Below the pieces are notes generated by a model. The model was not told where the DNA came from, searched no databases, and saw only the letters and a list, made by a program, of their open reading frames with translations. Source: Candidatus Microgenomatus sp. (GTDB lineage: Bacteria > Patescibacteriota > Minisyncoccia > UBA6257 > GWB1-50-10). From it: a stretch of DNA of 64,000 nucleotides. This document shows, one piece after another, positions 1 through 64,000 of this stretch (the stretch's first letter is position 1; each line of letters starts with the position of its first letter). The position numbers were made by a program, and so were the translations under genes. The stretch covers positions 23,582-87,581 of the forward strand of contig DYGI01000002.1 in assembly GCA_020724805.1 (NCBI GenBank), written 5' to 3'.

Positions 1-186
1 AGATATTGGAAACTTATCAAAGAATTCAAAGAAGTGACCGGCATTCCGATGCTTCTCAATACCTCATTCAATCTAAAAGGGGAGCCGATCGTAAACACTC
101 CCGAAGAAGCGTACCACACCTTCATGCGGAGTGGGCTTGATGTGCTGGTGATGGGGAATTATGTAGTCACGAAGCGCGCTACTTAA
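1..186 (+). CDS. Carbamoyltransferase (NodU/CmcH/HypF-like), C-terminal fragment; the 5' end lies outside the window
   Basis: Frame 1 reads RYWKLIKEFKEVTGIPMLLNTSFNLKGEPIVNTPEEAYHTFMRSGLDVLVMGNYVVTKRAT*. The LLNTSFNxKGEPIV...P.EA motif is the conserved C-terminus of this family. Stop TAA at 184-186. Confidence 0.5.
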   Translation, partial: RYWKLIKEFKEVTGIPMLLNTSFNLKGEPIVNTPEEAYHTFMRSGLDVLVMGNYVVTKRAT

Positions 187-1243
187 TGGAAAGCGTGCTG
201 AGTATGAGCGAGTTTGAGAGTATCTGGAACCCCGCGATGGCGGAAACGAGGAGCGCGTCAAAGGCGCCTGCGTCGGCACCGAGGAGCTTAAGTGCCAAGG
301 GAATGAGTATAAGGACGGCTCCCGCCGTAAGCGCGGTTTTGAGCCGGAAGGTCGCGTAGAATTTTCTCACGAACGGGACGTCCTCTTCGAACCGCGTGTG
401 GAGATAAGTCTTGGCGAAGAGTCCTACAAAGAACATCTGAACGCCGACGAGGGGGAAAAGTATTTTCACGGTTGCCGCGTTTAAAAATGTGCCGCCGGCT
501 TCATTCAGCGAAAGCCCGAGCGCTCCGAGCGCGAAGAGAATTCCGCCGGTAACGAAATATACGGAGAGTGGTGCCTGGAGTGCGATGTATTTAAGGTGTG
601 CGAAGCCGTCACGATAAGGCCGTAGTTTCGACGTGCCTCTCCGCGGTCGATACGTGATAGGAACCTCCGCATACGTGAGGCGTTTCTGCTTCGCCTTTAT
701 TAGCATTTCGGTTGCGAATTCCATCCCCGAAGTTTTAAGTGCGAGCGTGTCGTAGGTCGATCTTTTGAGTGCACGGAAACCCGACTGGCTGTCTGAGGTG
801 CGGATGCCGAAGAAAACGAAAAGGAGAAGGTTCAGTACGGGTGTGCCGAAGTAGCGATGGAGAAACGGCATAGCGCCAGGAACTATTGTGCCGTCGAGAC
901 GACTTCCGATCGCGATGTCCGCACGTTCAAGCGCTTTGAGGAGCGAGGGGATGGTGGAGAGGTCGTAGGTGCCGTCGGCATCAGAGTAAATTATTATTTC
1001 GCCGCGGGCGCATGCGATACCTTCACGGAGTGCGGTGCCGTAGCCGTCTTTCCCGTGAGGCACCACCGCGGCGCCGGCTTTCGTCGCTATGGCGGCGGAG
1101 CGGTCGCGTGAAGAATCCGCGACGATAATCTCGCCTTCGATGTGATGCGTTGCGAAGATTGTACGTGCTTCCTCTACGCAGCGTGCCACCGCAGCTTCCT
1201 CGTCGCGGCATGGGAACACGACGGAGACCGCAATTCGCTTCAT
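179..1243 (-). CDS. GT2 polyprenyl-phosphate sugar synthase (GtrB/ArnC/Dpm1-like) with C-terminal TM helices
   Basis: 354 aa. The N-terminal GT-A fold carries DAD/DxD (YSDADGTYD) and DSQSGFRA motifs. About 4 hydrophobic helices follow at the C-terminus. It is divergent from the GT-C gene at 1271. Confidence 0.8.
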   Translation of the reverse strand: MKRIAVSVVFPCRDEEAAVARCVEEARTIFATHHIEGEIIVADSSRDRSAAIATKAGAAVVPHGKDGYGTALREGIACARGEIIIYSDADGTYDLSTIPSLLKALERADIAIGSRLDGTIVPGAMPFLHRYFGTPVLNLLLFVFFGIRTSDSQSGFRALKRSTYDTLALKTSGMEFATEMLIKAKQKRLTYAEVPITYRPRRGTSKLRPYRDGFAHLKYIALQAPLSVYFVTGGILFALGALGLSLNEAGGTFLNAATVKILFPLVGVQMFFVGLFAKTYLHTRFEEDVPFVRKFYATFRLKTALTAGAVLILIPLALKLLGADAGAFDALLVSAIAGFQILSNSLILSTLSIK

Positions 1244-1270
1244 GTAAGTGTAGGGTATAATAAAACGTGA

Positions 1271-3061
1271 ATGGTGTCGATTTTAGTGGGAATTTTGACC
1301 GCGCCCATCCTTTTTTTTCTTCCCGGTTATTTTTGGTCGCTCTCGTTGCCGTGGGTTCGTGGTTTCACCGTGCGCCTTGCGGTGTCGCTTGTGACGAGCG
1401 TGGCACTTGGGGTGCTTTTAAGCTACGGAGCGGCACTCTTCGATATTCCGGTTGGTGCGGCACTTTTCGCTGGATTGCTTTTGACTTCGGCGGGTTTCGG
1501 ATGGACAGTGCGGCGTAGGCTTTTTGAGGCGGTTTCCGAGTGGAGGGAAGTGCCGCGGAGCGAAAAAATGATGGCGGCAGGCCTCGTTTTTCTCTGTGTG
1601 GTGGCGGGAATTTTTGTATCGTTGCCTCATTTCGGTTACCCGTGGCCCGTCCACGGGGACGAGTGGTGGAGTGTGGGTGAGGTGCAAAATCTTTTGGAGG
1701 GGCGGTCACTTGACACTCACCCGTATTTTCTCGACCCGCTCACGAATTACAAACCGGGACTCACCGCGTATCTTTCGGGAATTTTTTCGCTGTGGCGCGT
1801 CGACCCCGTCTCCGCATGGGCCCATCTTCCTGGCGCGAACCTTTTCTTTATCGCGCTCATTTCGTCACTCCTTCTTTTTTCGATAACGCGCGATAAATTA
1901 GTCGCGCTCGCGGTTCCGGTGTTCCTCGCGGCGGTGCGGTCGAACGCGTATATGCTCGGGTGGTGGTTTTTTGTTCCTTCGACATTCGCGTTCCTTTTTA
2001 TTATCCCGCTTGTCGTCACGGTTCCGAGTTGGGCTTCAAACCGGCGCGGCGTCGTCTGGGTGCTTGCGATATTCGGAGCGCTGGCTGCGGTGTATCTTCC
2101 TTTCGCACTTTTTCTTGCGCTCGCATTCGTTCCGCTCTTTTTCTTTTCGCTCCACGGAAACGCGCGAATGATTTTTTCGATTGCGGCGCTCATGTTGTTC
2201 GCCGCGCTCGTGTTCACCGGAGCGGAGCTAAGTCCTTATCGGGAATACTGGCGCCTCTCGTCGCTGTCTGCAGCGGAAGGATGGTTTGCCGCATTCACCA
2301 CCTCATTCTTCGTTCCTATTGATGCGACGGTTCATTTCGCACAGTCTCCTGGAGCGGTGAGCGTCACCGGGTTCGGCTTGCTCGTGTTTGCGCTCGTCGG
2401 CGTATGGAAGACGTGGCGGAGCGATTGGGTGCGCGGTCTCAGGTGGGTATTGCTCGCGGCGGCAATGAATGTGACGTTGGTTATTTTCGGAGGAGTCTCG
2501 TTTTTGCTTTTTCATCAGCGCGCATTCCATCTTTTTGCGGCGATGGCGGCGCTCTGGGCCGTGCTCGGTCTTGCGGTACTCGCGCGCGAATGGTATGGGT
2601 GGGTCACAGAAAAGTGGGGGATGAGGTGGCGACGCACGCTCGTGCTTGTTTTCGCCATACTCACGCTTTCTTTTGTGTTTTTCGGTTACTTTCGGTTGCC
2701 GGCTGGCACCAGTCTCTATTTTCTCGTGAACGAGAACGATCTTGTGGCACTCCGTTGGCTCCGCGGCGAGCCTACGCTCCGCGGGTTAAAGGTAGTGGCG
2801 GATCCCGATGTTGGTACGATAGTGACCCCCCTCACGCGGTTGGTCTCCAAGGTCACTCTTCGGACGGGACAAAATACCTCTTCTGTTATTAACCCCGCGT
2901 CGGGGCGCATCTCGTTTATTGAGAGCACCTGCGAAGAGAAACGGGAATATCTTACGAGGATGGATGCGGATATCGCCTATACGCGTACCTCCCAATCGTG
3001 CCCATTTTTGGAGGAGATATTCAATACGGAAGGGGTATTTATTTACCGTATCAACAAATAA
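1271..3061 (+). CDS. Polytopic membrane glycosyltransferase of GT-C type (PMT_2/ArnT/GT39-like)
   Basis: 596 aa with about 13 TM helices. The first extracytoplasmic loop contains HGDEWW (a DE motif). There is a C-terminal soluble domain of about 100 aa. A -10 TATAAT lies at 1253-1258 in the 27-nt divergent spacer. Confidence 0.45.
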   Translation: MVSILVGILTAPILFFLPGYFWSLSLPWVRGFTVRLAVSLVTSVALGVLLSYGAALFDIPVGAALFAGLLLTSAGFGWTVRRRLFEAVSEWREVPRSEKMMAAGLVFLCVVAGIFVSLPHFGYPWPVHGDEWWSVGEVQNLLEGRSLDTHPYFLDPLTNYKPGLTAYLSGIFSLWRVDPVSAWAHLPGANLFFIALISSLLLFSITRDKLVALAVPVFLAAVRSNAYMLGWWFFVPSTFAFLFIIPLVVTVPSWASNRRGVVWVLAIFGALAAVYLPFALFLALAFVPLFFFSLHGNARMIFSIAALMLFAALVFTGAELSPYREYWRLSSLSAAEGWFAAFTTSFFVPIDATVHFAQSPGAVSVTGFGLLVFALVGVWKTWRSDWVRGLRWVLLAAAMNVTLVIFGGVSFLLFHQRAFHLFAAMAALWAVLGLAVLAREWYGWVTEKWGMRWRRTLVLVFAILTLSFVFFGYFRLPAGTSLYFLVNENDLVALRWLRGEPTLRGLKVVADPDVGTIVTPLTRLVSKVTLRTGQNTSSVINPASGRISFIESTCEEKREYLTRMDADIAYTRTSQSCPFLEEIFNTEGVFIYRINK

Positions 3062-3115
3062 AGGCTTTTCCCCAGCGTACGGCACTTTCCCTAAACTTAG
3101 GTTTGATATAATGGA

Positions 3116-3559
3116 ATGAATCGAATGGAAGCCCCGACTCAAGCGAAATCGTCCCCCTGGCTCCTTATTGTGGGAGCGGTGGTGGTAGCGTTGGTGCTGT
3201 TCTTTGTTTTTTCGGACGGGTGGGGCGATGACACATCGGACAACGGACCGTTTGGCGTTATTGTGGCGCCGACGAATGGCCTCTCAATTGTGGAGATAAA
3301 AGCGGAGGGTGGAAAATTCTTACCGAACGAGATCACGGTGAAGCGTCCCGACCCCGTCATGATTATGTTCACCGCGGTTGATGATAAATACGACATCGGC
3401 TTTGAGGACCCAAAGATAGGATTTGACGTGATTGCGGAAGTTGGTGCGGTGCAGCGATTCGGTTTCGAAACAAGCGACAAAACCCCCGGTTTCTATACCT
3501 TCCACTGCATTGAGTTTTGCCCGAAAGGTGAAATGACGGGGACGTTGAAAATAGAATAA
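3116..3559 (+). CDS. TM-anchored cupredoxin-like protein (degenerate COX2 C-terminal/CuA-like domain)
   Basis: 147 aa with an N-terminal TM helix. The C-terminus reads FHCIEFCPKGEM, resembling the COX2 CuA loop GQCSELCG..H..M. Both His ligands are missing: Tyr sits at the first His position (DDKYDIGF) and Glu at the second. TATAAT at 3107-3112. Confidence 0.5.
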   Translation: MNRMEAPTQAKSSPWLLIVGAVVVALVLFFVFSDGWGDDTSDNGPFGVIVAPTNGLSIVEIKAEGGKFLPNEITVKRPDPVMIMFTAVDDKYDIGFEDPKIGFDVIAEVGAVQRFGFETSDKTPGFYTFHCIEFCPKGEMTGTLKIE

Positions 3560-3572
3560 CCTAATTTCCATC

Positions 3573-6500
3573 ATGAAACGCTTTGCATTGCTGGTCGGGA
3601 TAATCGCCCTCTTCGGGGCGATGGTGATTGCGAGTCCGCTTGATATGGAAGAAGTAAGAGCTGCGGTGTGGGACTGGGTCCCCGGTTCGGAGAGCGGCAT
3701 CTCCGCGACTCCCACTTCGCAGTCCGCCATCAGCGTGAGTTGGGGCGAGGACTATTATTCGACCGGTCCCGAAGACCTCTACCGTTGTTCGGGGAGCGGC
3801 AGTTGTACGCCGACTTATTTTGCGAACGTTTTCCAGAGTTCGAGCTATAACAACACCGGTCTCTCGTGTGGCACTACCTATCGCTACCGTGTCTGCTCCG
3901 ACTACGGTTGTACGAGCATCGCCACCGCATCGACCGACGCTTGTACGCCTGCAACGCCGAGCACACCTTCGGCAAGTGGTACGGGCCAGACGACGATGTC
4001 GGTGACGTGGGGTGCAGTGAGTGGCGCTTCTGGCTACCACGTGTATCGAAACAGCGGCTATATCGGCGCGAGCGGAAGTGCGAGCTACAACGATTCTGGT
4101 TTGAGTTGCGGTACGCAATATGGTTACGGGATCGTGGCGTACGTAACGACGAACGGTCGCACGTATTACTCAGGTACTTCTGCGACAGGATATGGGTCGA
4201 CGAACGCGTGTCCGAGCGTGCCCACTCCGCCTTCCGGAGTCACCGCCACTCCAACCTCACAGACCACGCTCATAGTTGGATGGACCGACAACTCCGGGAA
4301 CGAAACCGGCTTTAAGGTATACAGTGGTGACGGAGTTACGCCGCGGAGCACTACTGGCGCGAATATCACTTCGGTTGAAGAAGGAGGGTTGAGTTGTGCG
4401 ACAAGCTACGACAAATGGGGGGTGAGAGCGTATAACGCGGTCGGGGACTCGAACATCGCATTCAATACCCCCCCGAGTACGCTCGATGCCTGTACGCCCT
4501 CCGCGCCTTCAGCGTTGAGTTGCAGCCCGGCCTCGCAGAGTCAGATCAACTGTTCGTGGACTGATAACTCGAACAATCCCACCACCAACTACGAAACTGG
4601 TTTCCAGGTCGAGCGATGTAGCGGATCGGGGTGTTCGGGCTACTCCCTGGTAGGTTCACCAGGTCAGAACGTCACATCCTTCTCGAGTACGGGACTTGCT
4701 TCAGGTACGCTCTATCGTCACCGTGTGCGGGCTTACGTGAGCACAAACGGGAGAACTTACTACTCTGGTTACACTGCTGTTTCAGACGCAACGACCGATG
4801 CTGCGACTCCCGGCGTTCCGACGAGCGTTTCACAGACTCCGACGGGGCAGGCGACTGTTCAAATAAGTTGGGCGGGCGGTTCGCCTTCGACCCAGACAGG
4901 GTTCCGTGTTACGGATGCGCAAGGCGTGCAGGACTATAATTCTTCGACCTTTAATGCGACCGGACTTTGCAGCACTGCGGGTGCGGCACTCTCATGTGGT
5001 ACCTCGTGCACCGCAGTCAATGTAAGAGCATATGTCGATACGAATGGGCGGCGATACTATTCCAACACAGTTACGCCGACCGCGGTTACGCTGGATGCCT
5101 GTACGCCCGCGACCCCGACCGGAGTGAGTGCAAGCGCAGTAGCCGCAAACCAAGTGAACGTGTCGTGGGGCAATGTGGCGGGAGAAACGGGATATAAAAT
5201 CAGTCGATGTACGGGGAGTAGCTGTTCACCTGCGTCGTACACAACAAAAGCAGTTGATGTAACATCGCACCCTGACGGCAGTCTCTTAGAGAACACAATC
5301 CACCGGTATGCCGTGAGTTCGTATGTATCAACGAACGGGAGGGAATATGAATCAGATCTTTCTACGGTTGCGCAGGCAACCACGCAAGATCTCGCGGTTG
5401 CCATCACTACATACTCCAGCTATGTGAACGCGGCGAACCAGGCGGCGATAGCGGTTTCCGGCACCTGCAGCGGCGGGAGCGGTACGGTGAGTATTTCGAT
5501 AACATCGACCGGTGGCGGAGGACCGGTAACCGCCTCGCCTACTTGTTCCTCCGGTACCTGGTCGGCGGGTTCTCTGAACCTTACGCCGCTTGGCCAAGGA
5601 AATCTGACCTATGCTGCAACACTTACAGTGTCACCGAACACCGCGAACGCGAGTCAGCCGGGCGTGAAAGATGTTACCGCGCCCAGTGTAACTGCGCCGA
5701 CCGACGGAGGCACCTGGACTAATAACACCTCTCTCACTTTCAGCTCAACGCCGAGCGACACGGGCGGCTCTGGTCTCTCCGATTGCACCGGTCAGATAGA
5801 CGTCAACAACACCGACGGCGCCGGCCTCGTGTTCAACGGCTCGGTGGGCACCGATGGTGACCATACGTTTGTGGGAACCTCCGGTAACACTTATTACTAT
5901 CGGGTATCTTGTACTGATAATGCGGGCAACTCGAGCGGATATACCGCGTGGACTAACGGAATCGGTCTCGACACAGGAAACCCCTCGATCACTGGCCCAA
6001 CAGACACTGGCACCTGGACTAATAACACCTCTCTCACTTTCAGCTCGACGCCGAGCGACACGGGCGGCTCTGGTCTCTCCGATTGCACCGGTCAGATAGA
6101 CGTCAACAACACCGACGGCGCCGGCCTCGTGTTCAACGGCTCGGTGGGCACCGATGGTGACCATACTTTCATCGGGACTGAGGGGAATACCTACTATTAT
6201 CGGGTATCTTGTACTGATAATGCGAGCAACTCGAGCGGATATACCGCGTGGACTAATGGGATTGGCATTGATCTTACTGCGCCCGCGTTCAGCTCGAAGA
6301 CCGCCGCATGCGGTAGCTGGCAAAACACGAACTGGGTCTCGACCTTCACCTACACCGATTCGTTCTCGGGCATCGCGTCCGGGAACAACCCCACCTGCAC
6401 TATCTCGACCGATGGGGCGAGCCAGACCTGCAACGTTACTCCGAATGTCTGCGACAACGCGAGTAACTGCAACACGACGCTTATCACGAGTAACACCTGT

Positions 6501-7175
6501 AGCGTCGACAAGACGGCGCCGACCCCTAACCCCTCCACTGGCTCCGCAGCGAGTACCTGTGCGTATGACGCCGCGACTCGCTCTATCACGTGGACCATCA
6601 ATTCTTCCACGGATGTAACTTCCGGTCTGAATAGCTCGGGTTACTCCTTTACAAACGGTTCCACCTGGCAGGCCTCAAACCAGTTGGTGGAATCGGGAGT
6701 TACTACCGCAACAACCACTAAAACGGTAAGAGCACGCGACGTTGCGGACAACCAGACGACTGCGGGTACTATAACCGCCGGTCAAGTCGTATGCATACCG
6801 CCTCCCTCGAGTGCGCCCACATCGCCTTCCGGGTCACTCGACGGTGGGCAAGGGAGCGTGCTTCTGTCGTGGTCTGAAGTTCCAGATGTTTCAGGATATC
6901 TCATCGAGCAAAGCACGGATGGTGGATCGACATGGAATTACCTACCTGATGGTACGATTTCATTAGGGTCGGTTACCACCCATCCGGTTTCGAACTATGA
7001 AAACGAATGTCCTAAGGATTATCTCTATCGCGTGATTGCTTACACGACCGATGCGAGCTCTGATAATGATACGAACTGTCCTGTGGGGCAGCGTGATAAC
7101 CGGAAATGCTCTGCTCCTTCGGCCGCCATTACGGCACAAATTCGCTATTGCACCGGGTTCTTCTTGGGAGAGTAA
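3573..7175 (+). CDS. Giant secreted surface protein with multiple fibronectin-III-like repeats and Ser/Thr/Gly/Asn-rich, Cys-containing segments
   Basis: 1200 aa. Sec signal peptide MKRFALLVGIIALFGAMVIASP. At least 7 repeats of about 95 aa follow the pattern S.SW......GY.VYR....LsC.t.Y.YrV.AY. There are many NxS/T sequons. Two near-identical 100-aa internal repeats are present. No LPXTG, T9SS or TM anchor. Confidence 0.75.
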   Translation: MKRFALLVGIIALFGAMVIASPLDMEEVRAAVWDWVPGSESGISATPTSQSAISVSWGEDYYSTGPEDLYRCSGSGSCTPTYFANVFQSSSYNNTGLSCGTTYRYRVCSDYGCTSIATASTDACTPATPSTPSASGTGQTTMSVTWGAVSGASGYHVYRNSGYIGASGSASYNDSGLSCGTQYGYGIVAYVTTNGRTYYSGTSATGYGSTNACPSVPTPPSGVTATPTSQTTLIVGWTDNSGNETGFKVYSGDGVTPRSTTGANITSVEEGGLSCATSYDKWGVRAYNAVGDSNIAFNTPPSTLDACTPSAPSALSCSPASQSQINCSWTDNSNNPTTNYETGFQVERCSGSGCSGYSLVGSPGQNVTSFSSTGLASGTLYRHRVRAYVSTNGRTYYSGYTAVSDATTDAATPGVPTSVSQTPTGQATVQISWAGGSPSTQTGFRVTDAQGVQDYNSSTFNATGLCSTAGAALSCGTSCTAVNVRAYVDTNGRRYYSNTVTPTAVTLDACTPATPTGVSASAVAANQVNVSWGNVAGETGYKISRCTGSSCSPASYTTKAVDVTSHPDGSLLENTIHRYAVSSYVSTNGREYESDLSTVAQATTQDLAVAITTYSSYVNAANQAAIAVSGTCSGGSGTVSISITSTGGGGPVTASPTCSSGTWSAGSLNLTPLGQGNLTYAATLTVSPNTANASQPGVKDVTAPSVTAPTDGGTWTNNTSLTFSSTPSDTGGSGLSDCTGQIDVNNTDGAGLVFNGSVGTDGDHTFVGTSGNTYYYRVSCTDNAGNSSGYTAWTNGIGLDTGNPSITGPTDTGTWTNNTSLTFSSTPSDTGGSGLSDCTGQIDVNNTDGAGLVFNGSVGTDGDHTFIGTEGNTYYYRVSCTDNASNSSGYTAWTNGIGIDLTAPAFSSKTAACGSWQNTNWVSTFTYTDSFSGIASGNNPTCTISTDGASQTCNVTPNVCDNASNCNTTLITSNTCSVDKTAPTPNPSTGSAASTCAYDAATRSITWTINSSTDVTSGLNSSGYSFTNGSTWQASNQLVESGVTTATTTKTVRARDVADNQTTAGTITAGQVVCIPPPSSAPTSPSGSLDGGQGSVLLSWSEVPDVSGYLIEQSTDGGSTWNYLPDGTISLGSVTTHPVSNYENECPKDYLYRVIAYTTDASSDNDTNCPVGQRDNRKCSAPSAAITAQIRYCTGFFLGE
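5699..6298 (+). repeat. Two tandem 300-bp copies inside the giant ORF (period exactly 300 bp; about 160 bp identical bar 1 mismatch, remainder about 85%)
   Basis: cacctggactaataacacctctctcactttcagctc at 5711 recurs at 6011. The protein units are TWTNNTSLTFSSTPSDTGGSGLSDCTGQIDVNNTDGAGLVFNGSVGTDGDHTF, seen twice. Confidence 0.9.
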
Positions 7176-7188
7176 TCGATAGGGATTT

Positions 7189-7677
7189 ATGGAAAAGAAA
7201 AATATTTTTATAGGTGTAGGAGCGATTTTGGTGATTTTTGGGTTGGTGTGGTGGGGTACACAGATGGATGTTCGGAATACATCACAATCCGGCTCGAACA
7301 ACAACGAGGACGAAGAAGTGATTAATAATCTCCCACTTACCCCCGCGGCAGAGGAAGTTTCATTGCCGCAAAGTGATATACGAGGTGCCGCACTCAAAGT
7401 TTTCAATATAACGATGACAAGGGGGGGGATTGTGCCTTCCTCTATTACGGTGGGCGAAGGGGACCGCGTGCAGTTCAATGTGAAAGCGGAGGATGCTCCC
7501 TATGATTTTGAGTTGGAGGTTCCACACTATAATTTCCGTCTGGACGTTATTGAAGAGGGGGAAACGCGTCCCGTTGGTTTTAATGCTGAATCGATCGGAG
7601 AGTTTTCCTTTGGGTGCAGTCAGTTATGTCCGAATAATATTCGCCTCACCGCCCAACTCATTGTTTTGGATAGGTAG
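7189..7677 (+). CDS. TM-anchored cupredoxin-like protein, paralog of 3116-3559 (degenerate COX2-like)
   Basis: 162 aa with an N-terminal TM helix. Reads FSFGCSQLCPNN (CSELC-like) with no His or Met ligands. Tyr sits at the first His position (EDAPYDFEL). Confidence 0.5.
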   Translation: MEKKNIFIGVGAILVIFGLVWWGTQMDVRNTSQSGSNNNEDEEVINNLPLTPAAEEVSLPQSDIRGAALKVFNITMTRGGIVPSSITVGEGDRVQFNVKAEDAPYDFELEVPHYNFRLDVIEEGETRPVGFNAESIGEFSFGCSQLCPNNIRLTAQLIVLDR

Positions 7678-7720
7678 TAGAAGTAGTATCTTGTAGCTGG
7701 TATTTGGTATCGGAAATATA

Positions 7721-7747
7721 AAAGCCCGAGAATTTTCTCGGGCTTTT
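7721..7747. terminator. Bidirectional intrinsic terminator between the convergent genes 7189-7677(+) and 7774-9450(-)
   Basis: AAAAGCCCGAGAATTTTCTCGGGCTTTT, a GC stem flanked by A/T runs on both strands. Confidence 0.6.
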
Positions 7748-7773
7748 CACTACTAACTACTTACTACCAACTA

Positions 7774-9450
7774 CTACCTAAGCAGGAGCATCTTCTTCGT
7801 CTGGACGAATCCATTCGCCTCCAGCCGATAGAAGTACACTCCGCTCGGCAATCCTGATGCGTCCCACGTGACGCGGTGGGTCCCCCTCTCGAAAACATCC
7901 TCGGCGAGTATCGATACTTCGATGCCAAGAATGCTTGTTACCGAAAGGCGGACACGTTCCCTCGTCGGTATGGCGAACTCGATCGTGGTCGCAGGGTTGA
8001 AGGGGTTCGGGTAGTTCTGTGAAAGCGCGAACGTTTTCGGAACTTCCGTCTCCTCGACCTTTACTACACGATCAACGCGATATTCAGGCGAATCTACGCT
8101 GTCTGTCGCGCCGTGGATATCGGTGGCGACAAGGCGGAACTGGAAGGTATGGTCGTGCAGGGCGTACGGTATCGTTCCCCACACCTCGCTCTTTGTGGAG
8201 TCTACCGAAAGCCACGAGGGACTCTTGGCGGAATCGAGCCTTACCGTGACTGGGTCGCCATCAGTATCAAAGGCGAAGTATGTTCTTTTGAAGAACGTCC
8301 CTCCGTACGTCACGGTGTCGCCAGGAGAATAAAGGAGAATCGGGCTGTGGTTTGCCGGTTTGGAAGAAAGAATGCCTCTATATATTCCCTTCCATGTTCC
8401 GACGTATACCGCCGAGTCCTTCATTACGACCGACTGGACGCTTTCTCCTGGGAGACCTAAGAGCTCCCACGTCGAACCATCATCGGTTGACCGATAGAGA
8501 CCTCCATTGCCCATTTCTTGGCACGAGAAGACACTATTGTCGGCACCGAGAACCAGGCTCCAAACCTTCACGTTCGATTTCACCACGTGCCACGTTGCGC
8601 CGTAGTCAGTCGAGCGGTAGATGTTATTGGTCTTACTAAACGGTGGCTCGCCTGGCGGAGCATTGTACAAGAGTCCGCTAGCAAGAAGGTAGTTGTTTGG
8701 GAGTTTAACAAGTGTGGTAATTGATGCTCCCAGAGTGATTCCACTCGAGGATCGTGTCCAACTATCCCCATTGTCCGTGGAACGGTACACCCCGTTCGGT
8801 AGGAATTCGATTCCTCCTGGTCCTACTGTGATGTATGATGTGTCACCGATGAATGTTAGGGATCTGAACTCTTGCCGGTCGGGACCGTGACCACTATCTC
8901 CTGCGTGGGGATTGTCAGGGATTCCGTTTGTGAGCGTGTCCCACTTTACGCCCCGGTCAGTGGAGCGGAAGAGTCCTCGCTCTGTCGCGAAGAAGAAACC
9001 GCCAGTGCTCGGATTGACGCCAAGCTCAAAGCCCCATCTTGTAGCAGGTAACCCTACGCGAGCGCCACTCATTTTTTCCCACGTGTCGCCATCGTCAGTT
9101 GACCGATGAAGTCCGTAGGGAAAACCCGCTACATAAATGTATCCGGAGTCGTCCACCGCGAAGTTCCACCCCTCGCTGTCATAAAATCCACGACTCGGCC
9201 CCACTTCTACCCATGTTTTACCGTTGTCGCGCGATTCCCAAAGCCCTGATGTGTTGGTGAATGGAATTATGCCTGCAAGGATATGTCCTCGCTTGTTTAC
9301 CATAAGCGCTCTCACATTTATGTCCCAGTTGTTCAGTACCTGCTCGAACGCGATGGTGTCAGTACTCTTTGATAAGCTCTGTCCCTCCGCCACGAAGTGG
9401 GGGACGGACGCGGCGATCAGAATCGCCAAATATTTCGTCATGCGTTTCAT
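7774..9450 (-). CDS. BNR/Asp-box repeat beta-propeller protein (sialidase/Ycf48-like) with a T9SS (Por) C-terminal sorting domain
   Basis: Six SxDxGxTW Asp-boxes (SRDNGKTW, STDDGDTW, STDRGVKW, STDNGDSW, STDYGATW, STDDGSTW). Sec signal peptide. The C-terminus ...ALSQNYPNPFNPATTIEF...GVYFYRLEANGFVQTKKMLLLR matches the T9SS type-A CTD. The ATG at 9450 is preceded by AAAGGAG 8 nt upstream. GC is visibly lower than in neighbouring genes. Confidence 0.8.
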   Translation of the reverse strand: MKRMTKYLAILIAASVPHFVAEGQSLSKSTDTIAFEQVLNNWDINVRALMVNKRGHILAGIIPFTNTSGLWESRDNGKTWVEVGPSRGFYDSEGWNFAVDDSGYIYVAGFPYGLHRSTDDGDTWEKMSGARVGLPATRWGFELGVNPSTGGFFFATERGLFRSTDRGVKWDTLTNGIPDNPHAGDSGHGPDRQEFRSLTFIGDTSYITVGPGGIEFLPNGVYRSTDNGDSWTRSSSGITLGASITTLVKLPNNYLLASGLLYNAPPGEPPFSKTNNIYRSTDYGATWHVVKSNVKVWSLVLGADNSVFSCQEMGNGGLYRSTDDGSTWELLGLPGESVQSVVMKDSAVYVGTWKGIYRGILSSKPANHSPILLYSPGDTVTYGGTFFKRTYFAFDTDGDPVTVRLDSAKSPSWLSVDSTKSEVWGTIPYALHDHTFQFRLVATDIHGATDSVDSPEYRVDRVVKVEETEVPKTFALSQNYPNPFNPATTIEFAIPTRERVRLSVTSILGIEVSILAEDVFERGTHRVTWDASGLPSGVYFYRLEANGFVQTKKMLLLR

Positions 9451-9603
9451 CCCGCACACTCCTTTCCTTCCGTTCAGTTCAGTGATTTGTGATTGTTAAT
9501 ATTGCCCCTGTATTATACCAAATTATACAAAAAAGTCAAATTTTATGCGGGTTTTGGAGGAAATAATGTTTGTGGATAAGTTTTCATGAGAAGATACCAG
9601 AAT

Positions 9604-9712
9604 TTGGTATACTAGGTTTCGAAGAGCAATGAACTTGCCCTTCGCGTGAAGTAAGTGAGGTACTTCGCGCCGCGAGTGAGGGCCGCCTTCGGGCGGCCCT
9701 CGCTGTTTGTTG
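9604..9712 (+). ncRNA. Candidate small RNA of about 90 nt: extended -10 promoter (TGGTATACT, 9604-9612), then a transcript ending in a GC stem with UUCG tetraloop and a U-run (9672-9712)
   Basis: No ORF longer than 6 codons (ATGAACTTGCCCTTCGCGTGA). The terminator is AGTGAGGGCCGCC-TTCG-GGCGGCCCTCGCT followed by GTTTGTTG. The same TGGTATACT box drives the leaderless gene at 12415. Confidence 0.3.
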
Positions 9713-9782
9713 AAATCGTCGCGTGAAACTCATATTGATTTTTACCTACCTCCCACCTCTACCGTCTCGGCAGTCAAAGAAT

Positions 9783-9810
9783 TTGCGATAGCGAGGTGGT
9801 GCGGTATAAT
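9783..9810 (+). promoter_or_regulatory. Sigma-70-type promoter for gene 9860-10186
   Basis: TTGCGA, 16-nt spacer, TATAAT. Downstream are AAGGAGG (9848-9854) and the ATG at 9860. Confidence 0.55.
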
Positions 9811-9859
9811 CACCGCAGAAGGTACGTATTCACATCACTTGCCGACATAAGGAGGTCCC

Positions 9860-10186
9860 ATGGCCACGTTCCATTGCTGGGCCGACCGTGCGTCGCTCAC
9901 CGACAGTGAGCTCACGAGTGACGACCGAGCACGGGGAGCGGTCGCCGCTTGCCCCGAGTGTGGAAGGTTATACGACGAACATGGCAGAGAGCTGGGCGCG
10001 CCCGTTTCTGTATCTGTCACGGTACGCGCCTCATCAGCCCTGCCGTTTTCCGCAGAGGAGGAAAAACCGCGCGTCGAGAAAAAACCGCGCGCGAAGAAAA
10101 TGAACGCTGCGGAACGGAAGAAGATGCTTCTTCAGAAGCGCCTGAGGCTCGAGCAGCGGCACAACCCGTATTTTCCTGGGAGATGA
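9860..10186 (+). CDS. Hypothetical small protein with a CxxC zinc-ribbon-like motif and a Lys/Arg-rich tail
   Basis: 108 aa with strong SD (AAGGAGG, 5 nt before the ATG). Reads CPECGRLYDEHGRE. The C-terminus is basic (KKPRAKKMNAAERKKMLLQKRLRLEQRH). A terminator-like hairpin plus T-run lies at 10196-10245. Confidence 0.5.
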   Translation: MATFHCWADRASLTDSELTSDDRARGAVAACPECGRLYDEHGRELGAPVSVSVTVRASSALPFSAEEEKPRVEKKPRAKKMNAAERKKMLLQKRLRLEQRHNPYFPGR

Positions 10187-10255
10187 TTGCTCATATACCC
10201 CATCCGTATCCGAAAGGATATAGATGGGGTTTTTCTTTTTGGGGGCGGGGAGGAT

Positions 10256-11500
10256 ATGCTGATTCGTATGGACGCGAAAAAACTTTGGAAAAAGATGCCG
10301 GAGACGCCCGGCGTGTACCTCATGCGCGATGCGCGTGGCGTACTCCTTTATATAGGCAAGGCCGCGAACTTGCGCCGAAGGGTGCAAAGCTATTTCACGC
10401 GCCCGCACGATGCGCGCATTTCAAAACTTGTCACGCTCATCAGGAAAATTGACCATAAAAAGACCGAAACAGCGCTTGAGGCGCTCATAGTGGAAGCGGC
10501 GCTCATCAAAAAATTTCAGCCTCCCTACAACGTACAGGAAAAGGACGACACAAGCTTTCTCTACGTTGTTTTTACCAAAGAAAAATTTCCGCGTCTAATA
10601 TTGACCCGCGGCAAGGAGGTACGAAAATCGCGCGGCGACATATTCGGGCCGTTCATCCAAGGGGGGAGCGTGCGCGAGGCGCTCCGCATGCTCCGGCGGA
10701 TTTTCCCGTGGAGCATCCACCCTTCGGCTGAGCTTAGGGCAGGTAAGTGGAAGCGGCCGTGCTTTGAATACGAGCTCGGGCTTTGCCCCGGGACGTGCGT
10801 GGGCGCGGCGGACCCGAAAGAATATGCGGCGAACATCCGCCACCTGAAGCAGCTTTTTCAGGGAAAGAGGAAGGCGATACTTCGCGAACTGGAACGGGCG
10901 ATGAAAGAAGCGGCGAAGCGGGAGGAATTTGAAAAAGCAGCCGTCTATCGGAAGCAGTTATTTGCGTTGAAGCACGTTCAGGATATCGCGCTCATCAAGG
11001 ACAGTGAATTTGCTCTTCCCGGCGTACCGATCAAGGCGTTGCGTATCGAGGGATACGATGTCTCGAACATTTCAGGCACGTCCGCGACTGGCAGTATGGT
11101 GGTGTTCCGGGGCGACCAACCGGCGAAAGACGAATATCGCCTTTTTAAGATTCACTCACTTGATACGCCGAACGACGTGGGGATGCTCCGCGAGATATTG
11201 ACGCGGCGGTTCAAAAACCACTGGCCGTTGCCGGACCTCATTCTGATAGACGGAGGAAAAGGACAGGTGAATGCGGCGCGCGCCGCGATGAAAGACGCAG
11301 GACTTGCGATTCCTATCGTGGGGCTCGCGAAGGGACCAACGCGGAAGCGGACGGATGTGATAGGCCCTTCGACGGGCTCAGGACAGGGGAGATTACCGAA
11401 AGGTGTATCGCTGCGCACGCTCGTGCGCGTACGCGACGAAGCACACCGCTTCGCGAGAAGTTTCCATATTCGTCTGCGCAGTAAACATATATGGAGATAA
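10256..11500 (+). CDS. uvrC: Excinuclease ABC subunit C (UvrC), short form lacking the C-terminal (HhH)2 domain
   Basis: The GIY-YIG N-terminus (MDAKKLWKKMPETPGVYLMRDARGVLLYIGKAANLRRRVQSYF) matches UvrC. UvrB-interaction and RNaseH-like nuclease regions are present. The protein ends at about 415 aa. I moved the start to the ATG at 10256; the ORF-track start at 10187 sits inside a 5' hairpin. Confidence 0.8.
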   Translation: MLIRMDAKKLWKKMPETPGVYLMRDARGVLLYIGKAANLRRRVQSYFTRPHDARISKLVTLIRKIDHKKTETALEALIVEAALIKKFQPPYNVQEKDDTSFLYVVFTKEKFPRLILTRGKEVRKSRGDIFGPFIQGGSVREALRMLRRIFPWSIHPSAELRAGKWKRPCFEYELGLCPGTCVGAADPKEYAANIRHLKQLFQGKRKAILRELERAMKEAAKREEFEKAAVYRKQLFALKHVQDIALIKDSEFALPGVPIKALRIEGYDVSNISGTSATGSMVVFRGDQPAKDEYRLFKIHSLDTPNDVGMLREILTRRFKNHWPLPDLILIDGGKGQVNAARAAMKDAGLAIPIVGLAKGPTRKRTDVIGPSTGSGQGRLPKGVSLRTLVRVRDEAHRFARSFHIRLRSKHIWR

Positions 11501-11504
11501 CAGC

Positions 11505-11534
11505 TTCAATTTGGGCCATATGGCCCAAATTGAA
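11505..11534. terminator. Perfect 30-nt palindrome between convergent genes (uvrC and 11581-11934), putatively a bidirectional terminator
   Basis: TTCAATTTGGGCCAT|ATGGCCCAAATTGAA, where the right half is the exact reverse complement of the left. Confidence 0.45.
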
Positions 11535-11580
11535 ACATGTGGATTGAGCCCTCGGACGCACAACGAAAAACCGCGTATTG

Positions 11581-11934
11581 CTACGCGGCTTCGGAAAGTT
11601 CTTCCGGTCCTGCGGAACGCTCCAAACCGTATTTTTCCTCGGCGCTTCGCGCGGCATCCTTTGCCACGTCGGTGAAATCCTGGAATGCCGCCGAGCAGAA
11701 TTCTATTTCGTCCACAAAGCGCGCAGCAATCTCGCGTGCAAACTCCTCACCTTCCTCGGCCTTCGCGACACCGATTGCGCGGTCGATGAATGCCGCAAGG
11801 TCCTGTTCCACGAGACCTCGCTCGCCGCGGCGGAGTTGTTCCAGATGTTTTTTGGTGAATTCACCAAGAAGCACCGACACGAGCTCTCCCGCTACCTCCT
11901 TCGAGGTTTTCGATTCCGATTCCGGCGCGTGCAT
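11581..11934 (-). CDS. Hypothetical acidic, helical protein
   Basis: Open to 12027 from a GTG. The best start is the ATG at 11934 (MHAPESESK...), with AAGGA 9 nt upstream. Alternative + strand frames translate to low-complexity S/R-rich sequence. Confidence 0.45.
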   Translation of the reverse strand: MHAPESESKTSKEVAGELVSVLLGEFTKKHLEQLRRGERGLVEQDLAAFIDRAIGVAKAEEGEEFAREIAARFVDEIEFCSAAFQDFTDVAKDAARSAEEKYGLERSAGPEELSEAA

Positions 11935-12030
11935 TTGCTCCATTCCTTTCATATCGCCATTTTCATCCCGCGCGTATAAAAAAACAAGCCCGGTACCACC
12001 ACCCTTGTGGTGGTACCGGGCACGCACACA

Positions 12031-12312
12031 TCAGCTCCCATAAAGACGGAATATGCGATTCCGTACGCGTCGCAAGCCGTCTGCACCGTCCTCCTGGTAT
12101 GCTTCGCCGCACTCGGTGCAGAGACCCGGAGTGAGTGCGCTTTCCACGCGTGTGGATGTATGTTCGCGGCAGTAGTCCCGTCCGCAGTTCGTGCACGGAG
12201 CGTCACCGAACTGCTTGTCGAACATGTGGTATTTCTTGCCGATCGTGCATCGCGCCGTACCGACCTTCTCGGGCAGTACGACGACGTCTCGGCTCATAGG
12301 AACATTTCTCAT
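12031..12312 (-). CDS. Hypothetical Cys-rich (zinc-ribbon-like) small protein
   Basis: 93 aa from the ATG at 12312, which has AAGGAGG 5 nt upstream. Six Cys lie in CxxC-like pairs (CTNCGRDYC, CTECG). Confidence 0.5.
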   Translation of the reverse strand: MRNVPMSRDVVVLPEKVGTARCTIGKKYHMFDKQFGDAPCTNCGRDYCREHTSTRVESALTPGLCTECGEAYQEDGADGLRRVRNRIFRLYGS

Positions 12313-12414
12313 GCACACCTCCTTCAATGAGTGAATAAATACTTCTATTCGGAGAATATCGCGTGCGGCAAGCGTTGTAAAGGCGATGAGCGATAGCGTG
12401 GTATACTAACCCTA

Positions 12415-13098
12415 ATGCCACTCTTTCATACGAGCGAACCGGAAAAAACCGCCGCTATTCAAAATCTTTTTGCGGCCAGTACGCCGAGCCCCGCATTCTT
12501 TTTCATGGTAGTCTGCTCCGTAATCGTTGCGGTGCTTGGCGTCCTTATCAACAACATTCCCATCGTTATCGGAAGCATGTTAATTGCACCGCTTCTTTCT
12601 CCGGTGCTTTCTTTTGCGCTTGGCATTGTGATTGCGGACTTTTCCCTTGTGGCGCGTTCCGGACTCATCATTATGCGCTCCATTGTGTTTGCACTGGTGG
12701 GCGCGATTATCGTTTCGTTTCTTTTTGGCGGTCTTGCATTCCCCGCGCTTCTTCTCGCAACCGCCGAGCCTTCCATCGCCTATCTTGTGGTTTCGTTTGT
12801 GGCGGGTGCCGCGGCATCGTTTGCATTCATTAAAGAGCAGCTTTCGGTGACGCTTCCGGGAATCGCCATTGCGGTAACTCTTATCCCGCCGCTTGCGGTA
12901 ACAGGCATCGCGCTTGCGGGACTTGAAATAGAAATTGTAAGCCGCGCATTTCTTCTTTTTCTTGTTAACATGGCGGGTATCGTGTTTGGAAGTATGGTGG
13001 TGTTTGCGCTCGCGAATTTCCACACCAAAAAAGAATTTGCCGCGCGCGAGGTGAAAAAAGAAGAGAAGCAATTAGAGAAAGAAAACGAAAAGAAATGA
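12415..13098 (+). CDS. DUF389-family integral membrane protein
   Basis: 227 aa and multi-TM, with an IGSMLIAPLLSP motif and a Lys/Glu-rich C-terminal tail. It is leaderless: TGGTATACT at 12399-12407, then the ATG 7 nt later. Confidence 0.6.
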   Translation: MPLFHTSEPEKTAAIQNLFAASTPSPAFFFMVVCSVIVAVLGVLINNIPIVIGSMLIAPLLSPVLSFALGIVIADFSLVARSGLIIMRSIVFALVGAIIVSFLFGGLAFPALLLATAEPSIAYLVVSFVAGAAASFAFIKEQLSVTLPGIAIAVTLIPPLAVTGIALAGLEIEIVSRAFLLFLVNMAGIVFGSMVVFALANFHTKKEFAAREVKKEEKQLEKENEKK

Positions 13099-14774
13099 GC
13101 GGTATGCAGGAAGCACTCATTGCCGCGCTTATGGGTGTGGTGAAAGGCGAAGTGGCAGCCGACGAAGCAACGCGTGCGAAATATGCGCGTGATGCGAGTT
13201 TGTTTGAAGTAACCCCTGCGGCTGTTGTGTCGCCGCGCGATGTGGAAGACGTAAAAGCGCTTGTGCGGTACGCGACCGAGCGCGCACAGGCGGGAGAGAA
13301 AATCTCGCTCACCGCGCGGGGCGGCGGAAGCTGTATGAGCGGCGGTCCGCTTACCGAATCGCTCGTGCTCGATTTCACGAAGCACATGAACCGAATTTTC
13401 GAGGTGGGTGACCGCGTGAATGTGACTGGCGGGCCGCCCGAAGGGTACGCGACCGCGGAGCCAGGGTGCTTTTACCGCGATTTCGAGAAAGCGACGCTCG
13501 CCAAAGGCTATCTCATGCCGGCATACCCCGCTTCACGCGAGATGTGCGCCTTGGGTGGCATGGTGGGGAACGATGCCGCAGGGGAGAAGACGTTGAAGTA
13601 CGGCAAGGTACATGACTTTGTGACGAAGTTGAAAGCAGTGCTCGCGGACGGGAACGAATATGAGCTAAAGCCGCTTTCCGCAGCCGAGCTTGCCACAAAA
13701 GAATCACTCGGCACGTTTGAGGGAGAAATATACAAAAAGCTCCACGGGCTTATTGAGACAAACTACGACAAAGTGAAAGCGGCGAAGCCGAATGTCGCGA
13801 AGAACTCCGCCGGGTACAACCTATGGGACGTGTGGGACAGGAAGACGTTCGATATCACCAAGCTTTTTATCGGTTCGCAGGGAACGCTCGGCATCACGAC
13901 CGAAGTTACGTTTCGGCTCATTAAACCCGAAGCTCACTCAGGGATGCTCGTCATTTTTCTTAAAGAGCTCGCGCCCTTAGCCGATATCGTAAACGTCATT
14001 CTCCCTCTGAAGCCCACCAGCGTGGAGTCGTTCGACCGGCATACCTTCCGGCTCGCCCTGAAGCACTTCACCGGTTTTTTCAAACTTTTTGCGAGGAACC
14101 CCTTCTCACTTCTCTTTGCGTTCATCCCCGAAGCGCTCACCGTGCTTTTCAAAGGACTTCCCGCCTTCGTTCTCATGGTGGAGTTCGAGGAAGAGAATCA
14201 AAAGGCCGTTCTTGAAAGGCTCGTTGCTTTGAAACGTGCCCTGCCGCCCTTTCAAGGGACCGTGCGGATACTCCCTTCCGCACGCGCCGCGCGAAAGTTT
14301 TGGATTATCCGGCGGGAAAGTTTCAACCTTCTCCGCCATAAGGTGAAGGGGCTCGGCACCGCGCCCTTCATCGATGATATCGTGGTGCGACCCGAACATC
14401 TTCCGAAATTTCTCCCCGAGCTCTATGCGATACTCGAGCGGTACGGTTTCCTCGCCACCGTGGCGGGGCATGTGGGGGAGGGAAATTTTCATGTGATTCC
14501 CCTCATGAAACTTTCGGACGAAGCGGAACGCGCGAAGATAAAGCCCGCGATGGACGAAGTGTATGCGCTCGTTCTCCGCTATCACGGCTCGATTACCGGC
14601 GAACATAACGACGGATTGGTGCGGAGCCCGTATCTTAAAGACATGTTCGGCGCCGATATTTATGCGCTTTTCGAAGAGGTCAAGCGGATATTCGACCCTC
14701 ACCACATTTTCAACCCGGGAAAGAAAGTTGGTTCGGACATAAACTACGCGCTTCGGCACATGAAGCGGGGATAA
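13095..14774 (+). CDS. FAD-linked oxidase (GlcD/D-lactate dehydrogenase-like FAD-binding oxidoreductase)
   Basis: 559 aa. N-terminal FAD_binding_4 signature (ARGGGSCMSGGPL). Start overlaps the upstream stop (ATGA). Confidence 0.7.
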   Translation: MSGMQEALIAALMGVVKGEVAADEATRAKYARDASLFEVTPAAVVSPRDVEDVKALVRYATERAQAGEKISLTARGGGSCMSGGPLTESLVLDFTKHMNRIFEVGDRVNVTGGPPEGYATAEPGCFYRDFEKATLAKGYLMPAYPASREMCALGGMVGNDAAGEKTLKYGKVHDFVTKLKAVLADGNEYELKPLSAAELATKESLGTFEGEIYKKLHGLIETNYDKVKAAKPNVAKNSAGYNLWDVWDRKTFDITKLFIGSQGTLGITTEVTFRLIKPEAHSGMLVIFLKELAPLADIVNVILPLKPTSVESFDRHTFRLALKHFTGFFKLFARNPFSLLFAFIPEALTVLFKGLPAFVLMVEFEEENQKAVLERLVALKRALPPFQGTVRILPSARAARKFWIIRRESFNLLRHKVKGLGTAPFIDDIVVRPEHLPKFLPELYAILERYGFLATVAGHVGEGNFHVIPLMKLSDEAERAKIKPAMDEVYALVLRYHGSITGEHNDGLVRSPYLKDMFGADIYALFEEVKRIFDPHHIFNPGKKVGSDINYALRHMKRG

Positions 14775-14777
14775 ACG

Positions 14778-17471
14778 ATGAGACGTTGGTACGAAGAAAC
14801 CGTTCCCGCCGTATGGGCCCATACGGGGAGCGCAATGACCGGACTCCCGGAAGAAGAGGCCGCACGGCGGCTCCAGGTGGCGGGGCCCAATGTGTTGCCG
14901 GAGCCGCCTTCGCGCGGCCCCGTTTCCATTTTTATCGACCAGTTTCGGAGCCCGCTCATCTATCTCCTTCTCGTGGCGGGCGCCATCCTCGCATTTCTCG
15001 GTGATTTTACCGATGGCGTGATCGTCGGCGGGGTGCTTCTCATTAATGCGATCATAGGCGCGGTCCAGGAGGGGCGTGCGCAAAACACGCTCCGGGCGCT
15101 CCAAAAATTCGTTGAGACGAAAGCCACCGTCGTGCGCGGAGGGCGCGAGAGGGTCATCCCGGACCGGGATGTCGCGCCGGGCGATGTGGTGGTGCTGACC
15201 GAGGGCGAGAAGGTACCCGCAGACCTTCGTGTGGTCGTAGCGCATGACCTTCGTGCGAACGAGTCCGCATTGACCGGCGAATCGGAGCCGGTCCACAAGA
15301 CGGACGCGGCGCTCGCTCCCCGCGCGAAGGATGCCCTGCCGCTCTCCGCGCAGGAAAATATGGTTTTTCGCGGTACCACCATCGTGGGCGGGAACGGCTT
15401 CGGTGTCGCGGTCGCGACCGGGAGCGATACCGAACTCGGGAAAATATCGGAGGCCATTGTGGGGCTCGATACCGAGATTCCTCTCAAGGGAAACCTTCGC
15501 GTGTTGGCGCGCGTGCTTACGGTCGGCACTATAGTGTTCCTCTTTCTTCTGTTTTTGGTCGGTGTGTTCCTCTACGACTATTCATACGTTCATATGTTCA
15601 CGCTCGGCGTGGCGCTCGCGGTTTCCTTCATCCCCGAGGGGTTGCCGGTGGCGCTCACCCTTATCCTCGCGACTGGCGTGTGGCGCATGGCAAAGCAAAA
15701 CGCGCTTGTGAAAAAACTCCATGCGGTCGAGGCGCTTGGCCAAGCCCGTATCATTGCGGTCGACAAAACCGGCACCCTTACGAGAAACGAGCTCCTCGTG
15801 ACCGAGGTGGTATCGTGCGGAACGAAGTTCCGCATTACCGGAGAAGGATATGAGCCGGTGGGTGCGTTCTTTAACGAAAAAAAGGAAGCTGTGGAGCCTC
15901 TGCGCAATCGCGTGCTCATGCCCGCGCTTCATGCCGCGGCGTTCACCGCGACCGCGCGCCTTTCCTACGACGAAGGTTCGAAACAATGGCGAGTGGGAGG
16001 TGACCCCACCGAGGCGGCTCTCCTGGTGCTTGCAGAAAAAGCTGGGCTCCGCGACGCGGCGTGGGAGGCGGCGCACCCGCTCCTCAATGAGGTGCCGTTC
16101 AGTTACATACATAAGTTTCGTGCGGCGGTGCGGAAAGACGACCGGGGCAAGGACGCGCTTTTTGTGATGGGTGCCCCCGAAGCCGTAATGGCGCGCGCAA
16201 AAACTTTTCTTTCCTCGCCGCGGGTCACCGCGCGTTTCACTGCGGGCGAGCGCGAATCGGCGACCGAAACGCTCCACGCGATGCTCCGGCGCGGACTCCG
16301 TGTCCTTGCGTTCGGGTATTCGACAAGGGTTCCGAAAAAACTTTCTACCGAAACTCTGCCGTCGCTTACTTTCGGGGGCTTCATTGGAATGAAGGATGCT
16401 CTTCGGGCTGAGGTACCCGAAGCATTGCGTCGTGCTGAGGCTGCAGGCATGCGGGTGGTGATGGTAACCGGTGACCACAAGCTCACCGCAGAGACCATCG
16501 CGCGCGAGGCGGGGATTTTAAAAAAGAACGGAAAGGTCCTTACCGGCGAGGATATTGAGACGATGACGAGCGAACAAGTAGCGAACGCGCTCGGAGAGAC
16601 GGATGTATTCGCGCGCGTGACTCCAGCACATAAACTTCGGATTATCGAGGCGTTCCGCGCGCGCGGTGAGATCATCGCGATGACAGGTGACGGCGTGAAC
16701 GACGCGCCGCCTTTGGTGGCGGCCGACCTCGGGGTGGCGATGGGACGTTCGGGCACCGAGGTGGCGAAGGAAGCGGCGGACATCGTACTCCTCGACGACA
16801 ACTTCGGGAGCATCGTTTCTGCGGTGGAAGAAGGGAGAAACATTTATCGCACGCTTCGCAAGGTGCTCCAGTATCTCCTCTCGACGAATATGAGCGAGGT
16901 CTTCCTCATCACCTTTGCCATCTTTGCAGGATTCGCACTTCCACTCGTTCCCTCGCAGATCATCTGGCTCAATTTTGTGACCGACACTTTTCTCGTCGCT
17001 GCGCTTGCGATGGAACCGAAGGAACAAGACCTCCTCACGGGGCCCGCCCGGCGCCCGCGGCGCGCGCTCGTAGATGGGCGGATGGCGGCGGAAAGCGTGA
17101 TAATGGGGCTCTTCATGATGGTTGGGACGTTTCTAGTGTTCTTGCGCTATCTCGAGGGTGGGGATCTCATAAAAGCGCAGACTATGGCACTTACCGTGCT
17201 TGCGGCGTTCCAGTGGTTTCGCGCATGGACCATGCGCTCGGACACGCGTTCACTTGCCACCATCCGGCCCGGCACCAATCCGTTCCTCATCGGGGCAACC
17301 GCGCTCGTGGTGGTATTCCAAATCGCCGTGCTCGAGTTTCCATTTCTGAACGAAGTGTTTCATACCACACCGCTCTCTTTACTCGAGTGGGGAATCGCGC
17401 TTCTCGTCGGTCTCACCGTAGTGGGAGCGGATGAAATCCGCCTTTACCTTCGGCGCCGGTTTGCGTGGTAG
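14778..17471 (+). CDS. P-type cation-transporting ATPase (type IIA/IIIB, Ca2+/Mg2+-like)
   Basis: 897 aa with DKTGTLT phosphorylation motif, MTGDGVNDAP hinge, TGES and 10 TM segments. Confidence 0.9.
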   Translation: MRRWYEETVPAVWAHTGSAMTGLPEEEAARRLQVAGPNVLPEPPSRGPVSIFIDQFRSPLIYLLLVAGAILAFLGDFTDGVIVGGVLLINAIIGAVQEGRAQNTLRALQKFVETKATVVRGGRERVIPDRDVAPGDVVVLTEGEKVPADLRVVVAHDLRANESALTGESEPVHKTDAALAPRAKDALPLSAQENMVFRGTTIVGGNGFGVAVATGSDTELGKISEAIVGLDTEIPLKGNLRVLARVLTVGTIVFLFLLFLVGVFLYDYSYVHMFTLGVALAVSFIPEGLPVALTLILATGVWRMAKQNALVKKLHAVEALGQARIIAVDKTGTLTRNELLVTEVVSCGTKFRITGEGYEPVGAFFNEKKEAVEPLRNRVLMPALHAAAFTATARLSYDEGSKQWRVGGDPTEAALLVLAEKAGLRDAAWEAAHPLLNEVPFSYIHKFRAAVRKDDRGKDALFVMGAPEAVMARAKTFLSSPRVTARFTAGERESATETLHAMLRRGLRVLAFGYSTRVPKKLSTETLPSLTFGGFIGMKDALRAEVPEALRRAEAAGMRVVMVTGDHKLTAETIAREAGILKKNGKVLTGEDIETMTSEQVANALGETDVFARVTPAHKLRIIEAFRARGEIIAMTGDGVNDAPPLVAADLGVAMGRSGTEVAKEAADIVLLDDNFGSIVSAVEEGRNIYRTLRKVLQYLLSTNMSEVFLITFAIFAGFALPLVPSQIIWLNFVTDTFLVAALAMEPKEQDLLTGPARRPRRALVDGRMAAESVIMGLFMMVGTFLVFLRYLEGGDLIKAQTMALTVLAAFQWFRAWTMRSDTRSLATIRPGTNPFLIGATALVVVFQIAVLEFPFLNEVFHTTPLSLLEWGIALLVGLTVVGADEIRLYLRRRFAW

Positions 17472-17524
17472 CGGTCTTATGTTGCGCGCGGGGGAAAATT
17501 TGAGTACCCTAAAAGGCGTCATAA

Positions 17525-18778
17525 TTGCTCAGTATGTCCCGCTCCCGACTTATCGGAATTTTCACCCTCCTCGTTATTGTCTCCGCCGCCGCGGGGGTTT
17601 TTTCGTACGAACCGTGGTGGCAAACACTGAGCTCGTTTCGGCCGTGGTCGCTTGGCCTCGACCTCTCGGGAGGCACCGTGCTTACCTACGCCATCGACCT
17701 CTCAAATGTGGGGAGTGCGGACCGCGCGTCGGTGGTGGAAGGGCTCCGCGACGTCATCGAGCGGAGGGTGAACCTTTTTGGGGTACAGGAGCCTCGCGTA
17801 TATCTCGCGCGGGCGGGGGGCGAAGACCGGCTCGTAGTAGAGCTTGCGGGCACACGCGATGTGACCGCGGCCACGGAAGAGATAGGCGCAACCCCCTTTC
17901 TTGAGTTCCGCGAAGTGCAGGAAATCGTTGAAAACGGCACTACGACGGCGGCGTTCGTCGCAACCCCCCTGAATGGGCGTTATGTGAAAGCCGCGCAGGT
18001 AGGGTTTGGTCAGGCGGGAGTGCGCACGCCGGAGATCTATCTCCAATTCAACGATGAGGGCGCCGCGCTTTTCGAGCAACTCACTGAAGCGAATATCGGG
18101 AAGCCGCTTGGTATTTTCATTGACAACGAACTTCTTGAGGCGCCGACGGTGCAGGGGAAAATCCCCGGCGGGCAGGCGGTCATCACCGGAAGCTATACCT
18201 TGGATGAGGCGCGTGCGTTCGTGGAACGTTTCAACGCCGGCGCGCTTCCCGCGCCCATCACGCTCGTGCACCAGGAGACCATAAATCCGGATTTCGGCGC
18301 GGATTCGCTCACCAAGGCAATATTCGCCGGCGCGCTCGGCACGCTTGTGGTGATGATATTCATGCTTGTGTACTACCACCGCCTCGGCATATATGCGGTC
18401 GCGGCACTCCTTATATACGTGGCGCTCACGCTCGCGGTGTTCAAGCTCGTTCCGGTCACCATGACGCTCGCCGGCATCGCGGGGTTCATTCTTTCTATCG
18501 GCATGGCGGTAGACGCGAACATCCTTGTGTTCGAGCGCATGAAAGAAGAGATACGGAAAGGCGCGGCGCGCACCGCGGCCATGGAAGAAGGTTTCAAGCG
18601 GGCGTGGACCTCCATTCGCGACTCCAACATTTCCACCATGATTACCGCGGTGGTGCTTTACACGTTCACCTCAAGCTTTGTACAAGGATTCGCGCTCGCC
18701 CTCTTCATCGGGGTAGTGATGTCGATGTTCTCCGCTATTACCGTAACGCGGACGCTCATGAGGGTTTTCATCAAATAA
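17525..18778 (+). CDS. secD: Protein translocase subunit SecD
   Basis: 417 aa. N-terminal TM, a periplasmic domain and a C-terminal 6-TM SecD/SecF core. secF follows immediately. Confidence 0.85.
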   Translation: MLSMSRSRLIGIFTLLVIVSAAAGVFSYEPWWQTLSSFRPWSLGLDLSGGTVLTYAIDLSNVGSADRASVVEGLRDVIERRVNLFGVQEPRVYLARAGGEDRLVVELAGTRDVTAATEEIGATPFLEFREVQEIVENGTTTAAFVATPLNGRYVKAAQVGFGQAGVRTPEIYLQFNDEGAALFEQLTEANIGKPLGIFIDNELLEAPTVQGKIPGGQAVITGSYTLDEARAFVERFNAGALPAPITLVHQETINPDFGADSLTKAIFAGALGTLVVMIFMLVYYHRLGIYAVAALLIYVALTLAVFKLVPVTMTLAGIAGFILSIGMAVDANILVFERMKEEIRKGAARTAAMEEGFKRAWTSIRDSNISTMITAVVLYTFTSSFVQGFALALFIGVVMSMFSAITVTRTLMRVFIK

Positions 18779-18779
18779 T

Positions 18780-19673
18780 ATGTTCGAACTCCTTCGCTAT
18801 AAATCATGGTTCCTCGGCTTTTCCGCGATTCTTATGGCGGTGAGCATTGCCGCGGTCGTCGTGTTTGGGCTTACGCCCGGCACAGACCTTCTCGGCGGCA
18901 CGCGGTGGCAGATACGGTTTACCGACGGAAGCGTGGAAACCGCCGCGGTTGTTGAAGCGTTGAAAAGCGCAGGAGCTGAGGCGCACGCCACGGTAAACGA
19001 GGAGGGAATCATCACCATTCGTGTGGGAGCGATCGACGAGCCTCTCCATGCGGCGTACCGCACCGCACTTGCCGAACTCGGCACCCTTGAAGAGCTCAAC
19101 TTTTCGTCGGTCGGACCAACGGTGGGCGCGGAACTTCAGAAGAAAGCGGTGAACGCAATTATCTTCGTGCTCGTCGGCATCTCGCTCTACATTGCCTGGG
19201 CTTTTCGCAAGGTATCGGCGCCGGTGAAATCGTGGAAATACGGCGTGGTAACGCTTATATCGCTTCTTCACGACGTTGTGGTGCCGACCGGACTTCTCGC
19301 GGTGCTTGGCGCGGTGCGCGGAGTTGAGGTGGATACGAATTTCATTGTGGCGCTCCTCGTAGTGATGGGGTTCTCGGTCCATGACACCATCGTGGTATTC
19401 GACCGCATTCGCGAAAATCTTCTCCATGCCCAAGGGAAAGCGGATTTCGGGGGGATAGTGAATCAGAGTGTTCGCGAAACCTTTGCGCGCTCGGTGAATA
19501 CTTCCCTCACTCTCGTGTTGGTGCTCGTCGCGCTCATGGCAGTGGGTCCCGCGTCTCTCTTTTACTTCACGCTCGTCATTCTCGTCGGTACCGTGGTGGG
19601 AACCTATTCTTCCATTTTCGTGGCGAGCCCGCTTCTCTATCTTTCCGGGAGGGGGAAAGGGAAGAGGGATTGA
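18780..19673 (+). CDS. secF: Protein translocase subunit SecF
   Basis: 297 aa with the SecF topology, adjacent to secD. Confidence 0.85.
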   Translation: MFELLRYKSWFLGFSAILMAVSIAAVVVFGLTPGTDLLGGTRWQIRFTDGSVETAAVVEALKSAGAEAHATVNEEGIITIRVGAIDEPLHAAYRTALAELGTLEELNFSSVGPTVGAELQKKAVNAIIFVLVGISLYIAWAFRKVSAPVKSWKYGVVTLISLLHDVVVPTGLLAVLGAVRGVEVDTNFIVALLVVMGFSVHDTIVVFDRIRENLLHAQGKADFGGIVNQSVRETFARSVNTSLTLVLVLVALMAVGPASLFYFTLVILVGTVVGTYSSIFVASPLLYLSGRGKGKRD

Positions 19674-19698
19674 CCCAAAGTAGCGATTATGGTATCGT
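19670..19698 (+). promoter_or_regulatory. Promoter for the leaderless transcript of 19705
   Basis: TTGACC, 17-nt spacer, TGgTATCGT. The ATG at 19705 is 6 nt after the -10. Confidence 0.45.
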
Positions 19699-19704
19699 AG
19701 AACC

Positions 19705-20724
19705 ATGAAATCGATAGACCGACTTTTGGAAGATTGTTTCGCGATGCTTTCCCCCAAGCAGCGCCGTGTTGTGGTTGGGCGGTTTGGCTTGAAAGGAGGC
19801 GCGAAATCAACCCTCCAGGAGATCGGTGATGAGCTTGGGGTGACCCGTGAAAGGGTGCGCCAGATCGAAGCGCAGACGATGAAAAAGCTCTCGCCGATGA
19901 TCCGCGCCGAGGCGGAGTCGCTTATAACGGTGGCGACGCGTCATTTGGGGAGCGTGGGAGGAGTGCGCCGTGACGACAATTTCATGGATGATCTTCGCGA
20001 AACGGTTCTTAAGTCGGACCGGGACGTGAAAAATTTCGCCGAGAAAGTACGCTTTGTGCTTCTCGCGGCGGGAGAGCCGCGCTATGCGCCTGCCACCGAC
20101 GAAATGCATGCCTATTGGGCAACGAACGCGGCGGCGGAAAAAAAGTTCGCGGATTTTGTGAAAAAGGTAACCGATTTCTTCAAGAAAGCGGGCACCAAAA
20201 AGATCGTTGACGAAAAAGCCCACCTCGCGCTCTGCAAAGACATGGTGACGTGCCACTGGCTTTCAATCCCGAAACACATCGGCACGAACGTGTTCGGCGA
20301 CGTGGGGCTCCGCGAATGGGCGGAGATCGAACCGAAAACGGTGCGTGACAAAGCGTACCTCGTGCTCAAAAAGCACGAGAAGCCACTTCACTTTGAGGAC
20401 ATTGCGAAGCACATCGCGAAATACAAGCTTGCCGCGAAGCCCGCGCACGTGCAGACGGTGCACAACGAGCTCATCAAAGACGAACGATTCGTACTCGTGG
20501 GCCGCGGCATCTATGCCTTGGAGGAACATGGATACGAGCGGGGGACGGTGCGCGAGGTCATCGCGAAACTTTTGAAGCGGAACGGACCGATGGACGCAAA
20601 AAGGGTGCTTGCACTCGTGAACGAGCAGCGTTTTCTGAAGCAGAACACGGTGCTTCTTGCGCTCCAAAACCGCAAGTATTTCAACCGCTTGGACGATGGG
20701 CGGTACCGCGTAAAAGAAGCGTAA
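19705..20724 (+). CDS. Sigma-70 region-4 HTH protein with a C-terminal HARE-HTH-like (RNAP delta N-terminal-like) winged helix
   Basis: 339 aa. The N-terminus ...KSTLQEIGDELGVTRERVRQIEAQTMKKL matches sigma-70 region 4. The C-terminus has a ...FVLVGRGIYALEE... motif typical of HARE-HTH. There are no sigma regions 2 or 3. Confidence 0.55.
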   Translation: MKSIDRLLEDCFAMLSPKQRRVVVGRFGLKGGAKSTLQEIGDELGVTRERVRQIEAQTMKKLSPMIRAEAESLITVATRHLGSVGGVRRDDNFMDDLRETVLKSDRDVKNFAEKVRFVLLAAGEPRYAPATDEMHAYWATNAAAEKKFADFVKKVTDFFKKAGTKKIVDEKAHLALCKDMVTCHWLSIPKHIGTNVFGDVGLREWAEIEPKTVRDKAYLVLKKHEKPLHFEDIAKHIAKYKLAAKPAHVQTVHNELIKDERFVLVGRGIYALEEHGYERGTVREVIAKLLKRNGPMDAKRVLALVNEQRFLKQNTVLLALQNRKYFNRLDDGRYRVKEA

Positions 20725-20800
20725 GGAAAAGCTCCGACCGCATCGGGGCTTTTTTGTTGGGCGCGGCGGTCCGATTGGGGTACAATAGAGGTACTTTACG

Positions 20801-22192
20801 ATGTTGAAGGAGGTGTTGAACCACATCACGGAATTTTTCTCCGAATTCTTCAAAAAAGAAGAGGTGTGGATGCTGCTTCTCTTTGTGGGGCTCGGAGTAT
20901 GGGTTATCTATGCGTTTTTCGAGACGATATGGGAGATACTCAGGAATTTCTTCCTCTACGCCTGGCCCCTTCTCCTCTTCTTCGTGTTGCTCGGAATATT
21001 CGAGTCGCTGTGGCTTTTTGTGCGCCAGGAGCGCTTCAAGGAGAAGGATGAATTCGTGCTCCTTGAGCTCAAAATCCCGCGTGAGGTGAAAAAAAGCCCG
21101 CAAGGTATGGAAGAAGTGCTCGCCGCGATGCATTCACTTCGGAATTCTCCCGGAACGTTCAAGGAAAAATATATTGATGGCGAGGTGCCGCGGTGGTTTT
21201 CGCTGGAGCTTGTGAGCATTGGAGGCGTGGTGCGGTTTTTTGTGCGCGTGAATACAAAACAGCGCCGCGTGGTGGAAGCGGCGTTCTATTCCTATTACCC
21301 GGACATTGTGGTCGAGGAGGTGGAGGACTACATCGGCATGTTTCCCAAAAGCGGCGACGAGATGAAGGAGCGGCGGATGAAAATGTGGGGGACCGAACTC
21401 GTGCTCGCGAAGGATGCGGCATACCCGATAAAAACGTACGACAAGTTCGAGAACATCGCGGAGGAAAAGCAATTCGACCCCATTTCCACGTTTCTTGAGA
21501 TTTTAGGAAGAGTACCGAGCGGCGAAGTGGTAGGAATCCAAATACTCATCGCGCCGGCGCCGGGAGATTGGCAAGAGGAGTTCGAAGAACTTTTGAACGA
21601 GCTCAAAACGCCAAAAACCATTTCCGTGGAAGAGGACGAAGGAAGCAAGGAGCTTACGGTGGCGCGCTCTCCTGGACACACCGACGTGTTGAAAGCGGTG
21701 GAAGAAAATTTCTCAAAACCCGCGTTCCAAACGCTCATACGGCTCATGTATATCGCGCCCGAAGATTCGTTTGCGAAAGGGCCTCCGGCACATGGCGCGC
21801 TCGGCGCATTCAGCCAATTCACCGCGCTCGACCTGAACAGTTTTAGGCCCAACAAACTTATGACGACGAAGGCCGACGTATGGTCGAAGCCGTATGTGGC
21901 GCCGAAGGTCCGCCTTTCATATCGGGAACAACGCCTTCTTTGGAATTACCGCAGGCGTGAAGTGCCCCCCGAAACATGGATGGGGAAGTTTATGACGTCA
22001 TTTCTCTATCACTGGAATTTCGGTTCGACGCGATTTCTTATGACCACCAAAGGGATTGCGACTCTGTTCCACCCGCCGACCGCGGTGGTTTTGACAGTCC
22101 CACACGTGAAGCGCACCGAGAGCCGCCGCGCCAGCCCTCCCGCAGGTCTCGCCATTTTCGGCGAGGAGGAGGAACTAGGACGTTTCAACTAG
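20801..22192 (+). CDS. Hypothetical membrane protein (2 N-terminal TM helices plus an about 390-aa soluble domain)
   Basis: 463 aa. An upstream GGGGTACAATAGAG -10-like box at 20779-20792 matches the motif before 43738. First gene of a 3-gene module. Confidence 0.6.
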   Translation: MLKEVLNHITEFFSEFFKKEEVWMLLLFVGLGVWVIYAFFETIWEILRNFFLYAWPLLLFFVLLGIFESLWLFVRQERFKEKDEFVLLELKIPREVKKSPQGMEEVLAAMHSLRNSPGTFKEKYIDGEVPRWFSLELVSIGGVVRFFVRVNTKQRRVVEAAFYSYYPDIVVEEVEDYIGMFPKSGDEMKERRMKMWGTELVLAKDAAYPIKTYDKFENIAEEKQFDPISTFLEILGRVPSGEVVGIQILIAPAPGDWQEEFEELLNELKTPKTISVEEDEGSKELTVARSPGHTDVLKAVEENFSKPAFQTLIRLMYIAPEDSFAKGPPAHGALGAFSQFTALDLNSFRPNKLMTTKADVWSKPYVAPKVRLSYREQRLLWNYRRREVPPETWMGKFMTSFLYHWNFGSTRFLMTTKGIATLFHPPTAVVLTVPHVKRTESRRASPPAGLAIFGEEEELGRFN

Positions 22193-22199
22193 CATTTTC

Positions 22200-22736
22200 A
22201 TGCCAAACATTCTCGCGCCGATCGAAAATCTGGTAACTTCCGTCATTGAATTCCCTTGGATGGACATGCTCATTGCGGTTCGGATATTCTTCATATTCTT
22301 CGATGTGGTGCTACTCCTCGTGCTTTTTTGGCTGTTCACGGAGGCGTATGAGCTGCGTCCCCATTTTTTACGACGTGCTTCCGAAGCGGCGCGCGTGCCC
22401 GTGCTCGACCAAGAAAAGTTTTCCGCGCGATGGGCGCGGATTGTGGAAAAAGCATTCCAATCGCCGCCTCAATCGCTGGTGCTTGGCGTCATCGAAGCCG
22501 ATAAATGCGTGGATGACGCGCTCAAAGGGTTGGGACTGGAAGGAGAGCATATGGCGGATCGACTCGAGCAGATTCGTGCGGAAGATTATCCTTCTCTCGA
22601 TCGACTTTGGCGCGCGCATCGGGTGCGGAACGAATTGGTGCATACCCCCGATTTCGGCATCGACGCCGAGGACGCCAAAGATATCCTTGCCATCTACGAA
22701 AAGTTTCTCAAGGAGCTCGGCGCCCTTCCTTCATAG
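22200..22736 (+). CDS. Small single-TM protein with a C-terminal helical domain carrying a HEPN-like Rx4H motif
   Basis: 178 aa. TM at about residues 22-45. Reads ...LWRAHRVRNELVHTPDFG... Confidence 0.5.
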   Translation: MPNILAPIENLVTSVIEFPWMDMLIAVRIFFIFFDVVLLLVLFWLFTEAYELRPHFLRRASEAARVPVLDQEKFSARWARIVEKAFQSPPQSLVLGVIEADKCVDDALKGLGLEGEHMADRLEQIRAEDYPSLDRLWRAHRVRNELVHTPDFGIDAEDAKDILAIYEKFLKELGALPS

Positions 22737-22742
22737 CCGATT

Positions 22743-24074
22743 ATGATACGCGCGGGGAGGATACAAATCATAAAATATGCCCCGCCGCCACCTGAGCTCC
22801 CCATGCTCGGGAAGGCGCGGCCCGAGGATTGTTCATTTATCGGCCGCACCAACTATGTTACGGGTATCGAGGAAAAGAAGTTCGTGTTCGGATTGAAGCG
22901 CCACGACCGGCGCCACCACGTGTATCTCATAGGGAAAAGCGGCATTGGGAAGACAAAAATGCTCGAGCTTCTCGTGCGACAGGATATTGCACACGGGTAT
23001 GGGGTAGCGGTGGTGGACGCCCAGGGCGATCTTGTGGATTCACTCATCGATTTTATCCCCGAAGAAAGGGTTGCGGACGTATGCGTGTTCGACCCGTCCG
23101 ATACCGAGCACCCGCTCGCGTGGAATCCACTCTCGGGAGTTCCGGCGGAGTTCAAGCATTCACTCACCCAGAGTTTTATTGAGGTGATGGAAAAGGAATT
23201 CGGCACCCACTGGAATCCTCGCATCGAGCACCTCTTTCGTTTTGTGTGCCTCGCGCTTCTCGACTATCCTCACGCCACCATGCGCGGGATGATATTGCTT
23301 CTCACTGATGCCGCATATCGCGAAGAAGTGAAGAAGCATGTCAAAGACGATATCGTGCGGAAATTCTTTACCAACGAATTCGAGGGATGGGTGCGGCAAT
23401 ACGAGAGCGATGCCATCGTTCCTTTAGTGAACAAACTGGCGCAATTCGTGCTCCACCCGCTCCTTCGGACCGTGTTCGAGCGCGAGGAGCATAAAGTGGA
23501 TGTGGGCGCGATAATGGAACGCGGGGGCATTTTTCTCGCCAATCTTGCGCGGGGGAAGCTGGGAGACCAGAACGCGAATTTTCTCGGCGCGCTTCTTATC
23601 GCGAAAATGAAGCAGGCAGGTATGGCGCGCGCAAACCTTTCCGAATCGGCGAAAAAAGATTTCTATCTCTACCTCGATGAATTCCACGGGTGTGCGACCG
23701 AGACTTTTGAAAACCTCCTTTCCGAGGCGCGCAAGTTCGGGATGTGTCTTACGCTTTGCCACCAGTATTTGGAGCAGCTCGCCCCTCGACTGCAGGCCGC
23801 CATTCTCGGCAATGTGGGGACCATCATTGTATTTCGGGCGAGTGGAGAAGATGCGGCACGCCTTGAGGTGGAAATGAACCCCGTGTTCAAAGCGAAAGAT
23901 ATGATAAATCTCGGCACGCAGGAGTTTTACATCAAAATGACGATCGACGGAGAAACCAATGACCCGTTTTCCGCGGAAACGCTCAAGGTGCTTCCCTCAC
24001 CGCGGGGTTCGTTTCGTTCCCACGTAATCGCGGCGTCGCGCGCTCGATACGCCGCTAAGGTTTCGTCGTCCTAA
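22743..24074 (+). CDS. P-loop ATPase of the TraD/TraG/VirD4-HerA/FtsK (AAA-like, DUF87-type) clade; coupling-protein-like, without TM segments
   Basis: 443 aa. Walker A is HVYLIGKSGIGKTKM. ...VVDAQGDL...FDPSDTEHPLAWNPL is a TrwB/VirD4-like nucleotide-binding stretch. Walker B is YLYLDEFHG, followed by ARKFGMCLTLCHQYLEQL. Confidence 0.6.
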   Translation: MIRAGRIQIIKYAPPPPELPMLGKARPEDCSFIGRTNYVTGIEEKKFVFGLKRHDRRHHVYLIGKSGIGKTKMLELLVRQDIAHGYGVAVVDAQGDLVDSLIDFIPEERVADVCVFDPSDTEHPLAWNPLSGVPAEFKHSLTQSFIEVMEKEFGTHWNPRIEHLFRFVCLALLDYPHATMRGMILLLTDAAYREEVKKHVKDDIVRKFFTNEFEGWVRQYESDAIVPLVNKLAQFVLHPLLRTVFEREEHKVDVGAIMERGGIFLANLARGKLGDQNANFLGALLIAKMKQAGMARANLSESAKKDFYLYLDEFHGCATETFENLLSEARKFGMCLTLCHQYLEQLAPRLQAAILGNVGTIIVFRASGEDAARLEVEMNPVFKAKDMINLGTQEFYIKMTIDGETNDPFSAETLKVLPSPRGSFRSHVIAASRARYAAKVSSS

Positions 24075-24092
24075 TCGGGTATAATGTGACCG

Positions 24093-25553
24093 ATGACAGA
24101 GTCGAAGAACAGAAAAAGAATCTCCGATATCGTACCCCGTCGAAAGACCGCCGGTCGTCCGGAGATGAGGGATCGCAAGGAAGAAGTGGTAACCACGTCG
24201 AAGCCTACGAAACGTGTGGCGAAAAAAACGCCGCCACCCCCAAAAGCAGAGCCCGTGAAGGCTATAGAAAAGGCGGAAGAACCGGATTTTTTTTCGGTCA
24301 CGGTGAGCGAAACCCGCATTGATGCGGGCGCCCCCCCTATTTTTACAGGAGCTTCGGAAGAAAGTGCTGCTTATTATGAAGAGGAGGCACCCAAGGTGGT
24401 GCGCCATCGGAAGTTTCGCCGGATGCCCCGCGTGGCCCTCGTGATTCTTGCGGTGCTTGTGGCGGGGGGCGTAGGAGCATGGTTCCTGCTTCCCAAAGCG
24501 GTGGTGGCGCTCACGATGAAAAAATATCCGACGGAGTTTTCGAAGACCATCGTGGTCGCCGCAGACCGCACTTCAATTAATGTACCCGGCGCACTCGTAA
24601 TTCCCGGTGAGGCTCTGGAAGCGCGTGCAAACCTCACGCTCCCATTCACCGCGGAAGCAACCGAGACGGTTTCCGCGAAAGCCACGGGAATTCTTACGGT
24701 GTACAACTCGTATAGCTCGGCGCCACAAGCGCTTGTGCGGAATACCCGTTTTGAATCTCCCGACAAAAAAATATTCCGATTGGAGAGACAGGTGACCGTG
24801 CCCGGCGCAAAAGTGGAGGGAGGCAAGGTGACGCCATCGTCCATCGAAGTGACGGTAGTGGCGGAAGAAGCGGGAGAATCTTACAATCTTCCCCCGTCAT
24901 CGGGATGGCGTATTCCCGGATTCGCCGGAGGTCCGCGGTATGAAGGATTTTATGCGGAAGCGAAGCAGGGGATGAAGGGAGGATTCACCGGAGAACGCGC
25001 CAAACCTTCTGTGGCCGAACTCGCCAATGCGCGGGCAGAACTTATCGATGCGCTCACCGACGCCCTGGAAAGCCAGTTTCTCATCATTCTTTCTGATAGA
25101 TTCACCGCACTCCCGGGAAGCAGACGCATTACACTTGTGGCAGAAAAAGTGGAAGCGGACGCTGAAAACACCCACACTTTTCATCTGTTCGGTGAAGCGG
25201 TGATGAAACAGATAGTATTTGAAGAACCGACGCTCAAAGACGCACTCATCAACGAAGCGAGCCGCGCACTTCCAAAAGAGCTTGCGGCGAAGGAATTTTC
25301 CTACGCCCTCGGCACTTCCACAGTGGATTTCGCGAAAAATACGCTTACAATCCCCGCGCAAGGGAAAGGAGTGTTCACTGAACCTTTTGATGTGGATGCA
25401 TTCCGCGCGGCAATGGCGGGGAAGGAAGAAGCCGAACTCAAAGCGGCGGTGTTCGCCATTCCCGGCGTGGAAGTCGCGACCGTGTCGCTCTCGCCGTTCT
25501 TCGTGCGCTCGGTACCAGAAAATATAGAAAAGATAGAAGTGACGGTGGAATAG
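24093..25553 (+). CDS. Hypothetical bitopic membrane protein (basic Lys/Pro-rich N-terminal tail, one TM, about 350-aa extracytoplasmic domain)
   Basis: 486 aa. The TM is RVALVILAVLVAGGVGAWFLL. Leaderless: TATAAT at 24080-24085, then the ATG at 24093. Confidence 0.5.
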   Translation: MTESKNRKRISDIVPRRKTAGRPEMRDRKEEVVTTSKPTKRVAKKTPPPPKAEPVKAIEKAEEPDFFSVTVSETRIDAGAPPIFTGASEESAAYYEEEAPKVVRHRKFRRMPRVALVILAVLVAGGVGAWFLLPKAVVALTMKKYPTEFSKTIVVAADRTSINVPGALVIPGEALEARANLTLPFTAEATETVSAKATGILTVYNSYSSAPQALVRNTRFESPDKKIFRLERQVTVPGAKVEGGKVTPSSIEVTVVAEEAGESYNLPPSSGWRIPGFAGGPRYEGFYAEAKQGMKGGFTGERAKPSVAELANARAELIDALTDALESQFLIILSDRFTALPGSRRITLVAEKVEADAENTHTFHLFGEAVMKQIVFEEPTLKDALINEASRALPKELAAKEFSYALGTSTVDFAKNTLTIPAQGKGVFTEPFDVDAFRAAMAGKEEAELKAAVFAIPGVEVATVSLSPFFVRSVPENIEKIEVTVE

Positions 25554-25737
25554 CGAAGATTTTCCACCTCGCTCAAAATTCTCCGTGGGCTGAAATTCTC
25601 CTCGCTCACTCGCTCCTCGCCACCCTTGCTCGCCCTTACCGGCGGGGGTCCTGTCTCGGCACGCGGTTCGCTCGGGAATTTCCACGCGCCCTACGAACAC
25701 ATTCGCTCGTTGGAGAATCTTCTTCCTTTTTTGTAGA

Positions 25738-25777
25738 TAAAAAAAATTGGCCAGACACCCGAAATGGATGCCTGGCC
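25738..25777 (-). terminator. Intrinsic terminator for the minus-strand gene 25815-26192
   Basis: On the minus strand the GGCCAG...CTGGCC hairpin is followed by AATTTTTTTTAT. Confidence 0.4.
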
Positions 25778-25814
25778 GTGTACCGATGAATCTTTCTCTC
25801 AGCGGTCCTGGAGG

Positions 25815-26192
25815 CTAGCAGCGACGTGATATGAGCTGCGTACTGCCCCTGGACCGGACGCCCGTGATCTCGATGGCCGAATTCGCGTTGACCGTGGTAA
25901 TAGCGGCATTGTCGATGAGAGCCAAGTGCTCGTTCCGAACGAGGAGCGATGCGCTCACGATGGTCGCGGCAATCGGACCGGCACGTGCCACGGGTTGTCC
26001 GATGGCGGTCTCTTTCGTCAGGTCGACGGTCGCTTGATCCGAGTATTCCATAGGGGAGGCGCGATCCATCGCGGGCATGTTCTTGCCGACGACGAGGGCC
26101 GAGGCTTCGACGGGGACCATGGCGAGCAAACCGGTCATGAGCACGATGGCCATGATCGGAGCGCGGATGAGCCGGGCGAGAAAGGTCTTCAT
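25815..26192 (-). CDS. Small secreted or exported hypothetical protein
   Basis: 125 aa from the ATG at 26192, which has AAGGAGG 4 nt upstream. Signal peptide is MKTFLARLIRAPIMAIVLMTGLLAMVPVEASA. The ORF-track start at 26315 is an upstream in-frame extension. Confidence 0.55.
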   Translation of the reverse strand: MKTFLARLIRAPIMAIVLMTGLLAMVPVEASALVVGKNMPAMDRASPMEYSDQATVDLTKETAIGQPVARAGPIAATIVSASLLVRNEHLALIDNAAITTVNANSAIEITGVRSRGSTQLISRRC

Positions 26193-26308
26193 ACGACCTC
26201 CTTTTGAAAAGAGATGAGAGAAAGGGTGAAAGAACATTGTCCCACACACCGGAACAATAGAAGGAGCGTACCACACCTTTTTCTGAAGGGCAAATAGGAG
26301 TCCGGTTG

Positions 26309-26337
26309 TTGACACTCTCTGCCATTTTCCTTATATT
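26309..26337 (+). promoter_or_regulatory. Sigma-70 promoter of the infA-rpmJ-rpsM... operon
   Basis: TTGACA, 17 nt, TATATT. Confidence 0.55.
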
Positions 26338-26360
26338 GGAACGGCACCTACACGAGCTGA

Positions 26361-26582
26361 ATGGCCGACGAAACACGTACGATACGGATGGAAGGGGTCG
26401 TCGAGGAGACGCTCCCGGGGCTTACGTTCCGGGTAGTGCTCAAAGAGAAGGGGACGAATGTCCTCGCTCACCTCGGCGGCAAAATGAAGATAAACCGTAT
26501 CCGCGTGATTCCCGGTGATACGGTGGTGGTGGAGATGAGCCCTATCGATCTCACGCGGGGGCGCATCGTGCGAAGACTTTAA
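26361..26582 (+). CDS. infA: Translation initiation factor IF-1
   Basis: 73 aa. S1-like OB fold: ...[55 protein letters not shown]. Confidence 0.95.
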
Positions 26583-26599
26583 GATGGCTTTTTTTATTT

Positions 26600-26713
26600 A
26601 TGAAAGTTCACGCCTCAGTGAAAAAAATCTGTCAAAAATGCAAAATCGTCCGCCGCAAAGGACGGGTGTATGTCATTTGCATCACGAAGAAACATAAACA
26701 GCGCCAAGGATAA
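26600..26713 (+). CDS. rpmJ: 50S ribosomal protein L36
   Basis: [37 protein letters not shown] (37 aa). The ORF track omits it because it is under 60 aa. It sits in the canonical infA-rpmJ-rpsM position. Confidence 0.9.
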
Positions 26714-26718
26714 ATCAT

Positions 26719-27102
26719 ATGCGTGTTGCGGGAGTAAACATTCCAGATGAAAAGAAAGTAACCATCGCCCTCACCTATCTCTACGGGATAGGTCGTGCGC
26801 GCGCCGTGGAAATAGTGACGACCGCGAAAGTTTCACCCGAAAAGCGCGCGAAGGAACTTTCACTGGAAGAGGTGAATCGCATCCAGTCCGCAATCGAGAA
26901 AACCACGAAGATCGAGGGAGAATTGCGTCAGGTGGTGAAGCAAAACATCGCGCGTCTCAAGGACATCAAGGCCTATCGTGGCGTTCGTCACCTTCGGAAA
27001 CTTCCCGTGCGTGGTCAGCGCACCAAGACGAACTCGCGTACCGTGCGAGGCAACGTGAGAAAGACCGCAGGAAGCGGCAAGCGTAAGGTGGAACTCAAAT
27101 AA
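26719..27102 (+). CDS. rpsM: 30S ribosomal protein S13
   Basis: MRVAGVNIPDEKKVTIALTYLYGIGRARA... plus gene order. Confidence 0.95.
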   Translation: MRVAGVNIPDEKKVTIALTYLYGIGRARAVEIVTTAKVSPEKRAKELSLEEVNRIQSAIEKTTKIEGELRQVVKQNIARLKDIKAYRGVRHLRKLPVRGQRTKTNSRTVRGNVRKTAGSGKRKVELK

Positions 27103-27103
27103 T

Positions 27104-27556
27104 ATGGGAAAGAAAAAAGTTGCGGCAAAAAGCGAGGCAGAGCTCGTGAAGGAATCAGAAGCGGTGGAAGCCACCGCGGCGAAAGAAGCCGCGAAAAGCG
27201 TTTCCACGCGTGTCGCGCATGGGCGCATCTACGTGAATGCTTCGTACAATAACACTATGATTACCGTGACGGATGACCAAGGGGGCGTGGTGACGTGGAT
27301 GTCTTCGGGCTCCATCGGATTTTCGGGACCCAAGAAGGCAACGCCTTTCGCCGCGTCCAAGGTGGCTGAGGCCATCGCGGAGAAGGTGAAGAAATCGGGA
27401 CCCGTGAATGTCGAAATATTTGTGCGCGGCATCGGCAAGGGAAGAGACTCCGCCATTCGCACTCTCGCCGCAAAAGGATTCACCGTGGAGTCGGTAAAGG
27501 ATATCACTCCTATCCCGCACAACGGACCGCGCCCGCGGAAGACGCGAAGGGTATAA
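27104..27556 (+). CDS. rpsK: 30S ribosomal protein S11
   Basis: ...RVAHGRIYVNASYNNTMITVTDDQGGVVTWMSSGSIGFSGPKKATPFAA... Confidence 0.95.
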   Translation: MGKKKVAAKSEAELVKESEAVEATAAKEAAKSVSTRVAHGRIYVNASYNNTMITVTDDQGGVVTWMSSGSIGFSGPKKATPFAASKVAEAIAEKVKKSGPVNVEIFVRGIGKGRDSAIRTLAAKGFTVESVKDITPIPHNGPRPRKTRRV

Positions 27557-27565
27557 TACATTGCC

Positions 27566-28171
27566 ATGGCAGTCATACACGCAAAAGAAAAAAAGGAACG
27601 TTCGCTCGGCGCAAAACTTTTTTTGAAAGGTGATCGTTGTAATTCGCCGAAGTGCGTTACCGTGCGGCGACCAGAGCGACCCGGACAGCACAAAGATGCG
27701 CGGCGCCAGCTCTCCGAATATGGACGGCAGCTCCAAGAGAAGCAGCGCATCCAAGTGTATTTCGGGCTTACGAACCGCCAAATGGAAAAATATTTTTCCG
27801 CCGATTCGCCTATCGCTATCGCAAACGCGCTTGAGCGTCGTTTGGACCACGCGGTGTTCGCGCTCGGGCTTGCAAAATCCCCGCGTATTGCCCGCCAACT
27901 CATCTCACATGGCCACATCGTGGTAAATGGGAGGAAGGTCACTACCGCATCCTATGAGGTTCGCGTGGGAGACCTAATTGCGATTCGCCCCGAATCGAGG
28001 ACGAGCAAGCTTTTTGAGGGGCTCGGCGCGCGCCTCAAAGAGTACTCGTGCCCGGGGTGGTTTGCGCTCGATGCGGAAAAATTCGAGGGAAAATGCGTGA
28101 AACTTCCGAGCGAAGACGACCACCAGTTCCCATTCGAAATTTCGCTCGCGAGCCAGTTCTACGACCGATAA
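27566..28171 (+). CDS. rpsD: 30S ribosomal protein S4
   Basis: 201 aa. N-terminal Zn-ribbon-like region and an S4 domain (...[23 protein letters not shown]...). Confidence 0.95.
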
Positions 28172-28214
28172 TATTGATTCATTCGGGGAAAGTTGGTACT
28201 ATAAGAACCGCGTT

Positions 28215-28976
28215 ATGAAATACTCACACCTCAGCGACACCATTTCTATAAAGACCGTTTCCGAGAAAGGGAATGTGGGCGTATTCCATATGGAAGGCCT
28301 GTACACCGGATACGGCCACACGCTCGGTACCGCGTTCCGCCGGACGCTTCTTTCTTCGCTTCCCGGCGCGGCAATCACCCAAATAAAGATAAAAGGAGTG
28401 GACCATGAATTTTCCACCGTTCCCGGCATGCTTGAGGACATAGTGGAATTTACCCTGAACTTGAAAAAAGTTCGGTTTCATTTCTTTGCGGACGAACCAC
28501 AGGTCCTCACCCTCAAGGTGAAGGGCGAACGTGTGGTGACCTCCGCGGATATCGAGGCGACCACGCTTGCAAAAGTGGTGAATCCCAACCTCCACCTCGC
28601 GACCCTTACGAAAAAAACCGCCGAGCTTGATATGGAGCTCACCGTTGAAAAGGGCTTGGGGTATGTGCCCGCGGAGGCGCGTCGCCTTGAGCGGCTCCCG
28701 GTAGGAACTGTGGTGCTCGACGCGATTTTTTCGCCTGTGGTCAGAGTGGCCGCAACGGTAGAGAACATGCGCGTAGGGGACCGTACCGACTTCAACCGTC
28801 TCATTTTGGAAGTGGAGACCGACGGCTCCATCTCTCCTTCCGAAGCGCTCCATAAAGCAGGGAATATTCTTAAGGATCACTTTGAAAAAACAGCCGCAGT
28901 CGAGGTAAAGCCGCTCGCGGAAGCACCCAGTGAAGAGAAGCGCGAAACGAAGCGGAAGAAAGTAACGAAGGAGTAA
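28215..28976 (+). CDS. rpoA: DNA-directed RNA polymerase alpha subunit, N-terminal domain only (no alpha-CTD)
   Basis: 253 aa. The alpha-NTD dimerisation and assembly fold is present. The protein ends in a Lys/Glu-rich tail, and rplQ starts 3 nt later. Confidence 0.9.
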   Translation: MKYSHLSDTISIKTVSEKGNVGVFHMEGLYTGYGHTLGTAFRRTLLSSLPGAAITQIKIKGVDHEFSTVPGMLEDIVEFTLNLKKVRFHFFADEPQVLTLKVKGERVVTSADIEATTLAKVVNPNLHLATLTKKTAELDMELTVEKGLGYVPAEARRLERLPVGTVVLDAIFSPVVRVAATVENMRVGDRTDFNRLILEVETDGSISPSEALHKAGNILKDHFEKTAAVEVKPLAEAPSEEKRETKRKKVTKE

Positions 28977-28978
28977 CC

Positions 28979-29329
28979 GTGCGGCACGCGAACAAGGGAA
29001 GAAAATTCGGCCGCGAGCGAGGGCAGCGTCGCGCGTTCCTTCGGAATCTCGCGGGGCAGCTTATCACCCGTGAGCGTATCACGACCACCGAAGCACGGGC
29101 GAAGGAGCTCCGCATGGTGGTGGAAAGGCTTGTGACGTACGGGAAAAAACAGAATGTGGCGGCGTTGCGCATGCTTGTGCAGAAATTGCCGAAAGCGGCG
29201 GCGTACAAGGCGTACCACGAGCTTGGGCCGCGCTACGCATCCCGTGCCGGCGGATACACGCGCGTGATAAAACAGGCTCGTGCGCGGAAAACCGACGGCG
29301 CGAAAATGGCGGTCATTGAATTTGTATAA
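28979..29329 (+). CDS. rplQ: 50S ribosomal protein L17
   Basis: MRHANKGRKFGRERGQRRAFLRNLAGQLITRERITTTEARAKELR... Confidence 0.95.
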   Translation: MRHANKGRKFGRERGQRRAFLRNLAGQLITRERITTTEARAKELRMVVERLVTYGKKQNVAALRMLVQKLPKAAAYKAYHELGPRYASRAGGYTRVIKQARARKTDGAKMAVIEFV

Positions 29330-29341
29330 TCACCAATCGCT

Positions 29342-29683
29342 ATGGAACACGAAATCGACGCAAAAGGAAAACGATTGGGGCGGATAGCCTCCGAGATTGC
29401 GGGCATTCTCCAAGGGAAACACTCGACCGCGTATGAGCCGCGGCTTGAGGGAAATGACCGCGTGAGGGTGAAAAACATCGACAAGCTTGCGCTCTCCGAG
29501 CGAAAGCAAACCGGCAAATTCTACTATCGTCACACGGGACCTCTCGGTCACTTGAAGGTTCGTTCGCTGAAGGATGTGTATGCAAAAAACCCTGCGTGGG
29601 TTTTGCGAAACGCGGTGCGCCTCATGCTTCCGAAGAATAAGCTGCTTGCCCGCCGGATGAAGAGACTTACCATCACCTCATAA
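29342..29683 (+). CDS. rplM: 50S ribosomal protein L13 (short form)
   Basis: 113 aa, reading ...AKGKRLGRIASEIAGILQGKH...YYRHTGPLGHLK... Confidence 0.9.
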   Translation: MEHEIDAKGKRLGRIASEIAGILQGKHSTAYEPRLEGNDRVRVKNIDKLALSERKQTGKFYYRHTGPLGHLKVRSLKDVYAKNPAWVLRNAVRLMLPKNKLLARRMKRLTITS

Positions 29684-29688
29684 CTTTT

Positions 29689-30135
29689 ATGACCATGCTC
29701 AAAAAAACCAACCCCGCAAAACCGTCGCGCCCCGCGCACAAGGAAGGCCGGTACGTCGCCGCGATAGGACGCCGCAAAACAGCCGTGGCGCGCACTCGCG
29801 TGGTTGCGGGAGGGAAAGGCATTTCGATTACGGTGAACGGGAAGGATTTTAAGAAATATTTCCCGCTTAAGAAGCTTCAAACGACGGTTACGGCGCCCTT
29901 TTTGGCGGTATCCATGAAGGACGCGGAGGTTGCTGCGCGTGCGATGGGGGGAGGTGTGCGCGCCCAGGCGGAGGCGGTTCGCCTCGCAATCGCGCGTGCG
30001 CTCGTCACCATCGACGCCGCAAATCGACCTAGATTGAAAACGCTCGGGTTTTTGAAGCGCGACCCACGCATGGTGGAGCGCAAGAAACCGGGACTTCGGA
30101 AAGCGCGAAGGCCTCAGCAATGGAGAAAGAGGTAG
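29689..30135 (+). CDS. rpsI: 30S ribosomal protein S9
   Basis: 148 aa: ...GRRKTAVARTRVVAGGKGISITVNGK...RPQQWRKR. Confidence 0.9.
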   Translation: MTMLKKTNPAKPSRPAHKEGRYVAAIGRRKTAVARTRVVAGGKGISITVNGKDFKKYFPLKKLQTTVTAPFLAVSMKDAEVAARAMGGGVRAQAEAVRLAIARALVTIDAANRPRLKTLGFLKRDPRMVERKKPGLRKARRPQQWRKR

Positions 30136-30197
30136 TTTTCTAAAGCCCCACTATATGTGGGGCTTTCCATTGTTGGGATAGAAAGGGTCGGGGAGCG

Positions 30198-31535
30198 TTA
30201 TTCCTCGAATGAGAGCGCCATTAACTCTCCGCTCTCATGGAGCACGTATGCGGTGAACCCGGTGAACGCGAACTCTTTCACGCGGTGTGCGAGCGTCACA
30301 TGGTTTTGCTCCCCGTGAAATCCAAGTTCCGCGGCGATAAGCTCGTTTCCTGCGAGGAAGAAAAGATAACGGGGAAGCGAGGAATTCCACGCGAGCGCGT
30401 GAGGAGGCGCGCCTCCTTCCCATAGAAGAAAAGTGGTTGCCTGAGGCACGAGTCTATCTCCCGTGTAGTGGTCAAGAAAATAGAGGGAGATTTTTCCCTC
30501 ACGTGCGTACGCTACCCGTGCGCCTCCGGGGGAGAGCGAAAATTCGGTCACGCGGTCGGCAATTACCACGCGGCTTCCGCTCGCGCGATAGTATGCGGTA
30601 AGCTCTCCTTCCGCAGTAAGGAACACCAATTTATCGCCTCCCGCGGTACTTTCCATACGGGCGATGGCTCCCGATGCAAATGGCGCGGTAGCCACGGTTT
30701 TGAACACCAAGTCCACCGCCGTAAGCGATCCGTCGGCTCCGAGAAGCAACACTTCGGAATCGTTCCATGCGACACGAGCCACCTGTTCGATGGTGGCGAG
30801 GCGTTCGAGGGAAATGCGCCTGGTGTCGAGCGCGTAGAGAGAAGTTTCGGTTACGATGAGAAATTTTCCTGCGCTGAAAGGATGGGGACGGATATCTATC
30901 AACGGAACGATGCCGGGAAGATCGAGCTCACGCTCCTTGAGCGAGTGAAAGAGTGTGGAAAGGTTGAGTGTGGAACTCTCAGCATCTTTACCTACGAGAT
31001 AGACAGTCCCTTCGGTGCGCGTGATGAGCGTAGCGGCATCATCCGAGGCATAGGCGATTGCGGCGCCCCGCATAAACGTGCCGTCCAGCGACAAAGTTCC
31101 ATCCAAGGAGCGAATCACAGGGATTCCCGCGGAAAGAGCGAATGAATCAACGCGGGGAGTTATTGCGGTAGTGCTTGCCGTGACTGGCCAGAGAAATATA
31201 TCGGTGGCACGCGTTACGATACCTCGGGTCACCGGAAGAGACGCACGCCAAGGTATTCGACCCTCGGCTTCGGCGCGCACTTCGTACGTGTTGGGAGAAA
31301 GATTTTTTATGAGCGTGCCCCCGGAGAGAATGCCGGGATTTTCAGTGACCCGGGCGCCGTTCAGGAATAGATCAGCGGCACGCGGAATCGTGGCGACAAA
31401 AAGAGAACCGGTACGAAGCACCGCGCCACCCGTGCCTACCGTGACCCCGAGCGCGATGCTTACCGCCACAACCCCCCCCACAATGAAAAGTGCGACGAGC
31501 GAATAGAACACTATGCGTCTGGTGGTGGTATGCAC
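30198..31535 (-). CDS. Hypothetical membrane-anchored protein with a PEGA-like domain and a predicted beta-rich repeat region
   Basis: 445 aa. N-terminal TM, then IPRAADLFLNGARV...GTLIKNLSPNTYEV (PEGA-like). Confidence 0.5.
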   Translation of the reverse strand: MHTTTRRIVFYSLVALFIVGGVVAVSIALGVTVGTGGAVLRTGSLFVATIPRAADLFLNGARVTENPGILSGGTLIKNLSPNTYEVRAEAEGRIPWRASLPVTRGIVTRATDIFLWPVTASTTAITPRVDSFALSAGIPVIRSLDGTLSLDGTFMRGAAIAYASDDAATLITRTEGTVYLVGKDAESSTLNLSTLFHSLKERELDLPGIVPLIDIRPHPFSAGKFLIVTETSLYALDTRRISLERLATIEQVARVAWNDSEVLLLGADGSLTAVDLVFKTVATAPFASGAIARMESTAGGDKLVFLTAEGELTAYYRASGSRVVIADRVTEFSLSPGGARVAYAREGKISLYFLDHYTGDRLVPQATTFLLWEGGAPPHALAWNSSLPRYLFFLAGNELIAAELGFHGEQNHVTLAHRVKEFAFTGFTAYVLHESGELMALSFEE

Positions 31536-31584
31536 CTCATCACCCTATCCCAACGGTTTGAATTTTTGAAGGGCGGAGGGTAGC

Positions 31585-32604
31585 ATGAAGACGATTATGT
31601 TCATCCGGAAGATCGGTATCGACCTAGGCACTACGAACACCGTGGTATTCCATCCCGACAAAGGTATCGTAATCAACGAGCCGACGGTGGTGGCACTTCG
31701 GAAGCCCGGCGAAGAAGTATTGGCGGTCGGCGCGGAAGCGAAGGAAATGGTGGGACGTACGCCGGACGATATTGTGACCTACCGCCCATTGAAGGATGGC
31801 GTCATCGCGGAATATTACATTACCCGTTCGATGCTGAAATATTTCATCGCAAAGGGTATTGGCGCGTGGAATCTCATTCGTCCCGAAGTGGTAATTTCCG
31901 TTCCCGCGGGCATCACATCCACCGAGTATCGCGCGGTGATGAACGCCGCGCGCGAAGCGGGCGCCAAAGAGGTTTATCTTGTGAAAGAGCCGCTCCTTGC
32001 CTCACTCGGGGCCGGCATTCCCATACATTCAGCCGAGGGGAACATGATAGTAAATATCGGTGGCGGGACTACCGAAGTGGCGGTCATTTCTTTGGGGGGC
32101 ATCGTGACGTGGGAGAGTCTGCGGGTCGCGGGAAACCGCTTTGATATGGCCATCACGGATTTCATAAGAAAAAAGTATGGTCTTGCGGTGGGAGAAACGA
32201 GTGCCGAGAACATCAAAATAGGGATAGGTACCGCAGTGCCGAATCGGAACCGGCTTGAGATGAAGGTACGGGGGCGCGACCTCCGTTCCGGGCTCCCTCG
32301 CGATCTCGTGGTCAATTCGAACGAGATGGCAGAGGCGATAAACCCCCACCTTGTGGAAATTGCGAACGCCATTCAGGCGGTGTTCAACGTGACGCCTCCG
32401 GAACTTGCCGCCGACATCATGGAAAAGGGGATAATCCTTTCCGGAGGTTCCTCGCAGCTCCGCGATCTCCCCGAGTTTCTTCGGCGCACACTCGGTGTTT
32501 CCGCCTACCTTGCGGAAGACGCCATTCTTTGCGTCGCGAAAGGCACCGCTACCATTTTAGGTCATCTTGATGTCTACAAACGTACGCTCCTCCATCGCCG
32601 ATAG
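31585..32604 (+). CDS. mreB: Rod shape-determining actin homolog MreB
   Basis: 339 aa: [13 protein letters not shown]...; actin/Hsp70 fold motifs. Confidence 0.9.
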   Translation: MKTIMFIRKIGIDLGTTNTVVFHPDKGIVINEPTVVALRKPGEEVLAVGAEAKEMVGRTPDDIVTYRPLKDGVIAEYYITRSMLKYFIAKGIGAWNLIRPEVVISVPAGITSTEYRAVMNAAREAGAKEVYLVKEPLLASLGAGIPIHSAEGNMIVNIGGGTTEVAVISLGGIVTWESLRVAGNRFDMAITDFIRKKYGLAVGETSAENIKIGIGTAVPNRNRLEMKVRGRDLRSGLPRDLVVNSNEMAEAINPHLVEIANAIQAVFNVTPPELAADIMEKGIILSGGSSQLRDLPEFLRRTLGVSAYLAEDAILCVAKGTATILGHLDVYKRTLLHRR

Positions 32605-33382
32605 TGTATTTCTCGGACATGAAGCACATGTCCGCGATTTCACGCGACTTGCCGCAGAAAATCTTCTCGGGCATGCGTATTGTTTCTTTGGAGATGAAGG
32701 AGTAGGGAAATTCCGTTTTGCGCGCGCATTCGCTCATTTTCTCGAACGGGGGCAATGGAATACCAACGATGCCGCAATACTTTCGGATGTGTTGGTCATC
32801 GAATGTGGCGCCGAAGAAACCTCGGTGGGAGTCGACGTGGTACGCGCGGTGCGTAAGTTTCTCGCGGAAACTCCATTTCATTCTCCGCGGCGCACGGTCA
32901 TCGTAAGGGATGCCGAACTTCTTACGTGGGAAGCGGAGAGCGCGTTCCTGAAAATCATGGAGGAACCACCTTCACACGCACTTATTCTTATGACGGTGCG
33001 AACTCCCGAATCGCTCTTTCCGCCCCTTGTGAGCCGTATGGCAAAGGTTCATTTTGCGCGGCTCGCGCGAAAAACTCTGACGGAAACATTAGTACATGAG
33101 TTCAAGGTGCCTTTGCGCGAAGCATCTGCAGTCTCTTCTCGCTCGTTCGGCCGCGTGGGATATGCGCTCCGTCTTGTTGCGGAAAAGAAAAAAGCCTCGA
33201 AGAAAAGCGATAAAACGCTCGCGCAGGAACTTGAATCGCTCATACTTGCACGGTGGGAGAAGGGAGTGAAGGGAGAGGCGCGCGCGCTCGCGTTCCTCCT
33301 CGCCCGCTTTGAGGCGGCGTCCCGCTTCAATTTGAATCCTCGCCTCCAATCGAAGGCGATTTCGTATATGATATCCGGGTGA
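32567..33382 (+). CDS. DNA polymerase III delta-prime-like clamp-loader subunit with degenerate P-loop (HolB-like)
   Basis: 271 aa. GDEGVGKF is a degenerate Walker A. Reads ...VLVIECGAEE... ...TVIVRDAELLTWEAESAFLKIMEEPP. Confidence 0.55.
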   Translation: MMSTNVRSSIADSVFLGHEAHVRDFTRLAAENLLGHAYCFFGDEGVGKFRFARAFAHFLERGQWNTNDAAILSDVLVIECGAEETSVGVDVVRAVRKFLAETPFHSPRRTVIVRDAELLTWEAESAFLKIMEEPPSHALILMTVRTPESLFPPLVSRMAKVHFARLARKTLTETLVHEFKVPLREASAVSSRSFGRVGYALRLVAEKKKASKKSDKTLAQELESLILARWEKGVKGEARALAFLLARFEAASRFNLNPRLQSKAISYMISG

Positions 33383-33933
33383 CCATGGACATTCTTCAAG
33401 ATTTTAAAAACGTGCTCGCAAAGCTTTTGGACGAGGTAAAAACCGCGCTCGCAGGCGTTCGCACCAATCGGCCGAATACCGGACTGGTGGAAGACCTCAA
33501 AGTGAGCCACTACGGAGGAACCTTTCCCGTAAAGCAATTGGGATCCGTGGGCGTGATGCCGCCGCGGGAGATACGGATTGAGGTGTGGGATGCAAGCGCG
33601 GTGCCGGCGGTGGCCAAAGCCATAGAGACCTCTGCTCTTGGTCTCACCGCGAATACGGAAGGAAACGTCATCCGCATCTTTCTGCCGGAACTTTCCGATG
33701 AGCGCCGCAAAGAGCTGACGAAATATATAGGGACCGTGGCCGAGGAACACCGCATAAAAGTGCGCCATGCACGCGATGAAGCGAACAAGCGCGTTCAAAA
33801 AGCGTTTGACGGAGGCGAACTCACCGAAGATCAAAAGTTCCGCACGAAGGAAGATATCCAAAAAGCGACCGATGGCTGGAACGAAGCGGTGGACGCGCTC
33901 GTGGAGAAAAAGGAAGAGGAGATACGCGCATGA
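33379..33933 (+). CDS. frr: Ribosome recycling factor
   Basis: 184 aa: ...AGVRTNRPNTGLVEDLKV..YGG..PVKQLGSV.... Confidence 0.9.
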   Translation: MTMDILQDFKNVLAKLLDEVKTALAGVRTNRPNTGLVEDLKVSHYGGTFPVKQLGSVGVMPPREIRIEVWDASAVPAVAKAIETSALGLTANTEGNVIRIFLPELSDERRKELTKYIGTVAEEHRIKVRHARDEANKRVQKAFDGGELTEDQKFRTKEDIQKATDGWNEAVDALVEKKEEEIRA

Positions 33934-35000
33934 CCGTACTTCTTGTCATCATCGCACTCTCACTTCTCGTGCTCATCCATGAGCTCGGACATTTTGCGGC
34001 GGCAAAACTATTCGGCATACGCGTCGATGAGTTCGGATTCGGGTTTCCTCCCAAAGTGCTTTCGTGGATGAAGGGCGAGACGAGGTATAGCATAAACCTT
34101 CTGCCGTTCGGGGGGTTTGTTCGTATTTTCGGCGAGGACACCGCACCTCCTGCCGGCGATCCCGATGCGCGGCGCGCGTTCGTAACGAAATCCGTAGGCG
34201 CACGCGCGGTGGTGATAGGCGGTGGCGTGGTAATGAATTTCCTTGCGGGATGGCTTTTGCTTTCGGTGGTTTTCATGCTCGGTTCGGCATCGCATCTGGG
34301 GATTTCCCATGTGGCGCCCGGTTCTCCTGCGGAAATGGCGGGACTTGTCGAAGGCGATCTGGTGCTTCGCGCCGCGAACCCGCTCGAGAGCCAGATGCCT
34401 CTTACGGACCCAATTTCACTCGACGCATTTGTGGAGCTTGTGAATACCACCGCTTCGGATGGGGTGCCGGTTATGCTTACCGTGCTTCGGAGCGGTGACG
34501 AACTCTCATTTGAGATAGTAGGGCGTGCGGTGCCGCCCGAGGGAGAAGGAGCGCTCGGTATCGCGCTTTTTGATACCGGGATGCCCCGCGAGGGTTTCTT
34601 TGAAAGTTTTGTAAAGGGCGCCGAAGCGACATTAGAGCTCGTGAAAGCGATTCTCGTCGGCCTTGCGGAATTTTTCATTGGACTTTTCACGGAAGCCGAC
34701 ACGTTCCAGGCGGTTACCGGACCGGTGGGCGTGGTTGCGGTGGTGGCGGGGAGCGTGTCGTTCGGCGTTGCGCCCTTTTTGAATCTTATGGCGCTCATCT
34801 CTCTCCACCTTGCGCTCCTCAATTTCCTTCCGCTTCCCGCGTTGGATGGGGGACGACTTTTCTTCCTGGTGGTCGAAGCGCTCAAAGGTTCCCCGGTCTC
34901 GCGGAAAATAGAGCGCGCCACCCACGCGGTAGGATTTGCGCTTCTCCTGCTCCTTATGGTGGTGGTTACGGTACGTGACATCGGTCGGCTCATCCCCTAG
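33930..35000 (+). CDS. rseP: Site-2 (RIP) zinc metalloprotease RseP-like
   Basis: 356 aa. HELGHF zinc motif in the N-terminal TM helix, a PDZ-like insert, and an LDGG motif near the C-terminus. Confidence 0.85.
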   Translation: MTVLLVIIALSLLVLIHELGHFAAAKLFGIRVDEFGFGFPPKVLSWMKGETRYSINLLPFGGFVRIFGEDTAPPAGDPDARRAFVTKSVGARAVVIGGGVVMNFLAGWLLLSVVFMLGSASHLGISHVAPGSPAEMAGLVEGDLVLRAANPLESQMPLTDPISLDAFVELVNTTASDGVPVMLTVLRSGDELSFEIVGRAVPPEGEGALGIALFDTGMPREGFFESFVKGAEATLELVKAILVGLAEFFIGLFTEADTFQAVTGPVGVVAVVAGSVSFGVAPFLNLMALISLHLALLNFLPLPALDGGRLFFLVVEALKGSPVSRKIERATHAVGFALLLLLMVVVTVRDIGRLIP

Positions 35001-35001
35001 G

Positions 35002-36267
35002 ATGGTGAAAGAGCGTTCCTCTATGAGACAATCAACCCTTTTTCTTAAAACCCAACGTGAGTTTCCCAAGGATGAAGCGGCGGTGAACGCAAAGTTGCTT
35101 ATCCGAGGGAACTTCATCCACAAACTTATGGCGGGCGTCTACACGATGTTGCCGCTCGGGTTTCGCGTACGCGAGAAGGTTATCGCCATTATTCGTGATG
35201 AGATGGATATGCTCGGTGCCGAGATGCTCATGCCGGCGCTCCATCCGCGCGCGACGTGGGATGCGACGGGACGGTGGGAGGGAATGCAAAAGGTGATGTA
35301 TCAGTTCAAGGACCATGGTGGTCGCGATGTGGGGCTTGGGCCTACGCACGAGGAGGTCATTGCGGAGGTTGCAAAACAGATAATTTCCTCATATCAGGAC
35401 CTCCCGAAGGCCATCTACCAGATACAGACGAAGTTCAGGGACGAAGAAAGGCCAAAATCAGGACTCCTTCGCGGGCGGGAGTTTACCATGAAGGATCTTT
35501 ACAGTTTTCACGCGGACACCGCGTCGCTCGAGCAATACTACGAGCGGGTAAAAGATGCCTACCACGCCGTATTCAAGCGGATGGGCCTTATGGCCCATCT
35601 CACGGAGGCTTCAGGGGGCGATTTCTCCAAATATTCTCATGAGTTTATGGTGGAGGCGGACGCGGGCGAAGATAAAGTGCTTTTGTGCCGTCTCTGTGGA
35701 TTCGCGCGGAATGCGGAGATAGCCGAAGAAAAGAAGGGCAAATGTACGAAGTGCGGCGAAGGCATGCTCGAGAATATCAACGGTATCGAAGTGGGGAACA
35801 TTTTCAAACTCGGCACGCGCTTCTCGGAACCCGTGGGGCTTGTGTTCAAAGATAAAGACGGCGAGACGCACCCGGTCATCATGGCCTCTTACGGTATCGG
35901 GGTGGAACGACTTATCGGCACAATCGCGGAAACGCACCACGACGACAAAGGATTGATGTGGCCGGAAGCGGTAGCGCCCTTCATGGTCCACCTGCTCCGC
36001 GTGGGCGCCGAGGATGATGGACTTACGAAGTTCGCGGACAAGGTTTACGATGATCTCGTGAAGAAAGGAATCGAGGTGCTCTATGACGATCGGCCGGGCG
36101 TGAGCGCGGGCGAGAAATTCGCCGACGCCGATCTCATCGGTATTCCGTGGCGCGTGGTCGTTTCGGAGCGTACCCACGCATCGGAAAAAGTGGAAGTGAA
36201 GAGGAGGGGGGAGAATGATGCAAAGCTCGTGACTCCTTCGGCGCTCGCGGCGCTGGTGAACGCATAA
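35002..36267 (+). CDS. proS: Prolyl-tRNA synthetase (class II)
   Basis: About 421 aa from the ATG at 35002, directly after the rseP stop. Class-II motifs FRDEERPKSGLLRGREFTMKDLYSFH and a C-terminal anticodon-binding domain. The ORF-track start at 34936 overlaps rseP. Confidence 0.85.
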   Translation: MVKERSSMRQSTLFLKTQREFPKDEAAVNAKLLIRGNFIHKLMAGVYTMLPLGFRVREKVIAIIRDEMDMLGAEMLMPALHPRATWDATGRWEGMQKVMYQFKDHGGRDVGLGPTHEEVIAEVAKQIISSYQDLPKAIYQIQTKFRDEERPKSGLLRGREFTMKDLYSFHADTASLEQYYERVKDAYHAVFKRMGLMAHLTEASGGDFSKYSHEFMVEADAGEDKVLLCRLCGFARNAEIAEEKKGKCTKCGEGMLENINGIEVGNIFKLGTRFSEPVGLVFKDKDGETHPVIMASYGIGVERLIGTIAETHHDDKGLMWPEAVAPFMVHLLRVGAEDDGLTKFADKVYDDLVKKGIEVLYDDRPGVSAGEKFADADLIGIPWRVVVSERTHASEKVEVKRRGENDAKLVTPSALAALVNA

Positions 36268-36271
36268 ACTT

Positions 36272-37303
36272 ATGGCATTCCATTTCAAAAAAGTGCTCGG
36301 CATAGATCTCGGTACAGATACCACTCAGGTATATCTGAAAGGGGTTGGCCTTGTGGTCAACGAGCCTTCGATCGTGGCGTTCAATAATCGGACGAATCGC
36401 GTGGTCGCAGTGGGAAACGAGGCGAAGAAGATGCTTGCGCGAACTCCCGCCCATATCACCGCGCTTCGCCCGGTGACGCACGGAATCATCGCCGATTTCG
36501 ATATGGCGCGTGAAATGCTCGAGCGGTTTCTGAAACGCGAAAAACTTCCGTGGTCATGGGCGACCGAAGCGGTGGTCTCCGTTCCCACCAACCTGACCGA
36601 AGTGGAGCGGAAGTCGGTAGAAGACCTTCTCCGCGAGGTGGGGGCTTCCCCGGTACACCTCATCGAGCAGCCGCTTGCCGCGGCATTCGGCATCCGCTTG
36701 GCGGTCGACGAACCGACTGCATTTCTCATTATCGATGTGGGGGCGGGTACCACCGATGCGGCCATTCTTTCTTTGAACGGCATCGTGGTGTCACGTCGTC
36801 TCAAGATAGGCGGTGACTATCTAAACGCGGAGATCGTGCGGGGCATGCGGGAAGAGTTCAAGCTTGCGGTGGGAGAACCTACCGCGGAAGAGATAAAACT
36901 CGCGGTGGGATCGGTAATCGCAAACGGGGAGCGTTTGGAAGTGGTGGTGCGCGGGCGTGATGTGGCAAGCGGGCTCCCGCGTGAAGTAGCGGTGAAGGAT
37001 AACCACGTGCGTGCGTGGCTTCTTCGACCCGTGCGTGCGATTGTGGACGCCTTAAAAGACATGATAGAAACGGCGCCTCCCGAGCTTGCGGGCGACATCT
37101 ATAAAAATGGGATGTATCTGTGCGGAGGCACTGCGCTCCTTCGTGGCATCGGGGACCTCCTTGCGAAAGAGATCGGGGTTCGGGTGATGTTGGTCGAAGA
37201 TCCCTTAACCTGCGTGGTGCGCGGCGTCGGTGTGGTGGCGGAAAACATTCCAGCGCACGCCCACCTCGTGAATAACTTTCCGGGGCCTAAGATCAAGGAT
37301 TAG
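36272..37303 (+). CDS. mreB: MreB paralog (actin-like; MreB/Mbl family)
   Basis: 343 aa: LGIDLGTDTTQVYL..., followed directly by mreC-mreD-pbp2. Confidence 0.85.
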   Translation: MAFHFKKVLGIDLGTDTTQVYLKGVGLVVNEPSIVAFNNRTNRVVAVGNEAKKMLARTPAHITALRPVTHGIIADFDMAREMLERFLKREKLPWSWATEAVVSVPTNLTEVERKSVEDLLREVGASPVHLIEQPLAAAFGIRLAVDEPTAFLIIDVGAGTTDAAILSLNGIVVSRRLKIGGDYLNAEIVRGMREEFKLAVGEPTAEEIKLAVGSVIANGERLEVVVRGRDVASGLPREVAVKDNHVRAWLLRPVRAIVDALKDMIETAPPELAGDIYKNGMYLCGGTALLRGIGDLLAKEIGVRVMLVEDPLTCVVRGVGVVAENIPAHAHLVNNFPGPKIKD

Positions 37304-37309
37304 TACGAC

Positions 37310-38002
37310 ATGAGGTCATTGAAAACGGTCATCGGTGCTTTCGTGGCGCTGCTACTTGTTGTTTTTGCGGTGTGGTTTCAAGGGGATATTTTTCAGGGTA
37401 TCCGCCGTGCCGCTATTTCTTTCGCGGGTCTTTTCGCAGAGTCCTCATATGAAGAAGTGATACGCCTTCGCACCGAAGTGGAAGCGCTTCGCGCCGAAAG
37501 GGCCACGCTTCTTGAAGCGGGGATTCCTCCGTTTTCCGAGGATTTGCGGCGTATTCCGGTCTATTCGCGATATCCGTACGGCGCGGAAGGGATTCTCACC
37601 ATTGCGGGCGGTGAAAATGAGGGGATACGGACGGGGGCGCCGGTGCTCGCCACTCCCGGAACGTTGCTCGGAAAAGTAACCAAAGTGGAACGTTCGCGGA
37701 GCGAGGTAATGACGATATGGAGCCCCGCGTGGCGCTCGAGCGTGGGTTTCGAAGGGGTTGGCACAAAAGCGCTGCTTGAGGGAGGTGAATCGCCCCTCCT
37801 TACCCTTATCCCTCGCGGGAAGGAATCTTCGGCGGGAACGCGCGTGGTCAATGTCGACCCTTCATTCCCTTACGGACTTTTTCTTGGCGCACTTGGAGAG
37901 GCTGATGAAGATAACGAAGATCCGTGGCTCACTGCCACACTTCAGGTGCCTTATGGAGAATCCGACCTTCGCGAGGTGCTGGTACTGGTGAATTTTCCCT
38001 AA
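37310..38002 (+). CDS. mreC: Rod shape-determining protein MreC
   Basis: 230 aa. N-terminal TM, coiled-coil, beta domain. Sits in the mreB-mreC-mreD position. Confidence 0.75.
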   Translation: MRSLKTVIGAFVALLLVVFAVWFQGDIFQGIRRAAISFAGLFAESSYEEVIRLRTEVEALRAERATLLEAGIPPFSEDLRRIPVYSRYPYGAEGILTIAGGENEGIRTGAPVLATPGTLLGKVTKVERSRSEVMTIWSPAWRSSVGFEGVGTKALLEGGESPLLTLIPRGKESSAGTRVVNVDPSFPYGLFLGALGEADEDNEDPWLTATLQVPYGESDLREVLVLVNFP

Positions 38003-38008
38003 TTCGAT

Positions 38009-38488
38009 ATGCCATTTGCGCACATCCATTACTTTGCATTCGCGACCGCGGCGCTCGCACTCGCTTTTGTGGGCGAACTTTCGGGCGCATTCCGTATCGG
38101 CGCGGCGGGCGTATTTTTTCCGCTTATCATCATTTTTCTCGCGGGATTTTTTGGCCCGCGGTGGTTCGCGGGGTTTCTCGCATTTTTTCTTCTTATACTC
38201 TCGTTTTTTGTCGCACCGTTTTGGGTTCTTGAAGTGGGAGGAGTGACCCTCATCGCACTTCTTCTTCTTTTTGTCCATCCATTTCTCACCGGAAATAGGT
38301 TCACCGACTTTCTCGCGCTTCTTTCGATAGCGACGGTCATCGTGGCGGTGGGCGGCGGTGCGGTGCGCGGAGGAGTTGCTTCCGTGGGGACTTTGGCGCT
38401 CATCGTGCTCATGAACGGGGCCGCAGGAGCGCTGTTTTTTTTGATTTTGGAGCGTTTTATTTCTGAGAGACGATATTTCTCACCATGA
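38009..38488 (+). CDS. mreD: Rod shape-determining protein MreD
   Basis: 159 aa polytopic membrane protein following mreC. Confidence 0.65.
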   Translation: MPFAHIHYFAFATAALALAFVGELSGAFRIGAAGVFFPLIIIFLAGFFGPRWFAGFLAFFLLILSFFVAPFWVLEVGGVTLIALLLLFVHPFLTGNRFTDFLALLSIATVIVAVGGGAVRGGVASVGTLALIVLMNGAAGALFFLILERFISERRYFSP

Positions 38489-40353
38489 CGCGCACTCCAT
38501 TCGGCATTGAAGACGTGCTTGCGGACCGCGCGGTCGAAGACACCCTTCTTGAAGTTCCGCTCGAAACAAAAGTGTTCCGCGTGGTTTTTGGTATGAGTGT
38601 TGCGATTGTGCTCGCGGTGGTGTTCCAAATTCTCAATCTCGCGGTCAATGAACATGAACGATATGCGGCGCGCGCCGAGGCGAATGTGAGCGATATTCGC
38701 GTGGAACCGGCGCCGCGCGGCATTATTCGCGATCGTTTCGGGAATGCGCTTGTCTCGAACGTCCCCTCGTGGAGCGCGGTGTTGGTGCCCCGCGATCTTC
38801 CCGCAGACTCGGATGCGCGAAACGCAACATTCGCGCGAATCGCCGAACTTCTCGGCGAGGACTCCGCCGCGCTCGAAGCGCGCATCGCCGCGAAGGATTG
38901 GAGCGTGTCTGACCGCCTGGTGCTTTCCGATTCTCTCACGCAGGAGGCCCTTCTTGCCCTTTCCACCGAGTCTATTCCTGGCGTCCGCGCGGAGCGTTCC
39001 TTTGAACGTGTTCATGCCGATCCGTTCGCGTACGCGCACCTCGTGGGATATACCGGAAGAGTGGGGAGCGCTGACCTTGCGGATAATCCATCGCTTCATC
39101 CGGAAAGTGTGATAGGGCGTGCCGGCATTGAGGCGGCGTATGACGAGTTCCTTCGCGGAAAGGAGGGGCGCACGGTGACCTTTTGGAACGCGAGAGGCGA
39201 AGAGCAGGGGGATGCGCAATATGAAGCGCCGCTCGCGGGAGCCGAGGTACGCACGTTTATTGACGGCGAGTTTCAGGAATTCGTCTATGAACGTTTTACC
39301 CGCGCACTTCGGGAATTGGGGAGGGTTTCGGGAGCCGTGGTTGCGCTTGATCCTCGCTCAGGAGAAGTGAAATCTCTTGTGTCCATTCCCAGTTTTGAAT
39401 CGACCAACGTCGCGCGGTATCTTTCGGCGTCGCACGATCCTCTTTTCAATCGAGTGTTCCAGGGCGCTTACAACCCGGGCTCGACCATCAAGCCGCTTGT
39501 GGGCACCGCGGCGCTCACGGAAGGTGTGGTGACTCCCGAGACGAGCATTTATTCCGCAGGTTTCATAGAAATTCCCAATCCATACGATCCGTCGCGCCCC
39601 AGCCGGTTTTTGGACAATGCGGCGCACGGGTGGGTGAATATTCGGTCCGCGCTCGCCCGCTCGTCGAACATTTATTTTTACGAAGTAGCCGGAGGATTCG
39701 AGGACCAACTTGGTATAGGCATCGAGAAATTAAAGCAATGGTGGGAACGTTTTGGACTTGGACGCACGACCGGCATTGATCTTCCCGGCGAGCGCGCGGG
39801 ATTTCTCCCTGACCCCGAGTGGAAAGAAAATGCGCGCGGTGAACCGTGGCGCGTCGGTGACACCTACAACGTTGCGATAGGACAAGGAGACCTTCTCGTA
39901 ACCCCCCTCGGACTTTTGAACTATGTGGCATCCATCGCGAACGGCGGGACGTTATGGAAACCGCGCGTAGCGCGCTCGGTGGTGGAAGGAAATGCGGTGC
40001 GTTTTACCAATGAACCCGAGGTGCTTGCGGACATCTCCGGCATTATTGCGGGCGCACTCCCGGAGATACGGGAAGGAATGCGGGATGTGGCGCGAAAAGA
40101 TTATGGGACCGCGCGGTCGCTTTCCGAGCTCCCGTTTCCTGTGGCGGCGAAGACCGGTACTGCCCAGGTGGAAGGGAATACCAAATTGAACGCTTTCTTC
40201 GTGGGGTATGCACCGGCCGATGAGCCCGAGCTTGCGATTTTGGTCCTTGTAGAGGATGCCAAGGAGGGTAGTCTGAACACGGTGCCAGTAGCACGGGACA
40301 TTTTCCTGTGGTACTATAACGAGCGAATCAAAAACGCCCCCCTCATTCCCTGA
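38485..40353 (+). CDS. mrdA: Penicillin-binding protein 2 (elongasome D,D-transpeptidase)
   Basis: 622 aa: STIKP (SxxK), SSN, KTGTAQ; N-terminal TM anchor. Follows mreBCD. Confidence 0.9.
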   Translation: MTRTPFGIEDVLADRAVEDTLLEVPLETKVFRVVFGMSVAIVLAVVFQILNLAVNEHERYAARAEANVSDIRVEPAPRGIIRDRFGNALVSNVPSWSAVLVPRDLPADSDARNATFARIAELLGEDSAALEARIAAKDWSVSDRLVLSDSLTQEALLALSTESIPGVRAERSFERVHADPFAYAHLVGYTGRVGSADLADNPSLHPESVIGRAGIEAAYDEFLRGKEGRTVTFWNARGEEQGDAQYEAPLAGAEVRTFIDGEFQEFVYERFTRALRELGRVSGAVVALDPRSGEVKSLVSIPSFESTNVARYLSASHDPLFNRVFQGAYNPGSTIKPLVGTAALTEGVVTPETSIYSAGFIEIPNPYDPSRPSRFLDNAAHGWVNIRSALARSSNIYFYEVAGGFEDQLGIGIEKLKQWWERFGLGRTTGIDLPGERAGFLPDPEWKENARGEPWRVGDTYNVAIGQGDLLVTPLGLLNYVASIANGGTLWKPRVARSVVEGNAVRFTNEPEVLADISGIIAGALPEIREGMRDVARKDYGTARSLSELPFPVAAKTGTAQVEGNTKLNAFFVGYAPADEPELAILVLVEDAKEGSLNTVPVARDIFLWYYNERIKNAPLIP

Positions 40354-40359
40354 ACATCC

Positions 40360-40830
40360 ATGCTAAGCCACGCCTATCTTACCCAGGAGCGACATGACGA
40401 GATCGTTCGTGAGGTACATAAACTGAAAACGGAAGAACGGAAAAAGGTTGCGGAACGGTTGAAGAACGCCAAGGACCTCGGAGATCTCTCCGAGAATTTT
40501 GATTACCATGAGGCGCGCGAGGAGCAGTCACGTCTCGAAGCGCGCATCCATGAACTCGAAGAGATACTGCGGAATTCAGTCATCATCAAAAAGGCGAGCG
40601 GCAACTCTACGGTGCGTATCGGAGGGCGAGTCGCGGTGACGCGCCCCGGCGAGGGACTCGGGGAAACGAGCTTCACCATTGTGGGCTCTTCCGAAGCGGA
40701 GCCCGCGGAAGGTTTTATCTCGAACGAATCACCCTTGGGCCGCGCGCTCCTCGGGAAAAAGGTGGGGGATACCGTGACCGTGCCCACGCCAAAGGGGACG
40801 AGCACTTATCAGATTGTAAGGATAGAATAA
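40360..40830 (+). CDS. greA: Transcription elongation factor GreA
   Basis: 156 aa: coiled-coil N-terminus (...LGDLSENFDYHEAREEQ...) and a C-terminal FKBP-like domain. Confidence 0.9.
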   Translation: MLSHAYLTQERHDEIVREVHKLKTEERKKVAERLKNAKDLGDLSENFDYHEAREEQSRLEARIHELEEILRNSVIIKKASGNSTVRIGGRVAVTRPGEGLGETSFTIVGSSEAEPAEGFISNESPLGRALLGKKVGDTVTVPTPKGTSTYQIVRIE

Positions 40831-40970
40831 GGATATGAATCCCGTTAGAAGCAACGTAGTTTGCGCAGTGGTAATATGAAAATGTGTGTAAAAGGTTTTA
40901 TTTGCCGGATAAAGCCGTTTGCTACGGGTGCGCACGGAGGCGCACCCTACTTCTAACGGGATGAAGGAGG
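40831..40970 (+). promoter_or_regulatory. Inverted-repeat leader element overlapping the lysS start codon. The arms are GGATATGAATCCCGTTAGAAG ... CTTCTAACGGGATGAAGGAGG. It contains a 14-codon uORF (40835-40879, MNPVRSNVVCAVVI).
   Basis: A perfect 13-bp stem (40839-40851 with 40950-40962) pairs the A and U of the lysS AUG. An internal GC hairpin is GGGTGCGCACGGAGGCGCACCC. The same arms recur at hrcA (45995-46084). The 12-bp IR is flanked by a 5-bp direct repeat, ATGAA. Confidence 0.5.
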
Positions 40971-42400
40971 AACTGATACGAGAACGCGCCAGGAAGCGAG
41001 AGCGGTATGCACGCGAGGCCGATCCCTATCCCGCGCGTGTCGGACGCGACGAAAGCATCGCGGAGACACTCGCCTCTTTTTCAAAAAAGCGTGCGGGCGC
41101 CCGCACACTTGCGGGTCGCGTTACCGCGCTTCGAGACCAAGGGAAGATAGTGTTTGCAAATCTTACCGACGCGACCGGCACCATTCAGTTGGTGTTGGAA
41201 GAAGGGACTACAAAACCATTCGCACTTCTTAAGGAGACGATGGACATAGGGGATTTCGTAGAGGCGAAAGGGAAGCTCACGACCACGAAACGCGGCACGA
41301 AAAGTCTCGCGGTTGCGAACGCGCGCATTATCGCAAAAAGCATGCGCCCGCTTCCCGTGCATTGGTACGGGCTTTCGGATGTGGAAACGCGGCTCCGAAA
41401 ACGCTACCTCGATCTCCTTACGCATCCGGAAACGCACGCGATGTTCTTGAAGAAGGAGCGTTTTTGGGATTCGGTGAGAAATACGCTCAAAAAGGAAGGG
41501 TTCCATGAGGTTGAGACCGGAGTGTTGGAAGCGGTGCCGGGAGGAGCCGATGCGGAACCTTTTGTCACTCACCATAACGCATTGGACATGGATTTTTATC
41601 TCCGCATTTCACTCGAACTTCCCTTGAAACGTCTCCTGGTCGGAGGCTTCGAAAAAGTGTTCGAGATAGGGCGCGTGTTCCGAAACGAAGGTATTGACCG
41701 CGAACATCTCCAGGATTACACGGCGATGGAGTGCTATGCCGCATATTGGGACGAGGAGCGCATGATGAAATTTGTCGAGGCTCTTTATAAGCAGGTAGTG
41801 AAGGACACGACCGGAGGTTCCACGACAACCTATGGGGGTGTGACATTGAAATGGGGAGGGAAATGGAAGCGTGTGGATTACTTTGAAGCGTTCAAAAAAG
41901 ATGCGGGCACGGACCTTACGAAAGTGACCGACGCCGAACTTCGCATGAAGGCGAAGGAGCTCGGATGTTCCGTGGAAGCCGGCGCCAGCCGCGGCCGCCT
42001 CATTGACGCGATATATAAGAAAACCGTACGACCGAAACTCATACAACCATGTTTTCTCGTGGGGCATCCGAAGGAAGTTTCGCCTCTCGCAAAGGACGAT
42101 CCGAAGCGTGCCGGACGCGTGCTCCGCTTCCAGCCGATGGCGGCCGGAAGCGAGATGGGGAACGGTTGGGCGGAGCTGAACGACCCGAAAGAACAGCGTG
42201 CGCGGTTCGAAGAGCAGGAAAGAGCGCGTGCGGCAGGAGATAAGGAAGCACAACGGCTTGATGAGGACTTCATCGAGGCGCTCGAATACGGCATGCCTCC
42301 TGCAGCGGGTTTTGGACTTTCCGAGCGCGTGTTCGCGGTTTTGATGGATAAGCCCATGCGCGAAACCACGCTTTTCCCCCTTATGAAAAGCGAAGAATAA
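40961..42400 (+). CDS. lysS: Lysyl-tRNA synthetase, class II
   Basis: About 479 aa from the ATG at 40961 (MKEELIRERARKRERY...DPYP). Has an N-terminal OB anticodon-binding domain and class II motifs. Confidence 0.9.
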   Translation: MKEELIRERARKRERYAREADPYPARVGRDESIAETLASFSKKRAGARTLAGRVTALRDQGKIVFANLTDATGTIQLVLEEGTTKPFALLKETMDIGDFVEAKGKLTTTKRGTKSLAVANARIIAKSMRPLPVHWYGLSDVETRLRKRYLDLLTHPETHAMFLKKERFWDSVRNTLKKEGFHEVETGVLEAVPGGADAEPFVTHHNALDMDFYLRISLELPLKRLLVGGFEKVFEIGRVFRNEGIDREHLQDYTAMECYAAYWDEERMMKFVEALYKQVVKDTTGGSTTTYGGVTLKWGGKWKRVDYFEAFKKDAGTDLTKVTDAELRMKAKELGCSVEAGASRGRLIDAIYKKTVRPKLIQPCFLVGHPKEVSPLAKDDPKRAGRVLRFQPMAAGSEMGNGWAELNDPKEQRARFEEQERARAAGDKEAQRLDEDFIEALEYGMPPAAGFGLSERVFAVLMDKPMRETTLFPLMKSEE

Positions 42401-42411
42401 TAACTATAACC

Positions 42412-43668
42412 ATGATTGACGTTCAATTTTTACGGGAAAAAACCGAAGACGCGAAAAAAGCGCTCGCGCGGAAAAGGATCGACCCCAAAGCGGTAGACAA
42501 GTTTCTTCGTGTGGACCAGAACTGGCGGACCAAACGTGCGGCACTGGATGCGCTCCAAGCGGAGCAAAAAACGGTATCCAAAACGCTTGCCGGCGCAAGG
42601 ACGGAGGAGATGCTTTCGAAGGCTCAGATACTCAAAGATCGCATTACCGAAGTTGCGGAATCACTCGCGGATGTGGAGAAAAAACGGGCGACACTGCTTG
42701 AGGAATTTCCCAATCCTCCATTTAGCGACGTGCCCGAAGGGCCTGACGCATCAGGGAATCGCGTGCTTCGCGAAGTGGGAAAGAAAACGGAGTTCGATTT
42801 TGAACCGAAGGATTATCTTACGCTCGCGGAATCGTTGAATCTTATCGACATCAAACGCGCCGCGCGCGTGGCGGGGAGCCGTTTCGGGTATCTTATGGGC
42901 GACGCGGCTCTTCTTGAGTTCGCGCTGGTGCGTCTCGCGATGGATACGCTCACCGAACACGGTTTCATACCGGTGGTTCCTCCCGTCATGATACGTCCCG
43001 AGGTATACACCGGTATGGGGCGCCTTGCCGCGGACCAAAAGGAAGAACGTTACTATTTTCCCAAGGACGATCTCTACCTCGTAGGAAGTGCGGAGCACAC
43101 CATCGGCCCGATCCATATGGATGAAACGCTCGACGAATCGGCGATTCCGCGCCGCTACGTGGGGTTTTCCACATGTTTCCGACGTGAAGCGGGGAGTTAT
43201 GGCAAGGACACGAAGGGTATTTTAAGGGTTCACCAATTCGACAAAGTCGAGATGTTCGCGTTCGCCGACCCTGCGCTCTCCGAGAAAGAGCACCGCTTTC
43301 TCGTGGACCGGCAGGAGGAACTTATGCAGAAGTTGGAACTTCCGTATCGCGTGGTCGAAGTATGCGCCGGCGATATGGGATGGACCGACGCACGTCAATT
43401 CGATATTGAAACATGGATCCCCAGCGAACGCTCCTACCGGGAAACACAGTCATGCTCGAACACCACCGATTTTCAGGCGCGCGGAATAAACGTGAAGGTG
43501 AAGAGGAAAGACGGCGAGAAAACATATGCACATATGTTGAATGCGACCGCGTTCGCGATAGGGAGGACGCTTATTGCGCTCATTGAGAACCATCAGACGA
43601 AGAAGGGGACGGTGAAGGTGCCAAAAGCGCTTCAGGAGTATCTTGGAAAGAAGGAAATCGGCAGTTGA
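42412..43668 (+). CDS. serS: Seryl-tRNA synthetase
   Basis: 418 aa: N-terminal coiled-coil arm and a class II core (...FRREAGSYGKDTKGILRVHQFDKVE...). Confidence 0.9.
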   Translation: MIDVQFLREKTEDAKKALARKRIDPKAVDKFLRVDQNWRTKRAALDALQAEQKTVSKTLAGARTEEMLSKAQILKDRITEVAESLADVEKKRATLLEEFPNPPFSDVPEGPDASGNRVLREVGKKTEFDFEPKDYLTLAESLNLIDIKRAARVAGSRFGYLMGDAALLEFALVRLAMDTLTEHGFIPVVPPVMIRPEVYTGMGRLAADQKEERYYFPKDDLYLVGSAEHTIGPIHMDETLDESAIPRRYVGFSTCFRREAGSYGKDTKGILRVHQFDKVEMFAFADPALSEKEHRFLVDRQEELMQKLELPYRVVEVCAGDMGWTDARQFDIETWIPSERSYRETQSCSNTTDFQARGINVKVKRKDGEKTYAHMLNATAFAIGRTLIALIENHQTKKGTVKVPKALQEYLGKKEIGS

Positions 43669-43737
43669 TGCCTATTCGTGTCGACTGGGCGCACGCGCGC
43701 ATATCGCGTGTGTTTTGTTTTGGGTACAATAGAGACA

Positions 43738-44325
43738 ATGCGTGGTTTGGTAATGAAAATTTTTTGGCTCGCGGCGGCAGGGACACTCCTCTACGGAGGG
43801 TTCGTGGCGTACGAGCGGTGGTGGGACGGAGATTGGTCTTTGGTGAAAAATCGAGTACTCTCGTTCGTTGGAGAGAACACTGCAGAAATTCAGGAACAGG
43901 CGCTGGAAAAAGGGAATGAGGTATTGGAGAATGTGAAGAAAGAAGCAACCGAACAAGCGAAGACTACCATCTCCTCGTTTATTGGGGGAGTTATAGAATC
44001 TCTGGGGGAGTCCATCGCGCATTATGGAGAATCGGTGGCGGGAGCGCCTGCGGTGGTGGATATCCCCGCCGCACGCGGGCCGTCGTTTGCGACTCCTCCG
44101 CCTCCCGTTGCGGTGTCTGCGCGCGCGGGTGAGCCGCTCACGTTCGTGGTGAATGAAGCGGGCCAATACACGGTGACGTGGGGAGATAATGCCACGAGCG
44201 AAGGAGAGGTGAAGGAGGGGGAGAATGTGCTCCTTGAACATACGTGGACCGCGCCGGGTGATTACGTGGTTATCCTTTCCACTGTTTCACATACCGAAAC
44301 ATTTCCCATCCGTATCTACGAGTAA
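43738..44325 (+). CDS. Hypothetical membrane-anchored protein
   Basis: About 195 aa from the ATG at 43738 (MRGLVMKIFWLAAAGTLLYGGF...). GGGTACAATAGAG at 43722-43734 places the -10 seven nt before this ATG, so the transcript is leaderless. The ORF-track start at 43678 would lie upstream of that promoter. Confidence 0.5.
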   Translation: MRGLVMKIFWLAAAGTLLYGGFVAYERWWDGDWSLVKNRVLSFVGENTAEIQEQALEKGNEVLENVKKEATEQAKTTISSFIGGVIESLGESIAHYGESVAGAPAVVDIPAARGPSFATPPPPVAVSARAGEPLTFVVNEAGQYTVTWGDNATSEGEVKEGENVLLEHTWTAPGDYVVILSTVSHTETFPIRIYE

Positions 44326-44328
44326 TCT

Positions 44329-45135
44329 ATGGCGCGCTTTTCCGAACAACATGAAATATTAAGGGGTTCGCGCACGCGCGCGCGGAAGCGCTTTGTGTTG
44401 AAACTCGTGCTTTGGTGGGGCGCGGGGCTTGTGGTGGCGGGAGGAATAGGATATGCACTTTTCACCACCGGTGCGCTTGTGGTGCAGGAAGTGAAAATCG
44501 AGGGAGTGCAACTCGCGGATCACGGGAAAGTGAGAATGGAAATCGTGCGTGCGGCATCGTTTCCTCCTCGCGCATGGCTTGGAGAGCACGCTACGCTTTT
44601 CTGGCTCTTCCTCAATCCCTCCGAAGAATTTTTGTCGGCATTCCCGATGTTCCGGGAGGTAACCGTTCGCGTGGACTTGTTTTCTCGCGTGGTGACCATT
44701 CGCGCGGAGGAGAGGGAACTCTACGGCGTGTGGTGTCTCTCGGGCGGAAGCTGCTATGCATTCGATCGGGAGGGGGTAGTGTTCGGAAAGGCGCCCGCGA
44801 CTTCTGGAACGCTTGTGACGAAAGTGATGGATGCGCGCGACGGCACATTTTCGCCAGGAAACGTAGTGCTCGCGGACCCCTTATGGCGGGAACGACTCCT
44901 CGGCACACTTGAGGTCATTCATGAGGTGCGTCTCACTCCACGCGTCATCATGGTGCGCGAAGATATGCTTCGCGAATGGGAAGTGGCACTGGTTGAAGGG
45001 CCTACATTGAAATTCTCGTTCGATTTTATACCGGAAAGACTCGAAGACGCGCTCACTTCGCTTTCCCGCCGCGGCGATTTCCGCGCGCTTACCTACTTGG
45101 ATTTCCGCGTTCCTGACCGTCTCTATTACAAGTAG
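44329..45135 (+). CDS. Cell division protein FtsQ/DivIB-like (TM plus POTRA)
   Basis: 268 aa. Basic N-terminus, one TM, then ...VVQEVKIEGVQL... in a POTRA-like domain. Confidence 0.5.
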   Translation: MARFSEQHEILRGSRTRARKRFVLKLVLWWGAGLVVAGGIGYALFTTGALVVQEVKIEGVQLADHGKVRMEIVRAASFPPRAWLGEHATLFWLFLNPSEEFLSAFPMFREVTVRVDLFSRVVTIRAEERELYGVWCLSGGSCYAFDREGVVFGKAPATSGTLVTKVMDARDGTFSPGNVVLADPLWRERLLGTLEVIHEVRLTPRVIMVREDMLREWEVALVEGPTLKFSFDFIPERLEDALTSLSRRGDFRALTYLDFRVPDRLYYK

Positions 45136-45145
45136 TTTTGTTAGA

Positions 45146-45958
45146 ATGAAGGTAATGAACCGCCGCTCCGGTTTCACCCTCATCGAACTTATCATCTACA
45201 TGGCGATTTTCGGAGTTTCCGCCGTGTTTTTGGTTTCCATTTTGACCTCGGTGACGCGTACGCAGGTGCGCCAAGCTTCGGGAAATGAAGTAAACCAGCA
45301 GCTTTCGTTCGTTTCGAACACCATTCAACGTCTGGTGCGGAGTGCCTCTCAAGTTTCAAACGAAGCGGGAGTGGCTTCGACCACGCTCGTGCTTCGCATG
45401 GCCTCGTCTACCGTTGACCCGACCTATATCTATGTGGATGCGTCTTCCACCGCCATCTATCTCCAGGAAGCAACTTCTACGCCCATACGTCTCACCGACG
45501 ACAAAGTTACGGTGGCGAATTTTTCTGTGACGAAGCAGGAACCGGCCGGCGGTCTTGCGGTGGTACATGTGGACCTTACTTTGGAATACAACACCACTTC
45601 CGATCAATCGAAAGCGTCACGGGCATGGAGCGGGGCGATTGCGCGCATCTCCGCCGCCACCTTCGATTCGGGAATCTTTCCGAACTCAAGTGCCGCTCTA
45701 GACCTTGGGAGCGCTTCACTCCAATGGCGTGATGCATTTTTTTCGAATAGCGTGACCATCGGTACGAACGGCGAGCTTGGGGTAGGGGGGAGTCCTTCTA
45801 CTAACCCTACGACGAAGATTTACATCACGAACGGCGACGTCGGTTTCTCGTCGAGCACCTACGGCGTCCTCCTCATGTCTCCTGGAGGCACCTGTTTCCG
45901 TCTCACCGTGACCAATAGCGGCGCGCTTGCTACATCCACACAAACCTGTCCGAATTAG
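45146..45958 (+). CDS. Type IV pilin/pseudopilin with class III (prepilin) signal
   Basis: 270 aa: MKVMNRRSG|FTLIELIIYMAIFGVSAVFL..., with the prepilin peptidase site at G|F and E5. Confidence 0.8.
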   Translation: MKVMNRRSGFTLIELIIYMAIFGVSAVFLVSILTSVTRTQVRQASGNEVNQQLSFVSNTIQRLVRSASQVSNEAGVASTTLVLRMASSTVDPTYIYVDASSTAIYLQEATSTPIRLTDDKVTVANFSVTKQEPAGGLAVVHVDLTLEYNTTSDQSKASRAWSGAIARISAATFDSGIFPNSSAALDLGSASLQWRDAFFSNSVTIGTNGELGVGGSPSTNPTTKIYITNGDVGFSSSTYGVLLMSPGGTCFRLTVTNSGALATSTQTCPN

Positions 45959-45990
45959 CACTTGACACTGTTGGGTGCTAACACTATCCT
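45954..45990 (+). promoter_or_regulatory. CIRCE-like HrcA operator overlapping a sigma-70 promoter
   Basis: TTAGCACCT-N10-GGGTGCTAA at 45954-45981 (8/9 and 8/9 to CIRCE, spacer 1 nt longer than canonical). TTGACA at 45962-45967, 17 nt, then TATCCT at 45985-45990. Confidence 0.6.
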
Positions 45991-45994
45991 TTGA

Positions 45995-46084
45995 GGATAT
46001 GAATCCCGTTAGAAGTAGCCGCGCCAGCGGTCCCAGAGGGACTCGTGACTTTGTTACGAGCGCGACTTCTAATGGGATGAAGGA
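45995..46084 (+). promoter_or_regulatory. Second copy of the inverted-repeat leader element: GGATATGAATCCCGTTAGAAG ... CTTCTAATGGGATGAAGGA
   Basis: 13-bp stem with one G.U wobble (C to T). The MNPVRS ORF starts at 45999 and runs in frame into hrcA. ATGAA direct repeats are present. Confidence 0.5.
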
Positions 46085-46745
46085 ACGCACCCGTGCCATT
46101 CTTGAAACGGCGGTCCGCGATTTCATCGAGGAAGGCCGCCCCATCACGTCGGAATATCTTTACGAGAGGTACGATTTCGGCATAAAGCCCGCCATGATAC
46201 GGTGGGAGTTGCAGGAGCTTGCCGATGGGGGTTATTTCAATCAATTACGCCCTTCGGGAGGAAGGTTTCCCACGCGGAAGGCGTACGCGGCGTACGTGGC
46301 GAGCATTGAAAGTCAGGACGGGCGCGCAAAATCTCCGCGGAGGGTAAGAGCAAGTTCTCCGGAAAAACTTCCAAAAGAAATCGCCGACGAATTGGGAGTG
46401 ATGGGAGCGGGGTACGACCCGCGCCGTGGAGTGTTCCGCGAATGTGGCCTTACCAATCTTATTGAAGATCTCGATTTGGAGGGCCACGAAGAACTCCTTG
46501 CGGTGGTGCGCGATATCGAACGACTGGAAGAGCGGTTTGTGGAACGGCTCAATGTGTGGGAAGGAGATGAAGGTCCCTGGCCGAAAGTGTTTGTTGGAGA
46601 AACACCACTTACGAAAACCAAACTTCTTTCGGTGTTGGTGGGGCGAACCGGAAGCGCGCGTGATCCCTTCTTCATACTTGCGGTGGGACCTCTCCGAATG
46701 GATTACGAAAAGTCGCTCGCGCTGTTTCGTTCACTTGAGGAATGA
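46077..46745 (+). CDS. hrcA: Heat-inducible transcription repressor HrcA (short form; an upstream in-frame start at 45999 is possible)
   Basis: N-terminal winged HTH ...ELADGGYFNQLRPSGGRFPTRKAYAAYV... Operon context hrcA-grpE-dnaK-dnaJ with CIRCE upstream. Confidence 0.75.
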   Translation: MKERTRAILETAVRDFIEEGRPITSEYLYERYDFGIKPAMIRWELQELADGGYFNQLRPSGGRFPTRKAYAAYVASIESQDGRAKSPRRVRASSPEKLPKEIADELGVMGAGYDPRRGVFRECGLTNLIEDLDLEGHEELLAVVRDIERLEERFVERLNVWEGDEGPWPKVFVGETPLTKTKLLSVLVGRTGSARDPFFILAVGPLRMDYEKSLALFRSLEE

Positions 46746-47236
46746 TTATGAGTGAAGAACAAAAACCGAAAAAAACCGTAGAAGAGCTGGAAACCGCGCT
46801 CGCCGCGTGCGAAAAGATGCGCGACGAATACCTGGATGGATGGAAGCGCGCGAAAGCCGATTTTGTGAACTATCAGAAGGATGAGGCGGCGCGTGCGGAA
46901 ACGCTTGCGAAGTTCGCCAATGAGGTCATCCTTTCAGATCTTCTCCATGTGCTCGACAGTTTTGACCTCGGTCTTGCTACTGTGGACGAAAAAGACCCCG
47001 CGCGCAAAGGAATGGAGCTTATCCGCGGTCAACTTGAAGAGGCACTCCGCCGGCATGGCGTGGAACGCGTGCAGGTGAAGCCGGGAGACGCGTTTGACCC
47101 TGCGCGGCATGAAGCGGTAGGGGAAGCGGTTTCGGGCGTACCGCCGGGCGCGATTGCCGAAGAGATGGGGGCAGGTTATCTGCTCCACGGCAAGTTGGTC
47201 AGGCCGGTACGGGTGAAGCTCTCAAAAGGTCAGTAA
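46742..47236 (+). CDS. grpE: Nucleotide exchange factor GrpE
   Basis: 164 aa: ...[20 protein letters not shown]... Confidence 0.9.
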
Positions 47237-47258
47237 AGGAACAATATCAAACAAAACT

Positions 47259-49145
47259 ATGGCAAAAATTTTAGGAATAGATCTTGGCACCACGAACTCC
47301 GCAATGGCAGTAATGGAAGGCGGCACTCCCCGCGTGCTCGAAAATCATGAAGGGAACCGGACCACTCCTTCCATTGTGGCAGTCTCGAAATCGGGCGAAC
47401 GACTGGTAGGTACCACCGCGAAGCGGCAGGCAGTAGTGAATCCGAAGAACACTATTTTTTCCGTGAAGCGGCTCATCGGGCGTCCGTGGAAAGACCCCGA
47501 AGTGGCGCATGATCAGGCATGGTTTCCGTTTCCCATCAAGGAGTCCTCTTCGCATGGAGTGGAAATCGTGATGGGGGAGCGCGGGTACAAACCCGAGGAA
47601 ATTTCCGCGATGGTGCTCCAAAAACTTAAAGCGGACGCGGAAGCGAAGCTTGGAGAAAAAATAGAAGAAGCGGTCATCACCGTGCCGGCATACTTCGACG
47701 ACAGTCAGCGGCAGGCAACCAAGAATGCGGGGGAAATCGCGGGGTTCAAAGTGCGCCGCATCTTGAACGAACCGACCGCGGCGGCATTGGCATACGGGCT
47801 CGACAAACAGAAGAATGAGCAAATCGTGGTTTACGATTTCGGTGGAGGCACGTTCGACATCTCCGTATTGGAAGTGGGTGACAACACGGTGGAGGTGAAG
47901 GCCACGGGTGGTGACACGCACCTGGGCGGCGACGATTTCGACAAGAAGATAATCGAATATCTCGTGGCTGAATATAAGAAACAAGAAGGGGTAGACCTCG
48001 GGAAAGACCCGCTCGCACTCCAGCGGCTGAAGGAATCGGCAGAGCGGGCAAAACATGAGCTTTCGACCGCGGCGGAAACGGAGATAAATCTCCCGTATAT
48101 TACGTCGGGTTCCGATGGGCCTAAGCATTTTGTGATGAAGCTTTCGCGGGCAAAACTTGAAGAACTCGTGCGCCCCGAAGTGGAACGCTCCATCGCGCTC
48201 GTAAAAGAAGCGGTGACCGCGGCGGCGCCAAAAGGGGCCGGCATGAAACTTTCAGATATCGACGAAGTGGTGCTCGTGGGAGGCCAGACGCGGATGCCTC
48301 TTATCCAGGAGGAGGTGAAAAAACTGTTTGGGAAGGAACCCCACAAAGGGATTAATCCTGACGAAGTGGTGGCGGTGGGCGCCGCGGTTCAGGCGGGCAT
48401 TCTCCAAGGAGATGTGAAAGACATACTTCTCCTTGATGTAACGCCCCTTACGCTTGCAATCGAAACGCTCGGCGGAGTGGCGACCCCGATGATACCGAAG
48501 AATACCACGGTGCCGACCGCAAAGACGCAGGTCTTTTCGACCGCCGCGGACAATCAGACCTCGGTGGAGATACATATAAGCCAAGGGGAACGGCCGATGA
48601 CGGCGGACAATAAAACGCTTGCACGCTTCATTCTTGACGGCATTCCGCCCGCGCCGCGTGGCGTACCGCAGGTGGAAGTAACGTTCGATATCGATGCGAA
48701 CGGCATTTTAACCGTGAGCGCGAAAGATAAGGCAACAGGGAAGGCACAGTCGGTGAAGATAGAAGCGTCCACCGCGCTCTCAAAGGACGAGATAGAAAAA
48801 CTCAAGAAAGAGGCGGAACTTCACGCTACCGAGGACGCAAAGAAGCGTGAGCTTATCGATGTGCGAAATCAGGCGGAATCGCTCCTTTATGTCGCGGAGA
48901 AATCGCTCAAAGATGCGGGCGATAAGATTTCCGAGGATATCAAGAAGGCGGTGACGGAAAAAACGGATGCACTGAAAGCGGTAAAGGATGGCGAGGACCA
49001 AGACGCGATTAAAGCGAAGACGCAGGAGCTTTCCACGGAGCTGCAAAAAATCGGCGAGGCACTCTACAAGAATCAAACCCCTCCGCCGGCCGAGGGAACG
49101 CCACCCAGTTCCGAAGGTTCACCCGAGACGCCCCCGCAGGGTTGA
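47259..49145 (+). CDS. dnaK: Chaperone DnaK (Hsp70)
   Basis: 628 aa: [10 protein letters not shown]..., DLGGGTFD, and so on. Confidence 0.97.
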
Positions 49146-49167
49146 AATCAGGTAAAATAAAAGCATC

Positions 49168-50217
49168 ATGTTAAATCACGTGAACGTGGTGAGCCAGTCC
49201 AAAGATGAAGAGCGGGACCGGCTCTGGAAGGTTGCGGTGCTCGCGGTCGTGGGACTCGCGGGTAATCTCCTCGCGATATCGGCCCTGAAAACTTTCCTCG
49301 CGACCGCCACCTCCGAACTTCTTTTTGTCATCGCGGGTGCGGCCTTCATCGGGATTACCGTGTTCGTGCTCCAAGCGCTTTTTGTGAAATCGCCCCTCCT
49401 TTTGCGTCTGGTGGTGCTCATAGAAACCTTGATACCCCTTACACTTTTCTTTGAGCATCTCTCCTCGGGACAATCATGGGTGCTTTGGGGGGCCGCGGCG
49501 CTCTTTTTCTTTTTTGCGAACATGGGGTCGGTGCGGGGAGTGCACCAGGCAGCCGGAAACATCTCCATCCGTTTTTTTGACATCGCGCGTACGGTAATTC
49601 CCAAGGTTCTTACCGGGATGCTCATTTTTATGATTGCGCTCGTATACCTCACGTATTTTTCGTGGGGGACGCTGAATGATGCGGTAGGAAGAAGGTTTGT
49701 GAACCAAGTGCTTACGTCCGCGGAGCCCGCCGTCCGTCTGTACTTTTCTCGCACTTCGGTGGACATGACCGTGGGCGAGTTTCTTACCGAGGTGGTTCGG
49801 TCCGAATTGCAAACTGGGGGAGGCTCAGCGTGGAACCTGGTGGCGGACGAGGGCGATATTTCCATATTCAATCAACTTCCCGTGCCGCAACGGGACGCTA
49901 TCATCGCGAACGTGGCGGAAGGGCTGCGCACACATACGCTCGAGCCTATCTTTGGACCCATCGATGCAGACGAACCTATCCGTGACACCGTCTATCGTAT
50001 TTTGGAACAGCGTCTTTCGTCGCTTTCCCCATCGCAGTACGAAACATTTACCATTGGAGGAGTGATATTGATATTCCTTGCAATCAAAGGGTTCCTTTCG
50101 TTGTTTCACTGGCTCATTGCCGCGCTCGCGTACGTCATTTTCAAACTGCTCATGGCGCTCGGGTTCGCCCGCGTAGGGCTTGCAACCCAGTCGCGCGAGT
50201 TTGCGGTGCTTACCTGA
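49168..50217 (+). CDS. Hypothetical polytopic membrane protein inserted between dnaK and dnaJ
   Basis: 349 aa with about 8 TM helices and no recognisable motif. Confidence 0.5.
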
Positions 50218-50224
50218 AGCGGAT

Positions 50225-51325
50225 ATGGCGAAGGATTATTACAAAGTACTCGGAGTGGCGCGCGGCGCTACCGAGGAAGAGATAAAAAAAGCATATCGAA
50301 AGCTTGCGCATGCGCACCATCCCGATAAGGCGGGAGGCTCTGAGGCGAAGTTCAAGGAGGTGAACGAAGCCTACCAAGTGCTCGGCAACAAAGAAAAGCG
50401 GGCGCAATACGACCGTTTCGGGCAGGTTTTTGAAGGAGGTGCAGGACCGCAAGGCAATCCATTCGCCGGCTTCGGCGGGTTTGGAGGTTTCGAGCAGAGC
50501 GGGTTTCGTGTGAACATGGAGGACCTCGGCGACCTCGGCGAGGTTTTTGAAGGAATGTTCGGTGGAGGGTTCGGCGGCGGACGACGCGAAACCTACAAGC
50601 GCGGTTCGGACGTGGAAGTGGTTGCCGAACTTTCGATGGACGAAGCGTTCCACGGCGTGGCGCGCACCATACGGTTTACCACCGCGGTGATTTGCACGAA
50701 GTGTAAGGGTATCGGATACGACAAAGCGAAGGGAATGACGCAATGTGGTACATGCAAAGGTAAAGGCGAGGTGCGCGAGGCGCGCCGTACGTTCTTTGGA
50801 AACTTCACGCAGGTGCGCTCGTGCCCCACATGTAAGGGACGTGGCGAAACGCCGAATGAAGAGTGCAAACTGTGCGGCGGTTCCGGTCGCGTAACCGGCA
50901 CGCGCGAGGTGAAGATAGATATCGCACCGGGCGTAGAAGACGGGCAGGTCATTCAGGTTGCTGGCATGGGCGAGGCGGGCGAACAAGGCGCTTCGGCCGG
51001 AGACCTTTACGTTATTGTGCGCGTGAAGCCGCACGTTGCGTTCGAGAGGAAAAAATCCGACCTTTTCACCTCGCTTGAGGTGAAGCTCACCGACTTGGCA
51101 CTTGGAAAAACGCTTGAGGTTATCGGCGTGGATCAGGAGCGCATCAAAGTCGACGTGCCCGCCGGATACGATATCCACGCGCCCTTGAAGGTTTCGGGGA
51201 AGGGGATGCCGCGCTTCGGCTCCTTCGGCCGCGGCGACCTTTACCTTACGCTCCGCGTAAAGACGCCGAAAAAACTCTCCGCAAAAGCGAAGAAGTTACT
51301 AGAGGAACTCGAGGGAGAGTTCTGA
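50225..51325 (+). CDS. dnaJ: Chaperone DnaJ
   Basis: J-domain [11 protein letters not shown]...HPDK, a G/F-rich region and four CxxCxGxG zinc motifs. I moved the start to the ATG at 50225. Confidence 0.93.
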
Positions 51326-51473
51326 ATTGACGAACGCCTAGAATTCGGTATTATTGAGGTGTCCGTAGACAGCAGGTGGGGAATACCCATAAATCCTGCC
51401 GAGGGAACGCCAATTTCGGCGTGTACCACTACGGCTCAAAGGTCGTGGTGTTTCTTTTAAAGAAACGAGCCAA
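51326..51473 (+). promoter_or_regulatory. Untranslated leader of rplJ-rplL (putative L10 autoregulatory leader)
   Basis: A 148-nt structured gap upstream of rplJ. The position is consistent with the L10 leader, but no motif was verified. Confidence 0.25.
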
Positions 51474-51965
51474 ATGAAAACAAAAGCACAAAAGAAAGAG
51501 CAGATAGAAAGCGGTGTGAAGGGGATGGCGAAGAGCGAAACCCTGGTCCTCGCGGATTTCACCGGCGTGCCTACGAAGGAACTGAATGCGTTCCGGAAAA
51601 CGCTTCGCGGAATGGGAGCGGCGTTCACAGTGGTGAAGAAACGACTCTTTAAGCTGATGCTTAAAGAGCAGGGGATAGATTTCGACCCAAAGACCTTGGA
51701 TGGTCAGCTCGGGGTCGTATTCTCGCCGAAGGACCTCGTGGAGACCGCGGGCGTGACCTATAAATTTTCGAAGGGTAAGGAAGCGTTCAAGATATTGGGC
51801 GGCTTCAATTTGAAAGATAAACAATTCCTCGAAGGTGTGGATGTGGTGCGCTATGGCGCGCTCCCGCCGCGGGAAGTTCTGTTGGGCCAGCTCGTGGGCA
51901 TGCTTACGGTTCCTATCCGGCAATTCATGACCGTGTTGAACGAAAAAGCGAAAAAGTCGAATTAA
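51474..51965 (+). CDS. rplJ: 50S ribosomal protein L10
   Basis: 163 aa, followed by rplL. Confidence 0.9.
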
Positions 51966-51975
51966 AACTATTACC

Positions 51976-52341
51976 ATGGAAAAATACAACGACATCATCG
52001 AGAAGGTTGAGAAACTTACCGTGCTCGAACTCTCCGAGCTCGTGAAGGCGCTCGAAGAGAAGTTTGGCGTGTCGGCGGCCGCGATGGCGGTTGCGGGTGC
52101 AGGTGCGGGCGCGGCAGCGGCGGAGGAAAAGACCGCATGGAACGTCATCTTGAAGTCGGGCGGCGAACAAAAAATAAACGTCATCAAGGTGGTGAAGGAA
52201 GCGACGGGTCTTGGCCTCAAAGAGGCGAAGGACATCGTGGACGGCGCTCCGAAGCCGGTGAAAGAAGGTCTGAAAAAAGAAGAGGCGGAAGAGTTGAAGA
52301 AAAAACTCGAAGAGGCCGGCGCAACGGTCGAGCTCCAATAG
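51976..52341 (+). CDS. rplL: 50S ribosomal protein L7/L12
   Basis: 121 aa with an Ala-rich hinge. The C-terminal domain reads ...[28 protein letters not shown]... Confidence 0.95.
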
Positions 52342-52360
52342 TAAAATTTCCGCATTCACA

Positions 52361-52389
52361 AAACGCCCCGAAACGGGGCGTTTTTGTTT
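52361..52389 (+). terminator. Rho-independent terminator after rplL
   Basis: AACGCCCCG-AAAC-GGGGCGTT followed by TTTGTTT. Confidence 0.7.
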
Positions 52390-52453
52390 GACGGGGGAAG
52401 TTGGGAGTGATACATCTAGTATTAGATCAAGAACATCATAGGAGACAAATAGT

Positions 52454-52867
52454 ATGGAAACGCTTCTAGAGCGCACCAAAGTGCGGAAAGGCATACTCCG
52501 CAGCACCATTGTGGAAGCCATCCAGGGAAGCCGCTCGAGTGGTTGTTCGGTGAACAGCATCATAGACGAACTCACAAGGAACGATGAAATGGAGCATACA
52601 TTCAATCGTGCTATCGTCGAGGTTCTCGTGGATGAATTGTGCTCAGAGGGGCTTGTGGAACGGAGCAATCGTGTCGTTCGTTGGAATCATGGGCGATTGC
52701 TTTGTGGGAAACCGGATGCGCCGAACGATCTTCCACTCGAGGAAGCCAAGAAAAATCCTACGAAGTGTCTGTGCTGTGGCACGAGGATGAGGATTGTTCT
52801 TGCGGAAAGCGCTTCTATGCAGATGCTCGGTGTATACACTCTTATCTGCGACTACTGTTCCGGGTAG
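52454..52867 (+). CDS. Hypothetical protein (N-terminal wHTH-like, C-terminal CxxC...CxxC zinc ribbon), lower GC
   Basis: 137 aa. SD is GGAG, 9 nt upstream. Reads CLCCGTRM...CDYC. The region 52400-52900 is visibly AT-richer. Lies next to tRNA-Val. Confidence 0.45.
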   Translation: METLLERTKVRKGILRSTIVEAIQGSRSSGCSVNSIIDELTRNDEMEHTFNRAIVEVLVDELCSEGLVERSNRVVRWNHGRLLCGKPDAPNDLPLEEAKKNPTKCLCCGTRMRIVLAESASMQMLGVYTLICDYCSG

Positions 52868-52938
52868 ACCCTATCATTCGGAAACGGCGCTGGATTGCCA
52901 AATCCACGCCGTTTTGTTTTACTGGAATCAGGATTTTT

Positions 52939-53010
52939 GCGCGTTTAGCTCAGTGGTAGAGCGCTTCGTTCACATCGAAGAGGTCGCTGGTTCGATCCCA
53001 GCAACGCGCA
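52939..53010 (+). tRNA. tRNA-Val (anticodon CAC)
   Basis: GCGCGTT acceptor, D arm TAGCTCAGTGGTAGAGC, anticodon loop TTCACAT, T arm GCTGGTTCGATCCCAGC, acceptor AACGCGC plus A. No encoded CCA. Confidence 0.9.
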
Positions 53011-53016
53011 CTGCGT

Positions 53017-53433
53017 ATGGAACGATTCTTTTCACGTATACTCCCACAATACGAAACCTCCCTTATCCAAGCACTTCGCATTGCGCTCGGTGTCATTTTC
53101 GTGTGGTTCGGAGTTTTGAAAATATTCGGCTACAATCCCGTGTACGAGATCATTCACGCGAGCTTTCCTTGGTTTGCGGAAGGGATTGGACTCGTCGTAC
53201 TCGGCGTGATCGAAGTTCTCATTGGCGTTGGTCTTTTTATTAACCTTGTTCCGCGAGCGGTACATGCGGCACTTCTATTCCATCTCCTCGGCACGCTCAC
53301 GGTGTTCGTCTCAGGACCCGAGGTAATGTTCCAGCCGTTCTTTCCTATCCTCACGCTTGCGGGTGAGTTTGTGTTTAAGAATATAGTGCTTGCGCTCTCG
53401 GGACTCGTAGTTCTCGGGCATCGAAAGACGTAG
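53017..53433 (+). CDS. Small integral membrane protein (DoxX/DUF417-like)
   Basis: 138 aa with 4 TM helices. Confidence 0.5.
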   Translation: MERFFSRILPQYETSLIQALRIALGVIFVWFGVLKIFGYNPVYEIIHASFPWFAEGIGLVVLGVIEVLIGVGLFINLVPRAVHAALLFHLLGTLTVFVSGPEVMFQPFFPILTLAGEFVFKNIVLALSGLVVLGHRKT

Positions 53434-53640
53434 AGGTCATTGGTGTACCTCGTTCAAAGTCGCGCTCGCGATGGAATCGCGAGTCTCTCCAGGACCGCTG
53501 GCGCGGCTACTTTAAACGGGGTGAACAAGATGTTGATAACTTCACGCTGAGAATTTACGAAGTGTAGGTAAATAAAGAACTTTTTTACCACGCCCCACAT
53601 TAGGGCGTGGTGTTTGTTGGTGTTGAGGAAGGGAGCGATA

Positions 53641-53709
53641 TGATATACTAGTGGCACGAAGTGGGGAATTGTGGATAAAGGTGTGGATAAGGCCTAATTC
53701 TGGGGATAA
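53641..53709 (+). promoter_or_regulatory. mraZ promoter (extended -10 TGaTATACT at 53641-53649) followed by direct repeats that are candidate MraZ operators
   Basis: GTGG lies at 53651, 53661 and 53671, an exact 10-bp phase. Three G(T/G)GGATAAG repeats follow; two of them are perfect TGTGGATAA, which is also the DnaA-box sequence. Confidence 0.45.
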
Positions 53710-53715
53710 GTACCT

Positions 53716-54147
53716 ATGTTTCTAGGAGAATACAAACACTCATTGGATCCGAAGGGGCGCTTGGCGCTTCCCGCGAAATTCCGCGCGAAGCTGAAAGAGG
53801 GCGCCATTATCACGCGCGGTTTGGACCGTTGTCTTTTTGTGTTTGGAAAAACCGAATGGGAAAAACTTGCGGAAAAACTTGCGGCGCTTCCTTTGGCGCA
53901 GGCGAACTCGCGCGCATTTTCGCGACTTATGCTCGCGGGAGCATCCGATGTAGAGCTTGATGGGCAAGGGCGCATTTTAGTTCCTGATTATTTAAGAGAA
54001 TACGCCGGACTTTCGAAAACCGCGATTATTGCGGGGGTGATGAACCGACTCGAAGTCTGGGACGAGAAATCTTGGACTCAATACAAATCGCGGACGGAGT
54101 CCGCTTCCGATGATATCGCCGAGCAATTAGGGGCGCTCGGAATATAG
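53716..54147 (+). CDS. mraZ: Transcriptional regulator MraZ
   Basis: 143 aa: MFLGEYKHSLDPKGRLALPAKFR..., two SpoVT/AbrB-like halves. Confidence 0.9.
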   Translation: MFLGEYKHSLDPKGRLALPAKFRAKLKEGAIITRGLDRCLFVFGKTEWEKLAEKLAALPLAQANSRAFSRLMLAGASDVELDGQGRILVPDYLREYAGLSKTAIIAGVMNRLEVWDEKSWTQYKSRTESASDDIAEQLGALGI

Positions 54148-54160
54148 AAAGGTCGATGCG

Positions 54161-55030
54161 ATGCATGCCCCTGTACTTTTAGACGAAGTCATTAAGGCGC
54201 TCGATCTCCATGAAGGAGATTTCGCGGTAGACGGAACGTTGGGAGGAGGCGGACACGCGAAAGCGATGCTCCGCGCGATAGGGAGGCGAGGACGTTTGCT
54301 GGGAATCGATCGTGATGTTCATGCGCTCGCGAGAGCGCGTGAAACGCTCGAGGAACTCCGGAACGTAATTTTGATACAGGATTCGTATGCCGAGCTTCCC
54401 GCGATTCTTGCCCGCGAAAAACTACCGAAGGCGGACGCGCTTCTCCTTGATCTTGGACTTTCGTCCGACCAACTTGAGGCGAGCGGACGAGGATTCAGTT
54501 TTCAGCGTGATGAACCTTTGGACATGCGCTTTGACACGCGCGAAGGAGAAACTGCCGCAGCATTCATTGCGAAGGCAACGGTCGCGGAACTCACGCGCGC
54601 GTTTCGAGAATATGGAGAAGAGCGCAGCGCCGAAAAGTTTGCGCGTGCCATTGTGGATGCGCGGAGGAGGGAGCCCATCCGGACAAGCGGCATGCTCGCA
54701 CGCATTGTTGAGCGTGCGGCCGGCGGGCGCGGTCGCATACATCCCGCCACAAAAGTGTTCATGGCGCTTCGCATTGCGGTGAATCGCGAACTTGACCAAC
54801 TTCGCACGCTCATCCCTTCGTTGCGGCGGGTGGTGAAGCCCGGCGGTCGTGTAGCGGTCATCACGTTTCATTCAGTGGAAGACCGCGTGGTGAAGGAAGG
54901 GTTCCGCGCGCTCGCAAAAGAAGGCGCTGCGACCATTCTCACCAAACACGTGATAAGGCCCACTCGCGCCGAAGTGCTCGCAAACCCCCGAAGCCGTTCC
55001 GCAAAGCTCCGTTCCATACAAATACTATGA
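54161..55030 (+). CDS. rsmH: 16S rRNA (cytosine1402-N4)-methyltransferase RsmH (MraW)
   Basis: 289 aa: ...DGTLGGGGHA... SAM motif. Follows mraZ. Confidence 0.9.
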   Translation: MHAPVLLDEVIKALDLHEGDFAVDGTLGGGGHAKAMLRAIGRRGRLLGIDRDVHALARARETLEELRNVILIQDSYAELPAILAREKLPKADALLLDLGLSSDQLEASGRGFSFQRDEPLDMRFDTREGETAAAFIAKATVAELTRAFREYGEERSAEKFARAIVDARRREPIRTSGMLARIVERAAGGRGRIHPATKVFMALRIAVNRELDQLRTLIPSLRRVVKPGGRVAVITFHSVEDRVVKEGFRALAKEGAATILTKHVIRPTRAEVLANPRSRSAKLRSIQIL

Positions 55031-55338
55031 CCATCATCAAACCTCACAAAAATTTCGCATTGAAGCATTTTTTCATCTCACTTTTCGCACTTCTTGCCGT
55101 AGGAGGAGGGTTTTACATACTTGAATACAACAGTTTAGCCTCCGAGCGTTATGAGGTAAGCGAGTTGAAGCAGGCGGTGGAGCGGGCGCGGGAGGTGAAT
55201 GCGGACCTTAAAAATGCGCTCTACGAGAAGCTTGACCCTTCCAAATTGAAGCCTCTTGCGGCAGCCAGCGGACTTACCATCGACCGGAATCCTGAATATC
55301 TGACATTTTCCTCATGGCGGTCCGTTTCTTCCTACTAA
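55027..55338 (+). CDS. ftsL: Cell division protein FtsL-like
   Basis: 103 aa with a TM and coiled coil, between rsmH and ftsI. Confidence 0.6.
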   Translation: MTIIKPHKNFALKHFFISLFALLAVGGGFYILEYNSLASERYEVSELKQAVERAREVNADLKNALYEKLDPSKLKPLAAASGLTIDRNPEYLTFSSWRSVSSY

Positions 55339-56900
55339 ATTTTTGCTTTGCGCTTCTTTTTGCGCTCCTTGGCTTTAACCTTTATCAGCTCCAAATAGAT
55401 CAAGGCGCGGTTTATTTTGAACGTGCGGAAGCGCTTTCCGCGGCGCGCGAGGAACATTCGCTCAAGCGGGGGCGTATTTTTGTGATGAACCGTGGCGGCG
55501 CGGAAATACCCGTGGCGCAGAATAAAAGTGCGCCGGCAGTATTCGCGAGCCCCAAAAGCATCGAGGACGATAAGGAAGCTGCGGCATTTGTCGCGCCGCT
55601 TCTCGGTATGTCCGTATCGGCGCTTGAGGCCTCTTTTGCAAATAAAAAAAATCAATATCTCCTTCTCACCGACGAGGTTTCCGATGAACTTATTGCCGCG
55701 CTCCGAGACGCACCTAAAGGTATTTACATGGATGAGAAAGAATTTCGCTTCTACCCGCACGAGAGGTTTGCGGCGAATCTTTTGGGGTTTGTAGGGATGA
55801 ATGCGACCACACAAAAACCAAAAGGTCTTTATGGTGTGGAAAAATATTTCGATGCCGCGCTCGCGGAAGAAAAAGACGTAAAACTTTCCATCGATTGGGG
55901 CGTGCAGGGAGAAGTCGAGGACGTGCTCTCGAACTTAATAAACGACTATGGCGCAACCGGAGGCACGATTATCGTGATGGACCCGAAAACCGGAAAACTT
56001 CTTGCGCTCGCGTCGAAGCCGGATTTTGATCCGAACCGATATAAGGAATTTCCTGTGGCGAATTTTATGAACCCGGCATTCGCGTATCAATACGAGCCGG
56101 GATCCGTGATGAAGGCGATCACCATGGCCGCCGCTATCGATGCGGGTGCGGTGACGCCCACCACTATGTACACGGATTACGGATATGTGACGCGCAACAG
56201 CCGCACCATCCGCAATTTCGAGCCAAAGCCATATGGAAAAGTGACTATGACAAACGTCATCGAGCGTTCCATAAATACCGGAAGCGTATTTGCGGCGGAA
56301 GCGCTCGGGCGCGGAAAATTCACCGAATATATGGAACGCTTCGGGTTTGGTTCGCCGACGAACATTGGCGCGTCCGACGAAGTGGCGGGAAGTCTGAAAA
56401 ACCTTACCAAATCCGATTCGAAGGCAATCGACCTCGCTACCGCGTCGTTCGGGCAGGGCACCGCGGTGACACCACTTCAATTAATCACCGCCTATGCGGC
56501 GCTTGCGAACGGAGGAGTACGTATGACTCCCTCGTTTCTTGCGGACGATGCGCCACGGGAAGCGGGGCGCGCAGTTTCAAAAGAAGCCGCGGAGAAGGTG
56601 CTTTCCATGCTTGAATCGGCGGTAAATGTGAATAAGGTGGCGGTCATCCCGAACTATCGGATGGGCGGAAAAACCGGGACGGCGCTCATCCCTGAGGCGG
56701 GTGGATATTCCGAAGAACTTATCCATACGTTCGTGGGAGTGGCGCCGATTTCCGATCCCCGGTTTGTGGTCCTCGCGAAACTGGATAAGCCGCAGGTGGG
56801 AGAGCTTGCAGGTATCACGGTGGTTCCGGCAGTGCGTGAGCTTATGACATCGCTTCTCACGCGCTACCGCGTGCCGCCGGACAACCTCTCGGTGGAATAA
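55314..56900 (+). CDS. ftsI: Peptidoglycan D,D-transpeptidase FtsI (PBP3-like)
   Basis: 528 aa: SVMK (SxxK), SIN (SxN), KTGTA; TM anchor. Confidence 0.85.
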   Translation: MAVRFFLLNFCFALLFALLGFNLYQLQIDQGAVYFERAEALSAAREEHSLKRGRIFVMNRGGAEIPVAQNKSAPAVFASPKSIEDDKEAAAFVAPLLGMSVSALEASFANKKNQYLLLTDEVSDELIAALRDAPKGIYMDEKEFRFYPHERFAANLLGFVGMNATTQKPKGLYGVEKYFDAALAEEKDVKLSIDWGVQGEVEDVLSNLINDYGATGGTIIVMDPKTGKLLALASKPDFDPNRYKEFPVANFMNPAFAYQYEPGSVMKAITMAAAIDAGAVTPTTMYTDYGYVTRNSRTIRNFEPKPYGKVTMTNVIERSINTGSVFAAEALGRGKFTEYMERFGFGSPTNIGASDEVAGSLKNLTKSDSKAIDLATASFGQGTAVTPLQLITAYAALANGGVRMTPSFLADDAPREAGRAVSKEAAEKVLSMLESAVNVNKVAVIPNYRMGGKTGTALIPEAGGYSEELIHTFVGVAPISDPRFVVLAKLDKPQVGELAGITVVPAVRELMTSLLTRYRVPPDNLSVE

Positions 56901-56905
56901 GCGAG

Positions 56906-58240
56906 GTGTGGTACTCTTCGGATATGAAAGAGCTTCTCCTCAAATTACTGATGTGGAAGTTGGAACTCCTCGCGCGCCTTACGGTGCGGCGATATGCTCC
57001 GGGTATTGTGGCGGTGACGGGAAGCGTGGGGAAAACCTCGACCAAGGAAGCGCTTCGCGCGGTCTTGGGGCACAAATATCGGGCGCGCGCCGCGGCAAAG
57101 AGTTTCAATAACGAGCTAGGGGTGCCGCTCACCATCGTGAGCGCTGCGGAGCGAAGCGGCGGCCCGTTCTTTTGGTTTATGACGCTTTGGCGCGCGTGCG
57201 TGCAACTTATCGTTCGAAACCGGAATTATCCCGAGGTGTTGATACTCGAGTATGCCATCGACCGTCCGGGGGATATGACCAATCTTATCCGCATCGCGGC
57301 GCCCGACGTCGCGGTGATGACCGCGATGGGCGACGTGCCCGTGCATGTGGAGTTTTTCTCGGGACCGGAGGCGGTACTCCATGAAAAGGCAAAAATTGTA
57401 AAGGCGCTCCCGGACGATGGGTTTGCGGTATTGAATGCCGACGATCCGAAAGTGGCGGGAGTGGCCGACCTTTCCCGCGGCCACGTCATCACCTACGGGT
57501 TCAACGATGGTGCGGATGTGCGAATTTCCAATTTCAAAAGCGAACTCGAAGGTTCACACGCTTCCGTCCATTTCAAAATAAGCCATAACGGCACGGTGGT
57601 GCCGGTTCGAATGAAGGATGTATTGGGGAAGGCGGATGTATACGCGGCAGCGGCCGCTGCCGCCGCGGGAATCGCGTTCGGAATGAATTTGGTGGACATT
57701 GCGGCGGGATTGGAATCCTATGTGCCGCCGCCGGGACGATTCCGCGTGCTCCCCGGTCTTCGTGAAACTTTACTTATCGATTCTACGTACAATGCGTCAC
57801 CGCTCGCGATGGCCGAAGCGCTTGAAACCTTGCGGGGAGTGAAGGCATCTCGAAAAATTGTGGTAGTGGGGGATATGTTGGAGCTTGGGAAATTCACCGT
57901 TCCGGCGCACGAGGAATTGGGAAAAATGATTACAAAATCAGGCGACCTTTTGATCGCGGTCGGGCATCGCGCGAAATTTGCGGCGGAAGCTGCGCTCGCA
58001 GCAGGGATGTCAAAATTAAGGGTACATTCCTTTCTCGCGCTCGCCGATGCGGCACGTTATCTCGAAGCGACCATGAAGCCGAAAGACCTCGTGCTGTTCA
58101 AGGCATCTCAGGGAGTGCGTCTTGAACGCGTTTTGAAGCGATTCATCGCGGAACCGTCGCGGGTTGGGGAGTTTCTCGTACGTCAGGAACCAAAATGGCT
58201 CAAAGAAAAGGGCTTGTATGATGAGGGAGAGTTAGAGTAA
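56906..58240 (+). CDS. murF: UDP-MurNAc-tripeptide--D-Ala-D-Ala ligase MurF
   Basis: 444 aa: VTGSVGKTSTKE P-loop, and NNELGVPLT typical of MurF. Confidence 0.8.
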   Translation: MWYSSDMKELLLKLLMWKLELLARLTVRRYAPGIVAVTGSVGKTSTKEALRAVLGHKYRARAAAKSFNNELGVPLTIVSAAERSGGPFFWFMTLWRACVQLIVRNRNYPEVLILEYAIDRPGDMTNLIRIAAPDVAVMTAMGDVPVHVEFFSGPEAVLHEKAKIVKALPDDGFAVLNADDPKVAGVADLSRGHVITYGFNDGADVRISNFKSELEGSHASVHFKISHNGTVVPVRMKDVLGKADVYAAAAAAAAGIAFGMNLVDIAAGLESYVPPPGRFRVLPGLRETLLIDSTYNASPLAMAEALETLRGVKASRKIVVVGDMLELGKFTVPAHEELGKMITKSGDLLIAVGHRAKFAAEAALAAGMSKLRVHSFLALADAARYLEATMKPKDLVLFKASQGVRLERVLKRFIAEPSRVGEFLVRQEPKWLKEKGLYDEGELE

Positions 58241-58252
58241 TTTATTGTAGAC

Positions 58253-58324
58253 GGCCCCATCGTCTAGTGGTCAGGACACGTGGTTCTCATCCACGAAACA
58301 GGAGTTCGATTCTCCTTGGGGCTA
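58253..58324 (+). tRNA. tRNA-Glu (anticodon CUC)
   Basis: GGCCCCA acceptor with a G1.U72 wobble, anticodon loop TTCTCAT, T arm AGGAGTTCGATTCTCCT, discriminator A. Confidence 0.85.
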
Positions 58325-58325
58325 C

Positions 58326-58973
58326 ATGGAATCGCTCATTCAAACTATCGCGCCGCTCGTAGAAACCTACGGAGTATTGGGCGTGTTTTTTTTGTCGCTC
58401 ATTGAAGAGATCGTGGCGCCGGTACCTTCTTCGCTTGCGCTTATGGCGGCAGGATTTTTTCTCATCCCGCAGGGCGTTTCGTTCAGCGAAGTCGCCATTC
58501 CCGCGCTTCTCGAGGTCATCTTGCCCGCGGCATTCGGTCTCACTTTAGGCTCGCTTTTCGTCTATTCCGTCGCATACCTTGGCGGAAAACCGCTCGTGGT
58601 GAGATGGGGAAAGCTTTTTGGAGTCACGTGGGAAAAGCTGGAGCGTGCCGAGGCGCGTTTTACCTCAGGGCGCGCGGACGAGGTCATTATTTTTGGTCTA
58701 CGTGCGGTTCCGGTAACGCCGAACTTTCTCATTTCCGCTATCTGTGGCCTTGTGCGCTATCCGGTGAAGGAATTCATCGCACTCACGTTTTTTGGAGGCG
58801 TGGTGCGCGCCATTCTCATGGGTTTTTTGGGGTGGTCCGTTGGGGCTGCGTACGTTCAATATGCGGAACAGTTGAGCAGCCTTTCCAACCTTATTGCAAT
58901 CGCTATCACGGCAATTTTCCTCATCGCCGCTCTCCTTTTCCTCCTTCGCAGATTTCTACGTCTGGAGGCCTGA
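58326..58973 (+). CDS. DedA/TVP38-family membrane protein
   Basis: 215 aa, DedA-like. Confidence 0.7.
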   Translation: MESLIQTIAPLVETYGVLGVFFLSLIEEIVAPVPSSLALMAAGFFLIPQGVSFSEVAIPALLEVILPAAFGLTLGSLFVYSVAYLGGKPLVVRWGKLFGVTWEKLERAEARFTSGRADEVIIFGLRAVPVTPNFLISAICGLVRYPVKEFIALTFFGGVVRAILMGFLGWSVGAAYVQYAEQLSSLSNLIAIAITAIFLIAALLFLLRRFLRLEA

Positions 58974-59046
58974 AAAAGTGAGCAAAAAAGAGGATTTTTT
59001 GGCACTTTCCCTACTGGATTTTCGCACCGTTTTTTGATAGAATTGA

Positions 59047-61008
<1,962 letters not shown>

Positions 61009-61050
61009 AAGTTGACGACATGCGCATATTCTTGGTTTAATAGCGAGGTT

Positions 61051-61236
61051 ATGGCAAATCGCATTACCACATTTCTTCAGGAATCAAAGCAGGAGCTCAT
61101 GCGAGTGAACTGGCCGACGAAGGACGAAACCAAGCGTTATACGCTTTTTGTCATCGCCTTTTCGATTGCGTTCGCGCTTTTCCTCGGCATCATCGATTAC
61201 GGTTTCCTGAACGCGCTTGAATATTTTATCCAATAA
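61051..61236 (+). CDS. secE: Preprotein translocase subunit SecE
   Basis: MANRITTFLQESKQELMRVNWPTKDET... plus one TM. Precedes nusG. Confidence 0.8.
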   Translation: MANRITTFLQESKQELMRVNWPTKDETKRYTLFVIAFSIAFALFLGIIDYGFLNALEYFIQ

Positions 61237-61239
61237 CCA

Positions 61240-61812
61240 ATGACGGCATCACGCCCAAAACAAAAAGAATCCATTGCGGAAAAGCCCGTGCGGCGCTGGT
61301 ACGCCGTGCACACGTACTCCGGGTACGAGGATGCGGTGGCGCGTTATCTTAAGCAACGGGTGGAGTCGCTTCTGATGAGCGACAAAATATTCGACGTGGT
61401 AGTGCCGAAAGAGGTGAAAATAAAAGTGCGCGCCGGAAAGCGCTACACCATCGAGGAAAAAATCTATCCGGGCTACGTGCTTGTGGATATGATATTAGAC
61501 CACGATTCCTGGGCGGTAGTGCGGAATACTCCGCGCGTCACCGGATTTGTTGGCACCGATCCTGCGGTTCCCGCGCCGCTTTCAGAGGCCGAGGTGAAAG
61601 AGCTTTTAGGGCGAATGGGCGGAGAGGAAACGAGGTTCAAGGTTGATATCAAAGTGGACGATCTTGTGCGCATAATGGACGGGCCGTTCAAGGACCAGGA
61701 AGGGAAGGTGTCCGAGGTGGACGAGGCGCACGGTAAGGTGAAGGTGCTTGTGCCTATTTTCGGACGTGATACACTCTTGGAGCTCGATTCGCTGCAGGTA
61801 CAGAAGGTTTAA
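61240..61812 (+). CDS. nusG: Transcription termination/antitermination factor NusG
   Basis: 190 aa: NGN domain ([13 protein letters not shown]) and KOW (...[19 protein letters not shown]...). Confidence 0.93.
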
Positions 61813-61817
61813 ACATC

Positions 61818-62243
61818 ATGGCAAAAGCAGTCAAAACAGTATTGAAACTTCAGCTTCCGGCAGGGGCGGCCAACCCCGCGCCTCCTGTGGGCACCGCGCT
61901 TGGTCCCCATGGCGTGAACATCGCGGAGTTTTGCAAGCAGTTCAACGACGCCACGAAGGAAATGACGGGCGATGTGGTTCCTGCGGAGATTACCATCTAC
62001 GAGGACCGTTCGTTCACGTTCAAATTAAAAACGCCGCCCGCCTCAGCGCTCCTCAAAAAAGCGGCTGGCATCGAAAAAGGCTCCGGAAACGCACTGAAGC
62101 AAAAAGTGGGCAAAGTAACCAAGGCGGACGTGAGAAAGATCGCCGAGCGGAAGATGGTGGACTTCAACACCGAGGATGTGGATGCCGCGATGAAGATGGT
62201 AGAAGGTACCGCTCGCAATATGGGGATCGAGGTAACCGACTAA
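61818..62243 (+). CDS. rplK: 50S ribosomal protein L11
   Basis: 141 aa: ...[34 protein letters not shown].... Confidence 0.95.
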
Positions 62244-62245
62244 CA

Positions 62246-62275
62246 AAAAGCTCCTCGCAGAGGAGCTTTTTTGTT
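62246..62275. terminator. Intrinsic terminator after rplK
   Basis: AAAAAGCTCCTC-GCAG-AGGAGCTTTTTTGTT. Confidence 0.7.
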
Positions 62276-62278
62276 GGT

Positions 62279-62734
62279 ATGATGGTTCCAATGTCTGATG
62301 AGGAGAGAAAATTTGGGGTAGGAGTAGGCGCGCTCATATTGGAAGGCAACAAAGTGCTTCTTGGCCTCAGAAACCCAGACCCGAAGAAAGCTAAAAGTGC
62401 ATTGCACGGAGAGGGCACATGGACTATGCCGGGAGGGAAGCTGCATTTTGGAGAGGGCCTCGAAGCGTGTGTGAAGCGGGAAGTGGAAGAAGAAACCGGT
62501 ATCCGTGTCCGTTCAGTGGCACTCGTGAGTGTCGCAAACAGTATCGCGGGAAATTCTCACTTTGTGACGATAGGATTTCTTGTGAAGGAGTGGGACGGTG
62601 AACTGAGAACGATGGAACCTGAGGAGATAGTGGAATGGCGATGGTTTGATCTTGATGAACTTCCGTCGGCCGTGTTCCCGCCATCGTCGAAAGTGTTGGA
62701 AAATTATCGAAGAGGAATTATTTTCAGCGAGTGA
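62279..62734 (+). CDS. NUDIX hydrolase
   Basis: About 151 aa. Nudix box GGKLHFGEGLEACVKREVEEETG. Only the 3' third of ORF 61748-62734 is genuine. Confidence 0.8.
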   Translation: MMVPMSDEERKFGVGVGALILEGNKVLLGLRNPDPKKAKSALHGEGTWTMPGGKLHFGEGLEACVKREVEEETGIRVRSVALVSVANSIAGNSHFVTIGFLVKEWDGELRTMEPEEIVEWRWFDLDELPSAVFPPSSKVLENYRRGIIFSE

Positions 62735-64000
62735 TGTATATCCCGACGATTGGTCTTGAGATACATGCGGAACTTCGGACAAAAACGAAGATGTTCTGTG
62801 CGTGCCCGAATGAGCCGGACGCAAAAGAGCCGAACGTGAATACGTGCCCCGTTTGTTTGGGGCACCCCGGTACCCTTCCAATGGCGAACGAAGAGGCGAT
62901 AAAGAAAGTGCTTAAAGTCGGGTTGGCACTTGGCGGGAAGCTCGCGACCCATTCCCATTTCGATAGAAAAAGTTATTTTTATCCCGATCTCCCGAAGGGA
63001 TACCAAATTTCACAGTATGAAGAACCGCTCGTCACGGGAGGGATGTTGAAGGATATTCGCATCACCCGCATACATCTTGAGGAAGATACCGCGAGACTTT
63101 TGCATGAAGGCGGTTCCTCGGAGGATTCCTCGAGACGACCAGCGGGTACGCTGGTTGACTTTAACCGGGCGGGTGCGCCGCTCATGGAGCTTGTCACGGA
63201 GCCCGACGTGAAAACAGCAGACGAAGCAGTGGCGTTTGCGCGAGAGCTCCAGCGCATTTTGCGGTACGTAGGCGCTTCGGACGCGGATATGGAGAAGGGA
63301 CATATGAGAGTGGAGGCAAACATCTCTATTGCAAAAGAGGGCGAAGGTTTTGGCACTAAAGTTGAGGTAAAAAATTTGAACTCGTTTCGCGCGGTTTCGG
63401 GAGCCATTCGCTACGAACTTGAACGACAGGAAAAACTATTGCGTGCAGGAAAGAAAGTAGCGCAGGAAACGCGCGGGTGGAACGATAAAACAGGCGAGAC
63501 CGAGAGCCAGCGCTCAAAGGAATCCGCGCATGACTACCGCTATTTTCCGGAGCCGGACCTTCCTCCGCTCGATCTTGCCGCGTGGGATATCGATACGTTA
63601 AAACGGGAACTTCCCGAGCTCCCGGAAGCGAAACGAATTCGTTTTGCGGCGGAATTTAGCCTTGCGCCTGAGCAGACGGAGTTTTTCATTGATGAGCCAA
63701 CGCATGCCGAATTTTTCGAAGCGACGGCGTCGGAATTCAAAGCACGCCGTGCGGGGGGCAATTATGCACTTCTTGTGAATTACTTCACAAGCGACCTTCA
63801 AGGTCTTCTCAAAGAGCAAGGGATTTCCTTGTCGGAATCGAAAATAACGCCGGAACATTTTGCGCATTTTGTGGCACTCGTGGATGAAGGGAAGCTTTCG
63901 AGTCGGCTCGCAAAAGATCTTTTGCGGGAAATGTTCATAACGGGCGAAGACCCTGAGGTTTTAATGGCAAAAAGCGGCAAGCGACTCATCGGCGACGCCA
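62734..64000 (+). CDS. gatB: Asp-tRNA(Asn)/Glu-tRNA(Gln) amidotransferase subunit B, 5' part; the 3' end lies outside the window
   Basis: Not in the ORF track because there is no stop in the window. MYIPTIGLEIHAELRTKTKMFCAC...SHFDRKSYFYPDLPKGYQISQY...YRYFPEPDLPP matches GatB throughout. The ATG overlaps the NUDIX stop (TGATG). Confidence 0.9.
   Translation, partial: MYIPTIGLEIHAELRTKTKMFCACPNEPDAKEPNVNTCPVCLGHPGTLPMANEEAIKKVLKVGLALGGKLATHSHFDRKSYFYPDLPKGYQISQYEEPLVTGGMLKDIRITRIHLEEDTARLLHEGGSSEDSSRRPAGTLVDFNRAGAPLMELVTEPDVKTADEAVAFARELQRILRYVGASDADMEKGHMRVEANISIAKEGEGFGTKVEVKNLNSFRAVSGAIRYELERQEKLLRAGKKVAQETRGWNDKTGETESQRSKESAHDYRYFPEPDLPPLDLAAWDIDTLKRELPELPEAKRIRFAAEFSLAPEQTEFFIDEPTHAEFFEATASEFKARRAGGNYALLVNYFTSDLQGLLKEQGISLSESKITPEHFAHFVALVDEGKLSSRLAKDLLREMFITGEDPEVLMAKSGKRLIGDA

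Follow-up and report, generated by a model that had tools for sequence, protein, structure and literature searches.

In a stretch of 64,000 nucleotides (the window) from a CPR genome, we found a gene whose 558-aa product ends in a T9SS type-A C-terminal domain (CTD), which appears to be stably inherited under purifying selection where neither the secretion machine nor an outer membrane is expected. We consider it rather probable that this is a Sec-exported binding protein which was horizontally acquired by a CPR ancestor and whose CTD plays a T9SS-independent role. A T9SS CTD is routinely read as proof of Bacteroidota-type outer-membrane export, and annotation pipelines name proteins accordingly. 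The present case suggests that 'T9SS type A sorting domain-containing protein' is an unsafe functional call outside FCB genomes, and that the CTD annotation is likewise an unsafe flag for bin contamination. Literature searches on T9SS or CTDs in CPR, Patescibacteria and DPANN turned up no treatment of the phenomenon, apart from a single annotation of an MBG-D archaeon in a table.

The open reading frame spans 7774-9459 on the minus strand. Translation from the ATG at 9450 to the stop codon at 7774-7776 (CDS 7774..9450) yields 558 aa, arranged as signal peptide, BNR propeller, Ig domain and T9SS type-A CTD. Judged by inspection and not by a dedicated predictor, aa 1-23 (MKRMTKYLAILIAASVPHFVAEG, cleaved before QS; 9382..9450, minus strand) form a putative Sec-type signal peptide with a basic n-region, a hydrophobic stretch (h-region, aa 7-16) and A-x-G as cleavage motif. 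Inspection of the entire protein revealed no lipobox, no further transmembrane segment and no C-terminal LPXTG. We infer that the protein is exported by Sec.

Behind the signal peptide lies a seven-bladed BNR/Asp-box beta-propeller (aa ~24-365; 8356..9381, minus strand), recognised by regular expression, AF2 and Foldseek. Six Asp-boxes (S-x-D-x-G-x-x-W) start at aa 73, 117, 163, 224, 280 and 321, in agreement with an earlier sequence-only reading of this DNA that had described a 558-aa BNR protein with that number of boxes. The profiles PF15902 (45.9 bits, cut-off 33) and PF02012 (36.9 bits, cut-off 27) matched, the AF2 model comprised seven four-stranded blades (pLDDT 75-92 across aa 45-360), and Foldseek retrieved Ycf48 (TMt 0.66), DAIP (0.63), PorZ, GH74 and sortilin. 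Asp-boxes, profiles, modelled blades and matching PDB propellers together point to a closed BNR/Asp-box propeller of the Sortilin-Vps10 / Ycf48-like kind. No ligand or catalytic site could be assigned in it. The PDB sequence search with the target protein returned zero matches, and the structural matches are generic propellers. By profile score and fold, the protein does not fit an F510_1955 glycosylhydrolase (NF045728, cut-off 175, reaches 85 bits and is confined to aa 65-175), a sialidase-type BNR_2 domain (17 bits, cut-off 31) or a GH74 xyloglucanase, the target being a single propeller and not a two-propeller cleft, with GH74 matches reaching a TMt of only ~0.3. The propeller is joined to the CTD by an Ig-like He_PIG spacer domain (aa ~366-470; 8041..8355, minus strand), of which PF05345 covers aa 372-452 with 31.3 bits (cut-off 24); its AF2 model was poor.

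The best single-domain structural matches, Ycf48/HCF136 (PDB 5OJP) and DAIP (dispase autolysis-inducing protein, PDB 5FZP/6FHP), reached TM-scores of 0.61-0.66 over ~340 residues of the target chain. Both are binding proteins and not enzymes, which does not imply a ligand shared with the target; they are only 16-19% identical to it and have neither an Ig domain nor a CTD. The Porphyromonas gingivalis protein PorZ (PDB 5M11), which serves in T9SS attachment at the surface and is built of two beta-propellers and an uncleaved CTD, resembles the target in the succession of propeller(s) and CTD (Foldseek E 2.6e-10). However, the identity is 12%, and the target has one propeller instead of two and no known T9SS partners in its genome.

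The CTD itself (Por_Secre_tail, aa 471-558; 7777..8040, minus strand) ends in FVQTKKMLLLR, its last residue being aa 558 at the extreme C-terminus. Both PF18962 (32.8 bits, cut-off 27; aa 480-554) and TIGR04183 (37.5 bits, cut-off 23) scored above their cut-offs, so that its earlier description as a textbook Por/T9SS type-A domain was correct. Type-A CTDs are compact, Ig-like seven-stranded (3+4) beta-sandwiches, for which two functional determinants have been named: a Gly with which beta4 starts (motif L-beta3-beta4) and a C-terminal strand that contains Lys (PMC11285876). The full-length AF2 model contained seven beta-strands over aa 475-556 (pLDDT 88-97); a CTD-only single-sequence model was of low confidence (pLDDT 64.5) and found no significant PDB match. 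The glycine, G509, was invariant across a 50-sequence alignment, and the C-terminal strand reads FVQTKKILLLR in the CPR orthologue P0316 and YINTKKMLLLK in the archaeal protein P0001. Against a family-specific CTD HMM, the target scored 121-123 bits, the 41st percentile of 156 held-out FCB-type CTDs, and the CTDs of target, P0316 and P0001 lay between 121 and 128 bits; the target and P0001 scores fall inside the held-out FCB range (median 125). Between target and P0316, identity was 57% in the CTD, 50% in the Ig domain and 36% in the propeller, and the CTD gave a dN of 0.34 at saturated dS (dN/dS about 0.18 or less). By these divergence measures the CTD is the best-conserved domain, held by purifying selection and not a decaying orphan. 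A need for a stable fold might by itself account for this conservation.

We identified the host as a true CPR bacterium, Candidatus Brennerbacteria. RpoA and MreB cluster at at least 90% identity with NCBI 'Candidatus Brennerbacteria' proteins, and the nearest UvrC relatives are all Patescibacteria. RpoA (253 aa) is devoid of the alpha-CTD domain, and the window encodes mreB (two copies), mreC, PBP2 and a type IV pilin-like N_methyl protein; the CPR-like context seen in the sequence-only reading was thus genuine. That reading had also stated that nothing else in the window suggests an outer membrane or T9SS. Pfam scans of the ~50 window proteins agreed, with no outer-membrane, LPS, Bam, Lol or T9SS families detected, and T9SS core genes (PorK/L/M/N, SprA/Sov, PorU, PorV) were found neither among these proteins nor in ~2.4 kb of flank. 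CPR are treated as a monoderm clade (bioRxiv 10.1101/2021.05.31.446380), and T9SS has been reported from Bacteroidota or the FCB superphylum only (PMC11611037; PMC12398890). The system is presumably absent from the rest of the host genome as well. Were a T9SS-like apparatus or an outer membrane encoded elsewhere, the CTD would be an ordinary secretion signal; in favour of this, the genome measures at least 571 kb, of which ~66 kb were inspected, and the CTD is under constraint. Yet T9SS organisms typically carry many CTD proteins, and here the window contains no CTD-bearing gene besides the target, nor was one found in ~69 kb of Brennerbacteria relatives. Together with the envelope scans, the monoderm classification of CPR and the reported distribution of T9SS, this makes such a secretion signal very improbable.

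When a domain looks out of place in a metagenome-assembled genome, an assembly or binning artefact is usually suspected first, in this case an FCB fragment stitched into a CPR contig, and the sequence-only reading had worried about a chimeric contig or a genome that is not what it seems. The identical gene, encoding the identical 558-aa protein, occurs with both flanks in JGI 3300029893 (on a 570,864-bp contig), JGI 3300029892 and Logan SRR5011275. Since these three independent assemblies, which go back to one SRA run and two or more JGI samples, show the same junctions on both sides, a chimeric contig is excluded. A fourth data set, unrelated to the others, has an orthologue amid the same CPR neighbours (L176, see below), with promoter and flanks conserved, and the GC3 of the gene is at the host value. 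We regard the chance of an artefact as negligible.

Homologue searches placed the target in a large family. A word-indexed search of 5.8 billion proteins gave 5,440 matches at E <= 1e-3, of which the best 120 nearly all carry PF18962, and an exhaustive search of 1.84 billion representatives gave 18,589 cluster representatives at E <= 1e-30. The donor-phylum check proposed earlier pointed to FCB bacteria: the named family members belong to KSB1, Ignavibacteria/Ignavibacteriales, Bacteroidota and Marinimicrobia/Neomarinimicrobiota. These FCB cargo proteins (YCF48-related or photosystem II stability factor-like) have in common with the target a signal peptide, an Asp-box propeller and a CTD with the signature QNYPNPFNPxTTIxF...GxYFYRL...TKKxxLL[KR], and the CTD score of the target falls in the middle of the FCB distribution. 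Unlike them, the target is found in a CPR host in which outer membrane and T9SS are not expected, has one propeller (558 aa) where ~700-aa double-propeller forms are usual, shares at most 32% identity with the named members and has no second CTD protein near it. A phage search with the target gave no match, and a plasmid search gave weak partial propeller matches only (at most 31% identity).

Among the best matches of both homologue searches, no identity to the target exceeded 43%. The closest relatives are single-propeller proteins, namely P0316 (CPR, 362 bits; recovered by the exhaustive HMMER search only and missed by the word-indexed searches), P0315, P0021, P0384 and P0001, and they rank ahead of the 700-aa double-propeller FCB forms. 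P0001 is a related BNR-CTD protein of a DPANN archaeon, a lineage without outer membrane, and P0151 is the same archaeal protein with a different start call. This ranking would be expected if a single-propeller subfamily with CTD were native to CPR and DPANN, or moved mainly among them, with the FCB proteins as distant cousins and not as donors. However, the host type is known for only two of the eight members, and P0021 sits between type I-E-like CRISPR arrays, which are rare in CPR. The CTD consensus is, moreover, indistinguishable from that of FCB proteins, and in GC3 the archaeal gene exceeds all others of its contig (0.23 versus 0.11-0.16), as would be expected had it been imported there too. 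A native CPR/DPANN subfamily therefore seems unlikely to us.

We then compared the locus among relatives. To the left, the target is convergent with a resident cupredoxin-like gene (7189..7677, plus strand; 162 aa, PF13473), whose orthologues share 57% (L176), 32% (L169) and 29% (L005) identity. To the right, outside the acquired DNA, lies hyp108 (9860..10186, plus strand), a small CPECG zinc-ribbon-like protein encoded upstream of uvrC; its orthologue in L171 is 57% identical and directly upstream of uvrC. L169, L171 and L173 are Brennerbacteria relatives found by protein database search, with UvrC identities to the window of 81%, 86% and 78%, respectively. A UvrC search of GTDB species representatives and JGI metagenomes yielded relatives of ~55% identity and one loosely syntenic locus (L005, UvrC 54%). 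The slot between cupredoxin and hyp108/uvrC is occupied by the BNR-CTD gene in L176 as it is in the window; in L169, L173, L171 and L005 it holds LTD-domain giant proteins or other genes and no BNR-CTD gene. Homology breakpoints at 7677/7678 and about 9600 delimit lineage-specific DNA of ~7678-9599, nearly exactly the island that had been proposed at 7678-9620, and nucleotide homology with L171 resumes at window position 9781.

L176, from a second and deeply diverged CPR genome, has the same gene order as the window (BNR-CTD / cupredoxin / fn3 giant / cupredoxin / DUF6541 / GT2). Its BNR-CTD protein, P0316, is a positional orthologue with matching neighbours, promoter and Shine-Dalgarno sequence (SD), and the 5' regions, promoter and SD included, are 77% identical. 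Synonymous sites are saturated: pS between the target and this orthologue was 0.72, compared with 0.69-0.81 for five neighbours.

Of the hallmarks of genomic islands, the compared relatives show presence/absence polymorphism at a conserved locus, whereas the composition is not atypical and the borders bear neither repeats nor mobility genes. No flanking direct repeats, integrase or transposase were detected around the target, and the D1 and D2 'repeats' turned out to be Asp-box codons only. The lower GC and weaker GC3 bias noted before dissolved on measurement: GC was 0.536 versus a median of 0.551 (sd 0.026; 19th percentile) and GC3 0.603 versus 0.615 (sd 0.052; 33rd percentile), both within one sd. 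The TETRA z-score correlation was ordinary and gave no foreign signature. A strand-symmetric tetranucleotide chi-square placed the target at the 93rd percentile, because of its amino-acid and codon content only. The codon-usage check that had been suggested ranked the target second in deviation among 54 genes (z 7.3). As the resident fn3 giant gene next door deviates more (z 10.6) and the minus-strand skew explains some of the shift, we do not take this deviation to mean that the transfer was recent.

On these comparisons a foreign origin of the gene is likely, and its direction and source, suggested by family size and names only, would be from FCB bacteria. The proposal of horizontal acquisition hence stands with respect to the FCB-named family and the other genes in the slot of three relatives; its companion claims, a recent transfer and an orphan CTD, do not, given the positional orthologue in L176, the saturated synonymous sites and a CTD that is the most conserved domain. 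A non-functional relic, recently arrived from FCB with a CTD that had not yet decayed, would fit FCB-type proteins as the best non-CPR homologues, the deviant codon usage and the absence of the gene from the slot in L169, L171 and L173. We consider it quite unlikely, though, as synonymous divergence from the orthologue equals that of the flanking residents, the CTDs of both CPR copies score as canonical, neither GC nor GC3 departs from the host values, a resident gene is more deviant in codon usage, and the best matches of both homologue searches remain at or below 43% identity.

Most likely, the gene, a member of the large 'Ycf48-like BNR propeller + CTD' cargo family of FCB-group bacteria, was acquired horizontally by an ancestor of a Candidatus Brennerbacteria (CPR) sub-lineage. 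The landing site would be a hypervariable surface-protein slot between the cupredoxin gene and hyp108-uvrC, with a residence long enough for synonymous sites to saturate. The product would be an extracellular protein, exported by Sec and composed of a seven-bladed propeller, an Ig-like spacer and a C-terminal beta-sandwich. Since CPR are treated as monoderm and T9SS is known from FCB only, the CTD can hardly be an outer-membrane translocation signal here, and since the lineage has long conserved it, it probably does something else. The CTD is most likely a folded Ig-like module with a T9SS-independent role in stability, surface retention or binding, and the propeller may be the ligand-binding part (for glycan or protein) in an episymbiotic or scavenging lifestyle. 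The protein is a concrete, testable example with which to ask about other CTD roles, for instance in stabilising the fold, in adhesion or in recognising the T9SS complex on the surface of a host. It would also document that genes of diderm bacteria have reached hypervariable surface-protein loci of episymbiotic CPR, loci that probably mediate host contact.

A small but real chance remains that the CTD is a live recognition signal, either for the surface T9SS complex (PorV/PorU/PorZ) of an FCB host or for an undescribed CPR/DPANN system of CTD reception, sorting or anchoring; in the former case, a symbiont protein would be captured or anchored on the FCB host surface. PorV binds CTD cargo at the cell surface, the reported T9SS recognition determinants (C-terminal strand and L-beta3-beta4 Gly) are the best-kept parts of the CTD, and the same type of protein occurs in two kinds of ultra-small organisms without outer membrane. 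CPR are described as symbionts in the literature, and we assume the target's host to be host-dependent too. However, no link between the target CPR and an FCB host was found, and DPANN hosts are mostly archaea. That strand beta7 is conserved would be expected in any case from its place in the core of the fold, and CTDs are poorly interchangeable even among Bacteroidota species (PMC11285876). C25 peptidases of Thermoprofundales (MBG-D) archaea, annotated with a Por-CTD (PMC6461988), and DPANN P0001 likewise are secreted proteins with a T9SS-type CTD at the C-terminus in lineages without outer membrane. Published Por-CTD cases outside T9SS are annotations only, whereas the two CPR genomes with the target gene allow a test of constraint.

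The expression signals indicate that the gene is transcribed on its own, from a separate sigma-70 promoter, and has a strong SD and a bidirectional terminator. The predicted promoter (9512..9539, minus strand; TTGACT-16 nt-(TG)TATAAT, 11/12 matches) keeps both hexamers in L176. It lies in a 5' region rightly called AT-rich (GC 0.31 for 9480-9620 versus a median of 0.50 in other intergenic regions). As had been claimed, a strong SD, AAAGGAG (9459..9465, minus strand), precedes the ATG by 8 nt, and the stretch AAAGGAGTGTGCGGGATG around it is identical in L176. The sequence-only reading had set this SD against mostly leaderless residents. A contrast does exist, since an SD core of at least 6 nt was found in only 4 of 54 genes, but it is not unique to the target, as the resident hyp108 is among the four. 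A core of at least 4 nt precedes 22 of the 54 genes (versus 25% of random positions), and several window genes have TATAAT 6-9 nt ahead of the ATG.

At the 3' end, a predicted bidirectional intrinsic terminator hairpin (7720..7747) is common to the target and the convergent cupredoxin gene. Its 13-bp arms are 100% complementary, A and T runs lie on its flanks, and L176 has an equivalent hairpin at the same place. The GTAGTA/TACTAC inverted runs reported around it are indeed present. Terminator and both stop codons lie inside an extended imperfect palindrome (7671..7780) with GGTAGTAG...CTACTACC arms, which folds with -43.8 kcal/mol (z = -6.8). Within the window the 8-mer GGTAGTAG occurs at these two palindrome sites only, and the outer arms were not seen at the corresponding position in L176. 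The right edge of the lineage-specific DNA is marked by a conserved, structured non-coding element (9600..9712). An Rfam search assigned it to no family, with a sub-threshold match to PhrS taken as chance. The element is 81-82% identical to intergenic DNA beside GtrA/PaaX_M in L173 and L169 and was also found in L176, and its hairpins display some compensatory changes.

The BNR-CTD gene occupies an open reading frame on the minus strand (7774-9459). Its most plausible start is the ATG at 9450, which yields a protein of 558 aa; this codon is favoured because AAAGGAG lies 8 nt upstream, whereas the alternative GTG is only 1 nt from this Shine-Dalgarno (SD) sequence. The N-terminus looks like a Sec signal peptide. 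Using Pfam and NCBIfam, we matched the N-terminal two thirds to Sortilin-Vps10/BNR, aa 372-452 to He_PIG and aa 480-554 to Por_Secre_tail (PF18962, 32.8 bits, cut-off 27; TIGR04183, 37.5 bits, cut-off 23), while a regular expression found six Asp-boxes. The protein sequence lacks a lipobox, an LPXTG motif and any further transmembrane segment, and the same scans gave no full-length match to any enzymatic family. An AlphaFold2 model built on 50 homologues predicts a seven-bladed propeller (pLDDT 75-92) and a C-terminal sandwich of seven strands (pLDDT 88-97), the Ig region being a low-quality part of the model. Foldseek comparison with the PDB returned generic BNR or Reg_prop propellers (BT4663 sensor domain, DAIP, Ycf48, GH74, sortilin and the T9SS component PorZ).

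The T9SS has been reported only from Bacteroidota or the FCB superphylum (PMC11611037; PMC12398890), and CPR bacteria are treated as a monoderm clade (bioRxiv 10.1101/2021.05.31.446380). At 90% identity, RpoA and MreB cluster with NCBI proteins that bear the name Candidatus Brennerbacteria, and the nearest UvrC sequences all belong to Patescibacteria. RpoA (28215-28976) is 253 aa long and comprises the dimerisation (NTD) and insert domains only, without the alpha-CTD (PF03118); its relatives in the 90% cluster measure 254-255 aa, so the shortening belongs to the lineage and does not stem from faulty assembly. Pfam scans of roughly 50 window proteins revealed ordinary CPR housekeeping genes: ribosomal proteins, aminoacyl-tRNA synthetases, SecDF, two MreB copies, MreC, two PBPs, a MurE-like ligase, DnaK/DnaJ/GrpE, GyrB, a type IV pilin-like protein and a TrwB-like ATPase. 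None of these proteins belongs to an outer-membrane-, LPS- or T9SS-related family, as the sequence-only reading had anticipated. An HMM built from 121 CTDs detected a single CTD in the window, that of the BNR-CTD protein; across some 2.2 Mb of other loci it detected no CTD outside the homologues themselves. The suspicion of a chimeric assembly was not borne out: three assemblies contain the exact protein with both flanks, on JGI contig Ga0246236_1000004 (570,864 bp; sample 3300029893), on a contig of 13.4 kb from another JGI sample (3300029892) and on a Logan contig of 39.8 kb (SRR5011275), so a chimera is excluded as far as sequence data allow. The occurrence of a T9SS-type CTD gene in this CPR genome is real and robust. 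The two MreB paralogues (31585-32604 and 36272-37303) lie about 3.7 kb apart, the second being followed by mreC, a 159-aa gene and PBP2.

Word-indexed searches yielded thousands of double-propeller proteins of about 700 aa with a CTD (25-32% identity), named members of which came from KSB1, Ignavibacteriales, Bacteroidota and Neomarinimicrobiota, and two closer single-propeller proteins. The first, P0001 (5165-6769 on contig L164; also on L174 and L175), has one BNR propeller and a fully canonical CTD of T9SS type. Its gene belongs to an archaeal contig, where it follows the exosome operon and lies 27 nt downstream of rpoK; the AsnRS encoded on this contig is at least 90% identical to one from 'Nanoarchaeota archaeon' (DPANN). 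The contig derives from Hainich groundwater (0.1-µm fraction), and three assemblies contain it. It has a GC content of about 30%, and the P0001 gene shows the highest GC3 on it (0.23 versus 0.11-0.16 for its neighbours). The second, P0021, is encoded on a 2.6-kb contig (L168) between arrays of type I-E-like CRISPR repeats GTGTTCCCCGTGCGTGCGGGGATGAACCG (1-357 and 2430-2616). An AT-rich, repeat-containing, leader-like stretch follows the P0021 gene. An exhaustive HMMER search of 1.84 billion representatives added further single-propeller members absent from the word-indexed results (P0316, P0315, P0384, P0386, P0352). Among them, P0316 is the best match of all (362 bits; 39% identity over 576 BLASTP columns, 43% over MAFFT-aligned positions). 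Word-indexed searching missed this orthologue twice and only the exhaustive scan recovered it; our conclusion therefore moved from a unique recent import to an old resident.

P0316 is encoded on L176, a Logan contig of 17 kb with a GC content of 0.558. L176 and the window share the gene order BNR-CTD, cupredoxin B, fn3 giant, cupredoxin A, a polytopic DUF6541 membrane protein and GT2, with identities of 57% (cupredoxin B), 46-56% (fn3 giant), 49-58% (cupredoxin A), 47% (DUF6541) and 65% (GT2). The 270 nt upstream of both BNR-CTD genes are 77% identical; they contain both promoter hexamers (-35 and -10) and the string AAAGGAGTGTGCGGGATG, as well as a structured element that lies farther upstream. 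Synonymous sites are saturated, with a pS of 0.72 for the BNR-CTD gene and 0.69-0.81 for five neighbours. By this comparison (same order, same saturation), the gene predates the split between two deeply diverged CPR genomes and has since been inherited together with its neighbours. The surface-related cluster from GT2 to the second cupredoxin spans 179-7677 in the window and 1997-8588 in L176; within it, the fn3-rich giant measures 1200 aa in the window and 910 aa in L176, and the window copy carries a tandem duplication of about 115 aa (aa ~708-950).

The two orthologues are 57% identical in the CTD, 50% in the Ig domain and 36% in the propeller, and the CTD is significantly better conserved than the propeller (chi-square of about 12 on counts). 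With a CTD dN of 0.34 and saturated dS, dN/dS is about 0.18 or less. In two-fold cross-validation against 156 held-out FCB-type CTDs, the CTD of our protein ranked at the 41st percentile, that of P0021 at the 57th and that of P0001 at the 81st; the P0316 CTD scored 122.6 bits with the same kind of model. The Gly of motif L-beta3-beta4 and a Lys-containing last strand are reported T9SS determinants (PMC11285876), and our CTD keeps both. Judged by these sequence measures, the CTD is not decaying. The sequence-only reading had proposed a recent transfer that left the CTD an orphan; the syntenic orthologue on L176, the saturated synonymous sites and the best-conserved CTD speak strongly against this. 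A canonical cargo protein of T9SS type is kept in lineages expected to lack an outer membrane, which calls for care in annotation and in contamination filters.

Composition says little about the origin of the gene. The lower GC and weaker GC3 claimed for it did not hold: its GC of 0.536 (19th percentile) and GC3 of 0.603 (33rd percentile) are both within one standard deviation of the 54 window genes. Synonymous codon usage did deviate (z = 7.3, second of 54; enriched GTA, ACA, AGA, CCA and GGA), but part of this tracks minus-strand G/C skew, and the strongest outlier in the window is the neighbouring resident fn3 giant (z = 10.6). Tetranucleotides were at the 93rd percentile by strand-symmetric chi-square and ordinary by TETRA correlation.

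We then located close Brennerbacteria relatives through UvrC. Their right flank is conserved: uvrC, two small reverse genes, (DUF389), FAD oxidase and (P-type ATPase), followed by secDF, a sigma-r4/HARE-HTH protein, DUF8128 and a TrwB-like gene. Upstream of it, gene content differs. L171 (UvrC 86%) encodes a surface protein of at least 790 aa and then the orthologue of hyp108, the small gene preceding uvrC; L169 (81%) has a cupredoxin, three unrelated genes ending in GtrA, a conserved non-coding element, PaaX_M, a 201-aa gene and a 1428-aa lamin-tail-domain (LTD) protein; L173 (78%) resembles L169; and L005 (54%) has a cupredoxin and then two large secreted proteins. The BNR-CTD gene is absent from this locus in all four. 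In this CPR group, the slot upstream of uvrC appears to serve as a general insertion point for surface proteins. Similarity to the relatives at the nucleotide level ends with the cupredoxin stop codon (7677); it picks up again at the conserved element (about 9600) and, for L171, at 9781. The lineage-specific DNA therefore covers about 7678-9599, nearly identical to the interval singled out earlier (7678-9620). Among FCB-type proteins the family is very large and varied; CPR examples are very rare. Given this distribution and the polymorphic slot, the gene is best explained as an ancient import into a hypervariable slot for surface proteins, probably acquired horizontally by a CPR ancestor. Horizontal acquisition, as proposed earlier, is probably right, with FCB bacteria as candidate donors; less probably, the single-propeller subfamily moves chiefly between ultra-small organisms. 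Very large secreted LTD proteins occur upstream of uvrC in L169 (5597-9883), L173 (1880-6046), L171 (2-2374) and L005 (7948-9924). Inside the otherwise conserved uvrC - FAD-oxidase - secDF block, DUF389 (window 12415-13098) and the P-type cation ATPase (14778-17471) are present or absent in variable combinations in L169, L170, L172 and L173.

The BNR-CTD gene has its own near-consensus promoter (TTGACT-16-TGnTATAAT, 9539-9512) and an AT-rich leader. It shares a bidirectional terminator, a perfect 13-bp hairpin (7720-7747), with the convergent cupredoxin gene. An imperfect palindrome of about 110 nt (7671-7780; fold z = -6.8) encloses this terminator, and its GGTAGTAG arms, an 8-mer unique to these two sites in the window, overlap both stop codons. 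At the equivalent place in L176 the outer arms are absent. The 5' region of L176 holds a GTAGTA-rich run. Strong SD sequences are uncommon in the genome (at least 6 nt in 4 of 54 window genes). In many window genes a TATAAT-like box precedes the start codon by 6-9 nt and an SD is missing, for example upstream of 1271, 3116, 12415, 24093 and 27566, a pattern that fits widespread leaderless or very short-leader transcripts in the host.

Transcription would start at the gene's own promoter and translation would be SD-dependent; the protein would be exported by Sec and, after signal peptide cleavage, would yield an extracellular product of about 56 kDa. A CPR cell would present no outer membrane for the CTD to act on, so the domain's established function should not apply here, and the fact that it is conserved points to a separate role. 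Most simply, this would be structural, or retention or binding as an Ig-like module, and the propeller may bind a ligand by analogy with Ycf48 or DAIP. We consider it improbable that the CTD is still a recognition signal, read either by the T9SS surface complex of a host or by some undescribed system that monoderm ultra-small cells possess.

The conserved non-coding element (window 9600-9712; L176 1-80, L173 138-229, L169 4021-4098) is structured, with two or three hairpins, including GAGGGCCGCC-N4-GGCGGCCCTC, and some compensatory changes. It matched no Rfam family. GtrA and PaaX_M flank it in L169 and L173; in the window it is orphaned beside the BNR-CTD promoter. Across four Brennerbacteria-like genomes with saturated coding synonymous sites the element is 77-82% identical, and it may represent either what is left of a terminator or a regulatory RNA not described before.

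What the first reader, a model, noticed from the sequence alone, without database searches (positions are those of the whole stretch)
20801..24074. Three-gene membrane module ending in a TraD/VirD4/HerA-like ATPase, with no other conjugation genes; candidate translocation or defence system
Three co-oriented genes, possibly four, lie between secDF with the sigma-r4 gene and the infA ribosomal operon. Their start and stop codons are 8 and 7 nt apart. Gene 1 (20801-22192) is a 463-aa protein with 2 N-terminal TM helices and a large soluble domain with no motif I recognise. Gene 2 (22200-22736) is a 178-aa single-TM protein whose C-terminal helical domain carries an Rx4H-type HEPN-like motif (HRVRNELVH). 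Gene 3 (22743-24074) is a 443-aa soluble P-loop ATPase with Walker A GKSGIGKT, a TrwB/VirD4-like FDPSDTEHPLAWNPL segment and Walker B YLYLDEFHG followed by ARKFG...QYLEQL. These are the hallmarks of type IV coupling proteins and HerA/FtsK-clade translocases. A possible gene 4 (24093-25553) is a bitopic protein with a Lys/Pro-rich cytoplasmic tail and a 350-aa external domain. No relaxase, VirB4 or VirB6 is present. An ATPase that is a T4CP paralog paired with a TM plus HEPN-like protein is not a configuration I recognise from described conjugation, competence or defence systems. It could be a minimal DNA or protein translocator used in an episymbiotic lifestyle, or a HEPN-based abortive-infection module energised by a HerA/FtsK-type motor.
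Basis: partly seen in the sequence, partly recalled or inferred. Interest (0 to 1): 0.72.

Follow-up and report, generated by a model that had tools for sequence, protein, structure and literature searches.

The report
Split VirB4-like membrane ATPase with HEPN
Three tightly packed genes in this tiny-genome (Parcubacteria-type) bacterium encode a membrane-anchored ATP-driven motor, built in two pieces from type IV secretion parts, plus a membrane-tethered putative RNA-cutting protein; the set is a conserved core chromosomal trait of this bacterial group and its job is still unknown.

Summary
Genes 1-3 (20801-24074) are real and sit 6-7 nt apart. In 51 related species-level genomes with enough upstream sequence, gene 1 precedes gene 3 in 42 and gene 2 precedes it in 33.

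- **Gene 3:** a soluble coupling-protein-type (TrwB/VirD4/TraD) ATPase. Its catalytic motifs are invariant.
- **Gene 2:** a single-pass membrane protein. Its cytoplasmic domain folds like HEPN, and the RNxxxH motif is invariant in 40 orthologs.

Genes 1 and 3 therefore form a two-piece VirB3/VirB4-like architecture carrying a coupling-protein-type motor. Single-chain fusions of both halves exist (PHROG 5156 / phage SPO1 gp27.4, and loci L020 and L078).

Gene 4 is not part of the module; it travels with infA. The flanks are housekeeping genes, and gene 3 is usually at least as conserved as SecD. This argues against a defence island or a mobile element.

Orphan coupling-protein homologs in Patescibacteria were noted in 2025, but I found no description of their partners or this architecture. 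The function is not established. I favour an exapted, membrane-docked nucleic-acid translocase. I rate it a new variant of a known kind.

The parts
20801..22192 (+). Gene 1: DUF8128 (PF26449) protein. It has an N-terminal helix, a two-helix TM hairpin (about residues 20-38 and 46-64, N-in/C-in by the positive-inside rule) and a cytoplasmic alpha/beta domain of about 380 aa with a VirB4 N-terminal-domain fold. The C-terminal motif GPPAGLAIFG plus acidic tail is conserved.
22200..22736 (+). Gene 2: single-pass membrane protein with a cytoplasmic HEPN-like four-helix domain (about residues 71-173). W137, H140, R143, N144, L146, V147 and H148 (RNxLVH = Rx4H), plus D101 and the GEHMADRL block, are invariant.
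   Evidence: Alignment A1 of 40 orthologs. AF2 pLDDT 92. Foldseek PDB top hits are HEPN proteins (2hsb, 5yep, 1ylm, 1wol, 7ae6, Csm6, AbiV) at E 0.05-2. No Pfam, NCBIfam or PADLOC family hit. Found upstream of g3 in 33 of 51 loci.
22743..24074 (+). Gene 3: soluble (TMD-less) T4CP-class P-loop ATPase. Walker A is G64-K65-S66-G67-x-G69-K70, Walker B is D312-E313; Q341 and R365 are invariant. The N-terminal motif APPPPELPxxG is invariant.
   Evidence: Pfam TrwB_AAD_bind 7e-15, T4SS-DNA_transf and TraG-D_C above cutoff. NCBIfam TraD/VirD4 families 1e-10 to 7e-13 versus VirB4 families about 0.01. Profile versus PDB: TrwB is best, E 0.007, collinear over Walker A and B; no VirB4. Mean column identity 78% over 35 orthologs. 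phrog_5156 1.3e-47.
20730..20800 (+). Inter-operon region. A terminator-like hairpin with a T-run (about 20730-20755) follows the sigma-r4/HARE gene. A TACAAT box at 20781-20786 lies just upstream of the g1 ATG. This is the probable start of the g1-g2-g3(-g4) transcription unit.
   Evidence: Read directly from the sequence. This is an inference; the consensus scan did not list the + strand hairpin.
19705..20724 (+). Conserved upstream neighbour, possibly an associated DNA-binding factor. It combines sigma-70 region 4, an RNAP-delta-like HARE-HTH and a conserved C-terminal block. It has no nuclease motif.
   Evidence: Pfam Sigma70_r4 1e-15 and HARE-HTH 9e-8. NCBIfam RNAP_delt_lowGC 2.8e-7. Directly upstream of g1 in 34 of 39 loci, including lineages where secDF is not adjacent. 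Conservation map and negative hhalign against the SPO1 relaxase.

Best explanation
Genes 1-3 form one translationally coupled operon. It encodes a membrane-docked ATPase machine derived from type IV secretion ATPases, fixed as a vertically inherited core chromosomal trait of Paceibacteria/Parcubacteria.

**Shown**
- g3 is a TMD-less motor of the coupling-protein (TrwB/VirD4/TraD) class with intact, invariant catalytic motifs.
- g1 supplies what g3 lacks: a VirB3-like two-helix membrane hairpin fused to a cytoplasmic domain with the VirB4 N-terminal-domain fold.
- The two are halves of one architecture. Single polypeptides containing both halves in the same order occur elsewhere.
- g2 is a single-pass membrane protein whose cytoplasmic domain has a HEPN-like fold and an invariant RNxxxH motif.

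**Inferred**
- The g1 scaffold organises a g3 hexamer on the inner face of the membrane, as the VirB4 NTD and VirB3 do in the R388 inner-membrane complex.
- ATP hydrolysis threads a polymer through the ring. I think nucleic acid is the most likely substrate, because the closest families move DNA and the fused phage relatives sit beside a relaxase.
- The tethered HEPN dimer cleaves RNA at the same membrane site in the lineages that keep g2.
- The machine has been exapted from conjugation or secretion for a housekeeping or lifestyle role. It is neither a conjugation system nor a defence island.
- Whether it works alone or docks onto the separately encoded Patescibacterial T4SS is open.
For: **Gene 3 identity**
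- Family assignment to T4CPs from Pfam, NCBIfam and PDB profile searches.
- Invariant Walker A/B, Q341 and R365, with 78% mean column identity.

**Gene 1 fold**
- The Foldseek top 13 hits are all TrwK/VirB4.
- The TrwK NTD spans residues 15-400, and VirB3 is a two-TM hairpin wrapped around it (PMC9259494).

**Fusions of g1 and g3**
- phrog_5156 is hit by g1 at positions 77-205 and by g3 at positions 388-774.
- SPO1 gp27.4 is 906 aa; its C-terminal half carries the g3-like region (tblastn), and only a weak collinear hhalign match (E 0.047) links its N-terminal region to g1. PHROG membership of gp27.4 itself was not tested.
- The L020 fusion and L078 show the same junction.
- The invariant motif PPxxLxx[FY]G occurs at the g1 C-terminus and the g3 N-terminus, and once at the fusion junction.

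**Linkage**
- Spacers are 6-7 nt.
- Of 51 loci, g1 precedes g3 in 42, g2 in 33, and both in 30.

**Core, not mobile**
- The flanks are secDF and the infA ribosomal operon.
- GC content is flat across the region.
- g3 identity is 50-66% across the Patescibacteria loci, against 47-88% for SecD, and in most loci that carry both genes g3 is as conserved as SecD or more.

**HEPN**
-.

**DNA-related context of relatives**
- The SPO1 and 0305phi8-36 'DNA translocation operon' contains a Replic_Relax/MobC-type relaxase (PMC3357382).

**Literature**
- 5,713 T4CP homologs were found in 2,918 Patescibacteria genomes, only 148 of them near virB4. The authors say exaptation 'cannot be ruled out' (PMC12102498).
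Against: - No experiment or complex prediction shows that g1, g2 and g3 bind each other. The multimer prediction could not be run.
- The g1-VirB4 link is structural only. Identity is 9%, and profile comparisons with pGO1 TrsD and TrsE, and a profile search of PDB sequences (which include TrwK), found nothing. It also rests on a predicted model.
- HEPN E-values are weak (0.05-2), and no HEPN sequence family is hit.
- HEPN implies RNA while T4CPs imply DNA or protein, so the substrate is unresolved.
- g2 is absent in about a third of lineages. In 6 of 51 loci neither g1 nor g2 is adjacent to g3.
- The complex contributes only three TM helices per protomer set and no VirB6-like channel protein, so autonomous transport across the membrane is doubtful.
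- According to PMC12102498, the T4CP homolog of Saccharibacterium S. epibionticum was not essential for epibiotic growth. Whether that homolog belongs to this module was not checked.
Confidence: 0.6

Rival explanations
1. g3 is the genuine coupling protein of the Patescibacterial (monoderm, MPF-FATA-like) T4SS and is simply encoded far from virB4. g1 is its membrane receptor or adaptor, in the way TraI serves the TMD-less TraJ of pIP501. Substrates would be proteins, possibly the Cys-rich c2 proteins arrayed next to g3 in other genomes, delivered through the T4SS to host cells.
For: - T4CPs are often encoded away from the mating-pair-formation genes, and a T4SS is widespread in Patescibacteria (PMC12102498).
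- TMD-less T4CPs with a separate membrane partner are a recognised class (PMC7431656).
- The VirB4-NTD-like fold of g1 is the kind of domain that contacts VirB3 and VirB8 in a T4SS.
- Tandem, diversified c2 genes abut g3 in 40 of 59 loci, and their zinc-finger type is fused to the g3 paralog.
Against: - No T4SS gene lies in the 64-kb window or within +/-8 kb in about 60 related loci.
- Only 148 of 5,713 Patescibacterial T4CP homologs lie near virB4. The S. epibionticum homolog was dispensable while T4SS genes were essential.
- c2 is absent from this window.
- A HEPN partner has no known role in type IV secretion.
Confidence: 0.22
2. This is a HEPN-based abortive-infection or toxin module whose RNase is regulated or energised by the ATPase, as in PrrC/RloC-type ATPase-HEPN anticodon nucleases or HerA-partnered defence systems.
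For: - The Rx4H motif is invariant.
- g3 hits PADLOC mad8 at 1.6e-10 and hits HerA models weakly.
- g1 gives faint Abi_2/AbiD hits at E 0.04 and 0.009.
- That ATPase+HEPN pairings are common in conflict systems is from my own knowledge.
Against: - The operon is in fixed housekeeping synteny (secDF - sigma-r4/HARE - g1-g2-g3) across many families of a class.
- g3 is 50-66% identical across these Patescibacteria lineages and in most of them as conserved as SecD or more. Defence systems are patchy and sit in variable islands.
- There is no complete PADLOC system, no other MADS genes, and g2 has no PADLOC hit.
- GC content is flat, and the large ORFs scanned on either side are housekeeping genes with no integrase or transposase among them.
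- g2 is the least conserved member and is dispensable in many lineages.
Confidence: 0.06
3. This is an FtsK-like chromosome-segregation or division translocase split into parts: a membrane anchor (g1), a motor (g3) and a DNA-recognition winged helix (the upstream sigma-r4/HARE-HTH protein).
For: - g3 matches both coupling-protein and HerA (DUF87) models. That T4CPs, VirB4, FtsK and HerA form one superfamily is from my own knowledge.
- The upstream DNA-binding protein is co-conserved with g1 in 34 of 39 loci.
- Division genes recur nearby in some lineages: an FtsW/RodA-like protein (c16, judged from its sequence) upstream in the Giovannonibacteria-type loci, and an FtsZ-like protein (judged from its sequence) next to the paralogous pair in L056.
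Against: - g3 scores as a T4CP. FtsK_SpoIIIE is not among its own Pfam hits.
- Most neighbours are unrelated housekeeping genes such as DnaJ, CutA and PaaX-like.
- A terminator-like hairpin separates the HTH gene from g1.
- Whether these genomes lack a canonical FtsK could not be tested.
- A HEPN domain has no role in such a model.
Confidence: 0.07

Closest known systems
VirB3-VirB4 inner-membrane ATPase of type IV secretion systems (TrwM/TrwK of R388; natural VirB3-VirB4 fusions)
   Same: Both have a two-helix membrane hairpin, an N-terminal alpha/beta domain of about 380 aa and a RecA-like hexameric motor. The g1 fold matches the TrwK NTD by two methods. Single-chain versions of g1+g3 exist.
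   Different: The architecture is split into two genes. The motor scores as T4CP, not VirB4. There is no detectable sequence similarity to VirB4, TrsD or Pfam CagE_TrbE_VirB. No VirB6, VirB8 or pilin genes are nearby. The setting is the chromosomal core, not a plasmid or ICE.
Type IV coupling proteins without a transmembrane domain that pair with a separate membrane protein (TraJ/TraI of pIP501; class iii of Llosa and Alkorta, as cited in PMC7431656)
   Same: Both have a soluble TrwB/VirD4-class NBD encoded next to a small membrane partner. The Pfam TrwB_AAD_bind, T4SS-DNA_transf and TraG-D_C domains are present.
   Different: There is no relaxase, oriT or mating-pair-formation genes. The partner carries a VirB4-NTD-like domain. 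A HEPN protein is added. The unit is vertically inherited and class-wide.
Phage 'DNA translocation operon' coupling ATPase (0305phi8-36 orf201, SPO1 gp27.4; PHROG 5156)
   Same: PHROG 5156 is homologous to both g1 (N-terminal part) and g3 (C-terminal part), at E 4.5e-8 and 1.3e-47. SPO1 gp27.4, a tblastn relative of g3, has the same order of halves. The 2012 paper interprets it as a T4CP-like translocase lacking a TMD (PMC3357382).
   Different: The phage protein is one chain of about 900 aa with no TM helix. It sits beside a Replic_Relax/MobC relaxase and a ParM-like protein. It is dispensable in the laboratory. Its N-terminal domain had not been identified.
Orphan T4CP homologs of Patescibacteria (Quinonero-Coronel et al. 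2025, PMC12102498)
   Same: This is almost certainly the same protein population: about two T4CP homologs per genome, rarely near virB4. That fits g3 plus the larger zinc-finger paralog.
   Different: That study did not describe the neighbouring DUF8128 and HEPN genes, the split VirB4-like architecture or the conserved synteny.
HEPN-domain RNases (MNT-HEPN toxins such as SO_3166, AF_0298, Csm6, AbiV)
   Same: The predicted helical bundle fold and an R-N-x3-H motif on a core helix, invariant in orthologs.
   Different: g2 is membrane-anchored by an N-terminal TM helix. There is no MNT antitoxin, no hit to any HEPN sequence family, and the gene is embedded in an ATPase operon.

Membership tests
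Type IV coupling protein (VirD4/TrwB/TraD) | Nucleotide-binding domain of the T4CP clade with Walker A and B | tested here: met
   Pfam TrwB_AAD_bind scores 55.2 bits (cutoff 20.5); T4SS-DNA_transf 27.1 (20.1); TraG-D_C 23.5 (22). TrwB is the best PDB sequence match. Walker A and B are invariant.
Type IV coupling protein (VirD4/TrwB/TraD) | N-terminal transmembrane domain in the same polypeptide | tested here: not met
   g3 has no hydrophobic segment. A TM hairpin is supplied by the adjacent g1. TMD-less T4CPs are a recognised minority class (PMC7431656).
Type IV coupling protein (VirD4/TrwB/TraD) | Genetic linkage to a relaxase and/or mating-pair-formation genes; role in substrate recruitment | tested here: not met
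   There is no relaxase, VirB4 or VirB6 in the window or among the recurrent neighbours in about 60 loci. The functional role cannot be tested here.
Type IV coupling protein (VirD4/TrwB/TraD) | All-alpha domain inserted in the NBD | not tested
VirB4 (with VirB3) | VirB4-specific N-terminal domain fold preceded by or bound to a two-TM VirB3 hairpin | tested here: met
VirB4 (with VirB3) | Sequence membership (Pfam CagE_TrbE_VirB for the NTD, VirB4-type CTD; NCBIfam VirB4_CagE) | tested here: not met
   g1 has no Pfam hit. g3 scores about 0.01 against VirB4 families but 1e-10 to 1e-13 against TraD/VirD4 families. hhalign against pGO1 TrsD and TrsE is negative.
VirB4 (with VirB3) | NTD and motor in one polypeptide, encoded with VirB6/VirB8 | tested here: not met
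   They are split into g1 and g3 here. Fused relatives exist elsewhere. There are no VirB6/VirB8 neighbours.
HEPN domain | Helical bundle fold | tested here: met
   AF2 pLDDT is 92. Most of the top Foldseek hits are HEPN proteins, at probability 0.99-1.0 for the top two and target TM-score 0.55-0.61. E-values are only 0.05-2.
HEPN domain | Conserved Rx4-6H motif | tested here: met
   R143-N144-x-L146-V147-H148 is invariant in 40 orthologs at 36-60% identity.
HEPN domain | Metal-independent endoribonuclease activity | not testable with these tools
   This needs biochemistry.
Anti-phage defence system (PADLOC catalogue; MADS) | A complete set of system genes, a patchy distribution and a location in a variable island | tested here: not met
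   There is only one partial hit (mad8, for g3) and nothing for g2. The operon lies in conserved core synteny across a class.
DUF8128 (PF26449) | Sequence match to the Pfam family | tested here: met
   The precomputed PF26449 hit is recorded for g1 itself and for nearly all of its listed homologs. The model is absent from the local Pfam copy, so it was not re-scored.

The most novel reading that the evidence does not exclude
The g1-g2-g3 complex is an autonomous, minimal nucleic-acid translocation and processing machine of ultra-small episymbiotic bacteria. It would be a VirB4-scaffolded, T4CP-powered ring at the membrane that imports or exports DNA or RNA, with a tethered HEPN RNase, for example for nucleotide scavenging or exchange with the host. 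It would also represent a previously unrecognised lineage bridging VirB4 and coupling proteins, which would inform how the two T4SS ATPases diverged.
Probability: 0.15. Interest if true: 0.85.

Novelty: new variant of a known kind. Interest (0 to 1): 0.62.

Why it matters
Parcubacteria/Paceibacteria have genomes of about 0.5-1 Mb. A gene set kept in fixed synteny across the class, with a motor usually at least as conserved as SecD, is therefore likely to matter for their biology.

A 2025 survey found thousands of orphan coupling-protein homologs in Patescibacteria and could not explain them. This analysis gives them partners:
- a DUF8128 protein, now assigned a VirB4 N-terminal-domain fold and a membrane anchor;
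- a membrane-tethered HEPN protein.

It also links them to a fused family in large Bacillus phages.

This makes concrete experiments possible: a complex structure, localisation, substrate identification and RNase assays. It assigns a structural role to a Pfam DUF with about 2,600 sequence clusters. It also bears on how VirB4 and T4CP motors evolved and were exapted.

Tried and rejected
1. **Upstream protein as a relaxase analogue: rejected.** I asked whether the sigma-r4/HARE-HTH protein is a MobC/Replic_Relax-type relaxase or PD-(D/E)XK nickase analogue. Only the HTH blocks are conserved, the middle region is unconserved, there is no nuclease motif, and hhalign against SPO1 gp27.3 is negative. 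NCBIfam shows sigma region 4 plus RNAP-delta-like domains.
2. **Sequence-level link of g1 to VirB4, TrsD or TrsE: none.** hhalign and a PDB profile search found nothing, so the link is structural only.
3. **g4 as a fourth component: rejected.** In other genomes g4 sits next to infA and is separated from g3 by 1-4 kb of other genes.
4. **Small recurrent neighbours c7, c9, c16, c17 and c29: ordinary housekeeping genes.** They are CutA, a cytidylyltransferase, FtsW/RodA-like (from its sequence), PaaX/Cas2-like and DnaJ. c8 has no Pfam hit.
5. **Viral-contig scan with the g3 alignment:** no confirmed relatives.
6. **R388 (BR000038) and pGO1 (FM207042) accessions:** not held in the collections. pGO1 was reached as NC_012547.
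7. **Literature search for PF26449/DUF8128:** nothing found. The search for FtsK in CPR bacteria was uninformative.
8. **PDB sequence searches:** g3 as a single sequence and the g2 profile gave nothing significant.
9. **Verrucomicrobiota relatives of g3 (37-40% identity):** they lack g1 and g2, and in the one locus examined (L062) the gene sits next to a CHC2 zinc-finger gene. This is a different context and says nothing about function here.

Full report
**1. Observation**

- g1: 20801-22192, 463 aa
- g2: 22200-22736, 178 aa
- g3: 22743-24074, 443 aa
- g4: 24093-25553, 486 aa

Public gene calls on the source contig, a 570,864-bp metagenomic contig, give identical genes. The spacers are 7, 6 and 18 nt. 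All quoted motifs are present.

A hydropathy scan finds two N-terminal hydrophobic segments in g1, one long stretch in g2, none in g3, and one at 110-128 in g4. By the positive-inside rule, the large domains of g1 and g2 both face the cytoplasm, where g3 resides. This topology is my inference from the sequence.

GC content is flat across the region. The flanks are housekeeping genes. Upstream lie a P-type ATPase, secD, secF and a sigma-r4/HARE-HTH gene. Downstream lie infA, rpsM, rpsK, rpsD, rpoA and rplQ. All other large ORFs in the window are housekeeping or surface proteins, with no VirB4, VirB6 or relaxase.

**2. Gene 3**

- g3 passes the Pfam gathering thresholds for TrwB_AAD_bind (E 7e-15), T4SS-DNA_transf and TraG-D_C.
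- NCBIfam TraD/VirD4 models score 1e-10 to 7e-13. VirB4 models score about 0.01.
- A profile of 35 orthologs finds TrwB as the best solved relative, collinear over Walker A and Walker B. VirB4 does not appear at E <= 1.
- Against pGO1 proteins, g3 aligns with the T4CP TrsK across the motor region (E 8e-4), but with the VirB4 TrsE only at Walker A.
- Orthologs show 78% mean column identity, with invariant Walker A, Walker B (D312, E313), Q341 and R365.

g3 is therefore an active, strongly constrained, TMD-less motor of the coupling-protein class.

**3. Gene 2**

In 40 orthologs at 36-60% identity, W137, H140, R143, N144, L146, V147 and H148 are invariant. So are D101 and the GEHMADRL block. The AF2 model is confident (pLDDT 92). 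It has an N-terminal helix, a TM helix, a flexible linker and a helical bundle.

Most of the top Foldseek hits against the PDB are HEPN proteins: AF_0298, SO_3166, YutE, ST0689, the AMPylated HEPN toxin, Csm6 and AbiV. Probabilities are high for the top two, but E-values are weak. No HEPN sequence family is matched.

I accept a HEPN-like fold with a conserved catalytic-type motif. RNase activity is inferred only.

**4. Gene 1 (the main new result)**

Homologs carry PF26449, which the gene table names DUF8128. My local Pfam copy lacks this model. The AF2 model (pLDDT 82, pTM 0.76) shows an N-terminal helix, a long TM hairpin and a repeated alpha/beta domain.

- No P-loop ATPase appears in the list, so the match must be to the VirB4-specific N-terminal domain.
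- Foldseek agrees independently. All 13 hits with E <= 1e-3 are TrwK/VirB4 chains. There is no TrwB, FtsK, HerA or CTD-only VirB4.

Mace et al. 2022 define the TrwK NTD as residues 15-400. They show VirB3 as a helix plus two TM helices wrapped around it (PMC9259494). This is the same layout and size as g1.

Sequence profiles cannot bridge g1 to TrsD, TrsE or anything in the PDB.

**5. g1 and g3 are two halves of one architecture**

- PHROG 5156 has an 824-position profile of unknown function. g1 hits positions 77-205 (E 4.5e-8) and g3 hits positions 388-774 (E 1.3e-47).
- SPO1 gp27.4, a tblastn relative of g3, is 906 aa with no TM helix. The g3-like part is its C-terminal half. A weak hhalign alignment of its N-terminal region to g1 (E 0.047) is collinear with the PHROG match. 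I did not score gp27.4 itself against the PHROG library.
- In a Parcubacteria genome, L020 12938-14719 fuses a g1-like domain directly to a g3-like ATPase. L078, from a non-Patescibacteria contig, shows the same junction.
- The g1 C-terminus (GPPAGLAIFG) and the g3 N-terminus (APPPPELPxxG) share the motif PPxxLxx[FY]G, which is invariant in both. The motif occurs once at the fusion junction. I read this as the retained junction or docking element.

**6. Conservation and context**

A scan of species-representative genomes returned 80 loci. About 60 are Patescibacteria: Brenner-, Jorgensen-, Giovannoni-, Sung-, Wolfe-, Lipton- and Nealsonbacteria, and Paceibacterota.

Of 51 loci with at least 2.3 kb upstream of g3:
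- g1 precedes g3 in 42
- g2 precedes g3 in 33
- both precede g3 in 30
- neither precedes g3 in 6

The sigma-r4/HARE gene precedes g1 in 34 of 39 loci, including lineages where secDF is not adjacent. g3 identity across these Patescibacteria loci is 50-66%, against 47-88% for SecD, and in most loci that carry both genes g3 is as conserved as SecD or more. The g1 family has 2,648 clusters at 50% identity with E <= 1e-3.

g4 is found in only 11 loci. In those it lies next to infA, 1-4 kb from g3. It abuts g3 here only because the intervening genes are missing.

In this window a terminator-like hairpin (about 20730-20755) and a TACAAT box separate the sigma-r4/HARE gene from g1. So g1-g3, perhaps with g4, looks like its own transcription unit.

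**7. Wider module in other genomes**

Two further families recur in other genomes, and neither is present in this window:
- **c2.** An uncharacterised, Cys-rich protein of about 580 aa with CxxC-x17-CxxC zinc fingers at both ends. It lies against g3 in 40 of 59 loci, in tandem arrays of up to five copies, and sometimes between g1 or g2 and g3.
- **A larger g3 paralog.** It carries the same zinc finger at its C-terminus and often follows a few kb downstream.

**8. What is known**

- Quinonero-Coronel et al. 2025 (PMC12102498) found 5,713 T4CP homologs in 2,918 Patescibacteria genomes. Only 148 were near virB4. They noted that the S. epibionticum homolog is non-essential and that exaptation cannot be ruled out. 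They did not describe the neighbours.
- TMD-less T4CPs that use a separate membrane protein are a recognised class (PMC7431656).
- Pathria et al. 2012 (PMC3357382) described the fused phage relative as the coupling ATPase of a phage 'DNA translocation operon', next to a MobC/Replic_Relax relaxase. I confirmed the relaxase domain. The operon was non-essential in the laboratory, and its N-terminal domain was left unidentified.
- I found no paper mentioning DUF8128.

**9. Mechanism**

*Shown:* the family identities, folds, motifs, linkage and fusions described above.

*Inferred:*
- The g1 scaffold docks and organises a g3 hexamer under the membrane, as in the VirB3/VirB4 assembly.
- ATP hydrolysis translocates a polymer. 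Nucleic acid is the most likely substrate, given the T4CP family and the relaxase context of the fused relatives.
- The HEPN protein adds RNA cleavage at the same site in the lineages that retain it.

Core synteny and vertical inheritance argue for an exapted housekeeping or lifestyle role.

*Open questions:*
- The substrate. HEPN points to RNA, while T4CPs point to DNA or protein.
- Whether the machine acts alone or docks on the separately encoded T4SS.
- Whether it crosses the membrane at all. It has only three TM helices per protomer set and no VirB6-like channel protein.

**10. Rivals**

- **Remote T4CP of the Patescibacterial T4SS (0.22).** Plausible, and not excluded.
- **HEPN abortive-infection or defence module (0.06).** Contradicted by the distribution and conservation, and by the lack of any complete PADLOC system.
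- **FtsK-like segregation motor (0.07).** Supported only by scattered division-gene neighbours.
- **Upstream protein as a relaxase analogue.** Tested and rejected.

**11. Verdict**

The T4CP-like ATPase, the HEPN-like partner and the conserved unit hold. The defence reading and g4 as a member do not.
- New here are the assignment of DUF8128 as a membrane-anchored VirB4-NTD-like scaffold, and the recognition of g1+g3 as a split VirB4-type architecture with a coupling-protein-type motor, fixed in the core genome of Paceibacteria.
- I rate it a new variant of a known kind, with interest 0.62.

Noticed in passing
L008 9900-16982; L001 11692-16933; L013 9466-12983; L032 6181-7965 and 9474-11222 (not in the window): An uncharacterised Cys-rich protein family of about 580 aa (c2). 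It has CxxC-x17-CxxC (zf_Tbcl_2) zinc fingers at both ends, no TM helix, and no PDB or NCBIfam match. It lies against the g3 gene in 40 of 59 Patescibacteria loci, in tandem arrays of up to five diverged copies, and sometimes sits between g1 or g2 and g3. It could be a partner or a substrate of the ATPase.
   Followed up: partly
e.g. L032 13368-15437, L013 13418-16015, L018 9974-11749 (not in the window): A second, larger T4CP-like paralog of g3 (550-860 aa). It carries a C-terminal CxxC-x17-CxxC domain (TIGR04272, E 1e-12) and lies a few kb downstream of g3 in about 25 loci. Together with g3 this probably explains the roughly two T4CP homologs per Patescibacteria genome reported in PMC12102498.
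   Followed up: partly
L086 4747-7467 (Bacillus phage SPO1 gp27.4) and neighbours: Large Bacillus phages (SPO1, CP-51, JL, SP8 and others) encode a protein of about 900 aa whose C-terminal half is g3-like and whose N-terminal region aligns weakly and collinearly with g1, as in PHROG 5156. It sits next to a Replic_Relax relaxase (gp27.3) and a ParM-like partition protein (gp27.9). Its previously unexplained N-terminal domain would be the DUF8128/VirB4-NTD-like domain.
   Followed up: partly
window 22120-22192 (g1 C-terminus) and 22779-22811 (g3 N-terminus): The same short motif, PPxxLxx[FY]G, is invariant at the C-terminus of g1 (GPPAGLAIFG, followed by an acidic tail predicted to be disordered) and at the N-terminus of g3 (APPPPELPxxG). 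It occurs once at the junction of the L020 g1::g3 fusion.
   Followed up: partly
window 19705-20724: A 339-aa chimera of sigma-70 region 4, an RNAP-delta-like HARE-HTH and a conserved C-terminal block. It lies directly upstream of g1 in 34 of 39 loci. It has no nuclease motif and its role is unknown: possibly a regulator, a DNA adaptor or an RNAP-associated factor.
   Followed up: partly
window 24093-25553: g4 is a bitopic protein with a Lys/Pro-rich cytoplasmic tail. It scores just below threshold against the GlxA beta-barrel domain and weakly against a phage baseplate-wedge PHROG. In other genomes it is linked to infA, usually preceded by an uncharacterised gene of about 385 aa (c8) that this window lacks.
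   Followed up: partly
window 7777-9459 (- strand): A 561-aa protein with BNR/Sortilin repeats, a He_PIG Ig-like domain and a Por_Secre_tail (type IX secretion C-terminal sorting) domain. This is unexpected in a presumed monoderm CPR genome.
   Followed up: no
window 25749-26315 (- strand): A small hypothetical gene on the opposite strand (a 125-aa product in the public call, 25815-26192). A strong terminator hairpin follows it at 25777-25749 (12-bp stem, T8), convergent with g4. A near-consensus promoter for infA lies at 26309-26337.
   Followed up: no
L060-L077 (Verrucomicrobiota and other non-Patescibacteria contigs): Relatives of g3 at 37-40% identity that start at about residue 48 of g3, so they lack the Pro-rich N-terminus. 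They have no g1 or g2 neighbour. In the one locus examined (L062) the gene is next to a CHC2 (DnaG-type) zinc-finger gene, which suggests a mobile-element context.
   Followed up: partly
window 1271-3061 and 3573-7175: Two large proteins of unknown function: one of 596 aa with no Pfam hit, and one of 1,200 aa with a single fn3 domain. They are probably surface proteins.
   Followed up: no

What the first reader, a model, noticed from the sequence alone, without database searches (positions are those of the whole stretch)
28215..28979. RNA polymerase alpha subunit encoded without the C-terminal domain
rpoA is 253 aa. It ends in a Lys/Glu-rich tail straight after the NTD, and rplQ starts 3 nt later, so there is no room for an alpha-CTD of about 80 aa and no frameshifted remnant. 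The alpha-CTD mediates UP-element contacts and class I activator contacts. Its absence fits a stripped-down transcription apparatus, alongside the standalone sigma region 4 protein at 19705 and the prevalence of extended -10, leaderless promoters in the window.
Basis: partly seen in the sequence, partly recalled or inferred. Interest (0 to 1): 0.5.

Follow-up and report, generated by a model that had tools for sequence, protein, structure and literature searches.

The report
RNA polymerase alpha lacking C-terminal domain
This ultra-small (Candidate Phyla Radiation, Jorgensenbacteria-like) bacterium, like its whole lineage, makes an RNA polymerase alpha subunit that ends after the assembly domain in a short lysine-rich tail and lacks the usual DNA- and activator-binding domain. 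The feature is real, but it has already been noted in one sentence for Parcubacteria.

Summary
ORF 28215-28976 (+) encodes a 253-aa RpoA with only the two alpha N-terminal-domain Pfam families. It stops at TAA 28974-28976, and rplQ starts at GTG 28979. No alpha-CTD is detectable in any frame of the 64-kb window.

It is not an artefact. All 120 closest database homologues (72-92% identity, on contigs up to 729 kb) are 239-262 aa and NTD-only, as are 24 related GTDB species genomes. In a sample of 80 GTDB genomes, 45 lack the CTD. Patescibacterial lineages with and without it are interleaved, which implies at least two independent losses.

A profile search for stand-alone alpha-CTD proteins found only 28 short hits. 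The six I inspected were five assembly fragments and one weak non-CPR hit.

One paper (PMC8321222) already states in a sentence that Parcubacteria lack the alpha-CTD, so the core finding is known.

Possibly new: the disordered tail ends in a conserved poly-lysine patch. CTD-bearing relatives have acidic linkers at the same position. The basic tail persists where rplQ lies about 100-230 nt away. It may give non-specific contact with upstream DNA, but this is inference.

The "standalone sigma region 4 protein" is really a conserved 339-aa sigma-r4 plus winged-helix/HARE-HTH protein.

The parts
28215..28976 (+). rpoA coding sequence, 253 aa including the stop (TAA 28974-28976); it encodes the NTD plus a tail only
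   Evidence: ORF list and sequence. PF01000 and PF01193 only. TIGR02027 scores 239.6, above its cut-off of 227.8. PDB alpha subunits match at E=3e-56.
28215..28901 (+). alpha N-terminal domain (res 1-229): dimerisation and beta/beta' assembly platform
   Evidence: The AF2 model is confident over res 10-229. Foldseek top hits are alpha NTDs, with TM 0.86 and rmsd 2.7 A. The RR motif (R42 R43), S48, G51 and others are invariant across 26 divergent CTD-less alphas.
28902..28973 (+). predicted disordered tail (res 230-253, VKPLAEAPSEEKRETKRKKVTKE) with a basic C-terminal patch; it occupies the position of the inter-domain linker
   Evidence: pLDDT is below 50 for res 230-253. In 120 homologues the tail after res 224 is 21-38 aa, 30% Lys, and the net charge of the last 12 residues is +2 to +7.
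28968..28973 (+). AAGGAG Shine-Dalgarno for rplQ, embedded in the last two rpoA codons (K-E)
   Evidence: Read directly from the sequence.
28979..29329 (+). rplQ (L17), GTG start 2 nt after the rpoA stop; it leaves no room for a CTD
   Evidence: PF01196, E=3.6e-29; sequence.
27566..28171 (+). rpsD (S4), the gene upstream of rpoA
   Evidence: PF01479 and PF00163.
28174..28202 (+). weak candidate internal promoter in the 43-nt rpsD-rpoA spacer: TTGATT, 17 nt, TG-n-TACTAT, ending 12 nt before the rpoA ATG. It matches 8 of 12 consensus positions and is below the scanner's threshold.
   Evidence: Sequence reading; not reported by the consensus scan.
26309..26337 (+). near-consensus sigma-70-type promoter (TTGACA, 17 nt, TATATT) upstream of infA; probably the operon promoter
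   Evidence: Consensus scan, 11 of 12 matches.

Best explanation
This is a genuine evolutionary deletion of the alpha C-terminal domain, fixed across a lineage of Patescibacteria (Jorgensenbacteria, Harrisonbacteria and related Paceibacteria).

Shown:
- The gene encodes a complete, well-conserved alpha NTD, the part that dimerises and nucleates beta/beta' assembly.
- The NTD is followed by a ~25-30-aa predicted disordered tail and then, immediately, by rplQ.

Inferred from established E. coli biochemistry: an NTD-only alpha suffices for core assembly and basal, sigma-directed transcription. The polymerase therefore has no alpha-CTD for UP-element recognition or class I activator contacts. It relies on sigma contacts at -10 (often on leaderless mRNAs) and at -35.

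Inferred, less certain: the poly-lysine end of the tail is a derived feature that accompanies CTD loss. It may supply sequence-independent electrostatic contact with DNA just upstream of the promoter. That would partly replace the non-specific DNA-binding role of the alpha-CTD.
For: The gene is an NTD-only rpoA in canonical context.

The state is lineage-wide:
- All 120 best homologues (72-92% identity; Jorgensenbacteria, Brennerbacteria, Paceibacteria and Parcubacteria MAGs; contigs up to 729 kb) are 239-262 aa with only PF01000 and PF01193.
- Among 80 GTDB species genomes, 45 lack the CTD and 35 have it.
- The window clade (window plus L001-L024, all CTD-less) has 81% bootstrap support. A CTD-bearing clade has 99%. 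A mixed clade of 11 CTD-less and 2 CTD-bearing members has 98%. Together these imply at least 2 losses.
- rplQ follows within about 25 nt in most CTD-less loci. Where the gap is 93-227 nt, it holds no CTD remnant.

No separate CTD was found:
- None in the 64-kb window or in the +-2.5-kb flanks of the 45 CTD-less loci.
- A Paceibacteria-CTD profile search of 5.8 billion proteins gave only 28 short PF03118-only proteins, nearly all single-member clusters. Of the six inspected, two are contig-edge fragments, two come from error-ridden contigs, one is an N-gap artefact, and one is a weak non-CPR hit.

The tail looks derived and selected:
- The last 12 residues carry net +2 to +7 in 120 homologues.
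- The median net charge of the tail is +4 in 47 CTD-less alphas, against -3 for the linker of 33 CTD-bearing relatives (Mann-Whitney p=1.5e-7; not corrected for phylogeny).
- Only 3 of 57 window ORFs end this basic, and the other two are ribosomal proteins S9 and S11.
- The basic tail persists where rplQ lies 93-227 nt downstream.

Promoter context: 10 of 55 genes have a near-consensus -10 ending 3-14 nt before the start codon, against 1.05 expected. There is no A+T enrichment in the UP-element zone (0.43 vs 0.45 for the window).

Against: - Only 64 kb of this genome was available, so a diverged or fused alpha-CTD-like HhH module, or a second full-length rpoA paralogue elsewhere, cannot be excluded directly.
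- The stand-alone-CTD search depends on shared 5-residue words and would miss a strongly diverged CTD.
- Nothing about assembly, activity or DNA contact by the tail was measured.
- A third group of CTD-less alphas (Uhrbacteria, Falkowbacteria and relatives) has short, neutral or acidic tails. A basic tail is therefore not obligatory after CTD loss.
- Two CTD-bearing alphas (L030, L040) have basic linkers.
- The charge comparison is not phylogenetically independent.
- The UP-zone test has n=10, and much of that zone lies in coding sequence.
- The NTD tree is a single-gene NJ tree with an unresolved backbone.
Confidence: 0.88

Rival explanations
1. Split gene or trans-acting CTD: the alpha-CTD is still present in the genome as a separate gene or fused to another protein, and is recruited to RNA polymerase non-covalently.
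For: Only 64 kb of the genome could be read. Short PF03118-only proteins do exist in the database.
Against: There is no CTD in the window or near rpoA in 45 CTD-less genomes. The 28 stand-alone hits are almost all single-member clusters. The six inspected are contig-edge fragments (P0400, P0405), fragments on error-ridden contigs (P0421, P0397), an N-gap artefact (P0410/L082), or a weak non-CPR hit (P0424). A conserved stand-alone gene in a lineage with thousands of sequenced contigs should have produced many multi-member clusters. A free CTD would also lack its tether to the polymerase.
Confidence: 0.05
2. Artefact: a sequencing or assembly error, or a recent pseudogenising stop, truncated a normal rpoA.
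For: Truncated-looking alphas caused by assembly gaps and frameshifts do occur in MAGs (L041, L047, L082).
Against: The same architecture appears in 120 independent protein clusters and 24 related species genomes from different studies. No CTD remnant exists in any frame. rplQ abuts the stop codon, and its SD lies inside the last rpoA codons.
Confidence: 0.01
3. The loss is real, but the lysine-rich tail is functionally neutral. It would be a leftover linker whose A-rich codons are shaped by the translation-initiation region of the overlapping or adjacent rplQ (AAG/AAA codons, AAGGAG), not by any role in DNA binding.
For: The rplQ SD lies within the last rpoA codons. In many loci rplQ overlaps or abuts the tail. 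A third CTD-less group has no basic tail.
Against: Basic tails persist in L001, L004, L023 and L024, where rplQ starts 93-227 nt downstream. Tightly coupled loci of the third group (L053, L057, L058) lack them. Linkers of CTD-bearing relatives are acidic, so the basic character is derived rather than left over. The basic stretch extends well beyond an SD-sized region: net +10 to +20 over 40-50 aa in the Nealsonbacteria/Staskawiczbacteria group.
Confidence: 0.45
4. Compensation in trans: the conserved sigma-r4 plus winged-helix/HARE-HTH protein (19705-20724) is an RNA-polymerase-associated factor that supplies the upstream DNA or activator contacts lost with the alpha-CTD.
For: The protein is conserved at 55-100% identity and ~339 aa throughout the same lineage. 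It has a group-1-like sigma region 4 (E=1.8e-12 to RpoS/SigA r4; ~45-50% identity in structural alignments). It also carries a HARE-HTH domain, the fold family of the Gram-positive RNAP delta subunit N-domain (own knowledge).
Against: Co-occurrence with CTD loss could not be tested, there is no interaction evidence, and the gene is not linked to rpoA. It may equally be an ordinary transcription factor or an anti-sigma-like competitor for the beta flap.
Confidence: 0.1

Closest known systems
Canonical bacterial RpoA (E. coli 329 aa, B. subtilis 314 aa)
   Same: The NTD is collinear and 40-45% identical, with the same fold (TM 0.86) and the same rpsD-rpoA-rplQ context. It passes the TIGR02027 cut-off.
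   Different: The ~70-85-aa (HhH)2-type alpha-CTD (PF03118) is entirely absent. The chain ends in the linker region with a poly-lysine patch.
Alpha-CTD-less RpoA of Parcubacteria, mentioned in one sentence in PMC8321222 (PLoS One 2021)
   Same: It is the same phenomenon in the same broad group; the window is Jorgensenbacteria-like (81% aa identity to the alpha encoded at locus L001).
   Different: That paper gives no data. The reference next to the sentence (PMC4508563) does not mention RNA polymerase in its main text. The distribution (45 of 80 sampled genomes, at least 2 losses) and the basic tail appear not to be described in the searchable literature.
RpoA of extremely reduced insect endosymbionts (Hodgkinia, Tremblaya)
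   Same: These alphas mostly retain only the NTD, in the context of genome reduction (PMC8321222).
   Different: Those genes are eroding (partial NTDs, relaxed selection, and sometimes no rpoA at all). Here the NTD is intact and highly conserved across a large free-standing radiation.
Euglena chloroplast rpoA
   Same: Reported to lack the alpha-CTD (cited in PMC8321222; the primary paper is not held).
   Different: It is an organellar gene of cyanobacterial descent, an unrelated loss event.
Archaeal Rpo3 (subunit D) and eukaryotic Rpb3/AC40
   Same: These are alpha-NTD homologues that act as the assembly platform without any alpha-CTD (own knowledge).
   Different: By sequence the window protein is bacterial-type. 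The archaeal subunit D model NF001988 scores 31.9 against a cut-off of 153. It is presumed to form a homodimer rather than a D/L-type heterodimer.
E. coli alpha truncations (alpha-235/256; Igarashi & Ishihama 1991, Hayward et al. 1991)
   Same: These NTD-only alphas assemble core enzyme and support basal but not UP-element- or class I activator-dependent transcription (as summarised in PMC8321222; details from own knowledge).
   Different: They are laboratory constructs, not viable as the sole alpha in E. coli (own knowledge). Here the truncated form is the natural, only detectable alpha.

Membership tests
Bacterial RNA polymerase alpha subunit (RpoA, TIGR02027) | Alpha NTD: Rpb3/RpoA insert domain (PF01000) nested in the dimerisation domain (PF01193) | tested here: met
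   PF01000 E=4.2e-29 (res 57-173) and PF01193 E=2.2e-22 (res 31-223). The AF2 model and Foldseek match solved alpha NTDs.
Bacterial RNA polymerase alpha subunit (RpoA, TIGR02027) | Whole-protein score above the curated equivalog cut-off | tested here: met
   TIGR02027 scores 239.6 bits against a cut-off of 227.8. The narrower PRK05182 sub-models fall below their cut-offs because the CTD part is missing.
Bacterial RNA polymerase alpha subunit (RpoA, TIGR02027) | C-terminal domain (PF03118, RNA_pol_A_CTD) | tested here: not met
   No PF03118 hit at E<=1. No hit with the custom CTD HMM in any frame of the window. All models align only up to position ~248.
Bacterial RNA polymerase alpha subunit (RpoA, TIGR02027) | Conserved operon context rpsM-rpsK-rpsD-rpoA-rplQ | tested here: met
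   S13, S11, S4, RpoA and L17 lie in order at 26719-29329. The same order holds in the 80 related loci.
Bacterial RNA polymerase alpha subunit (RpoA, TIGR02027) | Homodimerises and assembles beta and beta' | not testable with these tools
   There is only indirect support. The RR motif (R42 R43, aligned to E. coli R44/R45 by the +2 offset) and other NTD positions are invariant in 26 divergent CTD-less alphas.
Alpha-CTD-less RpoA of Parcubacteria/Patescibacteria (as noted in PMC8321222) | Patescibacterial origin | tested here: met
   The nearest named relatives are Candidatus Jorgensenbacteria, Brennerbacteria, Harrisonbacteria, Paceibacteria and Parcubacteria MAGs.
Alpha-CTD-less RpoA of Parcubacteria/Patescibacteria (as noted in PMC8321222) | NTD-only architecture conserved among orthologues, not confined to a single genome | tested here: met
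   120 of 120 closest clusters and 24 of 24 clade genomes are NTD-only.
Alpha-CTD-less RpoA of Parcubacteria/Patescibacteria (as noted in PMC8321222) | No alpha-CTD encoded anywhere else in the genome | tested here: inconclusive
   It is absent from the 64-kb window and from the flanks of 45 loci. The stand-alone CTD proteins inspected were fragments or non-CPR. Complete genomes could not be scanned.
Archaeal Rpo3/D - eukaryotic Rpb3 type (natively CTD-less alpha homologues) | Sequence membership in the archaeal/eukaryotic subunit D/Rpb3 family | tested here: not met
   NF001988 (subunit D) scores 31.9 bits against a cut-off of 153, matching only res 190-225.

The most novel reading that the evidence does not exclude
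After the alpha-CTD was lost, at least two patescibacterial lineages independently evolved a disordered polybasic C-terminal tail on the alpha NTD. This tail would be a minimal, sequence-independent DNA anchor that replaces the non-specific upstream-DNA contacts of the alpha-CTD. The lineage-conserved sigma-r4/winged-helix (HARE-HTH) protein might act as an additional polymerase-associated DNA-binding factor.
Probability: 0.25. Interest if true: 0.55.

Novelty: already known. Interest (0 to 1): 0.3.

Why it matters
Textbooks and recent comparative papers treat the alpha-CTD as universal in Bacteria. PMC12531629, for example, calls it "ubiquitously present across all Bacteria".

A large, repeatedly sequenced part of the Patescibacteria does without it. 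These organisms therefore cannot use UP elements or class I (alpha-CTD-dependent) activation, and they provide a natural minimal bacterial RNA polymerase.

The practical consequences are modest:
- Annotation pipelines and promoter models for CPR genomes should not assume alpha-CTD functions.
- Comparative studies of the alpha-CTD should treat these clades as true absences rather than missing data.

The charge-reversed polybasic tail is a cheap, testable hypothesis about how the loss is tolerated.

Tried and rejected
2. My first CTD HMM was contaminated and gave weak false hits inside NTDs (E of 1e-4 to 1e-7 at positions ~20-130). I rebuilt it from clean domain envelopes.
3. The listing of cluster members on 10 CTD-less representatives returned no taxon names, so I did not repeat it.
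I repeated it with 10 sequences.
5. The representative-library search collapsed the whole window clade into one 50% cluster. It therefore showed breadth (about 25 further CTD-less, K-tailed clusters) but no taxonomy.
6. Nelson & Stegen 2015 is cited next to the Parcubacteria sentence in PMC8321222, but its main text does not mention RNA polymerase.
7. Literature searches combining alpha-CTD terms with CPR, Patescibacteria, Saccharibacteria or Microgenomates terms found nothing further. The HARE-HTH plus sigma search was uninformative.
8. The apparent "split rpoA" in L082 (a 213-aa NTD ORF plus a 92-aa CTD ORF) was rejected. A run of 10 Ns with duplicated flanking sequence shows it is a scaffolding gap.
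9. The idea that the poly-K tail is only a by-product of the rplQ ribosome-binding region was weakened but not excluded.
Full report
**1. The observation**

The ORF at 28215-28976 (+) runs from ATG to TAA and encodes 253 aa. The stop codon occupies 28974-28976. Two bases later, GTG at 28979 opens a 116-aa ORF that is ribosomal protein L17 (PF01196, E=3.6e-29). Upstream lie IF1, S13, S11 and S4, and downstream lie L13 and S9. This is the standard alpha operon.

- Pfam finds only the two alpha-NTD families: PF01000 (res 57-173) and PF01193 (res 31-223). PF03118 does not appear even at E<=1.
- Eight NCBIfam rpoA equivalog models match, but only over their first ~220-256 positions of 298-344. TIGR02027 still exceeds its cut-off.
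- Against solved structures the protein aligns to residues 13-249 of the 315-aa C. thermocellum alpha and 12-248 of the 314-aa B. subtilis alpha. That is the NTD plus the inter-domain linker, ending exactly where the CTD begins.
- An AlphaFold2 model is confident for residues 10-229 and below pLDDT 50 for 230-253. Its best structural matches are alpha NTDs (TM 0.86, rmsd 2.7 A).
- No CTD or remnant exists in any frame of the 64-kb window. A 72-position HMM that I built from 128 CTDs gives no hit at E<=1, and tblastn with three CTD probes gives only noise.

The stated end coordinate overshoots by 3 nt.

**2. The truncation is a lineage trait, not an artefact**

All 120 best homologues in a 5.8-billion-protein collection are 239-262 aa and carry only the NTD families. 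They are 72-92% identical to the window protein. Sources name them Candidatus Jorgensenbacteria, Brennerbacteria, Paceibacteria and Parcubacteria, and some sit on contigs of 0.3-0.73 Mb.

A scan of GTDB species genomes returned 80 loci. I called rpoA in each and scanned all six frames with the CTD HMM.
- 45 loci lack the CTD, both in the gene and within +-2.5 kb.
- 35 loci have it. Two of these (L041, L047) are broken by N runs or frameshifts.
- In the CTD-less loci rplQ usually follows within about 25 nt. In five loci the gap is 93-227 nt and contains no CTD-like sequence.

**3. Distribution**

I built a neighbour-joining tree of the NTD (205 columns, 100 bootstraps).
- The window groups with L001-L024 (Jorgensenbacteria, Harrisonbacteria and Paceibacteria genomes). 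All are CTD-less, and the clade has 81% support.
- A clade of 14 CTD-bearing Paceibacteria, including Taylorbacteria, has 99% support.
- A third clade has 98% support and mixes 11 CTD-less members (Nealsonbacteria, Staskawiczbacteria and others) with 2 CTD-bearing ones (L026, L038).
- Uhrbacteria, Falkowbacteria, Veblenbacteria, Buchananbacteria and Komeilibacteria genomes are also CTD-less.

The mixed clade excludes the window clade, so CTD-less alphas cannot be monophyletic on this gene tree. At least two independent losses are implied. The backbone is unresolved and this is a single-gene NJ tree, so the exact number is open.

In the 50%-identity representative library, about 25 further clusters among the top 150 hits are NTD plus a K-rich tail.

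**4. Is the CTD encoded elsewhere?**

This could only be tested partly. Besides the window and the locus flanks, I searched the 5.8-billion-protein collection with a profile of 18 patescibacterial CTDs. It returned only 28 short PF03118-only proteins, nearly all in single-member clusters. I inspected six.
- P0400 and P0405 are cut by contig ends and are followed by rplQ.
- P0421 and P0397 lie on contigs where neighbouring ribosomal genes are also fragmented.
- P0410 (L082) looked like a split rpoA, but it is interrupted by a run of 10 Ns with duplicated flanks.
- P0424 is a weak hit next to MarR-type regulators in non-CPR contigs.

A conserved stand-alone CTD in a lineage this heavily sampled should have appeared as many multi-member clusters, and it did not. 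A strongly diverged or fused module cannot be excluded without whole genomes.

**5. The tail**

More precisely, it is a short variable spacer followed by a conserved poly-lysine end.
- In the 120 homologues, the segment after residue 224 is 21-38 aa and 30% Lys. Its last 12 residues carry net +2 to +7, with a mean of +4.3.
- This is not simply a retained linker. In 33 CTD-bearing relatives the NTD-CTD linker has a median net charge of -3, and 31 of the 33 are at or below 0. In 47 CTD-less alphas the tail has a median of +4 (Mann-Whitney p=1.5e-7, not corrected for phylogeny).
- The Nealsonbacteria/Staskawiczbacteria group has 40-50-aa tails of net +10 to +20.
- Among 57 ORFs of the window, only RpoA and ribosomal proteins S9 and S11 end with a net charge of +5 or more.
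- The AAGGAG SD of rplQ lies in the last two rpoA codons, so A-rich codons could be a by-product of translational coupling. However, basic tails persist in L001, L004, L023 and L024, where rplQ is 93-227 nt away. Tightly coupled loci of the Uhrbacteria/Falkowbacteria group lack them.

The Uhrbacteria/Falkowbacteria group also shows that a basic tail is not obligatory. I therefore rate the DNA-anchor idea as plausible but unproven, at about 0.25-0.3.

**6. Mechanism**

Shown: an intact alpha NTD is the only detectable alpha. The RR motif and other assembly positions are invariant across 26 divergent CTD-less alphas.

Inferred from E. coli work: the NTD alone supports alpha-dimer formation, core assembly and basal sigma-dependent transcription, while UP-element and class I activation need the CTD. 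PMC8321222 summarises this, and the details are from my own knowledge. This polymerase should therefore depend on sigma-DNA contacts alone.

The window fits this reading.
- 10 of 55 genes have a near-consensus -10 hexamer ending 3-14 nt before the start codon, against 1.05 expected from hexamer density. These are leaderless or near-leaderless mRNAs.
- The -38 to -59 zone of these promoters is not A+T-enriched: 0.43 against 0.45 for the window. This test is weak, with n=10.
- The operon has a TTGACA-17-TATATT promoter upstream of infA.
- A sub-threshold TTGATT-17-TGgTACTAT candidate sits in the rpsD-rpoA spacer.
- Strict TGn extended -10 motifs are not over-represented.

**7. The supporting claims in the finding**

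The "standalone sigma region 4 protein" at 19705 is a 339-aa protein with several domains.
- It has a group-1-like sigma region 4 at residues 13-62 (PF04545, E=1e-15; E=1.8e-12 to RpoS region 4 in the PDB).
- It has a HARE-HTH domain at residues 212-273.
- It is conserved at 55-100% identity and about 337-342 aa in the same lineage.
- Its model has pLDDT 89 and shows sigma-r4 followed by an array of winged helices.

It is a candidate polymerase-associated factor, not evidence of a stripped-down apparatus. I could not test any link to CTD loss.

**8. Comparison with what is known, and novelty**

[quoted passage not shown] It describes NTD-only alphas in Hodgkinia and Tremblaya and cites Euglena plastids. 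It gives no analysis for Parcubacteria. The adjacent citation (PMC4508563) does not discuss RNA polymerase in its main text.

Other searches of the open literature found nothing more. A 2025 paper still calls the alpha-CTD ubiquitous in Bacteria.

The core finding is therefore already known, though under-appreciated. This gene is one more member, 92% identical to the nearest database protein. What seems undescribed is the patchy distribution with multiple losses and the charge-reversed polybasic tail.

**9. Verdict**

The feature is real and correctly read, and it is lineage-wide. It is of moderate-to-low interest (0.3) because it is already recorded and the instance is typical of its clade. 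The most novel reading still open is that the polybasic tail is a convergent minimal replacement for the non-specific DNA contacts of the alpha-CTD. I give that a probability of about 0.25 and an interest of about 0.55 if true.

Noticed in passing
window 19705-20724 (+): A 339-aa protein with an N-terminal group-1-like sigma-70 region 4 (res 13-62) and a HARE-HTH domain (res 212-273). Its AF2 model (pLDDT 89) shows sigma-r4 followed by an array of winged helices. It is conserved at 55-100% identity and ~339 aa across the Jorgensenbacteria/Paceibacteria lineage, and sources call it 'sigma factor-like HTH protein' or 'RNAP delta subunit'. It is a possible RNA-polymerase-associated factor. A TTGACC-17-TGgTATCGT promoter ends 6 nt before its ATG, so it is probably leaderless.
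   Followed up: partly
window 10187-11500 (+): UvrC is only 437 aa. It has GIY-YIG, UVR and the RNase H-like endonuclease domain (ending at res 423), but no C-terminal (HhH)2 DNA-binding domain, and the next ORF (11537-12043) has no Pfam hit. This is a second case in the window of a C-terminal helix-hairpin-helix DNA-binding module being absent.
   Followed up: no
window, e.g. 1256-1261, 12402-12407, 24080-24085, 27552-27557, 29325-29330: Ten of 55 genes have a near-consensus -10 hexamer (usually preceded by G: GGGTATAAT or TGGTATACT) ending 3-14 nt before the start codon and no Shine-Dalgarno, against ~1 expected. Leaderless or near-leaderless transcription seems common, including inside the ribosomal operon (before rpsD and rplM).
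   Followed up: partly
L030 and L040 (GTDB loci): Two CTD-bearing patescibacterial alphas have strongly basic NTD-CTD linkers (net +6 and +12), unlike the acidic linkers of the other 31. They could be intermediates in which a basic linker preceded CTD loss.
   Followed up: no
L082 3275-4279: An apparent split rpoA (213-aa NTD ORF plus 92-aa CTD ORF) in a public MAG is a scaffolding artefact: a run of 10 Ns with duplicated flanking sequence (GKDAIH / GKDAID). This is a caution for domain-loss surveys on MAGs.
   Followed up: yes
L083-L085 (gene at L083 4001-4297): A 98-aa stand-alone protein with a weak PF03118 (alpha-CTD) match recurs on 20 or more non-CPR contigs. It always lies next to a MarR-family regulator and oxidoreductase genes. 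Its function is unknown.
   Followed up: no
window 51345-51466 (+): An Rfam L10 leader (48.8 bits, gathering score 44) implies rplJ-rplL on the + strand just downstream. The 308-aa minus-strand ORF at 51429-52355 in a naive ORF map is therefore probably spurious. rpoB and rpoC do not follow within the window; tRNA-Val lies at 52939 instead.
   Followed up: no
window 20801-25553 (+): A block of ORFs without Pfam hits surrounds a TrwB/TraG-like type IV coupling protein (22743-24074). It sits directly downstream of the sigma-r4/HARE-HTH gene and may be part of the patescibacterial type IV secretion or DNA-uptake machinery.
   Followed up: no
window 3573-7175 (+) and 7774-9459 (-): Two large, probably surface or secreted proteins: a 1200-aa protein with fibronectin type III repeats, and a 561-aa protein with BNR/Sortilin repeats, an Ig-like domain and a Por_Secre_tail (T9SS-type C-terminal sorting domain). 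The sorting domain is unexpected in a CPR genome.
   Followed up: no
window 1-64000: Nearly all genes are on the + strand, and cumulative GC skew rises monotonically across the whole window. This is consistent with a single replichore with strong leading-strand gene bias.
   Followed up: no
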